Source: Euglena gracilis
Taxonomy: Eukaryota
Length of the DNA stretch: 64,000 bases
Direction: 5' to 3'
Assembly: GCA_039621445.1 (NCBI GenBank)
Contig: CP154954.1
Coordinates: forward strand, 37,743,703-37,807,702
Shown: one piece after another, positions 1-64,000 of the stretch
Layout of the letters: every line of letters starts with the position of its first letter
Position numbering within the stretch: position 1 is the stretch's first letter
Notes under the pieces: model-generated
Seen by the model: the letters and a program-made list of their open reading frames with translations, nothing else
Told to the model about the DNA's origin: nothing
The model's database searches: none
Position numbers and translations under genes: made by a program

Positions 1-393
1 TACCAGGCACGATCCCAGCTCTGTAGGAAACCTGCAGAGTCTGGATCCGTCACAATCTGACGGCTCTGATGAACACAGCCTGACGATCGTGGCAGATCCT
101 ATGGGATTTAGCGACACGTATCACACGTGCCTGCGTGATCTCTTTTCCTCACAGGTGGTATTCTATTCTTCACATTCTGATTGTTTTGAAGTAAGAGGAC
201 AAACCTCTGAAAGGACTGAACACAACTGTGAACAGTGACTTGCCTTGTGATCTGTCTTAGCATAGGGGAATTGCGAAAAAGGGTTTTGTTACTCCAAGGA
301 TTTTTAGTCACCTAAGTAGGTGCGTACCAGGAGAAAGCGAAACAGGCTTTTCCGGGACAAAATGGGTCAAATGGAAGTCCTTGGACGTACACT
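1..393 (+). repeat. 5' LTR of element A (truncated by the window start)
   Basis: Colinear with 15612-16004, about 12 mismatches by manual count (~3%). Ends GGACGTACACT. Confidence 0.95.
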
Positions 394-403
394 TGGTAGC
401 AGA
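394..403 (+). promoter_or_regulatory. Primer-binding site TGGTAGCAGA (probably initiator tRNA-Met); second copy at 450-459
   Basis: Abuts the LTR end. Complementary to the ...TCTGCTACCA 3' end of initiator tRNA-Met in many eukaryotes. Confidence 0.85.
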
Positions 404-702
404 ATAGGTCAAAGATACTACAGAAAGAAAGGCCACCAGGTAATACACTTGGTAGCAGATTTAGGCAACGATCCTACAAAGACGTTCCACACAGACAAAC
501 TCTGTGGTTGACTGGTGGTGAGGATCGTACTGAGCCGTGAACCACGGTGAAAGTACTGTTCCTGGCCCTTAGCCAACCTTTAAGCAAGGATACAGGTCTC
601 CGAAGGCTCTGTTTGGTATTCGCCGATACAACCTTTCTGGTCCCTGTTTCACAGCTTATTTGTATTAATTTTTGGGTTTTTGCCTTTTACCCAGCTCAAA
701 AG

Positions 703-3700
703 ATGCAGAGCACAACCCCCAGCAACAAATTTGATTATGACTTGTTGATGAGTTCATTGACCAATCTTGATGATTATTGCGGGGATTGGAACGGTTCGAT
801 GGAAACAAGTTCCAATTCCCGACCCCCCAAGCAACGAGAAGACACATGACATCAATTGTCATTGTCACAAGGCGTCATTGTCATTGATTGCACGGGATGT
901 GGGTGGCAAAATGCCTTCCTCCATCCCGGTTCACCCATCATTGATTCGGCGAGGGGATGAACCCCTTGCACCGTTACACTTGGCAACTCATGTAACCCAT
1001 GAACAAAGTGAGGGGTACTTGCCCTTTGCTCTGTTCACTCCCAAAAGATCCCAGGTGGAAGCACCGGTGGGCCTTTTGGAGTGCAACTCGGTGGAAACAC
1101 CGTGTTTTCTCCACCCCCCCCCTCAATTTCCACCCCCCACACCATTTCACGCATTGCGGGATTACCCGCGGAAACTGCGGTTTTCCCTGCTTTGCCATGG
1201 AGCCCAGATATGTGTCTGTTGGTAACGGAAATCTCTGGTGCCGTTTCCATTGTGGAGGACTATGAGGAAGATTTGAGGGATAAACTCAATCCCGGTGATG
1301 TTTACCGTATTCTCGGAGAACTCCCAGCGGATCACCCGCCGAGCAAGCAAATTTTGCATGTCCACCAATGTTTTGCGGAATGTGCAACCATGCTCAACAA
1401 GGTTTTGCAGTTTGATGAGGACAATCAAAGGGTTGTCAACACCAAACTGGAATATTGCTGGAATTATTTGCAGGAAATCGGCAAATATTGCCAACACAAT
1501 TTTGAAAATGCGGGAAAGACCTTCAGCACTTTCGCGAAAGTGTTGACAGTATTTTGCGCATCCAACTTCCGCAAAACTTCCAACAAATCAGTGAAACACT
1601 GCATGAAGCGGAAACGCGGAATGATTTCAAGTTTCTGCATGTGCAAGATGGTATGAGCCATCTTTTTGCCAAAGTGGAATCATGTTCAACCACGCTACTG
1701 CAATTGCAGCACCAGTTACAAGCGCAAAATGCCACCCCCAAAAAGCCGAAAATCGGTACGTTTGTTGCGGTTGGGCATTTTGCAACACTCACTACTACTT
1801 TCCAAGAAGCCCAACAACGGATTTTGTATCTTTGCTCGGAAATAGAGCTTTTGAAGCAATGTCAAGCGGAAGTGCAAGAACATTTTGTTCCCCGTACGCA
1901 AATCCAGCTTTTGGAGGAACGAATTTTACACTTGGCGCAAAAATCCTGCCATTATGCCGCAAATCAGGACGGATTAACCACCCTGCACGCGAAAATTGCG
2001 GATTGCGCACAACGGCTGGATTTCGCGCAACAACAAATGCAAACGGACATTGGCGGTATTAATGCCACCGTTGTTGGTTTGCAGGAGCATGTTTCTGCAC
2101 TTTCCAAGCGAGTTCCCAACATTTGTGGTATTCAAGCCGCTACTGGGGAATTGCAAACCCGTTGTACCTTGTTGTCCACCACAGTGGCAGAAATTCGCGC
2201 ACTTCCCAATATCTCGCGCGCTCGGATATCCGAGTCACCGGAATTTCGCTCATTTTATAACAAAATGCTTGTTGACAACAAGGAAACCTTGCAAGCATTT
2301 TGTACGAGTTTGATTCAACTTGAGGAATCTATGAATCGGAATGCCCGATCCATGCAAGATGAGGTTTCACGGTTGGATGGACGAATTTCTGCGTTGTTGG
2401 AAACGCCAACCGCGCTAAAGTCGCGCACCACCTCGGAAACCCCCACCAATTCACCCCACCAATTACAAATTGTCTCAAATGCAGTAAAAGCGCTTGCTGG
2501 TCAACTCCGGAATGTGGAGGAGTCCCAAGGACACCTTACCCAAGAATTACACTTGGTTTCTGAAAAGTTACCACACTTGGACGATTTTTCCCGTTACCGC
2601 AAACGTGTTAGGCATCTGGAGACTGAGGTTGACCGTATTTGCGGCCAACTGCAGTTAGTGGAACATTTGGAAGAAACTGTGCATGACTTGTCCGCGAGTT
2701 TGGATAAATTGTCGACTCCGGTACCGGTTGTGCCACCACCCACCGCGGTAAGCGCTGCGGTTGGTATCCCAAATGTCCCGGAATCGCGTCCTCAAAATAC
2801 CCTTTCTGGAGTACGATTTTCTACATCCACCGCGAATTTGTACAACCACCCGCGAAAACGCGAATTGTACCACCTTTGAATTTGTCCACACCACAAACTC
2901 ACTTTTCACAACACATTTCTGATGGGAAAATTGGTACCGACTGGAAATTCGTGTCTCCACCAAGAAATTCAACATTCCAACCTTGTACGAGGAATGAGCC
3001 AACACCCCACACCTGGTATTGGTCATGTGTCGCGTTCGCGATCATACCAACCACCAATGGGTTCTGGATTACCAGATCACACATCGGGTTCTCGGCGGAA
3101 AACCCACCCCACCGGGAGAATTTAACCACTTTTTTCGCAATTCCCGCAGGAAAATTCTGCCACCCTTACACTTGGTGCGGTAAATCCTGCACGGGGTACA
3201 CATGTTGCGCAAGATCCGCGAAACGCGTTTGGTGTTAAGAATTACCCGGACGCAAACCCCTGGAATACCACCGAGGGTCAACGGGTTACTCAGAGAGACT
3301 TCAAGGGCACCATCGCAATCGCAAACAAGGTGAAACCCCAATGGGACGGGGATCCAACCACATGGAGAGAATTTTTTCGGGACTGGCAGTACTACTGGGC
3401 ACTCAAGGGACCCACCCAAGGCCCGAATCCCGAGGTAGTCAAGATGGAATTCATCAATTGCCTACCGAGGGAGGAGCGAGGACGCGCACGCAATTTGGTG
3501 ATACGTAATGGCGTATCATTCGATGACCTGGTGGAGCAATACGCTTCAACCAACTCAACGTTGGTCACCAGGATTACCCTGGAGAAGAAATGGCGACAAT
3601 CCGCGCCATCGGATCACAAATGGAAATCCATTGACCCTTGGTATGCCAAATGGTTAGCACTTGCTTCCCCAGTTGATGAACGTAGCGAGAAGCAAATGCG

Positions 3701-4731
3701 CGAACAATTCGATGCCGTTTTGTTGCATTTCACACCATCTCTGGTGAAGGATATCCATCACGAGGAGTTGGCAGGGCATGAGATGACTCTTGCCCAACGT
3801 TGGAATTATGTGTCAAAGCAACTCAAGCTCACACAAGTTTTGGGACAAATACAGTCCGCTTTCCAAACGCATCCCACCGCGGGAATCCCTGGGGGTGCAG
3901 TTAAAGCGTTGCAAAAATCACCCATGTCACCGAGATCACCCACCACGGGACAGAAAACGCGGAATCAGCGTTCTTCGGACCAAGGCACGGATAAACTGTG
4001 CTTTTTGTGCAACAAATCTGGTCACATGTCTCGGGAATGCCCGAATCCCGACGCGCGAAAGCGTATTGGAAGTCCAAGGGGCTCGACCTCCTCACGGGGA
4101 TCTGGTTCCTCGGCGTTTTCACGACAATCGCGCGTTTCACGGTCTTCGCAGCACCGCTTTAACGGTAGTGGGCCCAAGTCACCATGTCGCGTGATGGTCG
4201 GGAAACCCGCCCTTCTCGCTTTCGGTCACCTGGACCCTACCCGGAAACGGGATTCCAATCGCGACTCTTCACGATCTCGTTCGCGAAGTGGATCATCCTC
4301 TTCGCGCGAGTCACCGGAGAAACCCCGGTACACTGGTCATGGTCGACGGGAAACCCGTTCACCACGACGGTTTGATGGAAGAACGGAATATCGTTCTACC
4401 CGGTTATGCGGAATCCCGCCACAAATCCCGTTGTTCAGTTTGCGGTTCCAAAGACGACCACTCATCCAAATGTCCCAGATCCCGTTCCCCCCGGCCCGGC
4501 TACGGAAATCGCGGTAAGCGCCGCGAGGACCGTGGTAACTCCTCCAACCGGGAAAAAGTCAGTTTCAAGATATCTTGTTTGGAGGAGGACACCCCGGCTT
4601 CGGGCAGGGAGGGGGATGAAACCTCGGACGGGGAATTTAATGAGGCCCGAATGGCGGTGCGCTCATTGAGTTCCATCTATTCCACCAAAAAGTCCGTTGC
4701 CGGCTATGCGGCCGGTTCGGACTTGGAGTAG
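703..4731 (+). pseudogene. gag: gag of A: long N-terminal coiled-coil-like region, capsid-like core, two zinc knuckles with an RS-rich linker; frameshifted
   Basis: Starts MQST, similar to the B, C and D copies. Pieces at 1081-1656, 1554-2879, 3330-4517 and 4288-4731. Motifs KPQWDGDPTTW, CFLCNKSGHMSREC and CSVCGSKDDHSSKC. Ends SDLE-TAG. Confidence 0.85.
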
Positions 4732-7700
4732 GGGAGCCCGAGGTCCGAGGGCACCGACCTCTGGGCTGATGAACAGATGGAGGTAAGACCTGATCAACCT
4801 TGTCCCCCCTGCCCATCCGCCTTCACGGTCAGTACCCGTAATTATTGCGTGTCCCCTACCCCCACCCCACATTTCCGCTCGGAATGCTGAGCAAAGTAGG
4901 AAAGGGTTCATGGGAGAGCTGGGATGCAAACGTATTTCCGCCAAACCCTTCACTTTGCGTACCACCAATGGAACTACTCGTCCAAGCTGAAATACGCATT
5001 CAAAAAATCTGCACCAAAGTTAAAATTTTAATTGGCACTGGTTGTCGCATACCACTGATTTTTCGGTTGGGGTTGACACCGACCCCGCTCATGGAAAGCG
5101 CAAAGAAACCGATAAAAATTACAACACCCCCATGTGCGGTGGTGATTTGGGATGTGTGCTCGAGATACTCTTGCCCATCATTCCGAAGCATCACTCACAC
5201 CCCCCACAATTACAACATTTCACCAATATTTGGGGTTACGAGTCCGGAATTCACGGGTCTGACGTAATTTTGGGATACCCATTTTTACGCCAGTACCGAT
5301 TGGTTGTGGATTGCCACTCCCACGGTTTGCGCACAGCACCCTCCACTACAATGCCACCCAAACCACCATCACCGTTGGCGTCAACCATGACGACCACCCC
5401 TTTTTCAACACCGTTACCCACAATGGCAACACCGTTATCCAGCACACCAACCACCGTTTTCCACACCCGGGGTACGGATAAACCTCCCCCCTACCCAATG
5501 ACACACCTACATGCGTTCCACATGAGGTAGGGCAAGCGGGTAGCGGTACCCCCGCCGTTTCACTGGGTTACAAGACGAAAGCCCAAAAGCCTACAGTACG
5601 TACGGTGTCGAGTCCTCGCCCAGCCACACCACCACTCCGTTTCCCACCAATTGTGCCGAATGCAGGCACACCTGTACAAGACTCACCGGCTAATGCCATC
5701 GACACCCACTTACACGCACACCCGTCACACCATCACACTTCCTACCAATGTGTGCACTGCAGGAGAATTTCCACCCAAACGGATTTCGATTGTGGATGTT
5801 TAGTTGAAAACCCGACACTAATCGCTATTCCGAATACGGAATCCACACCCAAGGATACACTTGGTTGTAGCCCGCAATGCGCGGAGATACACCGAGTACT
5901 CCAACAACGCGGATTAGCCTCGTTGTTTGGAAACGCGAAAAGCGTCACACCTAATTTCAATCGCGATCACACTGGGTACGGATTTGATGCGGAATGGGGA
6001 AAACCCCAACCTTTCTAAACTCCCTTGGGATTACCCCTTGAGGCGGTGGAAGACAGCCCGGATGTTTGTGGATCCATTCATTGTGTTTCGTCACTCCTAC
6101 CCGTAAATCGGGTGAATGAATACGCGAAACGCGTATGGAATGCTTTCAATTTTGGCCAATATCGCATTTTGGAACGATGGTTTTCCAAAATCGCGACATT
6201 GGCTGATTCTTTTTATTTGGCATCGGAAATCAATGCCTTTTCATCAATGCACATGCCCTTTTGCCATGTCGTTGGTCACAACACTCCAACACATTTGATA
6301 AATTTTGGGGTGATACGGTGTTATGGATGCACCTTCCCCAAAACTTATCGCATGTGCGGTTGAGAAAATTCTGCGGGACGAAGCCCGTGGAGTTATTCTC
6401 ATACCCATCACTCCGGAAGCGGAAGGGTTCACCTAACTATCGTATGTTTTTTTTCATTGGTGGGATTAACCCACAAATGTACCGATTTTTGAGGATTTTT
6501 GTTGTAAAATATTACCACCCTTAAAAGAAATCATTTTTCGCGTATGTTTCTTCGATGCATTCGGAATGTCCGAATTCGCGTTGCCGAGGAAGCTCGGTAG
6601 CCCCAGGGATACCCTGGTGGTTTCCGCAGTCATCGAGAGTGCCGGTCAGCAAGCTAAGTCAGCCGAATTCTGTTTGCGGATCCCCCGAGAATTTCACGGC
6701 TTGCTGGAAAATCCAGTATACGCGTGCGACATCGACCCCGCGATACGCGGTCCGTTCGGTCTTTGTAAGATCGAGCTTAAGGAAGGAGCTAAGCCAATGC
6801 ACCGTAAATTTTTTCGTTGTTCGGGGGAACGCGAACAAGCTCTCAATGAAATGATTGAGAAGCTTATTCAGCGCAGGTGGATTGTACCCTCGAAAAGCGA
6901 GTGGACATCCCAGGCATATGTTGCTCCTAAACCTCCAGACCCCTCCGGTCAGAAGAAATGGAGACTGGTGCTGGATTACCGGTACCTGAACTCCCAAACA
7001 AGTGATTGTCCCTTCCCGCTCCCCCTGATCGAGGTTTTGGTCACCAGAAAATCGGAAAACCGGTTGTGGTCAATTTTCGATCTGGAGGACGGTTTTCACC
7101 AAATGCATTTGCACCATGACTCCCACCCATACACGGCATTCGTGACATCCAAGGGTGTGTACCAATGGACGGTACTCCCCATGGGTGTTAAGAATGGCCC
7201 AGCCATGTTTCAGCGCATGATACAATGGGTTCTACGCGATTTACCGTTTGCCATTGTGTACATTGATGATGTGCTGGTGGGAACACCACCACCATCCGCC
7301 AAAGCGAGTGGGGACATCCTCGTCACACACTTCCACCATGTTTGCGCAGTATTAACCGCTTTTCAAAAACATGTGCATTTCGCGAAAGGCGCGAAAATCC
7401 ACTTGTTTCGGATACTTATAAATTTTGCGGTCACATCCTCAGCAATGGACAACGGAAAGCCGCTCCGAGCAAACTGAAGCCATTAGGAAATGGAGCCCTG
7501 AGGTAATCAAAACCATTACTCACCTCAAAGGATTTTTGGGATTAGCCCAATATTACGCGATATATACGAAGGACTTCGCGAAAATCGCGGTGCCCCTCAC
7601 CAAACAGCTCAAAAACTGGGCTGTTGACAACACCAAAGTCATCTGGGATGACCAAATACGCGAGGCCCTTGAGAAAATCAAGGTTTTGCTTTTGGAGAAT

Positions 7701-9609
7701 GTTGTCCTCGAAATCGCGGACCCATACAAACCATACGTACTGGAAGTCGACAGAAGCGCTTACGCTGTTGGCGGAGATCATAGCCAGCATAACGCGCCGA
7801 ATGAACTCCGACCTGTGTCTTTCTTCAGCAGAAAGTTACAGGGCGACGACGGAAAAGGTCAAGTCAAGTGGAGTATACGCGAGAAAGAAACCTACGCAAT
7901 CGTGCTTATACTCCAGAAAATCCGAAGCTGGGTAGCCAGCAGTCTCGTCCAGAACCTCGTCAAGACCGACCATGAGAGTCTCCAACACTGGCACACCGAA
8001 GATTTGAACAAGGCCATGTTATCGGTCGGAAGGCGATGCAGATGGCATGAGTTCTTGAATCAATTCAACCTTGTGGTTATTTATTTCGTTGGTCACACAC
8101 AAAAGGTAGCGGATCCGCTCAGTCGGGCCCCTTTGTATTACCCCGGGAACCCGGATGAGGGAGACGTGACTTTTCACGGAAGTCAGGAAGCTGACGAATA
8201 CGCACGTCGAAACGACGCTGCGGATAATCTTTTGGACTCTTTTCCTGTTTCACAACTATTCCTGGTTGCACCAGTGCGCGGAAGGCGCCGACGTGGAAGC
8301 ACGTCCGGACCCCGGCGTATTACGCGCACGGAGTCCCCTTCCCCACTGTTCTTTCACGAATGGGATTATAGTCGTGATACGGTGTATGACACCATTGTCA
8401 GCAGACTTCGTAATGGCGAAGTGCTGGACAATTACACTCTTTCACCTTTACGGTTGGTTTTTCGCAATGAATCGGGTTACAAATATTATATCACCCAGGA
8501 CCTGGTTGATGATGTCATTTTATGCTATCACAACCATGGTCGCCCTGGGGCCCCCAAACTTCTTTCGTTGTTGGGCAGCAGGTATTGCACAACGCTGAGC
8601 GAGAAAGAGCTTTACTCACGCTGTTTGCTAATAGCGCAACGGTGTCAAATTTGTCAAGCGGTAAAACCACGCAGAGGTACCCCCCCTGGTACGATGGATT
8701 TTTTCCCCGTACCCGCTGACATTTTTACATCCCTCTGCATGGATTTTATGGAATTAGAACCGTGCAAAGGAACAGACACAAACTTTACGATTATGTTTTA
8801 TATTATATACGTACCGACCCAAAGGCAATGGTAGAGCCGAGGCAGCCGTGAAATCCGTCGCGAATATGCTTCGCCTTTCACTGGCTGACTCGCGCAGCAA
8901 CTGGATATCAGTTCTACCATGGTCTTTGTTTTATATCAATACCTTACCAGGGTTGGTTTTGCCTCACTCCCCCTATAAGTTAGTTTTCGGACGGGACCCT
9001 CCGGCCATAGGGGATGTCCCTTCGGGGAGACCCGCCCGAACGAGTGTCAGTTGCGAGGCCTGGTTTGTGGAAGTAGAAAATCTACGTTCTGCAGCCCAGA
9101 AGCGCGTCACTGATATTCATGCAACCAAACGGAAGCCGGTTTTGCAGAATTTCAAGTCACCTGTGTATAGTCCCGGTGACCGCGTGTGGGTGCGGAATAG
9201 CCGTACTCGCATGCACTCTTCCAAGCTGGACCCCCTCTGGCTCGGCCCCTGTGAAATCCTAGAAAGACTAGGTACCAGCGGGCGTTACAAGGTTGCATTA
9301 CCGAATGGTGTTGAGGACGTTCATATGGACGACTTCAACCCATACCTGTCGCCACCGGATGGGAAAATTTATCCCGTGTCTGCACTTCAAACCCCGATCC
9401 AGATAACCTGAGACGGACGATTTGTAGTCGATAAAATTATCGATCACACAATCGACAAATGTATGCACCTTTGGAAGGTCCGCTGGAAAGGGTATGGGCC
9501 CGAGGAGGACACTTGGGAGCCAGCAACCAGTTTTGTTGGGCATGTCCAACAGGATTGGAAGCTGTGGAACAAGAAGCATAACATTGATGTTTCCATGACA
9601 AGTTTTTGA
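4732..9609 (+). pseudogene. pol: pol of A (PR ~5020-5330, MTase-like ~6120-6560, RT ~6720-7480, RNase H ~7480-8130, IN ~8500-9400, chromodomain ~9420-9580); frameshifted
   Basis: KILIGTGC (DTG in B2 and D); [107 protein letters not shown]. The integrase core has an internal deletion near 8800. Confidence 0.92.
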
Positions 9610-9769
9610 GAACGCGTGGGAAACCCATGTTGATTTCTCTTCTTTTTATCATTGATTCTTATCATTCTTTCTTTCCGCAGACTTTTTAGCAAATCATACT
9701 CAAGCGGTTACCCTTACCAACTCAAAACCAACAACCAACCATCCCACCGTACCGACCCTGGGCGGCATC

Positions 9770-12700
9770 ATGCTGCCCGGTGGAAGGGAGCCAGGCGGAG
9801 GACCCCCTTACCACCCCACCACTCACCCTCAACCTGACCAGTCTGCCTACCGATACGGTATGCAGCCACCTGCACGGACTGCGGCTCCGGGAAACCCTGA
9901 AGCCAGCCCCTGTGGCAGGATGACCCCGATGTCCGAGGAAGCGCGGCCATCTCAGCCATCAGGCTCTCGCCGCCTCCCACCGTACGCGGGTGTGATGATC
10001 CACCGCACGGCGGAGACGATGAACCGGGTTGTACGTATGAGCGCAAACTCGGCTCCAGACCAACTCACCCAGGCATTGTGGGATGACCACTGCCGTAAAA
10101 CTTTGACCATCGCGAATACCCAGCCAGCCCTGTGGTGTATGCGCGCCCAGGCGACGATGACCGGTCTGGTGTATTACACCGACCCGGACACGTCGGGATT
10201 CGCGGCGGACATTACCATGCGTGACCTGGGCGTGGAAGTCCCGCCACAGGTAGCACGGCAGGCACCATCAGTTGGTACTTACACCGCACATTTTCGTGCT
10301 CACTCCCCCGGATTACCCGAGGAAGAGACAGTGGAAGCACCTGTCCGGAGTGAGCACCCACGTGTGAAAGAAAGTATTTTTCGATCCCCTGAGCGCATGC
10401 CCCGGCGGGATTATCCTGCGCAGGAGCATGTGTCTTACTACACCGTCTCTGGGGATTACCCCCAGGAGGCGCCAATGCCACGGGATCAGTATGTGTATCC
10501 ACCTCAACCCCACCCAACCATACCTGACCCTATGCCACGACGTTCTGGCGCAGGGAAACCCTCCCCCTACGTCTGACACTGCCCAAAGTGCTCGTCCGCG
10601 GGAAGCCGCGGCAGCGCCTCGTGCGGCACCAGTTCCCCCGGCACGGGATGAACCCGTTAACCCGTGGACTGGCCGGCCGTTCGAGACTGAGGATGAGCGT
10701 CAACAGTATGAATTTGCAGTGACAATCCAACGACAAATAGCACGTCGCCCCCCTGTTTCCACTGGCCGGGGATACCCTGCCCTGGCGGAAATGACACGAG
10801 AAGAGCGCCAGCAGTATGATGCTGCTGTGTCGGCACTCACAGGAGTCCCAGCTCCATCGCGATCAAGTCAACCAGCGCGACAGCATGACGGTGCTGTGGC
10901 GGAAGCGCCATCAGCACGACCCACAAGCTCTGCCGCCGGCGAGCGTGACCGCGGCCCGGAAAATCTGACGCCGCAGCCACAGCGCCGCTAGCCAAAGGTC
11001 GGAAAATCCGCCCGCTGCGATGCACGTCGACGCTGAGGAGGAAGCTCCGCCAGCGCCAGACGTGACGGCAAAACGGGCACGTCGGGAAACCCGACCATCC
11101 CCAGTCGCACCGGTTTACTCGAATCGTGGTGACGCTGAGCAGGAATTCCTGCACAGAATCCGTGACTTACCCTTTGTTTACGCCAGAAGACCCAGAATAC
11201 TGGGAGTACATTAACCCGGATTAGCGGGCGACATTCGAATGGCTGTCTAACACGAAGGGTAAGGGTAAAGGTAAGGGCAATGGTAAAGGAAAAGGAAAAG
11301 ACCAGGAGAGAGGCGGAAACGCTCCACCTGGCAAAGGCGGAAAAGCCGCCTGGCCAACTCCAGGCAAAGGCTGAAAATCTGCCGGACCCCGAGCAGGCAA
11401 GGGCGGATAAGCCACCGAACTTTCGAAAACGAAGGACGATGACGTTACTGTGGTATTCACCTACCTGCAGAAGATCTGGCCGAAAATCGACGAGGGTCTC
11501 CAGCAGTTTACAAACGTAAGCAACGTGATCCACCGACCACCCGATGCGGTGCTCGAAGTGGTGCAGAATCGTATGTATGATCACTGCAAAAGATTTTTCC
11601 ACGGTTCCGAACTTTATGCATTTGAGGGATACCCTCATTCAGATGAAGTTGTCCTGGACCAGATGTTCGGTTTCTGGGAGCTGTGGTTCTGGTTGGGATT
11701 CCCCTGCCAGAACTTCGGCATCTTTACCGACCGAAACGGTCAGACGTATGCCAACTGTTTGGGCACATGTCCTGACGACGAAACGTTCGTAGCACAGTTG
11801 AAGGAACTCTTCAACCACATGTATTCCGTCGGAGCACTTGGAATCCAGTGGAAATATTACCCCCTGCCGGCGAAACTCCAGGCGCAGGCCGCGGTAATGT
11901 TCACGCGCAATCTCCAAGTATACTTGGACAGCATGTATGGCACGCCGTTCAAGGTACTGGATGTGGACCTCGCGTACCCCCAGCGGTACAAACTGGAATG
12001 CCAGTTTTGCAAGGAAGTTCACATTATTGACTTCTGGGGTTTCCGTGAACGCGGAAGACCGCCTCCGACTGCCGAGAATGCCGGCAGCCAGCTGACCAGG
12101 AGATTACTCCTGCATCAGTGCCGGAATCCCAATATGGGAAGGCAAGACCGAAAGGTGCTGAAACAGCACCGGCAAAAAATTTATCTGCTGCAGCAGTACT
12201 GGCACAGGGCGTGGATTACCTACGTCCTGGAAGTCTACATTTATTTCCTGGAACAGATTAGCACCGATGTGGATATCCACAGGAAGTGGTTACCTCGGGG
12301 ATACACCGAGGTGTACGCCAGACCTCATGAGCCAGATCGACGCAGGATGAACCTGCGACCGGACTGGCAGGAGGCAGAAATCGGCCTCCCGGAACACCTG
12401 GATACCCAGTTCGGGGATATCCTCGACTGGCAGGAGTTCGAGGGTTTTTCGCAGCACGCAACATAGGCCGAACTCAGCATGCGGTCCCATTGCCTGCTTT
12501 CCTGGAAAACACAGGAGAGCATGGTATGGGATGGAACCTTCGATCCCAGTGGGAAGACCTCTGCCGGATCAACGAGGACGAGCCGCAACCTCCACCCGGA
12601 AGCTGGGTGAGAGCGTCGTGGCAACCCCCATACCCCAATTTTGACAAGTGTGAAAGTATATGCTTTTATCGCTTGTCAGATGCACAAGGGTGCTACAGGA

Positions 12701-15166
12701 GCGTAACAGACCCGCGTACTACAGCACAACTCCACACAGGGGACTACCCCCCGGAAGCGGAGGAGGAGGAGGAGGAGGAAGAGGTCCCCAAGGCCGAGGA
12801 TGAACCTCAGCCAGCGGAGCCCCCGGCACGGGAAACCCGTAGCCCATCCGTCGTGATGCTGGACACTGTGGCAGAAACTGCCCAGCGCCCAGGGTCGCCG
12901 GCAGGTGAAATGACACCTGCCCAAACTCACCCACCTCACTGAGCACAACAGGTGTACCGACCCCTCCGCGGGAAAACCCGCCGGAGACGGTACCCCACAC
13001 GCCTGAGGTGTTATGCCTCAAGCTCCCTGTTTCCGAGGAAACCCCGTCGGCAGAGGAGCCAGCGGAGGAGCCCACTTCAAGTGAAGCACCTGAACGGCGC
13101 ACCTCGCTGGGCGGACGCGTACTCGGTGATTTGCGATCACTGATCGCAGTTGTCACTCCACGTGGCGCTACGGGCAGTTCTTCCACGGCTGCGGCGGAAG
13201 CTGCCCAATCGGTGGAAGACATACCTGACACAACAGCCATGGTGGAGTATGAACCTCCCCCAGCAGCGGCGCCACCACCGGTGTCGGAAGCGACACGGAC
13301 GGAAGGCGAACAGGCAGCAACGGCGGTGGAGACAACAGCAACCGTGCCAGTACGGGATGAACTTGTATCAGCACCGGTACCACCAGCCAAGGCACGGGAT
13401 GAACCCACACCTCAGCGCATTTCCACCGCCACTGCATGAAAACATTTAGGCACACGGACACCGGCGCCTGGAAAACAGGCCGAGCGGACGTCCATGCCCC
13501 CACCACAGGCTCAACCAGCGCGAAGTGCGCCGGCGAAGCCTACACCCACACCATCCCCCGCGGCTGCCCCTGGGAAACCCACGGAAGCCCGAAGGAACGC
13601 GTAGGACGACCCTCAGCTCGGGAAACCCCTGCTGAAGGTCAACGACGCTCGGCGTCGGGGAGAAGACCCCCGTCCCAAGCGTCACCACGCACCTGGGCAA
13701 GAAAGAGCGACGCCGATCGGCGGCCCTCGGATGCTCCGGAAACCGGAAGTCCGAAGGCCCCGGCAAAATCAAAGCCGGGCGCCGCACCCTGTAAGCCCAC
13801 ACCGAAATCTGGTGATCAGCCCCACCGAAAGGCGGTGGTGGTGCTGGCAGCCAGAGTGCTGCATCCTCTTCTCGGGGATCAACCTCGGGACAAGGATTCA
13901 CGCCCCTCACAGCCGAAACCTACGTCAAAGTGGCAGGGAAAATCCCGCACCTCAACAGCCGAGACACCTTCGGAAGACGAAGTTATCATCGACTGGAACG
14001 CGGTCAATCAGGATGATCCTGAGATTCATGACCTGAAAATTAGGTAAGTGATGATCGACCACAAACTGAGGACACCGCAATGGCTCAACCGGTGGATTGA
14101 GCCACTGTTCTGTCAGGGCCGAAAATGGTCCTTTGATCAGAACGTGGCCTGGACGTATTACAATTCCAGATCCCCCGGTGTTTTGGCCCAATACTTTGGT
14201 GAGGAATTCGTCATCGACAAAACAACGGAAAACCGTTTTGTGTGGCTTTGCACTGTATGCCACAAGATGTACAACAGTGCACCTGACCTGGGATTACCCC
14301 TCGTCCATGTGTGCAACCCTGTGGATCGGAAATCGTTCCATAAGGATGTATACATCACCAACTCTGCCGCCTTGGTATGCGCCAAGTGCGTGGACAGTTG
14401 GACCCACAAACACAATTTTTGCTACACCGAGCGAGACGGTAGGAATGTACCGATACTCTGCGTCAATTGCCTTCGAGGTACTTCTGGCAAACTGCGGAAG
14501 GCGCAGTTCGTACAATCGTGCCAAGTGCCCAGAAGCCACTTGAGGTCCACCTCCACCTTGAACAAAAAGTACAAGGATTTTTTCAAGTACGCCAACCTCA
14601 AGCTTGACGACTACCGCCACACGGGAATGGCCCGTGGGTAGCAGATCGACAGTGGGGCGATACGCCTCGCGGCTGAGGAAGCAGGGGTAAGGTTACCTGA
14701 CCTCTGGGAGACAGCGGACAGGGAAAAGATATTTTTCCGCCTGTACAAAACCCAGGACCGAAACGGTCGCTGGTGCCCGCCACAATGGCCACCCGAAGAA
14801 CACGGGATGACCTGGAAAGACTGGCTTGGGGGCGTATTACGACCCCATACAGTCCGCGCGGAATGTGCGTATCACACGCCAATTGACTTACACCAGGGGA
14901 ATGCTCCGCAGGTGTCAGCCAACCATCCACGGATGAAGTACTTCATCTGGCCAGCCACTCTGCCCAGTAAATTCTGGGAGAAGCTGCAGTGGTTCCTCGC
15001 AGGAAGAGCGAGCGCAACCAAGCAGACAGTCCCCGAAGGATGGGTTCAGGACTGGATGGTCCCTGATTTCGAATACGAATCGCCAGTAACCTGGCTTGTA
15101 GATAGGCCACCACCACCACAATTCCAGATGGTCCTTGTGGAAGATCCCTTGGACTCCCGCCATTGA
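9770..15166 (+). pseudogene. Extra 3' ORF of A (~1800 codons reconstructed, unknown function; Pro-rich linkers and Cys/His-rich domains)
   Basis: Consecutive ORFs 9770-10576, 10428-10991, 11450-12466, 12490-12942, 13008-13439, 13436-14047, 14048-14641 and 14807-15166. They show block-wise amino-acid similarity to the equivalent region of B1 and B2. Confidence 0.75.
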
Positions 15167-15597
15167 TTATTGGCGGCTGGAACGGATGTAATGCCGAAAC
15201 GGCATTACCAGGCCCATGCAAGGTAAGTGCCTTCATGAAGCCTGTACATCCTTAAACTGCCCCCCCCCTTCCACGCCTCTCCCCTGGTGTTTTCAGCGAA
15301 TACGCTTGACCAACCCCGCGTGCCATTGGCACACCCAAAGTGGGTGGACGGGACACTATGACAGGAAACCTGCCAGCCCCGTTTCCCACAGTGGGATTTT
15401 TCACACCGCTAAGCCGAAACGGCTAATAGGTAACCGCGATAAGCGGTAACCTTTTGCGCGTTTTCAGGTTTTTGGGTTGCGCGCCTGTCGTGAAAAGAGA
15501 GCCGTGTTCTGGAAAACAGAAACCAATCAGGACTGTGTCTGAAATCCGGACGGGTCCTGGGATGACCTGGTCCAAGAAGGAAATCGGGCATAGCCCT

Positions 15598-15607
15598 GGA
15601 AGGGGGA
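15598..15607 (+). promoter_or_regulatory. Polypurine tract of A
   Basis: GGAAGGGGGA immediately before the 3' LTR start TGTGTACC. Confidence 0.9.
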
Positions 15608-16004
15608 TGTGTACCAGGCACGATCCCAGCTCTGTAGGAAACCTGCGGAGTCTGGATCCGTCACAATCTGACGGCTGTGATGAACACAGCCTGACGAAGT
15701 TGGCAGATCCTATGGGAATTAGCGACACGTATCACACGTGCCTCCGTGATCTCTTTTCCTCACAGGTGGTATTCTATTCTTCACATTCTGATTGTTTTGA
15801 CGTAAGAGGACAAACCTCTGAAAGGACTGAACACGACTGTGAACAGTGACTTGCCTTGTGATCTGTCTTAGCATAGGGGAATTGGGAAAAAGGGTTTTGT
15901 TACTCCAAGGATTTTTAGTCACCTAAGTAGGTGCGTACCAGGAGAAAGCGAAACAGGCTTTTCCGGGACAAAAGGGGTCAAAGGGAAGTCCTTGGACGTA
16001 CACT
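15608..16004 (+). repeat. 3' LTR of element A (397 bp, TGTGTAC...GTACACT)
   Basis: Direct repeat of 1-393; follows the PPT. Confidence 0.95.
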
Positions 16005-18443
16005 ATTCGACACCCTGTGTCGACTAAAATTTTGGCTTGTGCACAGATTTTTTGAGCCTTGATTTTCGCTTTGACCAAAAGTTCCTTGGGGGTACACAAA
16101 GCGAAGGGTCAGGTGTAAAAAAAAAAGTTGTTGCACCCACTGTTTCATGCCCCTTTGCTTACTTTGCTCATCATTCCAAGCAAACATTTTGGCGCGGGGA
16201 GTAGAGGACCCGTACATGTTTCGGGTACCGACCAAAAAAACCAATGGGCAGGGGGGGCAGGAGTGATCAGTTCGTACCTCCATCTGTTCGTCAGCCCAGA
16301 GATCCGTGCCCTCAGACCTCGGGCTCCCCTACTTCATATCGTAGTCGGCCTTTGGGCGTATGGTGGAATTCCCAGAATGAATTGCGCGAATCACGCGAAT
16401 CACATCCCTGTCTTTTGCAGGCTCATCTCCGGTGCTCTCCTCCTCCTCCCTGCCCGAAGCCAGGGCATTTTCCTCGATAGCGATTATTTTGAAACCAACC
16501 CGCCGCCTATTGGCAGAACCGCGATTGGAAACGCGACGACCCTGTCTAGGGCGGGGAGATCGGGAACGGGGGCACGTGGGTGAATGGTGGTCTTTAGACC
16601 CACGAATGGAACAACGGTTCCGCGATTGTGATTGCCTCTTGGCAACACAATGCCGCGGGGAGCAGGTACTCGCTCGACCACAATTCCATCTTAACTACCT
16701 TCGGGTTCTCATCTTGGGTTGGTCCACTAAAAACTCTAATAATATTCCCAGTCGCGGAAAAATTGTTTCCAGTCCTGGTGTGGGTGCACGGGTTGCCGCA
16801 TTGCGGTTCTGCAAATCCGCGACTGCGGTTCGGATTTCCATTGCGTCATTTTGCCACTGTTGTTGCAATTTACCAGCCTACTCGCGATATTCGTGAGTTG
16901 GGTGTAGAAACTCGCAATTTCAGCGGGAATTTCGCTACATTGACACAATTTCTGCTCCAATCGAGTATGTCTTTCCTCCAATTGTTGCAAATGCGTGCGG
17001 GGGGTAAAAATCTCATTCGCTTGGGCAGAAAAGTAGGCAAAATTAGCGGCATCACCGCCCAACTGGAAAATGTGCTGTTGCGCTCCTGAAATGCGGTTGC
17101 AAGTGTGTAGAAGTGCTGCAATGTGATAAATTGTCACAAATCGGGATTTTTGATTGGGGTTTCATGCAACCTTTGCTGCAATTGCGAAAAAACTGCCGTA
17201 ATTGGCTCCAATTGATGGTATAAAGCTTGCAAACTATGTTGCATGTTGGAAAAAATCGCATCATTGCGGGATTGTGACTCACAAATGGCATCACGCACTC
17301 TTTGGAAGTGTTGTGGCAAATGTGCCTGCAAATGTGTGTAAAAAACTTGACGCAATGTTGTTAGGTCCACATTGGTGGTTTGAAAATTTGTTTGGCAATA
17401 TTCGCCAACATCACGCACATATCTCCAAAGATAATCCAGCTTGTTTTCTAAAACCTTTTGGTTGTTTTCATCAAAATACAAAACATTGTTAAGTGTCATA
17501 GCGCAATAGGCCACATTTGACTCTGAGGCGAATACGCTACGGCAAATTTTTGTAGAGGGTGGGTTAGAAACACCATGTTTTTTTCCAGCCCCCACCCTCT
17601 GCGCTTCCCCCCACAACTCCGATTGGATAATCGCCAGCACCACCTGAAACGGCTCCCTCTCGTGCATTGCCATGGCTCTCGCAGATACGTTTGACGGTTC
17701 CCTCTTATAAAAGTCCCACAGAGTCCATGAGCAGTGTTGTGGAAGGGTTGGAAAATATTTCCCCTCATCCCATTACCGTCATTCAGCGTATAGTCGCAAA
17801 TCTCCCAGTGGAACACCCGCTTATGCGGCAAATCTCCTATGGCACCAACGCGAGATCTCGCCGGGGAGGAATAGGTGTTATACGATCGGCTTTCCAACAA
17901 AAAGGGGTTCTGCCGGTTGAGCATTGGTTTGCTCGTTAGAGCTCGACGCCGATAGGTGTGGGGATGCTCATTGGGCGGGGGGGGAATTACTCGACACAAA
18001 CACGGATAGGTGTGCCACACGCGGGGAAGGAGGATTACCTTGAAATGAGTCAAGGCTTGTGTACCCCTATGGGGTTGAGGACGCTCAATAGAACTGGTCA
18101 GTGGTGCTGCAGGTTCAAGTCCTCGAATTGAACCAATAAATGCAGCGTAGTCAATTGGCACTGTGCTCTGCATTTTTGCAGGCAAGACACAAAAACGAAA
18201 TGTAGATTCCGATGAAAAAGTGCAGAAATAAAAGGTAAAAGAGGGGAAAGTATAAAACGTAAGCAGGGACCCAAATTCTCAGGTTTGAAGCAAGGCATAC
18301 GGCGAATCGTCAGAGGACATGTCCGTGCGTACAGCTTTGGCCGGAAACGGCTTGTAGTGCCTGTAATCGCCTATAGCCAGGGCACCACTCGACCGACTGC
18401 GGTCAAAAAGATCGAAAACCTAAACTGCCACCAAGTGTACGTC
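16005..18443 (-). mobile_element. Internally deleted Gypsy remnant, family D (LTR stub, PBS, gag, start of pol), interrupted by A in the protease
   Basis: LTR-end stub GACGTACACT at 18443-18434 with PBS-like TGGTGGCAG. gag start MQST at 18173, QFFRDWEYY, TAG plus hairpin at 16331, and KILVDTGCR ending at the A junction. Confidence 0.85.
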
Positions 18444-20427
18444 AAACCCTTTTTGTAAAGGAAGCAACTGTATCAGCGCTGATGGCTTTGTACGGGGGTT
18501 TTAACCAACAGGGGACCCCAGGTTTCGCAAAGACACGTGTTTCTGCCACATACGACATCATCAAACATTGAGGACTTGCAACCAATCTCTTCGACTTGTG
18601 AAACTCCTGGCCTTTACGCTCGATTTTGATGTAGGGAACCCCACCCAACACACTGGTGGTTCTTTGGACCTGTGCCAAATCAGACGATCGATATAAACAG
18701 AGCATTCTGCAGCAAAATTGAGTTCTGTACGTAATGTACAAATATCAGTGGGCAGGGGGGACTGTGCCAGCCCCAGGAGGATTGGGAGAGGATCCCAAAA
18801 AAGAACCATATTTCTCCAGAATTTGGTTCCAAAGCCTTTTGTTAGGCGCTAGCATGGAGTGGAACATCAGGCCACCAGATCCAGGGATTAAAGGCATAGC
18901 ACTGTACGCATTACGGGCCTGTGCCCTTGAAAATTAAAAAAGTTGAATTAACGCGTCAACCTCGTGGCAACCGTTTTGATAACGCCTTATACTGGGTTTT
19001 CTTCCCAGGACATCGTTAATGGTTTTATTTTGTAAAATGTGTCACTTCCAAAATTTGCCTGAGCAAATCATGCAAAGAAGGGGCCACTGGGGTGGCATTT
19101 TTTCTTCCCTGCAATTGGTAAACATACCCTTGTAGGGGACTATTTTCAGGCAGGGGGTCCCTGGTAGTTTCATTTTGGTTAACTGGGGGCACCAGGTGGC
19201 TGAATCCCAGTGTGGGGTGACCATGAAAACTTTTTTCTGTGGAACAGTTTTCATTCTGGGCAGGAATTTCTGAATTATTGACCCGGGGTTGAACGGATTG
19301 TCCAGGGGACATTGTAGTGCATCCACTGCTGATGCCCCCAGTAGGGTCACCTGGCAACAAAATCGGGCAGTTGTTTGTTCCTTGGTCAGGCAAATAAATA
19401 TGTTTTCAAAGCTATGAACTGTTTGAAATGCTGGTTCAGCCATTGAAAAAGTTGGGGGTCCAGTGAGTAATCCCCCCTGTCCATTTCCCATCTCTTTACG
19501 GGGTCTGCAAGGCATTCCTTTGAAGGCACCCACTTGACTTGGAAGTTTTTTTTTTTCGTGCTCCATACACCATTTACCAAACGGTCTTAGCATTGTGTTG
19601 AAAAGGTCCTTTTTTCCGCACCATTCTGTCAGGAACCGTTTCTCCAGGTTTGCTTAGGCTTTTTACTGTGCTTATTGCTGTACTTAGTTCTTTGTTGTGT
19701 GCAGTGAGCACTTTTCCCTCCCCAAATTTTGCACAACATTTCCTGTACGGATGTCTAATCCGCCTCGTGCGTGTGTGCTGCTGTCTGAGTGTAACTCCCT
19801 GGTAGCATTTTTGGGGAATGGTCTTCCCCCCCATTGTCCAGTAGAATTTTGATTTACTTTAGTTGGGTTTTTATTTCTGGTGAAATGTGAGGTTCGGAGA
19901 CCCAGGGGGGCTGTGAAGTGTTTTGCCAGAAAATTGGCCTGGTCATCCGTAAAAGCCCTGTAAAAGGGCAGGGCCATTAGGTTGGACCTGATTCGTCCCA
20001 AAATGGCAGCCAGCTGCCTTTTTGACATGAAGTCCCTTTTACATTTTTGCCCAGTTCCTTTTTGATGGTCTTGACTTTTTGGGGGGCATTTGTAACTTTC
20101 CATCTTGGAAGTTTAGCTGAAACCCCAGGTGGTGCACAATTTGTGTGGGTTCCAGGGTCGACTTTTTTGCATTTATTTTGAAACCTGATTTTAATAAATC
20201 TCTGACCACTGTGTTCAGGTGGGTTTGCAGGGTGTTTCTGGTGGGGGCCACCACTAAAATGTCGTCCAGGAAATGAATACCTGGATGCCCCTTTTTCTCC
20301 ACAACTTTTCGAAAGTTTTGACGACCACCATGAAAATTTGGAGCATTATGTTCAGGCCAAAGCAGCCTGCTTGTAACTCCCATGTTTGCCCCCTACCATA
20401 TGCCTCAAAAATGGCCTTAGGGCCTGG
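18444..20427 (-). mobile_element. DIRS-type tyrosine-recombinase retrotransposon fragment (RT C-half, RNase H, MTase, N-part of YR), decayed
   Basis: GCFGLN...FLDDILVV...GFKINAKKSTLEPTQIVHHLGFQLN (DIRS-like RT); LHSDSS and WVPSKECLADP (RH); LFA...VTPHWDSATWCPQL (MT); KYGSFWDP...LYRSSDLA...SADTVASFTKR (YR). RT-RH-MT-YR order is typical of DIRS. Confidence 0.82.
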
Positions 20428-20740
20428 AGTGTACGTCTGATTCCCAAATACCCTTTCCCCATTACCAAAAAGCCTTCGCTTTCACCTTGGCCCACCTACT
20501 TGGGAACTGATTCCTTTTCCCCCTTCCCAAGAAGCAAAACACAGAGCAGCAATGCAGGGAGGACGGACTGGATATCCAAGTCCGGTCCGAAGAAAAAGTA
20601 AGGACAAAGGAGAAAACAGAATAGAATAAATAATACCACCTGTGGAGAGAGAAGAGGCACCCATTAGGAAATCCTAATAGGATCTGCTTCCATCCTAACT
20701 TCCTCAAATGAAGGTGGCAAAAGCATACGCCTGGTACACA
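20428..20740 (-). repeat. 3' LTR of B1, with PPT at 20741-20750
   Basis: Similar to 39181-39498. Termini TGTGTACC/GACGTACACT on the minus strand, with GGGAGGGGGA adjacent. Confidence 0.9.
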
Positions 20741-21549
20741 TCCCCCTCCCAAGGCTATGTCCGAGTTACCCTTTGGACCAGGCATTCTGGCCACAGGGAT
20801 TTCGGACACAGACCTGGTATGTGGGAGGTGCACCCTGGCGCATCCACAGGGGCCCTTTCCGTCGCACAGGGGTCCACTCAAGTGGGGGGGGGCGGAAAGG
20901 AGGGGGACCCAAAAAGACCAAAATGCACAAAATGGTTTCACCTATTCTGCGGTGGCTTATGGCTGTATAGTATATTATAGCCCACTGGGGAAAATGGGGC
21001 TGGCAGGTTTCCCTGCCAATCAAACCCATCCACCCAGTTTGGGTGCGCCAAAGGCACTTGGGGTTGGGTCCATGGGCATTCCAGGAAAACCCATGGGGAG
21101 GGTGTGGAAGGAGGGGCCCTCTGACCAGTCAAACCTGGGCAGGGCGCATGGCCAGTCAAATCTGACCACGCAAAAGGAAATCCTACTCTACAAAACCAAC
21201 TGCCGGCGACAGCATTTGCCCGGGGGGGGAAATAGAGAGGAGTGGGGGGTTGGCTTAGGCCAAAAAGGTTGTGCTGTCTGGCAGCATTATGGCGTCAAAC
21301 GGTCGAAAAGAAAATTTGAAAGAAAAGAAGCCGTCGGCCCTGTGCGCTGCCTGTCGCACGCCCGCCAGAGGGGAGAGGGGGGAGGGGTGTGCATGCATGC
21401 GCACGGAATCCTGCACATGGCAGCATCCCGGTGGGAACTTACTAGCGGCGAATAACGCAAAGGGTCTTAGAAGGGGTTGTTCGGGCGAATACCCAAACAG
21501 GGTGTCAGGCAAATACCTGACGAGGTTTCTAAAAGACGCCGCATTGGCG

Positions 21550-23032
21550 CTAACAGCCGCCGCACCTGCCTTTATCCGCTGGGCGTTCGCGCACCTCACG
21601 CCAGTAGGCGTGTTGAGCGTCCCCTAATGAGTCCTCAACCAACTCCAGTTGGCGTGGGGACCGCTGCGGAGCTGATTCAGTCCGGATGGTATTTTGATCC
21701 GGAGCGTTGATATCAAAGGATAGGGTCCCCCAGTACTTGATCCAACTGTCCGGCAACTTCTCCCTGGTACGGTCAGCTTGATGCTGAAGGTACCGCTGGA
21801 GCTGTTCCCAGAAAATTCTGGGCAGCATCACCAGCCAGATGATGTAATTCACCCGGGGGTTATTCGCAGGCACCTGCGGGGACATCCCCGGGGTCTGCTT
21901 GAAGTTGACCTCATACATCCTTGGGAATTGGGAAAGGGGAATTGGGAATCAGACGTACACTAAAGCACCACCGAAATGTGGCGCTGGAGGTCAGACTGGC
22001 CTAAAGGCCCTACGACAATGCACGACTTTTCGGCCGTTGCATCGTCCGGGTACGGCCAGAGCAGACCGAAAGGTAAGGCTCGTCGCCGACAGGCCCAATC
22101 TTCCGCCGGATCGACGGATGAGGAGCTTGATGAACCTGCTTCACCTCCTGTGTCTGCGGATGCACAGCTTCTGGACTCAGGATATCCTGACCAGACTAGG
22201 CACCGTTGAAGAGAGGACGAAGAAAATGGCTGCTATTAGGCACCAGAAAGGGTCACTAAATCGACGAATTCAGCCCGTCTTCGTCCGAGGAGAACCTTTC
22301 CACTATGTCCCGGAACATACCTGGACAGCTTGGAACTGGTGCTCACCCAGAGTACTGGCACAGTACTTTGGTGAGGACTGTGTGTTGGGTTTCCAGCACG
22401 GCACGTCCTTTGCCTGGACGTGCACCGTGTGCCACCATGTGCGGCACAACCAACCGCTTGTGCAAGCGGCCGGTGCAATCCACGACGTTCCATCACAGGA
22501 CATATGTTGCGAACTGCGTGGCGCTCGTATGTTGCCAGTGCCTGAACGCCTGGAAGCAAAGCTTGAACTACTCCTACAGTGAGAATGCTCACGACATGGA
22601 TATCCCTGCCTTGCGCATCAACTGTGTAGGGGCCAAGTTCCTGCAGACTGCAGATGGAGCAGTCACGATCATTGTCCCCCAGCACTGGGAGACACTGGAG
22701 AAGTGGAAGAAGGAGTACAAGCAGGTGGAAGGCCGCCTGAAGCACTCCGACTTCCGAAAGGTAGAAAGCCACCGCCACACGGGAATGGCCCGTGAGTTCC
22801 AGATCGACGCTGGGGCAATGCGCGTCGCCTTCGAGGAGCATGCCAGGGTAAGAATGCCTTATCTCTGGACTGATGGCGACTGGGAGACACAGGTTTACCC
22901 ACTGTTCTCCAAGCGTGAGCATGGCGGATACACCTTGCCACTGTGGCCTCCTGAAGAACACAATTTGGTGGACTTCAGAGGTTGGTTGGCGGCTGTATTA
23001 CGGCCCCATACCGCAAGAGCTCGGACAGCGAG
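21550..23032. pseudogene. C-terminal part of the B1 extra ORF (21962-23032 inverted to +, 21550-21920 on -)
   Basis: WTCTVCHH, VCCQCLNAW and YRHTGMAR-like blocks match 24556-25353 and 14048-14641. Confidence 0.75.
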
Positions 23033-23527
23033 GTACTTTCCCCCCGGGGCAAATGCTGTCGCCGGCAGTTGGTTTTGTAGAGTAGGATTTCCTTTTGCGT
23101 GGTCAGGTTTGACTGGCCATGCGCCCTGCCCAGGTTTGACTGGTCAGAGGCCCCCTCCTTCCACACCCTCCCCATGGGTTTTCCTGGAATGCCCATGGAC
23201 CCAACCCCAAGTACCTTGGGCACACCCAAACTGGGTGGATGGGTTTGCTTGGCAAGGAAACCTGCCAGCCCCAATTTCCCCAGTGGGCTATAATATACTA
23301 TATACCCATAAGCCACCGCAGAATAGGTGAAACCATTTTGCGCGTTTTGGGCTTTTTGGGTCCCCTCCTTTCCTCCCCCACTTTTTTTGAGTGGACCCCT
23401 GTGCGACGGAAAGGGCCCCTATGGATGCGCCAGGGTGCACCTCCCACATACCAGGTCTGTGTCCGAAATCCCTGTGGCCAGAATGCCTGGTCCAAAGGGG
23501 AAACCGGGCATAGCCCTGGGAGGGGGA

Positions 23528-23793
23528 TGTGTACCAGGTGTATGCTTCTGTCCCTTTCCGTTGAGGAAGTTAGGATGGAAGCAGATCCTATTAGGATTTC
23601 CTAATGGGTGCCTCTTCTCTCTCCACAGGTGGTATTCTTTTATATTCTGTTTGTCTTTCCTTTTCTCCGGACCGGACTTGGTTATCCAGTCCGTCCTCCC
23701 TGCATTGCTCCGTGCTTTGCTTCTTGGGAAGTTGGAAAAGGGTTTTTACTGTTACTCTGATTTTCAGTTCCCAAGTCGGTGCGCCAAGGCGAA
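23528..23793 (+). repeat. Main part of the B2 3' LTR (inverted); the last 41 bp are at 21921-21961
   Basis: Reverse complement of most of 39181-39498, preceded by PPT GGGAGGGGGA. Confidence 0.9.
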
Positions 23794-24120
23794 GAGAGGA
23801 GTGGGGGGTTGGCTTAGGCCAGAAGAGTTGTGCTGTCTGGAGCCTTAAGGCCTCAAACGGCCGAAAAGAAAAGAAAGGGAAAGGAAAAGAGGCCGTCGAC
23901 CCTGTGCGCTGTGTGTCGCTCGCCCGCGAGAGGGGAGAGGGGAGAGGGGTGTGCATGCATGCGCACGGAATCCTGCACATGGCAGCATCCCGGTGGGAAC
24001 TTACTAGCGGCGAACACCGCAAAGGGTCTTCGAAGGGGTTGTTCGGGCGAATACCCAAACAGGGTGTCAGGCGAATACCTGACGAGGGTGCTGAACGCCG
24101 CATTGGCGCTCACAGACACA

Positions 24121-27100
24121 TCACCTGCCTTTATCGGCTGGGCGTTCGCGCACCTCACGCCAGTAGTCGTGTTGGGGGTCCCCTAATGGGTCCTCAACCA
24201 TCTCCAGTTGGCGTGGGGACCGCTGCGGAGCTGATTCAGTCCGGATGGTATTTTGATCCGGAGCGTTGATATCAAAGGATAGGGTCCCCAAGTACTTGAT
24301 CCAACTGTCCGGCAGCTTCTCACTGGTACGGTCAGCTTGATGCTGAAGGTACCGCTGGAGCTGTTCCCAGAAAATTCTGGGCAGCATCACCGGCCAGATG
24401 ATGTAATTCATCCGAGGGTGATTCGCAGGCACCTGCGGGGGCATCCCCGGGATCTGCTTGAAGCTGATGTCATACATCCGGCTCGCTGTCCGAGCTCTTG
24501 CGGTATGGGGCCGTAATACAGCCGCCAACCAACCTCTGAAGTCCACCAAATGGTGTTATTCAGGAGGCCACAGTGGCAAGGCGTATCCGCCATGCTGACG
24601 CTTGGAGAACAGGGGGTAAACCTGTGTCTCCCAGTCGCCATCAGTCCAGAGGTAAGGCATCCTTACCTTGGTGCGCATTGCCCCAGCGTCGATCTGGAAC
24701 TCACGGGCCATTCCCGTGTGGCGGTAGCTTTCTACCTTCCGGAAGTCGGAGTGCTTCAGGCGGCATTCCACCTGCTTGTACTCCTTCTTCCACTTCTCCA
24801 GTGTCTCCCAGTGGTGGGGGACAACGGTGGTGACTGCTCCATCAGCAGTCTGCACGAACTTGGCTCCTACACAGTTGATGCACAAGGCAGGGATATCCCT
24901 GTTGTGAGCATTCTCACTGTAGGAGTAGTTCAAGCTGTGCTTCCAGGCGTTCAGGCACTCGCCACATACGAGCGCCACACAGTTCGGCACATATGCCCTG
25001 TGATGGAACCACGAGGATTGCACCTGCCGCTTGCACACATGCACAAGCGGTTGGTTGTGCCGCACATGGTGGCACACGGTGCACGTCCAGGCAAAGGACG
25101 TGCCGTGCTGGAAATCCAACACGCAGTCCTCGCCAAAGTACTGTGCCAGTACTCTGGGTGAGCGCCTGTTCCAGAATGTCCAGTTATGTTCCAGGACATA
25201 GTGGAAAGGTTCTCCGCGGACGAAGAGGGGCTGAATCCATCGATTCAGTGACCCTGTCTGGTGCCTAATAGCAGCCAGTTTCTTCGTCCTCTCTTCCAAG
25301 GTGCCTAGTCTGGTCAGGATATCCTGGGTCCAGAGCTGGGCATCCGCAGACACAGGAGGTGAAGCAGGTTCATCCTGCTCCTCATCCGTCGATCCGGCGG
25401 AAGATTGGGCCTGTCGGCGACGAGCCTTAACTTTCGGTTTGCTCTGGCCGTACCCGGACGATGCAACGGCCTAATAGTCGTGCATTGTCGTAGGGCCTTT
25501 CGGCTGTCCGCCAGTCTGACCTCCAGCGCCACCTTTCGGTGGTGGTTTCCCATCACCGCCTTTGGCAGGGGGCTTACAGGGTGCAGCCTCCTTTCGGCTT
25601 CGCACTCCCGGAATCAGGAGGCGACGCCTGCGGCTTACTCCTGGTATCAGGAGCCGATGGTGCCGGAGTAGACGTTTGCCGTCTGGGCGAAGCGGGCATA
25701 CTGACCGCTGGGTCCCGCATGACGCTCCGAGGGGTTACCACCCGTTCCTGGGGTTGTTCAGGCGGCCGTCGCCGAACAGGTTCATTCTGTCCGACGAGGC
25801 GTGGCACTGTGGTCGTCACCGGAATCGGTGCTTCCACAGGCGCTGGCGCTCCCAGAAACTCTGCCATTGTCCTCGGGACGGCAGGGAACCTGCGCGGTGT
25901 CGGTGGTCGTGGGGGTATCTCGTCCACTTCCGTTTCGACATCCGGTCTAGGAGGTTGATCCTCCACAACCGTTGGCGCAGGTGCTACGGGAGGTTGATCC
26001 TCCGGTGTAGCCTGTGCGACAGATGGCTCTGTCGGCTGGGGTTCATCCCCTGAAGATGGTTGCACTGCTGCCGGAGATGGGGGTGTGGGGACACCGACAT
26101 CTGGTGTCTCCAAGCCCTCGGAGGCGGAGCTTGACGCTACGCCTCCACCTCGTGGCAATAGGGCAGCAGCCACGGCAGTAATGCCAGTGACCACGGCGCC
26201 GAGCACACGGCCTCCTAATGAGGTGCGTGCTGCGGGGCTGGTAGATTCTTCGAGGATATCCTCGACGACCATACCAGTTACCGCGGCTGGAGGCTCAGCC
26301 GTTGGAACAGGCGTAGCAGCCACAGGTATATCCCCTGCGGGTGCTCCGTCTGGCCTAGGCTGTGCCAGAGTAGGCAGAGCAGCGTAGAGGATATCCTCCA
26401 CGTTCTCACCTACCTCACCTACTCAGCATGTTCCTGGTCTCCACCTACCGGTGGACGGACGGAAGCCGCCGCGGGAGCCGTGGAAACCGATCGTTCCCCT
26501 GCCGCTCGCGGGGCAGAGACGAAGGATACAGCCGTTCCTGTCGGTGACGGCGGCACTGCCTCCAGAATGGTGACGGAGGGGCTGCGGTCGCGTTCCTCCC
26601 GCCGCGGAATCGCGGTTGTGGAAGCGACTGACGCCTCACGTCTCCTTCGCGCCAGAGGTTCATCCTCTGGGGCGATGAATGTGCGCAGATCCTCGGGCGA
26701 CCGGGGATCGTCGGGGTGCCATCGGCATCCCTGGGCATCAGCCAGCCTGTAAAAGGCCAGTGTACTGCTACTGGCGCTGTTGGGCCAGGGTGGCGGCCAT
26801 GATGGCTGCACCCAGGCGTTGGCAGGACTGTTCGGGTCCAGGAAGCCGCGGTAACGCGTGTCTTCCCAGACGTCGAAAAAGCCCTCCTCGAACTCCTGAA
26901 CGCATGCCATAACCAGCATACGCTGGTCGAGGATGGCCTTCGGGTGACACATCAGCGTGAGGAATACCTCCCGGTCGAGGGTACCGCCAAACTGTCGCCG
27001 CAAATGTTCCTCCGGGCTGATATCAGCCAGGTGCCAGTTGGGGCGCAGGTGGCCGAGAATCCGACGACGAGGACCCTCGATGGCGTCACCGTAATCCGGT

Positions 27101-29607
27101 GGCAGGCTTTCCATACCAGGCCTATCGTCCTGGAGGTCACGGAGATCTTTATATACACCTCCATGACGTAGGTGGTCCAGGCTCGCCACCAGAACTGCTG
27201 CAGCATAATAATACGCTGCTTGTGGACGCGGCGACTTTTGCCTTGGACATCCGGGGCGTCGCAGCACACAGGCATAAGCACGCGGCGTCCCATCTCCAGG
27301 CCCGGGTTATCCCGAGGCGGTGGAGGACTTCCGCGTACGCCGAATCCCCAGAAGTCGACAGGAAATTCCTGGCGGCAGTACTTACAACAGAGGTCATACC
27401 TCTGCGGGTAAGCCAGGGAAACACGCTTAACGCGGAAGGTGGCTCACCAGCCACACCTGGAGGTTGTTGCACCACAACACCTCGATCAGGCGTTCGATGT
27501 CGGGGTGTAGTGGGTAGAATTACCACTGCACGCCGAGGGGTCCGACTGTATGAATGCCGTCTAAGATTGCTTTCAGCCTTCGGGCCAACACACGCTGGTC
27601 CCGAAAACCCAACTGGTGCAGGTAAACGCGACCAGTCGAGTCGCTGAAGAGTCCCCAGTTCTGGCAGGGGTATCCCAGCCAAAACCAGAGCTCCCAGAAA
27701 CCCGGCTGGGCATCCAGCAAGGGTCTGCCACCTTCACCTTCGAAGGCGTACAGATCTATTCCGTAATGGAATAGTCTGACTCGGTTCTCGGTGTGGCGTA
27801 ATACCACATCGATGACTGCTTGTGGAGGAGTGACGGGGCGGTTTCCTGCAACATGGTAATCATGCTGCATTCGCCAGCCTTCGTCCTCCAGCTCCTCCTT
27901 GAACCTGAACATATGCTCAAAGTCCGAGAGGACTTCTGCTGGTTCTTCTTCCTCCTCCCGTGCTGATCCCTTACCTTTACCCTCACCCTTCCCTTTGCCG
28001 GCCACGCCTTTGCCTTCTCCCTTGCCTTTGCCCTCGGCCTTGCCTGTGTCCTCTCCCGTCTGGCGAATACCAGAGGGTGGGGCGCTCGGCGCCGCAGGAG
28101 TCGGTTCGGTTCCTTCCCATTCCATCTCTGGGGATGGACCTGGCCGCTCCGCTGCACGTCGCGGTGATGGCGTGGCTGGGCGCTTGCTAGGAGCCTGGCG
28201 TGGGCTTGGCTTCGACGCAGGGGGTCGCGGCTCCTTCCATGCCGGAGGGATCGGCGGTGGCATAGCGGCAACAGGACGGCTCATCGCCACCTGTGCCTCT
28301 GCCGGTGGTCGTCCAGCCGGGGTATCCTGGCTGGCATCCACCTGCATCGCTACACCGCCTTCCGCGTCCCGTGGGCTGGGTCGCCTGGGCTGTGGGGTAA
28401 GGTTCTCCGTAGTCCTGTCGCGCTTCAGGGTGGCAGGTAATACTGCCACACCTGCCGGGGGCTCACCGGGTAATACCGGGGTTGCCATCCGCAGCTGCGG
28501 CTGGTACGGATGGTATGGGGTGCACCCACGGCCCTGAAGGGCAGCCAGAGAGGCGTAATACCTCGTCCGGTGCTCTTCAGACGCGAATACTGGCTCCTGC
28601 AGGAAATGCCGAGCAAGCTCATGCTGCTCGGTTCCCGGAGGTGCCATGTGATAGTAGGGAGTCTCCTGCCGACGGAGGATATCCCCAGTCTGGACAGGGG
28701 CTGCACTGGGCGGTCGGGCTGCCTCACGGTAGGGAGGTTCATCCTCCACCACTATGGGCACTGCCTGCCTCCGTGGCTCAACGCCAGGGACAGGGGCGAC
28801 CGGTGATGCCTGAGGCATCCAGTGCATGAACATGTGTTGGACGTATGCCTCAGGGGGCACGTCCGACTGTCCGGCTGGGAGCACGCGTGCGCCGCGCGGG
28901 TAATCCGCGTGCGTCGCCTCCCGCGAGACAAATTGCTCCGCTGGCGGCTCGCGCGGTGGCATTCGCTGCGGCGAGGGCGGGCGAGCAAAAATTCTCGTCA
29001 TCCCAGGTGGGACACGCACAGCCTCACCTATCGGTGGGGGTGTGTGCTCACGCATATGCACGGTGTGGGATCCCACCGGCGTCTGCGTTTGCAGCATGGG
29101 CGGCACATACACGCCCAGATCCATCATGATCTCGCCAGGCTCAAATCCGGAATCGGATGCCGACGAGAAATACCGTCTCCCTGTCATCAGGGCCTGACCA
29201 CAGGGACACCACTGAGCCACAGGGGTGTTGGCTACCACCAACAACTGAGCACAGTGTGCATCCCAAAGGGCTTGCACAAAGGGCTCCGTTGGGGGGGGGT
29301 GTGCGCACATACGCATCGCCCGCTCCAACGTCTCCGTAGTGCGGAAGATCATCTCTCCCGCATACGGGGGCCGGCGCAGTCTGCGCTGCGCTGGTGGCCG
29401 AGGTGCCGGCTGCAGGACGGCAGATGGATCTGGTACCGCGTATGCGGACCGGCTGCTGGTACCCGCGGCGAATACCGGGGCTGAAACCCTCTCAGCATGT
29501 GGGGCACCCGGAATCGGGGCCTCAGCATACTGAGGGTACTGTGGGTATGGCGCGCCAGAAGGCTGCGGCCATGGTGGACCTGGTCCAGGTCCGCGCCCGG
29601 GCAGCAT
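24121..29607 (-). pseudogene. Extra 3' ORF of B2 (unknown function)
   Basis: ORFs 27520-29607 (695 aa), 26419-27267, 25574-26401, 24556-25353 and 24121-24549, homologous to A 9770-15166. Confidence 0.78.
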
Positions 29608-29806
29608 GATGCTACCCGAACGACGACGACAACTAAGGGTAACCTTGTTGTCAGTCGCTTTGAGTGCTGGTGCACTGAAAAAGCAAGGCTTCTATCATAA
29701 TCAAAAACTCCGTGATAAAGATAGAGAAAGAAGGAAGTGCAGGGGGGGGGGGTATAAACGTGAAACATTCACATAAAACACACGCATTCTCCAAAACGAA
29801 ATCGTT

Positions 29807-32800
29807 TCAAAAAGTGTTTATGTTTATGTCTATGTTATTGCGCTTGTTCCACAGCTTCCAATCCTGCTGGATGTATCCAACAAAACTGGATGCTGGCTCC
29901 CAAGTGTCCTCCTCTGGCCCATACCCTTTCCAGCGAACTTTCCAGTAGTGCACACCCCTGTCGACCTTGTGGTCAATTATCTTATCGACCACAAAGTCGT
30001 CCGTTTCAGGTAATCTGCAACGGGGCTTGAAATATAGGCAGGGGATAGCTTTTCCGTCTGGGGGGCTTGGGTACGGTTTGAAGTCGTCCATATGGACGTC
30101 CTCAATCCCGTTGGGCAAGGCAACTTTATATCGCCCGCTACTATCTAACCTCTCCAAAATTTCGCATGGGCCGAGCCAAAGAGGATCTAGCTTGGAAGAT
30201 TGCATGCGGGTGCGGTTATTCCGTACCCACACGGGGTCACCTGGACTATACACAGGTGTGTTGAAGTTCTGTAAAAACGATTTCAGTTTGTTGGAATGAA
30301 TTTCTGTGATACGTGACTGGACTGCAGAGCGGAGTGATTCCACTTCTGCGAACCACGTTTCACAGCTGACGCTACTTCGGGCGGGTCTCTCCGAGGGGAT
30401 ATCCCCTATGGCCGGAGGATCCCGTCCGAAAACAATTTTGTACGGTGAGTGTGGTAATACCAACCCTGGCAAGGTATTGATGTAAAATAAACACCAATGA
30501 AGAACGGATAACCAATTCTTACCCGAGTCAGCCAGTGAAAGGCGAAGCATATTGACAACAGATTTCACGGCTGCCTCGGCTCTACCATTGTCTTTCGGGC
30601 GGTATATAATGGAAAAATGCTGCAAAATGCCGAGTAAACCGCACAGAGTTGTGAAAAACCACGAAGAGACAAAGTGATCTTGATCACTCACGATTTCGTT
30701 CGGTAAACCCATTAAGCGGTTACATTTCTCCAGGAATATGGATGCCAAAATTTGGGCTGTCAACCCTGCTTTCCGGCATGGAATGGCTACTTTGGTACCC
30801 ACTCAACCGACAGACGGCATCAAAAACGTAATCTTAAATTTTGTCGTCTGATCCTTTGCAAGGTTCAAGTTCGAGAAAGTCCATGCAGAGGGACGTAAAA
30901 ATGTCTGGTGGTACGGGGAAAAAGTCCATCGTACCAGGGGGGGTACCTCTGCACGGTTTCACAGCCTGACAAATTTGGCACCGTTGCGAAATTCGCAAAA
31001 AGCGCGAATATAAATCTTATTCACTCAGGGTTGTGCAACATCTGCGACCCACTAGTGAAAGAAGTTTGGGGCCCCAGGGTGACCATGGTTGTGATAGCTC
31101 AAAATCACATCATCAACCAGGTCTTGTGGTATACAATATTTATAACCAGAATCATTCCGGAAATAAGTCGCAATGGTGATAGAGAGTAATTCTCTATGGA
31201 TTCACCATTACGAAGTCTATTCACAATCGTACTATATATAGGGTCACGCGAATGATCCCATTCGCGGAAAAATAGGGGGGTAGGAGTTTCCGTACGCGTA
31301 ATGCGACGGGGTCCGGTAGTGCGTCCACGCCGGCGACTTCCACGCAATGGTGAGATGGCGATACTGCGATACACCCGGGAAACCGTTAGTGAATCGAGCA
31401 TGTTGTCCGCAGCGTCGGATCGACGTGTGAACTGGTCAGCCTCATGGCTGCCATGAAAAGTCGCATCACCCTCATCCGGGTTCCCAGGATAATACCAGGG
31501 GGCTCGGCTGAGAGGATCCGCAACTTTTTGCGTGTGACCTGGGGTATAGATAACCACCAGGTTAAACTGGCTCAAGAACTTATGCCATAGGCATCTGCTG
31601 CCCACTGATGACATGGCCTTGTTTAGGTCCTCGGTGTACCAGTGTTGAAGGCTCTCATGATCCGTCAACACCAGTATCTGGACCAGGCTGCTGGCTATCC
31701 AGCTGCGGAATTTCTGGAGAATAAGCACAATAGCATATGTCTCCTTTTTGCGAATGCTCCATTTAACCTGTCCTTTCCTGTTGTCGCCCTGTAGCTTCCT
31801 GCTGAAGAAAGCCACAGGTCGGAGTTCATTCGCCGCATTATGCTGGCTAAGAACTCCGCCAACAGCGTAATCGCTGCTGTCGACCTCCAGGACATACGGT
31901 TTATATGGATCCGCGATATCAAGAACCACGTTCCCTAGGAGCAAGTCCTTGATTTCATTCAAGGCCTCGCGCATTTCGTCATACCAAATGACTTTTGCGT
32001 TATCGGGTGTCCGATTTTTGAGTTGTCGGGTTAGGGGTACCGCGATTTTCGCGAAATGGTTCAAGTAAATCGCGTAATATTGGGCTAATCCCAAAAATCC
32101 CTTTAAATGCGTTAAGGTCTTAATGACCTCAGGAGTCCATTTCTTAATGGCCTCCATCTTACTGGGTGCGGCTTTACGCTGCCCGTTGCTCAAGATGTGT
32201 CCGCAAAACTAAATAATTTTGCGAAATAGGTGCATTTTGGAACCCTTCACAAAAAGGACATGCTTTTGGAATGCGGTTAATACCGCTCGCACATCGCGAT
32301 AATGCGGGTCGAGGATATCCTCGCCCGATTTCGCGGATGGCGGTTGGGTTCCCACCAGTACATCATCGATGTACGTACACCAGAGCAAACGGTAAATCGC
32401 GCAAAAGCCACTGGATCATGCGTTGAAGCATGGCTGGGCCATTCTTAACACCCATGGGGAGAACCGTCCATTGGTACACACCCTTGGATGTCACGAATGC
32501 CGTGTACGGTTGCGAATCAGGATGCAAATGCACCTGATGGAAACCGTCTTCCAGATCAAAGATTGACCACAACTGGTTTTCCGATTGCTTGGTGATCAAA
32601 TCCTCGATCAGCGGTAACGGGAAGGGGTCATCCTTCGTTTGGGAGTTCAGGTACCGGTAATCCAGCACTAGTCTCCAATTCTTCTGACCAGACTGGTCAG
32701 CGGGTTTGGGCACCACAAAAGCTTGCGATGTTCACTCGCTCTTGGAAGGGATAATCCACTTCCGCTGGATGAGCTCCTCAATCATCTCGTTGAGAGCCTG

Positions 32801-34936
32801 TTCGCGTTCACCCGAACAACGGAAGATTTTCCGGTGCATGGGCTTAGCGCCATCCTTGAGCTCGATTTTACAAACACCGAACGCACCGCGAATCGCGGGG
32901 TCGATGTCGCAGGCGTAAACTGGATTATCCAGTACACTATGAAATTCGCGAGTAATTCGCGAACAATAGTCAGCAGACTTGGGGTGTTGGTCCGCACTCT
33001 CAAGGACCGCAGAAATCTGCGTTGAGGGTGTGGCATCCCCATTAGTACCAAGGTATCTTGGCACACGCACATCGGATATTCCGTATGTGTCGAAGAAACA
33101 AACGCGAAAAATGATTTCTTTAACCGGTGGTAATAATATACCACAAAAATCCTCAAATAGTGGTACATCAGCGGGTAAATCCCACCAATGGAAACACACA
33201 TAGGATAATTGGTGAAACCAATCCGCATTCGGATTGACGGGTATGAGGAGAGCTCCTCGCGCTTCATCGCGGAGGATTTTCTCCACCACATCCGGGATAA
33301 GTTTTTGGGGAGGGTGCATCCATAGCACCGTACCACTCCAAAATTTAAGAAATGCGTTGGTATGTCGCGACCAATATCGCGACAAGCGCGCATGCGCTTT
33401 TGATGAAAACGCATCAATTTCCAACGACAAATCGAAGGAATCAGCCAACACCGCGATTTTGGAGAACCATTCCTCCAAAATACGGTATTGACCAAAATTG
33501 AATGCGTTCCATACACGCACCGCGTATGTGTCGACCTGATTCGCGGGTTGAAGAGCGGTAACGCAATTCAGGAATCCGCAAACATAGGTCAAGGGTGTGT
33601 CATCCACACTCCCTAGGGGCAGTCCCGAGGGTTGATGGGTTGGATGGGTGCATACCCAGTCCATATCATGCGCAATGGAGGTGGGGGAGGTGTGTGACAC
33701 AGATCTCGCGGTCCCAAACAACAAGGCAATACCTCGTTGTTGGAGCATTTGGTGTACGGTCGCGCATTGCGAACCGCAACCAAGTGTATGGTTACGCGAA
33801 ATCGGGATTAGTGTTGGTATTTGGACTAGACATCCACAATCGAAATCTGGCTGGGCGGAAATTCTCCTACAGTGCACACACTGGAAGGAAGTGTCGGAGT
33901 AGTGGTCCTGGTCGCGCATGTTGGTCTGGCGAGGGTGTGTGTAAAAGTTGGAATGCGCTTTTGAAGCTGCTGGGCGGTGTACAGATGTATCTGAAAGCGA
34001 TACATCTGGTGGAAAACGGGGTATTGGTGCAGCTGGGCGACTACTCGGCACCGTGACCACTTCAGGCCTTTGGGCTTTCGTCTTGTAACCCAGTGGAACG
34101 AGGGGGGTACCTCTACTCGCTTGCCCTGCCTCATGGGGAACGGAAGTTGGTGTGTCAACGGGCAGGGGGTGAACTTTCTCGGTACTCCCGGTGTAGAAAA
34201 CGTTGGTTGGTGTGGTTGGTAACGGGGTAAAAGTTTTTGAAAACGGTGTGGAAAAATTGGTGGTCGTCGCGGTTGACGCCACAGGTGAGGAAGGTTTGGG
34301 AGGCAATGAAGAGAATGGTGATGTGCGCAAACCGTGGGAGTGGCAACCTACTACCAGCCGGTGCTGACGTAAAAAGAGGTATCCCAGAAATACGTCAGAA
34401 CCCTGGATTACGGATTCGTATCCCCAGGTATCCAGAAAAGTTTGCGGTTGGGGGGGGTGTGAGTGGTGCTTGGGGATGAGGGGTAGGACAATGTCCAAAA
34501 AGCATCCCAAGTCACCACCGCACATGGGGGTGCTGTCAGCCGTCGTAATTTTGATCGGCTTCTTGGCTGTCACCAAGAGGGGGGTTGGTATCAACCCGAA
34601 CCGAAAAAGTAGTGCAATGCGACAACCAGTGTCAATGAGAATTTTGACTTTTGCACAAAAATTTTAGATTTTGATTTCCGCTTGGACCAAAAGTTCCATG
34701 GGGGGTAAGCAAAGTGAAGGGTCTGGCGAAAATACGTTTTCTTGCCAGCTTTCCCATGAACCCTTTCCTACTTTGCACAACATTCCGAGCGGAAAGTTGG
34801 AGTGGGGGGTGGGGGACCCGAAAATTTTCCGGGTACCGACCAGAAAGGCAGATGGGCAGGGAGGGTAGGGTTGATCAGGTCCTACCTCCATCTGTTCATC
34901 AGCCCAGAGGTCCGTGCCCTCGGACCTCGGGCTCCC
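29807..34936 (-). pseudogene. pol: pol of B2 (PR, Cys/His spacer, MTase-like domain, RT, RH, IN, chromodomain)
   Basis: KILIDTGC near 34620-34650; 620-aa ORF 32732-34594; RT 32363-32716; RH 31105-32193; IN and chromodomain 29807-30802 with IVSDQD, NGRAE and [17 protein letters not shown]. Confidence 0.93.
33090..33530 (-). other. Dam/DIRS-like DNA N6-adenine methyltransferase domain within Pol (uninterrupted in B2)
   Basis: IDAFSSKAHARLSRYWS..NAFLKFWSGTVLWMHPPQKLIPDVVEKILRDEARGALLIPVNPNADWFHQL follows the DIRS MT pattern as I recall it: DLFA-x-N-x-DAF-xxW-xPP-xLI-xVLxK-xPxW-xWF. Confidence 0.78.
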
Positions 34937-37900
34937 CTACTCCAGGTCCGAACCGGCCGAATAGCCGGCTATGGGCCTTTTAGAGGTATAAACAGATTTC
35001 AACGTGCGCACCGCCTTGCGGGCCTCGTCGAAATCGGTATCCGTGGTCTCATCCCCCTCCCTGCCCGAAGCCGGGGTGTCATCTCCAAACAAGATATCCT
35101 GAAACCGACTTTATGGCGGTTGGAGGAGTGACCCTTGTCACCGCGATTCATACCGCGATGACGTTGGCCAGGGCGGGGAGAACGAGAACGCGGACATTTG
35201 GACGAGTGGTGATCACTCGATCCACACAGCGAACACCCAGATTTGTGTCGCGATTCTGGGTAACAGGGGGATCGGTTTCCCGACTTCCCGTCAAACCGTC
35301 GTGGTGACCGGATATCCCGTCGACCATGACCGGTGTATCGGGGTTTTCCCGATGAGGATCGCGAAGAAGATGTTCCGCTTCGCGAACGCGATCGCGATGT
35401 CTCGCGATGAGAATCACGCTTCTTGGCCGGTGCACCGGGTGACCTACCCCGAAGGGTACCGTGTTTCCGCTCATCGCGGAACGGGATCCGGGGGCTAATG
35501 CCACCGGAACGGGGACCCGATGACCGTGAATTGCCCGATTGGCGTGAAAACGCCGAGGAACCCAAACCCCGTGATGAGGTCGAGCCTCGCGGACTCTGGA
35601 TACGTTTACGCGCTTCAGGATTAGGACATTCTCGAGACATATGTCCCGATTTGTTGCAAAAAAAGGACACTTTGTCCGTGGCTTAGTCCGAAGAACGCGG
35701 GTATCGCGTCTTCGATCCCGTGTTTGGTGAAGTGGGTGAAACCGGTGATTTTTGCAATGCGTTCACCGAACCAGCCGGTAATCCAGCGGTTGGGTGTGCG
35801 TTATACGCGGATTGAATTTGACCAAGAAGCTGTGATAGCTTCAATTGCTTGGAAACGTAGTTCCAGCGTTGGTCAAGAGTCATTGGATGACTCGCCAACT
35901 CCTCACGGTGGATATCCTTAATGAGGCTAGGCGTGAAATGCATGAGAACAACATCAAACTGTTTGCGCATTTGCTTTTCACTGAGTTCATCCACTTCAGC
36001 GGCAAGTCCCAACCATTTGGCATACCAAAGGACAATGGACTTCCACTTGCGATTGGGTGGGGCGCATTGCCGCCACTTGGTCTCTAGGGTAATCCTAGCG
36101 ACCAAACTTGAACTGGTGGAAGCGTATTGCCCCACCAGGTCATCAAAGGAAACGCGGTAGCGAAACACGAGTTGTCGCGCGCGTTCCTTCTCATCCCAAT
36201 CAGTGGATCGGAATGCCCGATCCACGCAAAGTGAGATTACCAGGTTGGATGAGCGAATTTCCGCGTTTCTGGATAAGCCAAAACTCGGAAATTTGCCCAT
36301 GGGTACCACAACCGTGTTGCCGGATAACCCTGCACCGGTTGCACCCACCACCACACCAACCAAGGTGACATCACCTTTGCAAATTCTCTCAAATGCTGTA
36401 AAAGCATTAATGGGACAACTCCAATTATTGGATAAGTCTCACGGGAAACTTGTCCGAGATGTTACCGGAATTTCCGAAAGGATTCCGCACTTGGATGACT
36501 TTTCCCGTTACCGCAAGCGTATTCGCGCTTTGGAGGATGAAGTGGACCGTATTTGCGGCCAACTCCAACTCGTTGAGCATTTGGAGCAAAGTGTGCATGA
36601 CTTGTCTGTTGGTTTGGATAATGTGTCCAACCACAGCGGGTTTCACACCGCAATTCGGCAGAATGCATTGCCGAAGATGCGCCAAATGTTCCAGAGTCGC
36701 GTTTTCATAACCCGGCTCTGGGTGCACATGCACCACCACCACCCGTGTCCCGAGTGTCACAATCCGCGATTCCGCGAATTGTGCCACCATTGGCCTTGTC
36801 CACAACCCAAACCCAGTTTCCGGATGAATCTCCCATTCCGGGAACCGAATTTGCGGAAAACACGGCGATTCCGCCAAGTCTCCATCAAGAAATCCATCGT
36901 TCCATGCTTGTGCGTGGAATGAGCCAAACCCGTACACCGGGAGTGGGTCATATGTTGCATGCGCGACATACCCCCACACCGGAGAGTCCCCCTATTACGG
37001 GTGACCAACAGGGTTTGCGACCGTATTTCCGGTACCAGGATTCACCTTCACCAGAAATTTCACGATTCCGACAAGAATCCGGAAAGGATACGCTTGGTGC
37101 TCGAGCGCACCCGGGCCTGAATCCACGGAATACCGCCGAGGGCCAACGGGTTTTTCAGAAAGACTTCAAGGGCACCATCGCAATCGCGAACAAGGTGAAA
37201 CCCCAATGGGACGGTGATCCAACCACATGGAGACAGTTTTTCCGTGACTGGGAGTACTATTGGGCATTGAAGGGGCCAACCCAGGACACAAACCCGGAGG
37301 TGATCAAGATGGAATTCATCGATTGCCTCCCAAGGGATGAAAAGGAGGCTGTTGCAGAAATCTTGCAAGGTTTCCTGATTGTTAGTGAGCTTTTTGTCAT
37401 AAAATGTCTTGAAATCAGGGTTCTCGGTAATCCGAGAACTGGAAACTGCAGGCAGAGACTGCATTTCCGTTACTTTGGTAGACACCGATGCATACCGGGT
37501 CTGGAGTTCCCCAATAGCAGTCTGTATACCGCTAATGTCCGGAACTCGGTGGGTAAGTGCGGAATAGCTTTGTTGCAAACCCGCAATGGCCGAGTTAATC
37601 CCGCCAATTTCGGATTGCAACTGCAACTGCAGGGAATCCTGCCGTTGTGCGATTTCCGCCACTTTCGCGTTCGGATTGGATAATCCAACCTGATTCGCAT
37701 CACAATAGCAGGTTTTCTGCTCCAAACGGGAAAGTCGCTCCTCCAACTGCCGCACATACGTGTGGGGAGCAAAATTCTCGTTGGCTTGTGACTGAAATTG
37801 CCGAAACTTTTCCGTTTCATCGAACAACTGCATAATGCGGTGTTGCGATTCATGGAAACTTGCGGACAATGTGGTGAAATGGTCCATAGACACAAATCCA

Positions 37901-38901
37901 CCACTGCTGGATGTTGCAGACGAGGAATCTCGTGCATGCAACTGTTGTTGCAAATGCAACAACGCGGATGAACAGGACTCCATTTGTCCCGATAACCGTT
38001 GTAGTGAGTCATGCAAGTGCAGAAACTTGCAGTCATTCCGCGTTTCCGCTTCATGCATGCATTCACTAATTTGCCGGAAGTGTTGCGGGAGTTGTTGGCA
38101 CATTTTGTCAAAGGTTACCCGAAAGTTTGCAAGGTCAATACACGCACTTTCGAAATTCCTCTGGCAATATTTGCCAACTTCCTGCAAGCAACTCCAGCAG
38201 AATTCCAGCTTGGTGAAGACATGTTTTTGGTTTTCCTCATCGAACTGGAGCACTTTGTTCAGTGTGGTTGCGGAATCTGCAACGCATTGTTGCACATGGT
38301 TGAACTGCCTCACAAGAGGGTGATCCCCTGGAAGCCGAGCCACGATATCCTGCACATCCTCAGCAGTGAGGAGCTCACCAGTGCCCTTCCCATAGCCAAC
38401 CATGGGTTGGGACGTACCGGAGAATTCCGGTACCACTAGGCGAGTCTCCGGTGGCCAAGGTAGTGCGGGATAACACCCAAGATCGGGTGGTGGTTGCAAA
38501 GCTCTGTAAGGGCTTGCCGGTGGAAGAACGGGTGGTGGTTGAAAGAAACACGGGGTTTCCAGTCCACCATCACCAGAAAAACCCGGTGGCGGAATCACCA
38601 CGGGTCTCTCAGGTGTGCGCAGCTGCACCATTGCCGCAGACAGAGGCGAATACCTCCGTTGTGGCAAGGTGAGTGCGGAAGAGGCCGTATTAGTCTCTGA
38701 AGCCAAAGATGTATCGCCGACCACTGTCAATGATGACAAACGTTGCAATCTTGACAATTGAGCCAATTGTGCCTCATCGGCGTGGGAACTGGAAGCACTT
38801 TCACATAAAAGCTTCCAATCCCCAGTATCTTGGTCAATGTCTTGCAATGATGCCTCGAATATGGCTTAGTTGAATTGATGGTTGGGGCCTGTGCTTTGCA
38901 T
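34937..38901 (-). pseudogene. gag: gag of B2 (segment ~36198-37345 inverted to +)
   Basis: MQST start at 38901. ORFs 37060-38847 (-), 36203-36922 and 36745-37345 (+), 35683-36197 and 34999-35670 (-). Knuckles xFFCNKSGHMSREC and CSLCGSSDHHSSKC. Confidence 0.87.
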
Positions 38902-39170
38902 CTTTCTGGTCACAAAAGCAGCAAAAACACACAAAACTAAGCAGTTGTGCTGGCACCAGAGGGGCTGTAACGGGTAATACCGTACAGAGCCTCCCGGAGC
39001 CTGCTCGTCTGCTTAGACGTTGACTAGAAGCCGGGTGTTGACACTGCGACCGTGTAATAACGGTGCAGGGGCTCTCCGCTGCCAGTCAGCGTAGGATCGA
39101 ACCAATCTGCTACCAAGTGTAATACTTGATAGCGTTCCTGTTTGTGAAGTGTGCATAGGATAATAGCCAA

Positions 39171-39180
39171 TCTGCTACCA
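39171..39180 (-). promoter_or_regulatory. PBS of B2 (TGGTAGCAGA); second copy at 39106-39115
   Basis: Abuts the 5' LTR end. Confidence 0.85.
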
Positions 39181-39498
39181 AGTGTACGTCTGATTCCGAA
39201 TTCCCCTTTCCCAATTCCCAAAAGCCTTCGCTTTCGCCTTTGCGCACCTACTTGGGAACTGAAAATCAGAGTAACAGTAAAAACCCTTTTCCCACTTCCC
39301 AAGAAGCAAAGCACGGAGCAATGCAGGGAGGACGGACTGGATAACCAAGTCCGGTCCGGAGAAAACGAAAGACAAACAGAATATAAAAGAATACCACCTA
39401 TAGAGAGAGAAGGGGCACCCATTAGGAAATCCTAATAGGATCTGCTTCCATCCTAACTTCCTCAACGGAAGGAGACAGAAGCATACGCCTGGTACACA
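39181..39498 (-). repeat. 5' LTR of B2
   Basis: TGTGTACC...GACGTACACT; matches 23528-23793 plus 21921-21961, and 20428-20740. Confidence 0.92.
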
Positions 39499-40544
39499 GC
39501 TTTCCAATCACTGCCTTTGGCAGGGGGCGTACATGGTGCAGCACCCGGTTTGCCTCCTTTCGGCTTCGCACTCCCGGAAGCAGGAGGCGACGCCTGCGGT
39601 TTACTCCTGGTATCAGGAGCCGGTGCCGGAGTGGACGTTTGCCGTCTGGGCGAAGCGGGCATACTGACCGCTGGCTCGCGCATGACGCTCCGAGGGGCCG
39701 GCACGCGTTCCTGGGGTTGTTCAGCCCGCCGTCGCCGAGGAGGTTCATCCTGTCCGACGAGGCATGGCACTGTGGTCGTCACCGGAATCGGTGCTTCCAC
39801 AGGCGCTGGCACTCCCAGAAACTCTGCTATTGTCCTCGGGACGGCAGGGAGCCTGCGCGGTGTCGGTAGTTGTGGGGGTATATCCTCCACTTCCGTTTCG
39901 ACATCCGGTCTAGGAGGTTGATCCTCCACAACCGCTGGCGCAGGTGCTACGGGAGGTTGATCCTCCGTTGTAGCTGGTGCGACAGATGGCTCTGTCGGCT
40001 GGGGATCATCCCCTGGTGGTGGTAGCACTTCTGCCAGAGTTGGGGGTGCAGGGACACCGACATCTGGTGTCTCCACGACCTCGGCGGCGGAGCCTGATGC
40101 TACGCCTCCACCTCGTGGCGTTAATGCTGCAGCCACGGCAGTAATGCCAGTGACCACGGCTCGGAGTACACGGCCTCCTGTTGAGGTGCGTGCTGCGGGG
40201 CTGCTTGGTTCTTCGAGGATATCCTCGACGACCATACCAGTCACCTCGGCCGGAGGCTCAGCCGTTGGAACGGGCGTAGCAGCCACAGGTATATCCCCTG
40301 CGGGTGCTTCGACTGGCCTAGGCAGTGCCGGAGCAAGCAGAGCAGCGTAGAGGATATCCTCCACGTTCTCACCTTCCTCCTGAGGGAGTTCCTGGTCTCC
40401 ACCTACCGGCGGACAGACGGGAGCCGCCGCGGCGGCCGGGGAAACTGATCGTTCCCCTGCCGCTCGCGGGGCAGAGAGGAAGGAGACAGCTATTCCTGTC
40501 GGAGACGGCAGCCCTGCCTCCAGGATCGTGACGGAGGGGCTGCG
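39499..40544 (-). pseudogene. Middle Pro/Ala/Glu-rich part of the B1 extra ORF
   Basis: ORF 39462-40364 is closely similar to 25574-26401. Confidence 0.8.
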
Positions 40545-40908
40545 AGTGTATGTCCCCTGACTCTATTCCCACAGCCTGTCGGCCTACTTACACCCTCATG
40601 TGGGAACAGAACCAGGAGAGTAACAAAAAAGAAAGTCTTTCACTTAACTATTAGTTTTTATTGCCTTTGGGCTTATGCCCAAATCTTTCAAATCTTCAAA
40701 TCTTTGATTTGCCCTTTTGGGCTGATGAAACACAAAACAAAACAATAATACCACCTGTGAAAAGAGAAGGCAGATCCGAGATAGGATATGCTATTCCTAA
40801 TTCTGCAATTTGTATTGCAGAACATGGAATAGTACTATCTGGCATGACATTGTACATTTTGCAGTCTGCTGCTATGCCCAGTGCCATGTTCATGCTGCCT
40901 GGAACACA
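40545..40908 (-). repeat. 3' LTR of C1 (internal deletion of ~55 bp relative to the 5' LTR)
   Basis: Direct repeat of 48733-49152. Confidence 0.92.
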
Positions 40909-43900
40909 TCCCCCTCCCAGGGCTTTGCCCGATTTCCTTACTGGACCAGGCCTGCAAGGATTCAAGCAGAGCTCTGAGACTGAGGAATGTACACCAGGAC
41001 CGCATGTCTTGGGTCTGCTTCTCCATCACAAGGTCAAAAACCAGAAAGGGAAGGAAGGAAGAGAGGGTAACCCAAAAACCCAAAACGCGCAAAAGAGTTT
41101 ACCCGCTTATGCGGCTAACTACTTATTGCGGTAAAGGGGTGGAAGTTGAAGAGCCCGCTTAGAAAGTGGGGCTGGAAGGTTTTCTTTCCAGAAAGTCCCA
41201 TCCACCCAGGTTTGGGGTGTGCCTATGGCACTTGTGGTGGTCTCATTCCATGACCGGAAAAGATTGTAGAGGTAGGGTGTGGAAGGAGGGGCACCTGGCC
41301 AGTCATACCTGACCAGGGAAGAAAGCCTATTTACAAAACCAACTGCCGGCGACAGCGATTTTGCCCGGGGGGGGAAAGGGGAGAGGAGTGGGGGGCTGGT
41401 CTAAAGACCTTACAAAGAATTTTTGCTGTCTGGCAGTCTTACGGGGGCCTTAAGGCCGAAAAGTAACAAGTTGGGGCTATTATTGCGGTGTGCGCGCTGT
41501 ACGCTGTGCGTCTTCTTACTGGCGGCATATACCGCTGTGAATTCTTCACAGTGCAGCGCGAGCACGGTGTTGTCGATGGGGTATCCCCAGAGGCGTATAC
41601 CTCAGAATAGCGGGCAGTAGCCCTAAAAACTGTAGGTTTGGCATTCGGAGGACCCAATGGTCATCATGTGCAACACTAATGGTGTCATTCTGCAAGGTTT
41701 ATAAGGACCATAGCTCAAAAATGGTGAAATCCAGCTTTTTGTGATGAATTTCACCGCACTGGAACAATGTTCCACCATTTTATGTGCATTCACAGTTCAT
41801 TTGCGGTTTTTCAGAGTGGTATAATCCACCCTAACCACATTTGTTCGGTGAATGGGCAGCAGCCTGCCACAATTCCGCATTTTTTCAGCGGTTGTACACC
41901 TGAGTGTGATCTTTTTGGCAATATGCCGATTTTTTTTATTCGGGTATACACCCAGTAGTATTTTTGTGCCATGCATATTCCGCAAGGTAATGTTTTTGGG
42001 CGATAAAGCCTACCCCCCCCCAATTTTTTTGCTTAATGCCAACCCTTCAGCCTACAGGCTGCACACCCAAAGCACAATTATATCGGTAAGGGGGTGCCAC
42101 GGAATAAAGTGAGGGGGAGTGGGGCAAGAATACCGTTAGTGTGGTAAGCAGAAAAAAATACTGCAAATATGATAAAATCTCATCATTTATGACTATGCCA
42201 CTGAGAAATACTGGCTTTTGTCAGATTTTTAGGGAAATCCCTATCAGGATTTAGGGCAGAAATGCAGATTCTGCGTCAAGAGTTGCATTTTTTGCAACCA
42301 AAAGTGCAACTCTGTTGCATTTTGAGTCATTTTAGACTGCAAATTTGCCAAGTGCACATAGTGCTTGTTGAGAGTGTCCAATAACACTGCATGTTTGTTG
42401 TGTATAGATTTTGGGATTTGGGTGTCTAATAACACCCAAAAAGCTGTAAGATTGTGTAAAATATTGCGAAAAAGCAAAAATACGCTTGAAAGTGCAACTG
42501 AAACATGTCTATGACATCTTGAGCAAAGGAAAAATTGCCATCATCAGCATATCCCTTTGCATTCCATTCTGGCATAGTGCCTCAAGATGACTCCCATTCG
42601 GGATATGAGTGCCAGAATAGGGAAAAATCACCGAAAATTGTAGAAAATCAATGATTGAAATGAAAATTTGCACATAAGTGCTCCTAAAAATGGTTCTAGT
42701 GAGTCGAAATGACTCTAAATTGTGGGCTATAGCCCTCTGAACTGTACCAGGCCTAATAGCCCATACAGAGGGGGTAATGGGCAGAATGCTGCCAAAGGTA
42801 TTAAAAAATGGCCATTAGCCAATCTGGTAACCAATGGTAATTAGCCATCAGAAACGATGTAGGGAACAGTATAGAAGCCTTTCAGGCTGATTTGTCAGTC
42901 TGGTACACGATCGTACAAGATCTGGCTCAAAATTTGGCTTTTGGCCGGATTGGTTGGGCTTAATTCAATTTTTCACGATCTCCTCAAATAAGAGTACCGT
43001 GCAGAGTTACAGCGATCTGTTTGCACCGCTGGACGGCTCATCAAACGAGCTTCCGAATGAGGGGTAACATGGCCTATCGGCCAGCTAAACGCGCTTAGAT
43101 ACGTCTTTGATCTTTTGCCTGTGTGAGTGAGCTTTTGCTATAAGCTCCAATAATTTATTCTACAAAGACAACTTTTGGTTTCTATCTCATACGCACTACG
43201 ACATACAGTCAAAACCTCATGGTACGAGGTGCCAGAAATTTTGAAGCTTTTGTGGTGGTTTTGAGGCTATGCCAAAGTGACACTTATGCAAATCTGCATA
43301 AAACTAGCCTATTTGGCTTGTTTTGGCCAATTCAGCCACTTTCAGCAATGTAATATGGCTTTTTGTGCCATTTTTTTGAAGTCCTATGGACTTTTCACTT
43401 TATAGTATGGATTTGTGGACTATAATATGGATTTGCAATTTGTGCAAATTGGTCCTGTGGACCAATGGACCACATGGGCAATGGCCTAAAAGCCTTGCAC
43501 ATCATAGGTTGTATTGGTCACATAGACCTAAGGCTAAGTGGTCAAGTCCATAAAAATGCATGTTTGAATGTATTTTCTTCATTTTCTTTTTTGCGGGGGG
43601 GGGGCAACTATGTTGCACGTAAAAGAAATAAAATTGTGAGCATTTTCCCATGTCGGGATTGCATTTTGCCAAAATAATAAGCCATTTAAGGCACAAAACT
43701 GATGTTTAAGCACAAGTTGGATAAGTTTTCGGGAAAAATGCAGTATTTGCAATGCATCCCAAAAACTTATCACATGACTTGTGTTGCTTTGCTCTATACA
43801 GCTTTGGGAACACCAAAATATTTTTGGTGTGGGAGTGGATTGGGCAAAAAACCGTATTCACATAAAACTTCACTTCTTGTTTGCTGTCACCAAACAAAAT

Positions 43901-45138
43901 CCGCAATTTGATCATGTGGTACAGAAACAAACATCCATGAGCAGAGTTGCGGATTTCCACACATATATCTTTGGGAATGATTCTCAAAAGAATATGGGTG
44001 GTTTGGGCGTATACCCATGTGTCATAAATGCACGATAGTGCTCACACGACATTGTGAGAAAGGGGAGGTTGCTAAGGTGAGTGGCGCGATACGCGCGGGG
44101 TCTAGCGCGATACGCGCATGATATGGCGCGATACGCGCGGGGGGGGGGGGCAGTTGCCTCACTGCACAACATGTGCGTGGGGGGGGTAGGCTTTGAAGCG
44201 CGATATGCGCAGGATTCGCGCGACGCGCGGTGTGCGCAATTAGCGCTTGGGGGGGAATGTGAGCTGTGCGCATCGGCATTGATGTGTGCTATGTGCTTCG
44301 GCGGGAATGTGCACATAGTGCTGAATTTCTCTTGCACTTGACAAAAATCGGTCAATGAATAGAGCTCTCCGTTGGAGATAGAGTGTGGGAGGATTAGTTT
44401 TGATGTATATATTCACCTTTGTGTTTGGTTGGTGATTGTGTGGAAAGTTCTCCCAGAGTGCACGCCTTGGGGGAAGGTGCGGAGTAGTTTTCCTGGTCGC
44501 GCATGTCGGTCTGCGGGGGTGAGTGTGTAGTAAAAATTTGAGCATGCGAATTTTAGAGCTGCTGGGGGTGTACAGGATTGTCTGAATCGACAACCCTGGT
44601 GGAAAACGAAAAATTGGAAGCAGCTGGGCGACTACTCGACACCGTTTAAACTTCAGGCCTTAGGGCTTTCGTCTTGGAACCCAGTGGAACGAATGGGGGT
44701 TAAGCTACTTGTTACCCCTACCGCATGTGGAACGTTTGTGGATATGCGGTGGGTAGGGGGGGCACTTTCTCTTTACCCCGGGTTGAAAACGGTGTTGGTG
44801 TTGTTGAAAACGGTGTTGCTGCCATCGAAAACGGTATGTAAAAGTAATGATTAGTGGAAGTTTGCGGGAGGGGAAGAATTTTGCGGTGTCATGTGCATTC
44901 TTGGAGCGGGAATCCACTCAACCACATGGACATTCATGGACTATCCCATGATAAACCACAACCGGAAACACAAAACGGTCTAAATGTCAAAGGTTCGTGA
45001 AAATTTTGAGCGGGGTCACGAAAAAATTCTTGCACACTGACCAGAAAGGATACTGGGCAGGGGATGACTAGGGTCGCGACTCCTGTCACCTCCTTTCTAG
45101 TACCCTCTGTAGTCCGTATCCTTGGATTTTTGGTTCCT

Positions 45139-48100
45139 TCACTCAAAAACCGAACCGGTGGCCATATCAGCCGTTGACTTTCTTGACGCATATACGTCCC
45201 TGACTATATGAGCGCTAAAGCGGGGATGATCCCTTTGGTTACGTGGGGTATCATCCCCCTCCCTGCCCGAAGCCGGGTGATAATCCTCGATAGAGGTTGT
45301 TGTTTGACCTACCTTGTGCCTTTTGGCTAAAGTATGATCTTTTGAACTGCGACTCATATCGCGATGGCTGTGGCTTGGGTGGCGGGAGTTCGCATAGCGA
45401 CAGTTGAGGGAGGGGTGGTTGGTGTATCCGCACAGTGAACATGTTGATCGTGATTGGTATTTTGATTTTTGCAAATGCGCATTTTGTGAAAAACGAGAAC
45501 TGCATGACGAGGCTGATCTTCTTGGGCTTGCGTTGCGCTGTCGCGCTGCAGGATTTGAACAATGGCAAGATATATGACCCTTTTTGTTACACAAAAAGCA
45601 CAATTTGTCCGAAAATTCTTCTGAAGAGCGCGAATCGCGCAATTTGGATTCCGCCATAGCGGTATGTGATAAGTGTGACACTTTTTTCACAGAACTGACT
45701 TGGATAGCAGGTATTCCTGCCGTGGGGTGGCTCGTATAAGCCGACTGGATTTGTCCTAAAAGCTGTGATAGCTTCAACTGTTTGGAAACATAGTTCCATC
45801 GCTCACCGAGCGTCAAAATATGTCCTGCGAGTTCCTCTCGGTGAATTTCTTTTATGAGTTTGGGTATAAAGTGCAGTAATACTGCGTCAAATTGCTCTTT
45901 CATTTGAGTTTCGCCTAACTCGTCTACTTCGGCTGCCAAACAAAGCCATTTGGAATACCATAGGTCCATTTTCGGTCATGGGGGGCGTATTGCCGCCATT
46001 TTCTCTCCAGACTGATTCTGGAAACCAAACTTGATCATGAAGAAGCATATTGCTCTACCAAATCCTGAAAAGAAATGCGCCCGCGTATGACCAATTGTCT
46101 GGCGCGTTCCTTTTCGTCTTTTGGTAAACAGTATATGAATTCCATTTTGATTACTTCTGGGTTTCCGTCTTGGGTTGGACCCTTCAAGTCCCAGAAGCAT
46201 TCCCAGTCACGGAAAAATTGGTTCCATGTGGTCGGGTCACCGTCCCATTGGGGCTTCACCTTATTCGCGATTGCGATGGTGTTTGTGAAATCTTTCTGAG
46301 TAACCCGTGGCCCTTCGGTGGTATTCATGGTTGGTGGGCCCGGGCGCGGTATCGCACCATGTGTGGATACACTGGTGGTTGCACCAACTGTGTTGTTGGG
46401 GGAAATATACGAGTGCGCATGGAGTGTGCCATTGGCACTTTGTAAATTTTGTGAATCGCGAGTGCGCGAATGGTGATGCGGATGCGCATGGCGGGGTGAC
46501 GTGTCACATGGTTGTACTGTTGGGGATTCCAAGCGTATTTGCGAGGAATGACCAGTAAGTGGTGTGGAATTGCCGCTCATACCGCGAAATAGTTCGGATT
46601 CCGCAATCTTTTGACTGAAGAGGTGGGTTGGTCTGGATCTCGATGGAAAACCCGACTCATCATCCGAAAACTTGTCCATTGGGACTGGTAACACCACGGG
46701 GGAACTTCCACATGAGCGGAAATGTGGTGTGGTGGCAATGTGCCAGTAGGCTCTTCAATGGTTGCGCGAATAGCACCTTCTGAGGTGAAGGATGTGGCAA
46801 GTGTGCCAACCATACCCGAATGCAGGATTTTTTGTACAGAACGCAATTGTGCGTGTACTTGGTCCAAATTGGTTGCCAACTCGTGCACACTTTGCTCCAA
46901 ATTGTCAACAACTTGCAAATTGTCGTTTATCCGACTCACATCATCCTGTAAGCGCCTAATTCGCTTTCAGTTTGAGGGTAACTCATCCAAAAGCAGAGTT
47001 TTGTAAGAGATCGACTGCAAGTCCTGTGCAATTGCACCAAACCCAGTGTCTAATTCTTGAACTCGTACCGCTAAAGTGCGTATCGCACTGGAAATGGCCT
47101 CCAATTGCGGAGATGGTTGGTCCGAATGCGGACTTTTGACTATTTCAGCCTTTGGCTGTTCCATCAAAACCGAAACTTGCGCGGATAGCGCGGTAATGTC
47201 ATTTTGTAGTTTTGTGACATCCTGCTTCACCGTTTTCTCGGTGTGCATGAGACTATCACAAAATCCTTGCATAATTTCGTGATTTTCAGCGCGCATTTCA
47301 GCGCAAAACTGCTCCAAGTGTAGGGATGTGAGTGTGGGTATGGGTGTGGTCGACGGCAATGCGTCTGGGGTTGGTGATTGCACCTGAAGCAATTTTGTGC
47401 TTAATTCTTGCATGCATATCTGCAAATCCGCTATCGCGGTTTGAATTACGGTTACATCCGTAATTTTGCCATTTGTTTCCGCACAGCGGGCATGAAACTT
47501 AGCCATAGCGGCTTCAATTTCTACCACGTCACTTTGCCGCTGTTGTTGCAAATCCTCAAACCTACTCGCAATATTTGCGATTTGGGTGTGAAAACTTGCA
47601 ACTTCAGCAGGAAATTCACCAGAATGACGAGATTTCTGCTCTAATCGAGAAAGTCTCTCCTCCAATTGTTGCACATAAGTGCGGGAGGCAAAACTTTCAT
47701 GTGCTTGGGCAGAAACTTGTGCAAAATTCGCGGAATCACCGCTGAATTGCAGAATGCGCTGTTGCGATTTCTGGAAATCAGTAGCAAGGTTGGAAAACTG
47801 CTGCAGTGTGATAAATTGTCCGATAGGACTTGTACATGGGAGCACATGGGGGGGCGGGAACAAATTTGGTATTTCTAACTCAACCTCAACAAAACGTGGA
47901 TGTGGCGCAACCGCCTCAGAATCAAATGTGCCTATCGGCATTGGTGCGATATCTCGCTGGAGGGTAAAACTGTCAGCCAATCGGCTTTCCACCAAACCTG
48001 GTTGAGCCTGTTGGGCTATGGGCAGCTCGATAGAGCTGCTGGACACCGATAGGTGCGGGGGAGCCCATTGGGCGGGGGGATGAGGCACCATTAGGTTTGC

Positions 48101-48415
48101 ACCCCGTTGGGGTTGGGAATGCTCGATAGAGCTGGACAATTGGGTGGGGGGGTGCTCAATAGAGCTGTTAATTTGGGTGGGGGTATGATCAATGGAGCTG
48201 GGGATTTGGGTGGGGGGATGCTCAATAGAGCTGGGGATTTGTGTGGGGGGATGCTCAATAGAGCTGAGGACTTGTGTGGGGGGATGCTCAATAGAGCTGG
48301 GTGTATACCTTGATTGGAGCGTATACTCCTCTTGTGACAATTCATGTGAAGTGCTTCTCAAAGAACCAATCAATTCTTGGTAATCAATGAGTGTGTTGGT
48401 GCTTGATCTCTGCAT
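45139..48415 (-). pseudogene. gag: gag of C1
   Basis: ORFs 46967-48415, 46035-46697 and 45139-45969; KVKPQWDGDPTTW, CFLCNKKGHISCHC, CSLCGYTNHPSLNC. Confidence 0.87.
48110..48300 (-). repeat. 33-bp coding tandem repeat, about 6 copies (SSIEHPPTQxx)
   Basis: Visible in both DNA (ATGCTCAATAGAGCTG units) and translation. About 3 copies in C2 at ~57920-58015. Confidence 0.9.
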
Positions 48416-48732
48416 ATTTTTATTTGCAGAAAAAACACAAGCAAACCCAAAAAGGTAAGCAAAGGAACAAACTTAGAAGGATGTGGCAGAGTATACTGCC
48501 CAGAGCCTCCTGAAGCTTGTACCTGTGCTTGGAAGTTGGCTCCAAACAGCTCGTGGATGCTTTGTAGCCTATAGGCTCAGCACCGCTCACTGTTTGAAGT
48601 CACCTGTTAAGATGAGGGGGAGAAGGGGGGAGAAGGGGCGTAGGAAAGAAACCAAATCTGCTGCCAAGTGTACGCCTTGGTAGTCTTTCTGTTTGTGAAG
48701 TATGTGTAGGTTCGTAACGTACTCTGCTACCA

Positions 48733-49152
48733 AGTGTACGTCCCCTGACTCTATTCCCACTGCCTGTCGGCCTACGTTCACCCTCCCGTGGGAACAGAAC
48801 CAGGAGAGTAACACAAAAGAAAGTCTTTCACTTAACTATTAGTTTTTATTGCCTTTGGGCTTATGCAGAGCACAAGGCAAACCAGGTGTGATTTTGGAAC
48901 TTCGGTTCCACAGATGTTCTCCTATCGGAGTTCAAATCTTCAAATCTTTGATTTGCCCTTTTGGGCTGATGAAACACAAAACAAAACAATAATACCACCT
49001 GTGAAAAGAGAAGGCAGATCCGAGATAGGATAGGCTATTCCTAATTCTGCAATTTGTATTGCAGAACATGGAATAGTACCATCTGGCATGACATTGTACA
49101 TTTTGCAGTCTGCTGCTATGCAAAGTGCCAGGTTCATGCTGCCTCGTACACA
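48733..49152 (-). repeat. 5' LTR of C1 (420 bp)
   Basis: Matches 40545-40908 and the reverse complement of 55428-55848. Confidence 0.93.
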
Positions 49153-52100
49153 CTGCGTTCGCGTTCCTCTTGCCGCGGAATCACGGTGGTGGAAGCGACT
49201 AGTGCCTCACGTCTCCTTCGCGCCAGAGGTTCATCCTCAGTAGCGATGAGGGCGCGCAGATCCTCGGGCGAACGAGGATCGTCGGGGTGCCATCGGCAGC
49301 CCTGTGCGTCCGCCAGCCTGTAAAAGGCCAGCGTATTGCTGCCGGCGCTGTTGGGCCAGGGTGGCGGCCTTGATGGCTGCACCCAGGCGTTGGCAGGCCT
49401 GTTCGGGCCCAGGAATCCGTGGTAACGCGTGTCCTCCCAGACCTCGAAAAAGCCTTCCTCGAACTCCTGAACGCGTGCCAGAATAGGCATACGCTGTTCG
49501 AGGATGGCCTGCGGGTGACACATCAGCGGAAGAAATACCTCCAGGTCGATGGTACCGCCAAACTGTCGCCGCAAATGTTCTTCCAGGCTGATATCAGCCA
49601 GGTGCCAGTTGGGGTGCAGGTGACCGATAATCCGACGACGAGGAGCCTCGATTGCGTCACCGTAATCCGGTGGCAGGCTTTCCATACCAGGCCTATCGTC
49701 CTGGGGGTCACGGAGATGTATATACACCTCCATGACATAGGTGGTCCAGGATCGCCACCAGATCTGCTGCAGCATAAAAATACGCTGCTTGTGGACGCGG
49801 CGACTTCTGCCCTGGACATCCGGGGCGTCGCGGCACACATGCATAAGCATGCGGCGTCCCATTCCCAGGCCCGGGTTAACCCGAGGCGGTGGAGGACTTC
49901 CGCGCACGCCGAATCCCCAGAATTTCGACAGGGAATTCCTGCCGGCAGTACTTACAACACAGGTCATACATCTGCGGGTAAGGCACGTAAACACGCTTAA
50001 CGCGGAAGGTGGAGCCGTAATGGCTCACCAGCCACACCTGGAGGTTGTTGCACCACAACACCTCGATCAGGCGTTCGATGTCGGGGTGCAGTGGGTAGAA
50101 TTCCTACTGCACGCCGAGGGGGCCGACTGTATGAATACAGTCGAAGATTGCCTTCAGCCTTCGGGCCAACACGCGCTGCTCCCGAAATCCCAAATGGTGC
50201 AAGTAAATGCGACCAGTCGAGTCGCTGAAGAGTCCCCAGTTCTTGCAGGGGTATCCCAGCCAAAACCAGAGCTCCCAGAAATCCGGCTGGGCACCCAGCA
50301 AGGGTCTGCCACCTTCGCCTTCGAAGGCGTACAGATCTATTCCATAAATGGAATAGTCTGACTGTGTTCTTGGTGTGGTGTAATACCTAATGTAATGTAA
50401 CACACATCGATGACTGCTTATGGAGGGGTGAAGGGGCGGTTTCCTGCAACATGGTAACCATGCTGCCTTCGCCAGCCTTCGTCCTCCAGCTCCTCCTTGA
50501 ACCTGAGCATATGCTCCAAGTCCGATAGGACTTCTGCTGGTTCTTCTTGCTCCACACGTGCTGTTCCCTTACCTTTACCCTCACCTTTGCCCTCACCCTT
50601 ACATTTGCTGGCCACGCCTTTGCCCTATCCCTTGCCTTTGCCTTCGGCCTTGCCTGTGTCCCTTCCCGTCCGGCGAATACCAGAAGGTCGGGCGCTGGGT
50701 GCCGCAGGAGTCGGTTGAGTTCCTTCCCATTCCATCTCTGGGGAGAGACATGGCCGCTCCGCTGCACGTCGCGGTGATGGCGTGGCTGGACGCTGGCTAG
50801 GAGCCGGGCGCGATCTTGGCTTCGACGTAGGGGGTCGCTCCTTCCATACCGGAGGGATCGGCGGTGGCATTGCGGCAACAGGACGGCTCATGGCCCCCTG
50901 TGCCTCTGCCGGTGGTCGTCCAGCCGGTGTATCCTGGCTGGCTTCCACCTGCATCGCCACACAGCCTTCCGCGTCCCGTGGTCTGGGTCGCCTGGGCTGT
51001 GGGGTAAGGTTCTCCGTAGTCCTGTCGCGCTTCAGGGTGTCAGGTAATACTGGCACACCTGCCGGAGGCTCACCGGGTAATACCGAGGTTGCAATCCGCA
51101 GCTGCTGTTAGTACGGATGGTATGGGGTGCACCCACGGCCCTGAAGGGCAGCCAGAGAGGCGTAATACCTCTTCCGGTGCTCTTCAGACGCGAATACTGG
51201 CTCCTGCAGGAAGTGCCGAGCAAGCTCATGCTGCTCGGTTCCCGGAGGTGCCACGTGGAGGAGCCTCCTTCCGACGGGAGATATCCCTGGTCTGGACAGG
51301 AGGTGCACTGGGCAGTCGGGTTGCCACACGGTGGGGAGGTTCATCCTCCACCACTATGGGCTCCACCTGCCGCCGTGGCTCAACGCCAGGGGCAGGGGCG
51401 ACCGGTGACGCCTGTGGCATCCAGTGCATGAACATGTGTTGGACGTACGTCTCAGGGGGCACGTTCGACTGTCCGGCTGGGAACACGCGTGCGCCGCGCG
51501 GGTAATCCGCGTGTGTCGCGTACTGCGATACAAATTGCTCCGCTGGCGGCTCGCGCGGCGGCATTCGCTGCGGCGAGAGCGGGCGAGCAAAAATTCTTGT
51601 CATCCCAGGGGGGACATGCAGAGCCTCACCTACCGGTATGGGCGTGTGCTCACGCATATGGACGGTGTGGGATCCCACCGGCGTCTGTGTTTGCAGCATG
51701 GGCGGTACGTACACACCCAGATCCATCATTGTCTCTCCAGGCTCGAATCCGAAATCGGATGCCGACGAAAAATACCGTCTCCTCGTCATCAGGGCCTGAC
51801 CACAGGGACACCACTGAGCCACAGGGGTGTTGGCTACCACCAACAACTGAGCACAGTGTGCATCCCAAAGGGCTTGCATAAAGGGCTCCGTTGGGGGGGT
51901 GTGCGCAGATACACACCGCTCCCTCCAACGTCTCCGTAGTGCGGAAGATCTTCTCTCCCGCATACGGGGGCCGGCGCGATCTGCGCTGCGCTGGTGGCTG
52001 AGATGCCGGCTGCTGGACGGCAGATGGATCTGGTACCGCATATGCGGACCGGCGGCTGGTAGCCGCGGCGAATACCGGGGCTGAAACCCTCTCAGCATGT

Positions 52101-52206
52101 GGGGCACCCGGAACGGGGCCTCAGCATACTGAGCTTCTGTGGGTATGGCGCGCCAGAAGGCTGCGGCCATGGTGGAACCTGTTCCACGTCCACGCCCAGG
52201 AAGCAT
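49153..52206 (-). pseudogene. N-terminal half of the B1 extra ORF
   Basis: ORFs 51226-52206, 50625-51056, 50104-50403 and 49134-49994 are homologous to B2 26600-29607. Confidence 0.8.
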
Positions 52207-52399
52207 GATGCTACCCGAACGACGACTGCAACGAAGGGAAACCTTGTTGTTATTCGGTTTGAGTGCTGGCGCACTGAAAAAAGAAGGCGTCTATCTTAAT
52301 CAAAAACTCTGCGAGAAAGATAGAGAAATAATGAAGTGCAGGGGGGGTATAAACGCGAAACATTCACATAAAACACACGCGTTCTCCAAAACGAAATCG

Positions 52400-55300
52400 T
52401 TTCGGAAAGTGTTTATGTTTATGTCTATGTTATTGCGCTTGTTCCACAGCTTCCAATCCTGATGGATATATCCAACAAAACTGGATGCTGGCTCCCAAGT
52501 GTCCTCCTCTGGCCCATACCCTTTCCAACGAACTTTCCGGTAGTGCACACCCCTGTCGACCTTGTGGTCTATTATCTTATCGACCACAAAGTCGTCCGTT
52601 TCAGGTAATCTGGAACGGGGCTTGAAATATAGGCAGGGGATAGCGTATCCGTCCGGGGGGCTTAGGTATGGTTTGAAATCGTCCATATGGACGTCCTCAA
52701 TCGCGTTGGGCAAGGCAACTTTATATCGACCGATACTACCTAACCTCTCCAAAATTTCGCATGGGCCGAGCCAAAGAAGACCTAGCTTGGAAGATTGCGT
52801 GCGGGTGCGGTTATTCCGTACCCACACGCAGTCCCCTGCACTATACACAGGTCGGTTGAAGTTTTGTAAAAACGATTTCCTTTTGTTGGAATGAATTTCT
52901 GTGATACTTGATTGGACTGCAGAGCGGAGTGATTCCACTTCTTCAAACCACGTTTCACAGCTGACGCTACTTCGGGCGGGTCTCTCCGAGGGGATATCCC
53001 CTATGGCCGGAGGATCCCGTCCGAAAACAATTTTGTACGGTGAGTGTGGTAATACCAACCACGGCAAGGTATTGATGTAAAATAAACACCAATCAATGAA
53101 GAACGGATAACCAATTCTTACCCGAGTCAGCCAGTGAAAGGCGAAGCATATTGACAACCGATTTCACGGCTGCCTCGGCTCTACCATTGTCTTTCGGGCG
53201 GTATATAATGGAAAAATGCTGCAAAATGCCGAGTAAACCGCACAGAGTTGTGAAAAACCACGAAGAGACAAAGTGATCTTGATCACTCACGATTTCGTTC
53301 GGTAAACCCATTAAGCGGTTACATTTCTCCAGGAATATGGATGCCAAAATTTGGGCTGTCAACCCTGCTTTCCGGCATGGAATGGCTACTTTGGTACCCA
53401 CTCAACCGACAGACGGCATCAAAAACGTAATCTTAAATTTTGTCGTCTGATCCTTTGCAAGGTTCAAGTTCGAGAAAGTCCATGCAGATGCACGTAAAAA
53501 TGTCTGGTGGTACGAGGAAAAAGTCCATCGTACGAGGGGGGGTACCTCTGCGCAGTTTCACAGCCTGAAAAATTTGGCGCCGTTGCGAAATTTGCAATCA
53601 GCGCGAATATAAATATTTTTCACTCAGAGTTGTGCAATATCTGTGACCCACCAGTGAAAGAAGTTTGGGTCACCATGGTTGTGATAGCTCAAAATCACAT
53701 CATCAACCAGGTCTTGGGGTATACAATATTTATAACCAGATTCATTTCGGAAAATAAGGCTCAATGGTGATAGAGAGTAATTCTCTATGGATTCACCATT
53801 ATGACGTCTATTAACAATGGTACTATGTATAGGGTCGCGTGAATAATCCTATTCGCGGAAAAATAGGGGGGTAGGAGTTTCTGTACGCGTAATGCGACGG
53901 GGCAGTGCGTCCACGCCGGCGACTTCCACGCAATGGTGAGATGGCGATGCCGCGATATACCCGGGAAACGGGTAGTGAATCGAGCATGTTGTCCGCAGCG
54001 TCGGATCGACGTGCGAACTGGTCAGCCTCATGGCTGCCATGAAAAGTCGCATCACCCTCATCCGGGTTCCCAGGATAATACCAGGGGGCTCGGCTGAGAT
54101 GATCCGCCACTTTTTGCGTGTGACCTGGGGTATAGATAACCACCAGGTTAAACTGGCTCAAGAACTTATGCCATAGGCATCTGCTGCCCACTGATGACAT
54201 GGCCTTGTTTAGGTCCTCGGTGTACCAGTGTTGAAGGCTCTCATGATCCGTCAACACGAGCATCTGGACCAAGCTGCTGGACATCCAGATGCGGAATTTC
54301 TGGAGAATAAGCACAATGGCATATGTCTGCTTTTCGCGAATGCTTCATTTAACCTGTCCTTTCCCGTTGTCCCCCTGTAGCTTCCTGCTGAAGAAAGCCA
54401 CAGGTCGGAGTTCATTGGACACATTATGCTGACTAAGAACCCCGCCAACAGCGTAATCGCTGCTGTCGACTTCCAGGACATACGGTTTGTATGCATCCGC
54501 GATATCGAGAACCACGTTCTCGAGGAGCAAGTCCTTGATTTTTTTCAAGGCCTCGCGCATTTCGTCATACCAAATGACTTCTGCCTTTTACGGGTGTCCT
54601 TTCTTTGAGCTGTCGGGTTAGGGGTACCGCGATTTTCGCGAAATCTTTCAAGTAAATTGAGTAATACTGGGCTAATCCCAAAAATCCCTTTAAACGCGTT
54701 AAGGTCTTAATGACCTCAGGAGTCCATTTCTTAATGACCTCAATCTTACTGGGTGCGGCTTTACGCTGCCCGTTTCTCAGGATATGCCCGCAAAACTAAA
54801 TAATTTTGCGAACAGGTGCATTTTGGAAACCTTCACAAAAAGCAAATGCTTTTTGAACGCGGATAATACCGCCGGCAGATCGCGTTAATGCGGTTCGAGG
54901 ATATCCTCGCCAGATTTCGCGGATAGCGGTTGGGTTCCCACCAGTACATCATCGATGTCCACCAGAGCAACAGATAAATCGCGCAAAACCCACTGGATCA
55001 TGCGTTTAATGGCTGGGCCATTCTTAACACCCATGGGGAGTACTGTCCATTGGTACACACCCTTGGATGTCACGAATGCCATATACGGTTGCGAATACGG
55101 ATGCAAGTACATTTGGTGAAAACCGTCCTTCAGATCGAAAATTGACCACAACCGGTTTTCCGATTGTTTGGTGATCAAATCCTCGATCACGGGGAGCGGG
55201 AAGGGATCATCCCTTGTTTGGGAGTTCAGGTACCGGTAATCCAGCAGCAGTCTCCACTCCTTCTGACCAGACTGGTGAGCGGGTTTGGGCACCACAAAGG

Positions 55301-55427
55301 CTTGTGATGTCCATTCGCTCTTGGAAGGTATAATCCACTTCCGCTGGATGAGCTTCTCAATCATCTCGTTGAGAGCTTGTTCTCTTTCAGCCGAACAACG
55401 GAAGAATTTCTGCTACGTGGGTTTAGC
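52400..55427 (-). pseudogene. pol: pol of B1 (RT, RH, IN, chromodomain), interrupted by C2 at the RT start
   Basis: [65 protein letters not shown]. Confidence 0.92.
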
Positions 55428-55848
55428 TGTGTACCAGGCAGCATGAACATAGCACTGGGCATAGCAGCAGACTGCAGAATGTACAATGTCATGCAAGATA
55501 GCACTATTCCATGTTCTGCAACACAAATTGCAGAATTAGGAATAGCCTGTCCTATCTCGGATTTGCCTTCTCTTTTCACAGGTGGTATTATTGTTTTGTT
55601 TTGTGTTTCACAAGCCCAAAAGGGAAAATAGAAGATTTGAAGAATTGAACTCCGATAGGAGAACACAACTGGAACTGAAGTTCCAAAAATCACACCTGGT
55701 TTGCCTTGTGCTCTGCATAAGCCCAAAGGCAATAAAAACTAATAGTTAAGTGAAAGAATTTCTGTTTTGTTACTCTCCTGGTTCTGTTCCAACGGGAGGA
55801 TGTAAGTAGGCCGACAGGCAGTGGGAAGAGAGTCAGGGGACGTACACT
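55428..55848 (+). repeat. 5' LTR of C2 (421 bp)
   Basis: TGTGTACCAGG...GGACGTACACT; homologous to the C1 LTRs. Confidence 0.92.
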
Positions 55849-56069
55849 TGGTAGCAGATTAGGTTTCTTTCCTACGCCCCTTCTCCAACCCTTCTAAACA
55901 GGTGACTTCACCACAGTGAGTGGTGCTGAGCCTATAGGCTACAAAGCATCCACGAGCTGTTTGGAGCCAACTTCTAAGCACAGGTACAAGCTTCAGGAGG
56001 TTCTGGGAAGAATACGCTGCCACATCCTTCTAAGTTTGTCCCTTTCTTTCTATCTTTCTTTCTGAGACT

Positions 56070-59000
56070 TTCTGAGACTCCCGTGGCCCTTCGGTGGTAT
56101 TCAAGCAGAATGGGCCGGGGCGCAAAACCGCACCATGCGCGGGTACCTCGGTTGTTACACCAAGTGTACTTTTAGGTGTATTTTGTGAATGCGCATTCAA
56201 TATTCCACTTGGTGTACCATAGGTACCTTGCAAACTTGGTGAATCGCGAATGCGCAAATGGTGATGCTGATGCATCTCAGGATCAATACCATCTGCAGGA
56301 GTGCGGCTCATACCGGGACAAAGTTCATATTCCCAAATTTTTCGATTTATTTGAGGGTTTCGCTTGGCTTTCTCTTGAAGACCAACCCCATCATCCAAAA
56401 ATGGTCCATTGGGACTGGTACAGCTGGGGGAGGGACTACTGCATGAGCAGAATCGTAATTTTGTGGCAATGTGCCAATAGGCTCTGCCACAGGTGCGCTA
56501 TTAGCGCTTTTGGAGCTGGAATCTGCGGCAACTGTGCCTACAACACCCATATCGGGTTTTTGTTGTAAAAAAAGGCAATTTCGCGTGTACTTGATCTAAA
56601 TTTTCTGTAAAGTTACGAAAATGTTTCTCCAAATCATCCATAATTTTAAGATGATCCGTGATTGCACCAATATCTTCCTGCAAACGCTTAATATGCCTGC
56701 GGTGTTTGGACATATCGTCCAGAAGAGGGATTTTGTCAGAAAAAGGCCGAAATGTTGCGAAACTTTCCCAAAACCACTTTCCAATTCCCGTAGTCGCACA
56801 GCTAGAGTGTGCACCGCTTCGGAAATAGACTCCAGTTGTGGAGATGGTTTGGAAGGAGGGGTATTTTGCGCATTCCGCAGGTTTTCAGCCATTGGCTGTT
56901 CCAAAAACACCGAGACTTGCGCGGATAGCGCCGAGAAATCGTTTTGCAAGTTTTTGACTTGCCGATTCACTGTTTCCTCGGTCCCTATCGCACCGTCACA
57001 AAACTTTTTCGTGACTTGGTGATTTTCATCAGAAAATCGCTGAAATTCTAAATTATGTGAACACGGTACCGCATTGCGGTTCTGCAACTCCGCAATTGCG
57101 GTTTGGATGTCAACACTATTATTCTGTCATTGTTGGTGGTAAGCGTCCTTCTTGCTTGCGATATTCGCGATATGGGCGTAAAAACTTGTTATTTCTGCTT
57201 AATTTTTACCACATATACATGATTTTCGCTCCAACTGGGAAAGTATTTCCTCCAATTGCTGCACATATGTGCTGGAAGCGACACCTTCACCAGGTTGGGT
57301 ATGCATATTGTGAAAATTTGCCGATTCACGGCTCAATTGCATAATACACTGATGCGCTTCCTGGAATGCAGCAGCTAAGGTATCGAACTGCCCCAAGGTA
57401 ACAAAAGCTCCCATATCAGGATTTTTGTGCTCAAAAAGTGCCGTTATTGGCTCCAGTTGATCAGACAAAGCCTGCAAACTATGTTGCAAGTGGGAAATAT
57501 TCGCATGATTGCGGGATTGTATTTCACACTGTCTCACTCACTTTTTAAATTCTTTGTCGCAATTGTGCCAGCATACGTGTCTCAAAACGTTGGCGCAAAT
57601 TTGCTAAATCCATACAAGGCAATGCAAGAGAAGAACGCGTATCGGGTGGTGCTTCCAATTGTCCTACAGGACTTGGATCTGTGAGCGCATGGGGAGGTTG
57701 GATAAAACATGGTGTTTCTAACCCACCCTCAACAAAAAAGTTGATGCGGCGCAACCGCCTCAGAATCAAGTATGCCTATCGGCATTAGTGCGACGTCTCG
57801 CTGCGGGAGAAAACTGTCAGCCGATCGGCTTTCCAACAAGAGCGGTTGTGGCCGTTGGGTATATGCTGCTCGATAGAGCCAGACACCGATGGGTGTAGGG
57901 GAGCCCATTGGGCGGGGAAATGGGTGGGGGGTTGCTCATTAGAGCTTGTGATTTGGGCGTGGGGACGCTCAATGGAGCTGAAAAACAGGGTGGGGGGTTG
58001 CTCAATAGAGCTGGGGGTAAAGCATGACTGGAGCGTATTCTGCTCTTGTGACAATTCATGTGAAGTGCTTCTCAAAGAACCAATCTATTCTTGATAATTA
58101 TCGCTATCGCAAAAGGTGAAGCCCCAGTGGGACGGTGACCCCACAACGTGGAAACAGTTTTGGCGTGATTGGGAATACTATTGGGATCTGAAAGGAACAA
58201 CCCATAACGAAAATCCGGAGCTGATCAAAATGGAATTCACAGATTGTCTACCAAAAGACGAAAAGGAACGCGCCAGACAATTGGTCATTCGCTGGCGCAT
58301 TTCTTTTCAGGATTTGGTTGAGCAATATGCTTCATCATGTTCCAGTTTGGCTTCCAGAATCACTCTGGAGAACAAATGGCGGCAATTTGCCCCCCATGAC
58401 CGAAAATGGAGGTCGATAGACCTGTGGTACTCAAAATAAATTTCTTTGGCAGCCGAAGTAGACGAGTTAGGTGAAATCCAAATGAAAGAACAATTTGACG
58501 CAGTATTACTGCACTTTACACCCAAACTCATCAAAGAAATTCACCACGAGGAACTCGCAGGATATATTTTGACGCTCGATGAGCGATGGAACTATGTTTC
58601 CAAACATTTGAAGCTATCACAGCTTTTTGGACAAATCTAGTCGGTTTATACAAGCCACCGTACAATAGGAATACCCGCTATCCAAGTCAGTTCTGTGAAA
58701 AAAGCGTCACACTTATCACATACCGCTATAGCGGAATCCAAATTGCGCAATTCGCGCTCTTCAGAAGAATTTTCGGACAAGTTGTGCTTTTTGTGTAACA
58801 AAACAAGTCATATATCTTGCCATTGTCCAAATCATGCAGCGCGAAAGCGCAACACAAGCCCAAGAGGATCAGCCTCATCATGCAGTTCTCGTTTTTTCAC
58901 AAAATGCGCATTCGCAAAATTCACAATATCAATCGCGATCCATATGTTAACTGTGCGGATCCACCAAACACCCCTCACCCAAATGTCACTATGCGACTCC

Positions 59001-59290
59001 TCCCCACCCAAGCCATAGCCATCGTGATATGACTCGCAGTTCAAAAGATCATACTTCAGCCAAAAGGCATATGGCATGTCAACAAACAACCTCTATCGAG
59101 GAAAATGACCCGGCTTCGGACAGGGAGGGGGATGATACCCCACGTAATAAAAGGGATCATCCCTACTTTAGCGCTCATAAATTCAGAGACATATATGAGT
59201 CAAGAAAGTCAATGGCTGATATGGCCAATGGTTCGGTTTTTGAGCAAAGACACCCGGAACCCAGGGATGTGGACTACAGAGGCTCCTAGA
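56070..59290. pseudogene. gag: gag of C2 (N-half ~56070-58095 inverted to -, C-half ~58098-59290 on +)
   Basis: RSTSHELSQE at 58075 (-); KPQWDGDPTTW at 58116 (+); CFLCNKTSHISCHC. Confidence 0.85.
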
Positions 59291-61531
59291 AAGAAGGCGA
59301 CAAGAGTCATGACCATAGTAAACCCCTGCCCAGTATCCTTTCTGGTCATCGTTCCAGGATTTTCCGGTGTCCCCACACAAAATTCTGCCAAAATTTTGAC
59401 ATATACACAGTTTTTTGCTTCTGGTTGTGGTGCACCATGGGATACCCCATGAATAACCTTGTGGTTGAATGGATTTACGCTCCAAGAATGCACACAACAC
59501 CGCAAAATTATTCCGCCCACAAAAGCCTTCCACTACTCATCATTTTTACATACCGTTTTCGATGGCAGCAATACCGTTTTCTACAACACTAACACCGTTT
59601 TCAACCCAGGGGTAAAGAGAAAGTGCCCCCCCTACCCACCGCATATCCACAAACGTTCCATATGCGGTAGGCTCACAAGTAGCTTTACCCTTCTATCGTT
59701 TCACTGGGTTCCAAGACGAAAGCCCTAAGGACTGAAATTGGAATGGTGTCAAGTAGTCGCCCAGCTGCTTTCATTTTTCGTTTTCCACCAGGTTTGTCGA
59801 TTGCAGACAATCCTGTACACCCCCCGCAGCTCAAATTCGCATACAATTTTTCTTACACACTCCACCCCCCCCCAGACCAACATGCGCGACACGGACAACT
59901 ACTCAGCACCTCCCTCCAAGGTGTGCAATCTAGGAGAAATTTCCACACAACCAACAACCAAACACAAAAGGAAATGACTGAAACCAAAATAACCACCACC
60001 CCCGCGCCTATGGTACCGCTGCCATTCAAGTGCCTATGGCACCCACCACGCCCCGCGCCTTCGGCGCCTCCCTGCGCAAATTGCGCAAAGTGCGTATAGC
60101 ACAGACGCTGCGCCTATGGCGCCAACCACCCTCGCGCATAGCACAAATCTTGCGCATAACGCCTCCCCCCCCTCGCGCTATAAGGCGCCACCGCGCCTAT
60201 GGTGCTCACACCCCCGCATTTTGCGCTCCCCACGCGCATAGCGCTCATCGTGTGCATATTAATTTGCACACTGCGCACAGCGCACACCTCCCCACCGCGC
60301 ATATTGCGCAGCCCGCAAACAGCCCCCCCCACAAGATGCGCCCCACTCCCCGACCCCACCCGTTCATGGCTCAAATCTCGCACAATTGCGTATATCTTAC
60401 AAATGGGTACCTGCCCAACCCACCCATATTAGTTTGCGAATAAGTCCCAAAGATGTATGTGCACATCTTTTCATAATGGCAGTTTTGTTGTTGATTTGCA
60501 AACCACATGCTCAAAATGCGTATTTGGTTTACTTAAGCAACAAAAGCAGCCAACCCCCCTTCTTTGACCACGAACTTGTTGGTCAAATTGGTGAACACCA
60601 AAGGTGTTTTGATCATTCAAGCGCACAATTGCGCTCACTTCAAAGTTATTTGTAAAAACACAAGGTGTGTGATAAGTTTTTGGGATACACTGCAAATACC
60701 ACATTTTTCCCACGAACTTGCACAGCTTTGTGAAGAACAGCTACTTTGTGAACAAAATGGCCTTTTTCTTATTCCAGAAGTGAATCCCGATAGGGAAATA
60801 AGTTACATTCCTTGCGAAAATCTGGAACATAGTTGCCTCCCCCCAAAAAAATGAAGAAAATTCATTCAAACATGCATTTTGTCGACTTAAACACTTAGCC
60901 TTAGGTCTATGTGACCAATACACCCTATGATGTGCAAGGCCTATGGGCCATTACCCACGCGGTCAATGGGTCCATAGGACCAATTTGCACAAATTGCAAG
61001 GACCAAAAGGACCAAAGGTCCACTTATAAAGTGAAAAGTCCATAGGACCTCAAAAAATGGCACAAAAAGCAATATTGCATGGCTGAAATAGGCTGAATTG
61101 GCCAAAACAAGCCAAATAGGCTAGTTTTATGCAGATACGCACAACTGTCACTTTGACATAACTGTCACTCTGGCATAGCCTCAAAACCACCACAAAAGCT
61201 TCAAAATTTCTGGCACCTTGCACCACGAGGTTTTGACTGTATGTAGTAGTGCCTACGAGATAGAAACCAGAAGTTGTCTTTCTAGAATAAATTCTGGAAG
61301 ATTATAGCAAAAGCTTGCTCACACAGGCAAAAGATCAAAGACGTATCTCAGCGCCTGTAGCTGGCCGATAGGCCATGTTACCCCTCATTCAGAAGCTCGT
61401 TCGATGAGCCGTCCAGAGGTGCAAACAGATCGCTGTAACTCTGCACGGTACTCTTATTTGAGGAGATCGTGAAAAATTGAATTAAGCCCAACCAATCCGG
61501 CCAGAAGCCAAATTTTGGGCCAGATCTTGTA

Positions 61532-61940
61532 AACCCCCCCCAAATAATAACCCCCCCCAACTAATAAACCCCCCCCCAAATAATAAACCCCCCCCTGTGA
61601 CCGACTTCGGCCGCCCAAATAATAAACCCCCCCCTCTGGCAGGTGTGAGGGCAAAGGGAAAAAGAGCCAAAATTAGTAGAAATGTTGCAAAAAATCACAA
61701 AAATGGATCAAATTGGTGCAGAAAAAAATGCCAAAAAAAGCACCCAGTTTTCAAAAAAAGCCCAAAAAAATGCCAAAAAAGTGACAATTGAAGCCTGTGG
61801 AGGGGTTTTCGGGTCTAATTTTGACTTCGAAATTTTTGCCCAAATAATAAACCCCCCCAAATAATAAACCCCCCCTGGACTTCGACTTCGGGTGTCCAAA
61901 TAATAAACCGGGGGGGTTTATTATTTGGGGGGGGGGGGGT
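61532..61940. mobile_element. MITE-like insertion (~410 bp) with TA target duplication and C-rich terminal inverted repeats
   Basis: Absent from C1 (empty site TA at 42914-42915). Ends ACCCCCCCCAAATAATAA / TTATTATTTGGGG...GT, with several subterminal AAATAATAAACCCCC repeats. Confidence 0.85.
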
Positions 61941-63938
61941 TACGATCGTGTACCAGACTGGCAAATCAGCCTGAAAGGCTTCGATACTGTTCCCAACATC
62001 GTTTCTGATGGCTACTTACAATTGGTTACCAGATGGGCTAATGGCCATTTTTTAGTACCTTTTGCAGCATTCGGCCCATTACCTCCTCTGTATGGGCTAT
62101 TAGGCCTGGTACAGTTCAGAGGGATACAGCCCACAATTTGGACCCATTTCGACTCACTAGAATAATTTTTAGGAGCACTTATGTGCAACTTTTCATTTAA
62201 ATCATTGATTTTCTACAATTTTTGGTCATGTTTCCCTATTCTGGCACTCATATCCCTAATGGGAGTGACCACGAGGCACTATGCCAGAGTGGAATGCAAA
62301 AGGATGTGCTGGTAATGGTAATTTTTCCTCTGCTCAAGATGTCATAGACATGTTTTATTTGTATTTTCAAGCGCATTTTTGCTTTTTTGCGATTTTTTTG
62401 CACAATTTTACAGCTTTTTGGGTGATGTGGTGTTATTAGACACCCAAATCCCAAAATCTATACAACAGCAAAAACGCAGTGCTATTGGACACTCTCAACA
62501 AGCACTATGTGCACTTGGCAAATTTGCAGTTTTAAATGACTCAAAATGCAATAAAGTTGCACTTTTGGTTACAAAAGTGCAACTCTCGACGCAGATTCTG
62601 CATTTCTGCCCTAAATCCTGATAGGGATTTCCTTAAAAATCTGATAAAAGTCAGTACTTCTCAGTGGCATAGTCACTAATGATGAGATTTAGTCATATTT
62701 TCAGTATTTTTCCCTGTTTACCACACCAACGGCATTCTTTCCCCCCTCCCCGCTTCATTCAGTTGGATCGATATAGTTCGGAGGACCCAATGGTCATCAT
62801 CTGCAACACCAATAGTGTCATTCTGCAAGGTTTATAAAAACCAGACCTCAGAAATGGTGAAAAGCAGCTTTTTGTGATGAATCTCACAGCACTGGAACAA
62901 TGTTCAATCCTTTTATGTGCATTCACAGTTGATTTGCGGTTTTTCAAAGTGGTATAAGCCACACCAACCACAGTTGTTCTGTGAATTGGCAGCAGCCTGC
63001 CACAATTCCAAATTTTTTTTTGCGGGTGTACACCTCACTATGATTTTTTGGGCAATCTTCCGAATTCTTTTGATTCGGGTATACACCCAGTAGTATTTTT
63101 GTGCCTTGCATCTTCCGCAAGACAATGTTTCTGGGCGATAAAGCCTACCCCCCCATTATTTTTGGCTAAAGCCAACCCTTCAGCCAACAGGTTGCACACC
63201 CAAGGCACAAATGCCAAATCTACAGTTTTTAGGGCTACTGCCCGTTACTCTGAGGTATAAGTCTCTGTGGATACCCCATCGACCACACCGTGTTCGCGCT
63301 GCACTGTGAAGGCTTCACAGCGGTATATGCCGCCAGTAAGAAGACGCACAGCGTACAGCGCGCACACCGCAATAATAGCCTCAAGTTGTTACTTTTCGGC
63401 CTTAAGGCCCCATAAGACTGCCAGACAACAAAAATTCTGCATAAGGTGTTTTGACCAGCCCCCCACTCCTCTCCTCTTTCCCCCCCTGGGCAACATCGCT
63501 GTCGCCGGCAGTTGGTTTTGTTAGAAGGCTTTTTTCCCTGGTCAGGTATGACTGGCCAGGTGCCCCCTCCTTCCACACCCACCCCAGAATTCGTTTTCCG
63601 ATCATGGAATACACCACCCCAAGTGCCATAGGCACACCCAAACCTGGGCGGATGGGAATTTCTGGAAAGAAAACCTTCCAGCATCACTTTCCAAGCGGGC
63701 TCTTCCACTTCCACCCCTTTACCGCAAGAAGTAGTTAGCCGCATAAGCGGGTAAACTCTTTTGCGCGTTTTGGGTTTTTGGGTTCCCCTCTCTTCCTACC
63801 GTTTCTTTTTCAACCTTGTGATAGAGAAGCAGACCCAAGATATGCTTTCCTGGTGTACATTCCTTAGTCTCAGAGCTCTGCTTGAATCCTTGCTGGCCTG
63901 GTCCAGTAAGGAAATCGGGCAAAGCCCTGGGAGGGGGA

Positions 63939-64000
63939 TGTGTAAAGACAAGAACATGGCACTGGGCATAGCAGCAGACTGCAGAATGTACAATGTCATG
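63939..64000 (+). repeat. Start of the 3' LTR of C2
   Basis: Follows the PPT and matches 55428 onward (GCACTGGGCATAGCAGCAGACTGCAGAATG). Confidence 0.88.

Follow-up and report, generated by a model that had tools for sequence, protein, structure and literature searches.

The window analysed here, a 64,000-nucleotide stretch of Euglena gracilis DNA, raises the question of what is encoded by a very long conserved region that lies between pol and the 3' LTR of its LTR retrotransposons. The answer favoured here, to which a probability of roughly 60% is attached, is that this region, termed ORF3, is a genuine third gene of this lineage, encoding a non-membrane protein of ~1,800 amino acids that belongs to an orphan family and evolved under purifying selection, and whose copies in the window are dead. 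The same reading takes the ORF3-bearing elements to be ~16-19 kb chromodomain Ty3/gypsy-type LTR retrotransposons with a Dam-like adenine methyltransferase, and the protein to be composed of folded modules and long Pro-rich and Lys/Gly-rich linkers.

Backbone domains of the elements identified using Pfam comprised RVT_1 (1.7e-22), RT_RNaseH_2 (5e-24), Integrase_H2C2 (0.027), SH3_Tf2-1 and zf-CCHC. Pol also contained a chromodomain (PF00385 Chromo, E = 1.6e-10) and, at E = 7.8e-5, a Dam-like domain (PF05869), whose 22.9 bits fall under the Pfam cut-off of 28.1. No DNMT was found in the scanned pieces of the window elements, and Rfam and tRNA scans of the window yielded no matches. ORF3 is present in two families, as one copy in element A and as two copies in family B (B1 and B2). 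In all three it lies in sense at the same place between pol and the polypurine tract/3' LTR, inside an LTR-bounded element in which the pol stop is on its 5' side, the polypurine tract is on its 3' side, and LTR, PBS and polypurine tract bracket the gene (Table 1).

Table 1. Coordinates of ORF3 copies and associated features in the window.
Feature	Coordinates	Strand	Remarks
A PBS-like sequence	394-403	+	TGGTAGCAGA; directly after 5' LTR
A pol-ORF3 spacer	9610..9769	+	pol stop 9607-9609
A ORF3, decayed	9770..15166	+	conserved ATG 9770; TGA 15164-15166
A block 1	10058..10471	+	PPYAG...QALWD.HC...; conserved A vs B only
A block 2	11537..12813	+	LYAFEG...FWELWFWLG...YPQRY.L.CxxC...DFWGF...VYI
A block 3	14084..15085	+	Cys/His module CxxCH...HxC...Cx4CxxC...CxNC and C-terminal PQV.ANHPRM.Y.IWP part
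A 3' untranslated region	15167..15608	+	last part is polypurine tract GGAAGGGGGA at 15599-15608
A 3' LTR	15609..16004	+	TGTG...TACA ends; 97% match to 1-393
Inverted extra copy, B ORF3 block 3 region	21962..23032	+	91% to B1 25548-24482
B1 ORF3	24121..29607	-	ATG 29607; final stop 24123-24121
B1 block 3	24259..25248	-	95% identity to P0001, public transcript-derived protein
B1 block 2	26605..27828	-	spread across three frames
B1 block 1	28888..29286	-	
B2 ORF3	48733..52206	-	ATG 52206; ~92% identity to B1; many indels

The copy in A has undergone at least seven frame changes along the homologous path, as traced by the frames of tblastx HSPs, and contains two in-frame stops (14045-14047 and 14639-14641). 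An open stretch of 351 amino acids (11411-12466) is found in its block 2 region, where A carries a private frameshift near 12445; a public protein, P0002, is uninterrupted across that site. The longest open stretch of B1 is its first 695 codons (29607-27520), past which there are four frame changes, one of them due to the loss of 11 nt at 27443 by comparison with B2. At least two in-frame stops occur in B1, one of them a TAA at 24558-24556, and the inverted extra copy reads GAA where B1 reads TAA. The B2 copy appears to continue in the fragment 39501-40908. No copy of ORF3 in the window is open and there is therefore no active copy here. The original prediction of a conserved post-pol ORF was correct in position, sense orientation and conservation between A and B, but not in its frame, since the window holds no open frame of ~1,800 codons.

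Comparison of A 9400-15700 with the window by tblastx yielded collinear sense-frame matches to B1 (29616 to 24259, minus strand) and to B2. Greedy filtering left 21 collinear HSPs, which span 839 of the 1,799 codons with 45.5% of amino acids identical between A and B and group into three blocks separated by linkers that could not be aligned. These are the same three clusters as the conserved blocks with diverging linkers noted from the sequence beforehand, and the motifs then quoted are present. Within the ORF3 blocks pN was 0.374 and pS 0.719 (saturated), giving an omega of ~0.22, comparable to the ~0.20 of the pol control; the HSP-based values are biased downward because HSPs are picked for protein similarity. 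Differences among B copies were unevenly distributed over codon positions both in ORF3 (130/96/159, p = 4e-4) and in pol (32/27/55, p = 0.003), although the signal was absent in three of four single B-copy sub-comparisons (p = 0.70, 0.054 and 0.60). These comparisons support the action of purifying selection on ORF3 in the past. The dN/dS check proposed with the original prediction thus came out in its favour, albeit with a value biased low, and its description of a selected accessory protein is borne out by an integral sense gene in two families, by blocks conserved over saturated synonymous sites and by intact relatives.

ORF3 and gag-pol do not share a single history. Four-fold sites differing between A and B amounted to 141/202 (0.70) in ORF3 as opposed to 226/593 (0.38) in pol, with 24/61 in gag, and amino-acid identity in pol was 72.8%, far above that of ORF3. 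Nucleotide identity between A and B fell from 0.78 at the pol end to 0.49 in the spacer, was 0.56-0.58 in ORF3 and reached 0.69 in the distal 3' UTR. Saturation of four-fold sites in ORF3, but not in pol, shows that the two histories differ; the far deeper A/B divergence of the ORF3 cassette indicates exchange of ORF3, or of gag-pol, between element lineages.

A block 3 profile searched against 1.84 billion protein representatives retrieved 19 relatives at E <= 1e-3. The best had E = 6.5e-28, and independent public proteins at this and weaker values rule out chance for block 3. Word-indexed protein searches returned a single match each, P0002 and P0001, the source of the latter being a transcriptome, which is evidence of transcription. 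Two relatives, P0020 (2,207 amino acids) and P0021 (2,294 amino acids), are intact and contain blocks 2 and 3, while block 1 matched nothing in either better than E = 0.1. The relatives carry a further conserved block of ~500 amino acids, a fourth, which is missing from the window copies. On protein sequence, P0020 and P0021 are intact members of the ORF3 orphan family, with a putative link to retrotransposons. No match was obtained for any ORF3 piece or for P0020 or P0021 in Pfam (E <= 0.01 to 1 on ORF3 pieces, E <= 0.1 on P0020 and P0021), NCBIfam or PHROGs. Against PDB sequences the block 3 profile gave no matches at E <= 10 and P0020 only noise (E = 0.42), so that the known env or accessory family that would have told against the prediction did not appear in any of these libraries. 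Block 2 had no usable match in the ESM Atlas, and no loci of ORF3 relatives were confirmed by narrower alignments in metagenome or viral contigs.

Ten Cys/His residues of block 3 are near-invariant (C91, C94, H95, H105, C107, C125, C130, C133, C158 and C161), each being kept in 13/15 to 15/15 of the sequences covering the position. The AF2 model of block 3, 410 residues of which the Cys/His module forms only one part, had a mean pLDDT of 59.2, with values of 75-89 in seven of nine 10-residue blocks over residues 71-160 and dips to 53 and 49; the block 2 model was poor (pLDDT 45.6). Taken together, the ten near-invariant residues and a predicted fold of moderate confidence make it likely that block 3 contains a zinc module, of unclassified type. 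It resembles the cross-brace zinc fingers (RING, ZZ, PHD) in having eight or more ligands arranged as CxxC and HxC pairs, but differs from them in having neither a Pfam match nor a significant fold match. Approximately 22 residues separate its second and third ligand pairs, a gap that probably differs from canonical RING or PHD spacing. Zinc-finger families of Pfam were sub-threshold on block 3 (Zn_ribbon_10, E = 0.08, 13.1 bits vs a cut-off of 24.2), as was a RING-like neighbourhood in the ESM Atlas (0.80). The fold search suggested for each block found no significant match for the block 3 model, whose low mean pLDDT (59) bears on all the scores: the best were E = 1.3 against the PDB (Foldseek), Z = 2.7 with VIA-align wide (ZZ domain, Z = 2.0) and E = 0.21 in BFVD, to baculovirus PE38. 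Of the probable Zn-binding modules originally proposed, the ten conserved Cys/His and a segment of pLDDT ~80-89 remain in favour, whereas membership of a zinc-finger family was found neither by sequence nor by fold.

ORF3 begins at a conserved ATG (MLPG(G/R)...) in both families, in a context, GCATCATGCT, conserved in A, B1 and B2 and placed 160-200 nt 3' of the pol stop. This proximity and the shared orientation would suit a C-terminal extension of Pol, produced by splicing, frameshifting or readthrough and involving no separate gene. The RNA reads are compatible with such an extension and equally with a separate ORF3 mRNA, as four runs on B1 24100-39500 at 92% likeness gave reads on both strands at a depth of only ~0-3.7 per strand per bin, too thin for any transcript structure; among the loose ends listed, none was near the B1 ORF3 start at this coverage. 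An extension is nevertheless improbable given the conservation of the ATG and its context next to a spacer that is unconserved (A vs B identity 0.49, vs 0.44 for shuffled sequence), and given that the spacer of B1 contains a stop in the ORF3 frame just 5' of 29691. In addition, gene calls give P0020 and P0021 as separate proteins; behind the initial M each has a Pro/Gly-rich N-terminus resembling that of the window copies, and neither contains RT or IN domains detectable by Pfam. The gene might instead be a passenger with no role for the element, acquired from the host by transduction or through a nested insertion of foreign DNA; its orphan sequence lacks any retroelement signature, its GC3 is 0.63 vs 0.52 in pol, and its history is unlike that of gag-pol. 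Its site, orientation and start are, however, shared by two families between which its synonymous sites are saturated, which implies long retention and argues against a transduced host gene. A nested insertion had been raised as a check on the prediction, and no direct or inverted repeats belonging to ORF3 were found around 9300-15800 of A. A passenger is therefore very unlikely.

The position between pol and the 3' LTR is that of env, and an env substitute serving cell exit, cell-to-cell spread or horizontal transfer would also fit a protein that evolves much faster than pol and is exchanged in the manner of a cassette, as retroviral env genes are. A Kyte-Doolittle scan with 19-residue windows, a crude test for signal peptides and transmembrane segments, gave maxima of 1.31 for P0020 and 1.09 for P0021, neither reaching 1.6. 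The absence of a strongly hydrophobic window from both intact relatives indicates that ORF3 is not env-like. The single window at or above 1.6 belonged to a B1-specific segment (1.82) that is unconserved in A (0.92). N-termini are Pro/Gly/Tyr-rich without a hydrophobic core (MLPGRGPGPGPP..., MGPPPPRTQPPY..., MSNPWNYPPGWG...), and Pfam env or glycoprotein profiles did not match ORF3 pieces, P0020 or P0021. The initial impression that ORF3 does not look like env holds for want of a hydrophobic anchor and of a Pfam env match; the stricter statement that it has no signal peptide or transmembrane segment agrees with the intact relatives on this crude scan but not with the B1 segment. An env substitute can be given hardly any credence. 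A new kind of enzyme, for example one modifying nucleic acids or chromatin and complementing the Dam-like methyltransferase and chromodomain, is also unlikely, though somewhat less so. Blocks 2 and 3 contain strictly conserved polar motifs beyond Cys/His (N311 12/12, Q307 12/12, G303 14/14, P321 12/12), the relatives add the fourth block, and epigenetic enzymes reportedly accumulate in related Euglena elements (bioRxiv 10.64898/2026.05.21.726589). Against this, no catalytic family was recognised in Pfam, NCBIfam, PHROGs or the PDB, and the His of the NHP motif is replaced by Q in 5/12 sequences, which speaks against an invariant catalytic His at this site.

For ORF3 as a third gene, a mode of expression and action can be tentatively proposed. 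The A spacer contains a polypyrimidine tract (~9634-9676) followed by AG at 9679-9680, 9688-9689 and 9703-9704, with no ATG from these AGs to 9770, leaving an ATG-free leader of 65-90 nt; on sequence grounds the site is a candidate splice acceptor. In Euglenozoa, capped leaders are commonly added by trans-splicing (PMC2920757). ORF3 would have an mRNA of its own, the simplest origin of which would be trans-splicing of a spliced leader onto the polypyrimidine-AG site ~65-90 nt 5' of the AUG. The protein would then serve the element in trans, as a zinc-containing scaffold or adaptor contacting the restriction, silencing or chromatin machinery of the host, and not as an envelope. The roles suggested at the outset, namely anti-silencing, chromatin targeting or partnership with the methyltransferase, are speculative. 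No known family, fold or motif in the family libraries, PDB or fold searches points to a particular activity. A bolder and more doubtful version is that ORF3 represents a new class of accessory protein, very large and swapped between elements as a cassette. Its unclassified zinc module and partner domains would subvert or inactivate the chromatin, silencing or restriction machinery of the host, for instance as a new E3-like adaptor alongside the adenine methyltransferase and chromodomain of the element, and the cassette would move between retroelement lineages in an env-like fashion.

The elements share their Ty3/gypsy-like LTR backbone, in which pol bears a chromodomain and a Dam-like domain, with the Euglena DAM-LTR or 'EpiLTR' elements. 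The main text on these describes DAM, DNMT and chromo domains without mention of a large ORF 3' of pol, though its supplementary figures may show more (bioRxiv 10.64898/2026.05.21.726589). Sense aORFs of plant LTR retrotransposons, as described in PMC7264820, are like ORF3 in position, orientation, family-wide presence (for ORF3, in the three copies of two families visible in the window) and mostly unknown function, but are described as ENV-like, whereas ORF3 has no membrane features and no sequence in common with them. In the Ty3/gypsy-type element Cer1 of C. elegans, the novel, family-specific accessory protein CERV is translated from a subgenomic mRNA produced by splicing, and its nuclear function is export of the genomic RNA (PMC10309623). 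CERV may serve by analogy as a working model for ORF3 expression and use; no sequence relationship was found and no direct comparison was made. At ~1,800-2,300 amino acids, ORF3 is about as long as, or longer than, the entire pol region of the element.

LTR retrotransposons are thought to require gag and pol only. A conserved third gene of pol size or larger implies that these elements depend on an unknown function beyond gag and pol. The saturated divergence of ORF3 against moderately diverged gag-pol illustrates clearly how retroelements evolve by exchanging modules, and a family without recognisable relatives is a source of protein domains of new types, one of them probably a zinc module. 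Euglena elements have recently been reported with both adenine and cytosine methyltransferases (bioRxiv 10.64898/2026.05.21.726589), and ORF3 may supply a missing component of the way they cope with a heavily methylated host genome.

Self-comparison resolved the window into a nest of LTR retrotransposons, in which copy A lies on the forward strand and copies B1 and B2 of a second, diverged family lie on the reverse strand, B2 being 92% identical to B1. LTR ends, primer-binding site and polypurine tract of B1 are the same as in A. Pfam matches to the gag-pol pieces comprised zf-CCHC, RVT_1, RNase H, an integrase zinc domain, a Tf2-type SH3 domain and a chromodomain, and no cytosine methyltransferase was seen in the scanned pieces. 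Chromodomain 'DAM-LTR' elements of exactly this kind are described in E. gracilis in the available part of a May 2026 preprint (bioRxiv 10.64898/2026.05.21.726589), with which B1 agrees in the Dam-like domain of its pol; the element backbone is therefore already known. Coiled-coil-type Pfam matches were obtained for the gag-region ORFs at 1506-2879 (+) and 37060-38847 (-), with NPV_P10 scoring 33.6 bits on the former, over its cut-off of 29.8; they probably reflect heptad composition, not homology.

Features of the elements and of ORF3 (positions within the window)
Feature	Coordinates	Strand	Remarks
A LTRs	1-393 and 15609-16004	+	97% identical; TGTG...TACA ends
A primer-binding-site-like TGGTAGCAGA		+	directly 3' of 5' LTR
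A pol stop	9607-9609	+	ORF3 lies between this and the polypurine tract
ORF3 blocks in A	10058-10471; 11537-12813; 14084-15085	+	HSP grouping
A polypurine tract GGAAGGGGGA	15599-15608	+	directly before 3' LTR
Dam-like N6-adenine methyltransferase domain, B1 pol	~33210-33446 within 32732-34594	-	upstream of RT; PF05869, E = 7.8e-5, 22.9 bits, under the Pfam cut-off of 28.1
B1 25548-24482, recurring	21962-23032	inverted	91-92% identity
B1 24479-23793, recurring	21920-21234	direct	91-92% identity
B1 23741-23034, recurring	20513-21234	inverted	91-92% identity

ORF3, the third gene after pol (A 9770-15166, +; B1 29607-24121, -), occupies the same position in both families. Comparison of A 9400-15700 with the window by tblastx yielded a collinear sense-frame chain to B1 (29616 down to 24259) and to B2, and the 21 HSPs left after greedy filtering covered 839 of 1,799 codons at 45.5% amino-acid identity. 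These HSPs grouped as the three conserved blocks of the original prediction, between which the Pro-rich linkers were unalignable. A short motif, 'SLGGRVLG', is kept between A and B in an otherwise divergent linker (26108-26245, -; 13080-13217, +), and in B1 the sole hydrophobic stretch of ORF3 (Kyte-Doolittle 1.82) comes after it. In both families ORF3 starts with 'MLPG...', 160-200 nt 3' of the pol stop, and the GCATCATGCT context of the start is conserved. When termini of a separately inserted element were sought around ORF3, no flanking direct or inverted repeats were found; ORF3 is part of the retrotransposon.

The expectation of an open reading frame of ~1,800 codons in A and B was not borne out, as every copy in the window is broken. 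At least seven frame changes and two in-frame stops interrupt ORF3 of A, that of B1 is open for 695 codons before four frame changes and at least two stops, and B2 has many private indels. Near 12445, where A carries a frameshift, the public relative P0002 (85% identical to A) continues without a break, and a duplicated B fragment has GAA at the site of the B1 TAA stop. By these comparisons the lesions are private to the copies, and the ORF3 copies in the window are dead.

Further rearrangement was evident within the nest. The 3' end of B1 is rearranged (within 20428-25548 and 39499-40908), and its breakpoint at 25546/25548 coincides with the point where a separate ORF3 fragment of B type (39501-40544), adjoining the B1 5' LTR at 39498, ends. 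The arrangement points to an inversion or a recombination event involving two nested B copies; it could also be an assembly artefact. Another repeat family is present as two copies in opposite orientation (40909-48732 and ~55428-64000, 83-91% identical in parts). This family weakly resembles the gag-proximal region of A and B at the nucleotide level and has a 482-aa ORF of coiled-coil-like character at 46967-48415 (-). Its first copy splits ORF3 of B2, and neither copy yielded an ORF3 homologue by tblastx or tblastn. Directly 3' of the A 3' LTR, an inverted fragment (16005-16336) matching A 4724-5051 (75%) and B1 34617-34944 (76%), both between gag and methyltransferase, is the remnant of yet another element.

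Searching 1.84 billion representative proteins with a block-3 profile gave 19 matches at E <= 1e-3, 11 of them at E <= 1e-10. Among the matches was P0020, which is 2,207 aa long, uninterrupted and encoded on an 18.5-kb contig. The matched P0012 clusters with P0021, a likewise uninterrupted protein of 2,294 aa from a 9.3-kb contig. These two proteins have three regions in common at 29-34% identity, and in tblastn against the window they matched at block 2 and block 3 only. The third common region is a C-terminal block of ~500 aa absent from the window, where ORF3 ends soon after block 3 ('...VEDPL.D'); block 1 was seen in A and B only. Four short public fragments (P0004, P0006, P0007 and P0013) have the window-type ending 'PQV.ANHP(R/K)', in place of which P0010, P0012, P0015, P0020 and P0021 have 'QCPQNQ'. 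N-termini rich in Pro and Gly, like Lys/Gly repeats, are a recurrent feature of the family. Neither the ORF3 pieces nor the intact relatives matched Pfam, NCBIfam, PHROGs or PDB sequences. The ORF3 proteins form an orphan family, and intact giant members of it exist outside the window.

These external relatives, the two uninterrupted proteins included, are the strongest argument for selection on ORF3. Between A and B, ORF3 HSPs gave pN 0.374, pS 0.719 (saturated) and omega ~0.22, and pol in the identical pipeline gave pN 0.151, pS 0.504 and omega ~0.20, values that are qualitative only because HSP selection biases omega downward. The ratio in the HSPs was not near 1, in keeping with the selected protein originally proposed. 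Differences among B copies at codon positions 1/2/3 numbered 130/96/159 in ORF3 (p = 4e-4; only the largest of four sub-comparisons was significant alone), close to the pattern in pol (32/27/55, p = 0.003). ORF3 is a genuine third gene of the elements and was once under selection.

P0001, the sole close relative of block 3 in the databases, is 95% identical to B1 over all 230 of its residues; its source label, 'EG_transcript_25142', presumably denotes a Euglena gracilis transcriptome. P0001 shows that B-family block-3 sequence is present in a transcriptome. Four raw RNA runs covered B1 on both strands at a depth of ~0-3.7 per strand per bin, at which no loose read end among those listed fell at the ORF3 start. 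Run X21 (size-fractionated RNA) covered all 30 bins of B1 24100-39500 at ~0-3.7x per strand, most of the bins having reads from both strands, and three other RNA runs covered 15-22 bins; the both-strand X21 reads could come from DNA carry-over or from weak transcription of the family in both directions. In the pol-ORF3 spacer, AG dinucleotides follow a long polypyrimidine tract and lie ~65-90 nt 5' of the AUG (A ~9679-9704; B1 ~29676-29675), and no ATG intervenes between them and the start of ORF3 in any of A, B1 and B2. Leader trans-splicing is described as common in Euglenozoa (PMC2920757), and ORF3 may have its own trans-spliced mRNA.

Block 3 contains ten Cys/His positions (CxxCH, HxC, Cx4CxxC, CxNC), each kept in 13/15 to 15/15 of the covering sequences, and a conserved CxxC...HxC pair was recognised by eye in block 2. 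The AlphaFold2 model of block 3 (20-row alignment) had a mean pLDDT of 59.2, with most 10-residue blocks at 75-89 over residues 71-180 (dips near 111-120 and 141-150) and ~77-85 over residues ~320-350; the block-2 model was poor (pLDDT 45.6). Nothing significant was found for the block-3 model by Foldseek against the PDB (best E = 1.3), by VIA-align against 48,161 chains (best Z = 2.7) or in BFVD (best E = 0.21, baculovirus PE38), and the RING/ZZ-like proteins recurring in sub-threshold matches are a lead only. Zinc binding by the predicted modules is plausible from the conserved Cys/His positions and the better-modelled stretch of block 3.

The preferred mechanism, at a probability of roughly 0.3, is that the ORF3 protein would be made from its own mRNA and, as a zinc-containing scaffold or adaptor, would act on host factors. 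A novel enzyme is doubtful. That the frame beyond the pol stop extends Pol is improbable, and a passenger gene, a reading to be weighed with the repeat-free flanks and constant position of ORF3, is more improbable again. An envelope-type membrane protein is unlikely on sequence grounds because the Kyte-Doolittle scan revealed no conserved hydrophobic segment: no strongly hydrophobic 19-residue window occurs in P0020 or P0021, and the sole segment of B1 is not conserved in A. The view that ORF3 does not resemble env agrees with this and with the Pfam result, and the stated lack of a transmembrane segment holds on this crude scan for P0020 and P0021, with the B1 stretch as a reservation; a substitute for env is the least probable of these readings. 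By position, ORF3 falls among the 'additional ORFs' of LTR retrotransposons as outlined in PMC7264820, and CERV of Cer1 offers a useful functional analogy (PMC10309623). Literature searches found no description of ORF3, and the available main text of the DAM-LTR preprint, supplements aside, makes no mention of a large ORF after pol (bioRxiv 10.64898/2026.05.21.726589).

Four-fold degenerate sites were compared within codons whose first two bases are common to A and B. They differed at 141 of 202 sites in ORF3 (0.70, saturated), 226 of 593 in pol (0.38) and 24 of 61 in gag (0.39). Over the final 400 nt of pol, nucleotide identity between A and B was 0.78; it fell to 0.49 in the pol-ORF3 spacer (shuffled control 0.44), was 0.56-0.58 in ORF3 and recovered to 0.69 in the distal 3' UTR. 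Since the parts of one element are expected to run on one neutral clock, the simplest reading is that gag-pol or else the ORF3 cassette was exchanged between lineages by recombination. Such an exchange would agree with the domain exchange among Euglena retroelements remarked on in the available part of the preprint (bioRxiv 10.64898/2026.05.21.726589).

Follow-up and report, generated by a model that had tools for sequence, protein, structure and literature searches.

A Dam-like methyltransferase-fold domain between protease and reverse transcriptase in a chromodomain Ty3/Gypsy lineage with an altered motif IV

Introduction

Is a phage-Dam-like domain found within the Pol region of a Ty3/Gypsy retrotransposon a genuine part of that element, and is it likely to methylate adenine? 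The question is raised by a decayed element, designated B2, in the 64,000-nucleotide stretch of Euglena gracilis DNA analysed here (the window, to which all positions refer), in which an earlier note had proposed a captured Dam-like adenine methyltransferase located between protease (PR) and reverse transcriptase (RT). By carrying epigenetic writers and readers of their own, retrotransposons illustrate the adaptation of mobile elements to host chromatin.

Ty3/Gypsy elements carrying a DAM domain (DAM-LTR elements), chromovirus-like elements included, were first described in May 2026, in five named host groups (bioRxiv 10.64898/2026.05.21.726589). According to the main text of that preprint, DAM lies between integrase (IN) and RT in one clade, another clade having a 'conventional' organisation, and a PR-DAM-RT order is not stated there. 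The screen employed an hmmsearch E-value cut-off of 1e-5. In two ichthyosporeans and Euglena, DAM-LTRs were reported to include more 6mA-methylated copies than other LTR elements do, and canonical eukaryotic DAMs in dam-deficient E. coli gave no rise in 6mA. The novelty of a DAM domain in a chromodomain Gypsy element, as claimed in the earlier note, has therefore largely been pre-empted by the preprint.

Results and discussion

Organisation and state of element B2

The features of B2 that are required for what follows, all on the minus strand, are listed in the direction of reading.

25546 to 40544, minus strand: element B2, a decayed ~15-kb Ty3/Gypsy chromovirus-like retrotransposon bounded by a direct repeat pair
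39501 to 40544, minus strand: putative 5' LTR, partner of the direct repeat at 25546-26586
34999 to 36438, minus strand: gag region with CCHC zinc knuckle (PF00098, E 2.3e-5)
32732 to 34663, minus strand: 643-codon open frame, stop to stop (PR, linker, DAM, N-terminal RT region)
34625 to 34633, minus strand: aspartic protease active-site D-T-G (ILIDTGC at ORF index 7)
33830 to 33880, minus strand: C-x2-C-x9-C-x-C island in the PR-DAM linker, kept in B2, family A and homologue P0155
33068 to 33532, minus strand: Dam-like (PF05869-type) methyltransferase-fold domain, 155 aa, limits from homologues
32363 to 32731, minus strand: N-terminal part of RT (RVT_1, PF00078, E 8.4e-21), then a frameshift near YIDD
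31105 to 32208, minus strand: RT-RNase H region (PF17919, RT_RNaseH_2, E 5.2e-24; PF17917, E 1.1e-21)
29807 to 30802, minus strand: integrase C-terminal part (SH3_Tf2-1, PF24626, E 5.9e-6) and chromodomain
25546 to 26586, minus strand: putative 3' LTR, 89.6% identical to 39501-40544 over 1052 aligned nt

Pfam searches of the minus-strand translations, together with the DTG motif for PR, gave the domain order gag-PR-DAM-RT-RNH-IN-chromo, in which RVT_1, RNase H (RNH) and integrase follow one another as in elements of the Ty3/Gypsy chromovirus type, supporting the proposed location of the domain between PR and RT of a chromodomain element. The chromodomain (about 29885-29995) matched PF00385 (Chromo) with E 1.6e-10, clearing the 25.1-bit cut-off with a score of 41.2 bits. 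The protease segment of B2 gave no Pfam PR match at E≤1 but has its DTG motif in the expected place; 24 homologues have a matching segment ahead of DAM, and the aspartyl-protease Pfam matches in homologues are weak. The cysteine island was present in 6 of the 24 PR-bearing homologues, the rest of the linker being fast-evolving. No DNMT was seen in B2 with Pfam.

The long terminal direct repeats were called from repeat identity. Homology between B2 and a second copy, B1, starts precisely at the inner boundary of the lower B2 repeat.

49153 to 55427, minus strand: copy B1, ~91% identical to B2, truncated within RT, DAM domain absent

The domain was said to lie at 33090-33530 in an uninterrupted frame of about 620 residues linking PR to RT, and such a frame is present, with 643 codons and slightly wider domain limits. 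The frame is open from PR through DAM to the start of RT, whereas the remainder of Pol is not intact: an in-frame stop at 32732-32734 closes the frame, a frameshift follows near YIDD (about 32363-32373, with YIDD read in another frame at 32373), and further breaks lie between RNase H and IN. Since its LTRs are ~90% identical and its Pol contains an in-frame stop and frameshifts, the B2 copy is a dead insertion. Nearly all mapped contigs, in all four runs, have a different letter at position 32732, and a 4-nt difference at 32371 was seen in many. No indel, and no substitution among those listed, was found inside 33068-33532 in the contigs mapped on the window. The B2 family is very abundant in one organism, with 59,749 contigs of run X1 mapping on the window. 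An RNA-library contig (X17 record 30, 981 nt) covers 32792-33772 gap-free, the RNA-library contigs of this family having a possible origin in contaminating DNA. A run labelled 'leaf litter metagenome' contains a 0.20 share of the words; no habitat or host is deduced from this. The whole window is retroelement sequence, a nest of retroelements.

Identity of the domain

The DAM domain comprises ORF residues 378-532, and the strings by which it had been recognised (IDAFSS, RYWS, NAFLKFW, LWMHPPQKLIPDVVEKIL, LLIPVNPNADWFHQL and LFEDFCGILLPP) were all found in the B2 frame, with the minus-strand landmarks LEIDAFSS and ILLPP starting at 33424 and 33139, respectively. The Pfam Dam profile (PF05869) matched the whole ORF with 22.8 bits (E 8.2e-5) and the domain alone with 26.3 bits (E 6.7e-6), the latter spanning only positions 22-105 of the 169 in the profile. 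The profile check suggested earlier thus returned a match, but one below the gathering cut-off of 28.1. A family HMM, by comparison, scored the B2 domain at 201 bits. PF05869 was matched at E≤0.01 in 62 of the 76 alignment members, the best at 2e-13, and was the only Pfam family recovered, apart from weak PCIF1_WW matches in two of the 76. Several long homologues exceed the cut-off (P0029, 29.5 bits; P0018, 31.6; P0070, 31.7; P0019, 37.9; P0026, 39.7; P0143, 49.2) and, because these are linked to B2 at E-values down to 1e-44, the homology of the B2 domain to Dam is supported transitively. An exhaustive phmmer search with the B2 domain returned 471 matches at E≤1e-3, of which 91 reached ≤1e-10 and 10 reached ≤1e-30; the similarity is far beyond chance. 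A word-indexed homologue search at near lengths gave no matches among 399 candidates, neither the single domain nor the A1 profile found anything relevant when searched by sequence against the PDB, and leads in the ESM Atlas were all below 0.9, with one neighbouring cluster having Dam on 11% of its members. For 10 homologues, a cluster look-up returned a single protein name, 'hypothetical protein'.

The predicted structure agrees with this assignment. The AlphaFold (AF2) model of the B2 domain has a mean pLDDT of 95.7 and a pTM of 0.89, and a BFVD structure search gave 17 matches at E≤1e-3, with E down to 2.7e-9 and TMq of 0.63-0.74. Ten of the top 13 are named as phage adenine or DNA methyltransferases, the other three having no name, at sequence identities of 12-24% to the B2 domain. 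The best Foldseek match in the PDB was PCIF1 (6irw_B; E 7.6e-4, TMq 0.62, probability 1.0). With VIA-align, PCIF1 again ranked first (Z 11.0; 139 residues aligned, rmsd 4.0), followed by METTL5 (9.1), KsgA (9.1), T4 Dam (8.4) and EcoDam (8.2); the PDB neighbours were all SAM methyltransferases, with 19 chains at Z≥8. The domain is accordingly predicted to adopt a class-I SAM-methyltransferase (Rossmann-like) fold resembling phage Dam and, as judged from the model, its closest predicted structures overall are phage DNA N6-adenine methyltransferases, whereas among solved structures the closest is PCIF1. The combined AlphaFold and Foldseek check for a SAM-binding Rossmann fold therefore agreed with what had been anticipated, as did the Dam-like identity. 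A spurious likeness, the stretch being a lineage-specific spacer of Gypsy Pol, would fit the sub-cut-off Pfam score of B2 itself and the lack of a PDB sequence match, but is extremely improbable given the Dam matches in relatives, some above the cut-off, the confident model, the predominance of adenine methyltransferases in fold searches and the conserved D-x-F and N/H-P-P motifs. The B2 domain is a small class-I methyltransferase-fold domain of the phage-Dam/DIRS 'MT' family PF05869.

The prominence of RNA adenine-N6 methyltransferases among the solved structures raises the alternative that the domain acts on RNA, for example by adenosine N6-methylation in element genomic RNA or near the cap. 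Consistent with this, PCIF1, METTL5 and the KsgA/DIMT1/Erm group (Z 8-9) outrank T4 Dam and EcoDam, and the weak PCIF1_WW matches point in the same direction. However, among predicted structures phage DNA adenine methyltransferases come closest overall, Dam is the only Pfam family recovered, and the objection from motif IV (below) is equally valid here, making an RNA substrate improbable. Moreover, the PDB ranking is one among distant folds, because the PDB contains no sequence-detectable PF05869 member. PCIF1/CAPAM (PDB 6irw, 6irx), although the best solved-structure neighbour, is a cap-specific adenosine N6-methyltransferase of 482-494 residues with 10-14% identity to the B2 domain; the relation is one of fold resemblance, not of membership.

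The domain as part of Pol

The window contains a second, divergent element, family A, which had been reported to carry the same domain in frameshifted form. This proved to be the case.

6103 to 6574, plus strand: family A copy of the DAM domain, in four in-frame pieces; motif IV H-L-P-Q

Family A DNA is 76% identical to B2, with DAM at the equivalent place in Pol, and although its domain is split by frameshifts and stops, each piece matches the family profile (E 4e-7 to 1e-4). Comparison of A with B2, a single pair of copies that have both become pseudogenes, over short pieces of 33-80 codons gave dN/dS values of 0.11, 0.30 and 0.34 for DAM pieces, as against 0.14-0.18 for PR, 0.14 for RT, 0.11 for RNH and 0.15 for IN, and 0.74-0.87 for the linker. 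The dN/dS check thus came out in favour of constraint: purifying selection has acted on the DAM domain as strongly as on PR, RT and IN.

Among homologues, the domain of P0155 is 75% identical to that of B2 and lies in a single open frame running through DAM, RT, RNH and the IN zinc finger. Thirty-four homologues extend ≥120 aa beyond DAM, and 21 of these have RT of the B2/A type there; 19 extend ≥300 aa before it, 16 of them with PR in that region. The PR-DAM-RT order is found again in dozens of metagenomic relatives, of which two also have a chromodomain: P0152 and P0153 have the order Dam, RVT_1, RNH, IN, Chromo, and the former, an intact relative, has RVT_1, RNH, Integrase_H2C2, rve, SH3 and Chromo. 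In B2, the DAM domain and the N-terminal RT region share one frame, and some relatives combine DAM, RVT_1, RNH and IN within a single protein.

In a nest of retroelements that includes a DIRS-like fragment at 19042-20392, one could imagine that a piece of DIRS or of some other element had come by chance to lie in a Gypsy copy, whether by nested insertion or through an assembly chimera. Against this, PR, the domain and the RT start are read in one frame, the domain occupies the equivalent place in family A, P0155 and the 21 long-enough homologues, its dN/dS resembles that of the core enzymes, and it has no significant match to the DIRS-like fragment of the window. Chance insertion is thus scarcely credible, and a nested-insertion artefact was rejected on the grounds of the shared frame, the equivalent place in relatives and the core-like dN/dS. 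As had been surmised, the domain belongs to the lineage: DAM is an integral, vertically inherited part of the Pol of a Ty3/Gypsy lineage arranged as gag-PR-(linker)-DAM-RT-RNH-IN-chromodomain.

The DIRS-like fragment (19042-19653, minus strand) was also considered as a relative of the domain, an alignment by eye having been proposed. This candidate was not supported: the family HMM scored it at 5.1 bits (E 0.73), hhalign of the fragment against the domain gave a probability of 5.2%, and Pfam found no families in the fragment. The aligned stretch is nonetheless the equivalent strand-helix motif. DIRS1-type MT domains do share with B2 DAM the Dam PF05869 family and a retroelement Pol context (PMC3783388; PMC5890265). 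However, in the DIRS elements of these sources MT follows RT-RNase H, whereas in B2 DAM precedes RT, and DIRS elements have a tyrosine recombinase and neither PR nor DDE integrase, whereas the B2 lineage has PR, DDE integrase and chromodomain. None of the 150 nearest homologues has a clear DIRS order; only P0143 has RT-RNH before DAM, and there an integrase follows DAM.

Motifs and catalytic residues

Two short motifs bear on the catalytic potential of the domain.

33401 to 33418, minus strand: motif I-like IDAFSS, Asp kept in 99 of 105 aligned homologues
33305 to 33316, minus strand: motif IV equivalent H-P-P-Q, family consensus N-P-P-F

The Phe of the motif I-like stretch is kept in 102 of the 105 aligned homologues. 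D-A-F-A/S-S is taken as the equivalent of the SAM-binding motif I, and from this we infer that the domain may bind SAM. Phage proteins of PF05869 share a D-x-(F/C)-A motif with the B2 domain.

At motif IV, B2 reads HPPQ, family A HLPQ and P0155 HPPL, none of which conforms to (D/N)-P-P-(Y/F/W). The first column of the motif in the alignment is N in 77, H in 22 and C in 9 of 112 sequences, and the fourth residue is F in 62 of the 112. On the tree of 111 domains the corresponding counts are 75 N, 22 H, 9 C and 5 other, indicating that caution over HPPQ was justified, and the Asn was replaced by His or Cys at least nine times, with at least 9-10 changes of this column on the tree, a count that could be inflated since the homologues are raw metagenomic gene calls, some of them possibly decayed copies. 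The B2/A/P0155 sub-lineage has shifted its motif IV from the family NPPF to HPP(Q/L). Phage PF05869 methyltransferases resemble the B2 domain in predicted structure and in the position corresponding to (N/D)PP(Y/F), but have a catalytic Asn or Asp where B2 has His, the B2 domain being, in addition, embedded in a polyprotein. PCIF1 is an NPPF-type enzyme.

Possible function of the domain

The interpretation that we favour, and consider probable, is that DAM is a Pol-integral, selected DAM-fold module that in the HPP lineage most likely does not work as a canonical N6-adenine methyltransferase, because motif IV has lost its Asn as well as its aromatic residue. With the amino-group-binding Asn and the adenine-stacking aromatic gone, the domain would be non-canonical or non-catalytic, an argument drawn from two residues, and would be kept as a non-catalytic or altered module travelling with RT. 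Binding of nucleic acid or SAM, or an interaction with a host complex for adenine methylation, are possible roles of such a module, which would have a parallel in the degenerate MT-A70 partner proteins. Since His can both donate and accept hydrogen bonds, residual or altered catalysis may nevertheless occur.

Alternatively, and in line with the earlier note, the domain could be packaged along with RT and IN as a functional DNA N6-adenine methyltransferase and modify the cDNA or RNA:DNA intermediate of its own element, the 6mA mark favouring permissive chromatin after integration, which is also the model proposed in the preprint (bioRxiv 10.64898/2026.05.21.726589). The strong purifying selection on the domain, the retained motif I-like Asp and motif IV Pro-Pro, the fold match to phage Dam and the 6mA excess reported for DAM-LTRs of two ichthyosporeans and Euglena are all consistent with such activity. 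Conversely, neither the Asn nor the aromatic residue of N-P-P-F is present in B2, A or P0155, and even canonical DAMs gave no 6mA rise in the E. coli experiments of the preprint. The loss of both residues in the B2 lineage makes 6mA marking of its own cDNA less likely, and activity of this kind is considered unlikely overall.

Beyond the favoured assignment of B2 as a non-canonical module, a broader and decidedly tentative proposal is that PR-DAM-RT Gypsy elements form a deep, diverse and sub-threshold clade, largely overlooked by the published screen, in which Asn has often been replaced by His or Cys under selection and the role of DAM is pseudo-enzymatic. If so, the conserved role of retrotransposon DAMs would be SAM, adenine or nucleic-acid binding, or docking on host adenine-methylation machinery, which would also explain the inactivity of canonical eukaryotic DAMs in E. 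coli described in the preprint (bioRxiv 10.64898/2026.05.21.726589).

Relation to described elements

The elements of the preprint, as far as its text describes them, resemble B2 in being Ty3/Gypsy LTR elements whose Pol includes a DIRS-type DAM, joined in some clades by a chromodomain; their domains likewise cover only part of the prokaryotic enzyme and are predicted to form a small sheet-plus-helices fold. However, Asn-Pro-Pro is given for almost all of those DAMs, whereas B2 and P0155 have His-Pro-Pro and have lost the aromatic residue. Since B2 scores 22.8 bits against Pfam Dam, P0155 19.6 bits and the 16-row clade to which they belong 16.8-24.9 bits, B2, P0155 and most of this clade would probably fail the E-value cut-off of the published screen. 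What seems still to be new is a divergent sub-lineage, mostly under the Pfam cut-off, with HPP(Q/L) instead of NPPF at motif IV. The window adds a well-populated PR-DAM-RT lineage, much of it below that cut-off, and evidence that the catalytic Asn was replaced repeatedly while selection on the domain persisted, which bears on the preprint's question of whether DAM domains methylate anything (bioRxiv 10.64898/2026.05.21.726589). The NPP, HPP and CPP types provide natural variants for a clean comparative test. Other retroelements are described with a DNA-modification domain, as in B2, namely SymbioLINE-DNMT, SymbioDIRS-DNMT3 and Gypsy-DNMT3, although the enzymes in these cases are C5-cytosine methyltransferases unrelated to the B2 DAM (PMC5890265).

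Structure, decay and abundance of element B2

The coding parts and boundaries of B2, a minus-strand Ty3/Gypsy chromovirus-like element, were located as follows.

Features of B2 (window positions)
25546-26586 and 39501-40544: pair of direct repeats of ~1.04 kb, 89.6% identical, bounding B2 at ~15 kb
Upstream of the 643-codon frame: gag with CCHC knuckle and a long coiled-coil frame
32732-34663 (-): protease (PR)-to-reverse transcriptase (RT) frame, 643 codons stop-to-stop, opening with the aspartic-protease motif ILIDTGC and closing in the N-terminal RT
33068-33532 (-): Dam-like (DAM) domain, 155 residues (ORF residues 378-532), with limits set from homologues
32363-32731 (-): RVT_1, downstream of the 643-codon frame
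31105-32208 (-): RT-RNase H, also downstream
29807-30802 (-): integrase C-terminal SH3 domain and chromodomain, also downstream

The inner edge of the lower repeat is exactly where homology with B1, a truncated second copy, starts. The B2 copy is dead: an in-frame stop lies at 32732-32734, the frame shifts near YIDD and more breaks precede the integrase. Most or all other copies, as represented by contigs of four public runs, read differently at the stop and at the RT frameshift, so these lesions are mostly private to the B2 insertion. Between 0.42 and 0.55 of sampled words were present in 14 DNA runs of one organism, and 59,749 contigs from one of those runs matched 6.7 kb of B2, indicating that the family is very high-copy. 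Contigs of three RNA or presumed-RNA runs covered 30/30 bins of the B2 stretch; a 981-nt metatranscriptome contig runs gap-free over 32792-33772, and two contigs of 903 nt from RNA or presumed-RNA runs cover 33126-34025. These contigs are compatible with transcription, but may reflect DNA carry-over.

Identity and predicted fold of the DAM domain

Every string that the earlier note had quoted was present in the B2 frame; its observation is confirmed. The sole Pfam family matching it is PF05869 (Dam), with 22.8 bits (E 8.2e-5) on the whole frame and 26.3 bits (E 6.7e-6) on the domain alone, both below the curated cut-off of 28.1 bits. Exhaustive phmmer searching of 1.84 billion representatives retrieved 471 relatives at E<=1e-3; 91 of these reached E<=1e-10 and 10 reached E<=1e-30. 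In a 76-member alignment, made up of the B2 domain and 75 of the shorter relatives, 62 sequences matched PF05869 at E<=0.01 (best 2e-13), and several long relatives exceeded the cut-off. Thus, despite the sub-threshold score of B2 itself, homology to the Dam family is established via its relatives.

The AlphaFold2 model built on this alignment is very confident (mean pLDDT 95.7, pTM 0.89) and adopts a methyltransferase fold. Among predicted viral structures there were 17 matches at E<=1e-3, the best 13 of which comprise 10 named phage adenine or DNA methyltransferases and others without a name (TMq 0.63-0.74). Foldseek against solved structures placed the cap-adenosine N6-methyltransferase PCIF1 first (E 7.6e-4, TMq 0.62), with KsgA and DIMT1 next. 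In an independent all-against-all comparison of structures, the ranking was PCIF1 (Z 11.0), PH1948 (10.2), METTL5 (9.1), KsgA (9.1), T4 Dam (8.4), M.BseCI (8.3) and EcoDam (8.2), SAM-dependent methyltransferases throughout and for the most part adenine-N6 enzymes. No PDB entry matched the domain by sequence.

Lineage membership and domain order

Family A, a plus-strand relative ~76% identical to B2 in DNA, carries the domain at the same Pol position, as four in-frame pieces (6103-6574, +) that are each significant against the family profile. The JGI metagenome protein P0155 is 75% identical to B2 in the domain, only 55% across the aligned region, and is one open frame across DAM, RT, RNase H and integrase zinc finger. 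RT of the B2/A type follows the domain in 21 of the 34 homologues with at least 120 residues there, and protease precedes it in 16 of the 19 with at least 300. An exception among the latter is P0143, in which the domain (Dam, 49.2 bits) lies after RT-RNase H and before integrase in a Gypsy-like Pol. Full-length P0152 and P0153 have the order Dam, RVT_1, RNase H, integrase, Chromo, and P0119 a Copia-like order of integrase, Dam, RVT_2. The positions in P0119 and P0143 show that the module has been shuffled repeatedly. A tree built from 111 domains places B2 with P0155 (SH-aLRT 99) and next with the metagenomic homologue P0001 (98), within a 16-row clade (99) that includes P0152; PR-DAM-RT rows are scattered across all major branches. 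The domain is a feature of the lineage, as had been claimed, and not an accident.

Relatives of the domain also occur in P0156 and P0158, ~1000-residue proteins on Mb-scale contigs that bear a dUTPase domain as well; dUTPase and a His/Cys-type DAM domain may be combined in some retroelement lineages.

Catalytic motif and selection

The family consensus reads D-A-F-A-S ... L-W-I-N-P-P-F ... K-I ... G-I-L-I-V-P-x-W ... W-F. B2 retains the Asp-x-Phe motif and both prolines, and its motif IV equivalent is indeed H-P-P-Q, as the earlier note had read it; family A has H-L-P-Q and P0155 H-P-P-L. Of the 111 domains, 75 have Asn at the first position, 22 have His, 9 have Cys and 5 have some other residue; on the tree this requires at least 9-10 changes. 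One 13-row clade has His throughout except for one Cys. The fourth, aromatic residue is mostly aliphatic already in the 16-row clade of B2. In amino-methyltransferases the Asn/Asp and the aromatic residue position the target adenine. Since both are replaced in the B2 lineage, its domain is probably not an adenine-N6 methyltransferase of the canonical type, and the proposed marking by the element of its own cDNA would be a doubtful mechanism there.

Codon comparison of separate in-frame pieces common to A and B2, a single pair of now-dead copies compared over short pieces, gave dN/dS values of 0.11, 0.30 and 0.34 for the DAM pieces, 0.14-0.18 for protease, 0.14 for RT, 0.11 for RNase H, 0.15 for integrase and 0.74-0.87 for the PR-DAM linker. 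The DAM values show that selection maintained the domain during divergence of A and B2. In the B2 lineage it has clearly been retained for something.

Within the otherwise nearly neutral linker, a C-x2-C-x9-C-x-C island (CxxCxRxTxQxxxDCGC; 33830-33880, -, in B2 and near 5800-5860, +, in family A) is conserved. B2, A and P0155 share it with 6 of 24 PR-bearing homologues, all of which belong to the closer clade of B2. The island may form a small zinc-binding unit joined to the DAM domain.

Relation to known DAM-bearing elements

According to passages of PMC3783388 and PMC5890265, an MT of the PF05869 type behind RT-RNase H has long been known from DIRS elements, and a full-text search for literature linking PF05869 by name with retrotransposons found only the paper on DIRS. 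In the window, the fragment at 19042-20392 (-), which the earlier note called DIRS, comprises a C-terminal part of RT (RVT_1 E 1.3e-9) and then a frame with VTPHWDSATWCPQL; searches of it found neither recombinase nor Dam matches. The by-eye alignment of its 19042-19653 part with the DAM domain was without statistical support. Since the short aligned stretch falls on the equivalent strand-helix motif, a distant kinship is possible.

The main text of a May 2026 preprint (bioRxiv 10.64898/2026.05.21.726589) describes DAM domains in non-DIRS LTR elements, with or without a chromodomain, as 'DAM-LTRs' from Chlorophyta, an ochrophyte, Ichthyosporea, Pyropia and Euglena, which pre-empts the central claim of novelty. 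A full-text search on adenine methyltransferases in chromovirus retrotransposons found one paper. The original interpretation is partly supported: domain identity and lineage membership stand, whereas neither its novelty nor the link to DIRS does. The same text terms an Asn-Pro-Pro triplet conserved in DAMs, and reports that DAM expression in dam-deficient E. coli did not raise 6mA and that, in two ichthyosporeans and Euglena, 6mA-methylated copies form a larger proportion of DAM-LTRs than of other LTR elements. DAM placement relative to PR and RT is unstated in that main text; figures or supplements may show it. Compared with DAM-LTRs as so described, the B2 domain is a variant of a recently described kind, distinct in its HPP triplet, in the recurrent loss of Asn among related domains and in belonging to a large PR-DAM-RT clade. 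Members of this clade mostly score 17-25 bits for PF05869 and would presumably fail the hmmsearch cut-off of E 1e-5 used in the preprint screen.

Other features of B2 and its surroundings

Between the chromodomain and 3' LTR, B2 has an extra Pro-rich frame of 723 codons (27520-29691, -) with no Pfam match. Its counterparts lie at 9656-12466 (+) in family A and 49134-52290 (-) in B1; the C-terminal block …FWELWFWLG.PCQN.G… is conserved and the frame is kept between families A and B. Upstream of gag, a coiled-coil-like frame of 601 codons (37060-38865, -; family A 1506-2879, +) has only weak Pfam matches, and parts of this region (36198-38298) match family A 1357-3048 in inverted orientation, a pattern suggestive of rearrangement or of nested copies. 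Nested retroelements without host genes appear to make up the whole 64-kb window. Just outside the lower LTR of B2, within 20400-25550, lies a ~2.5-kb repeat with inverted and direct copies (21319-21835 versus 23881-24394; 24482-25548 versus 23032-21962).
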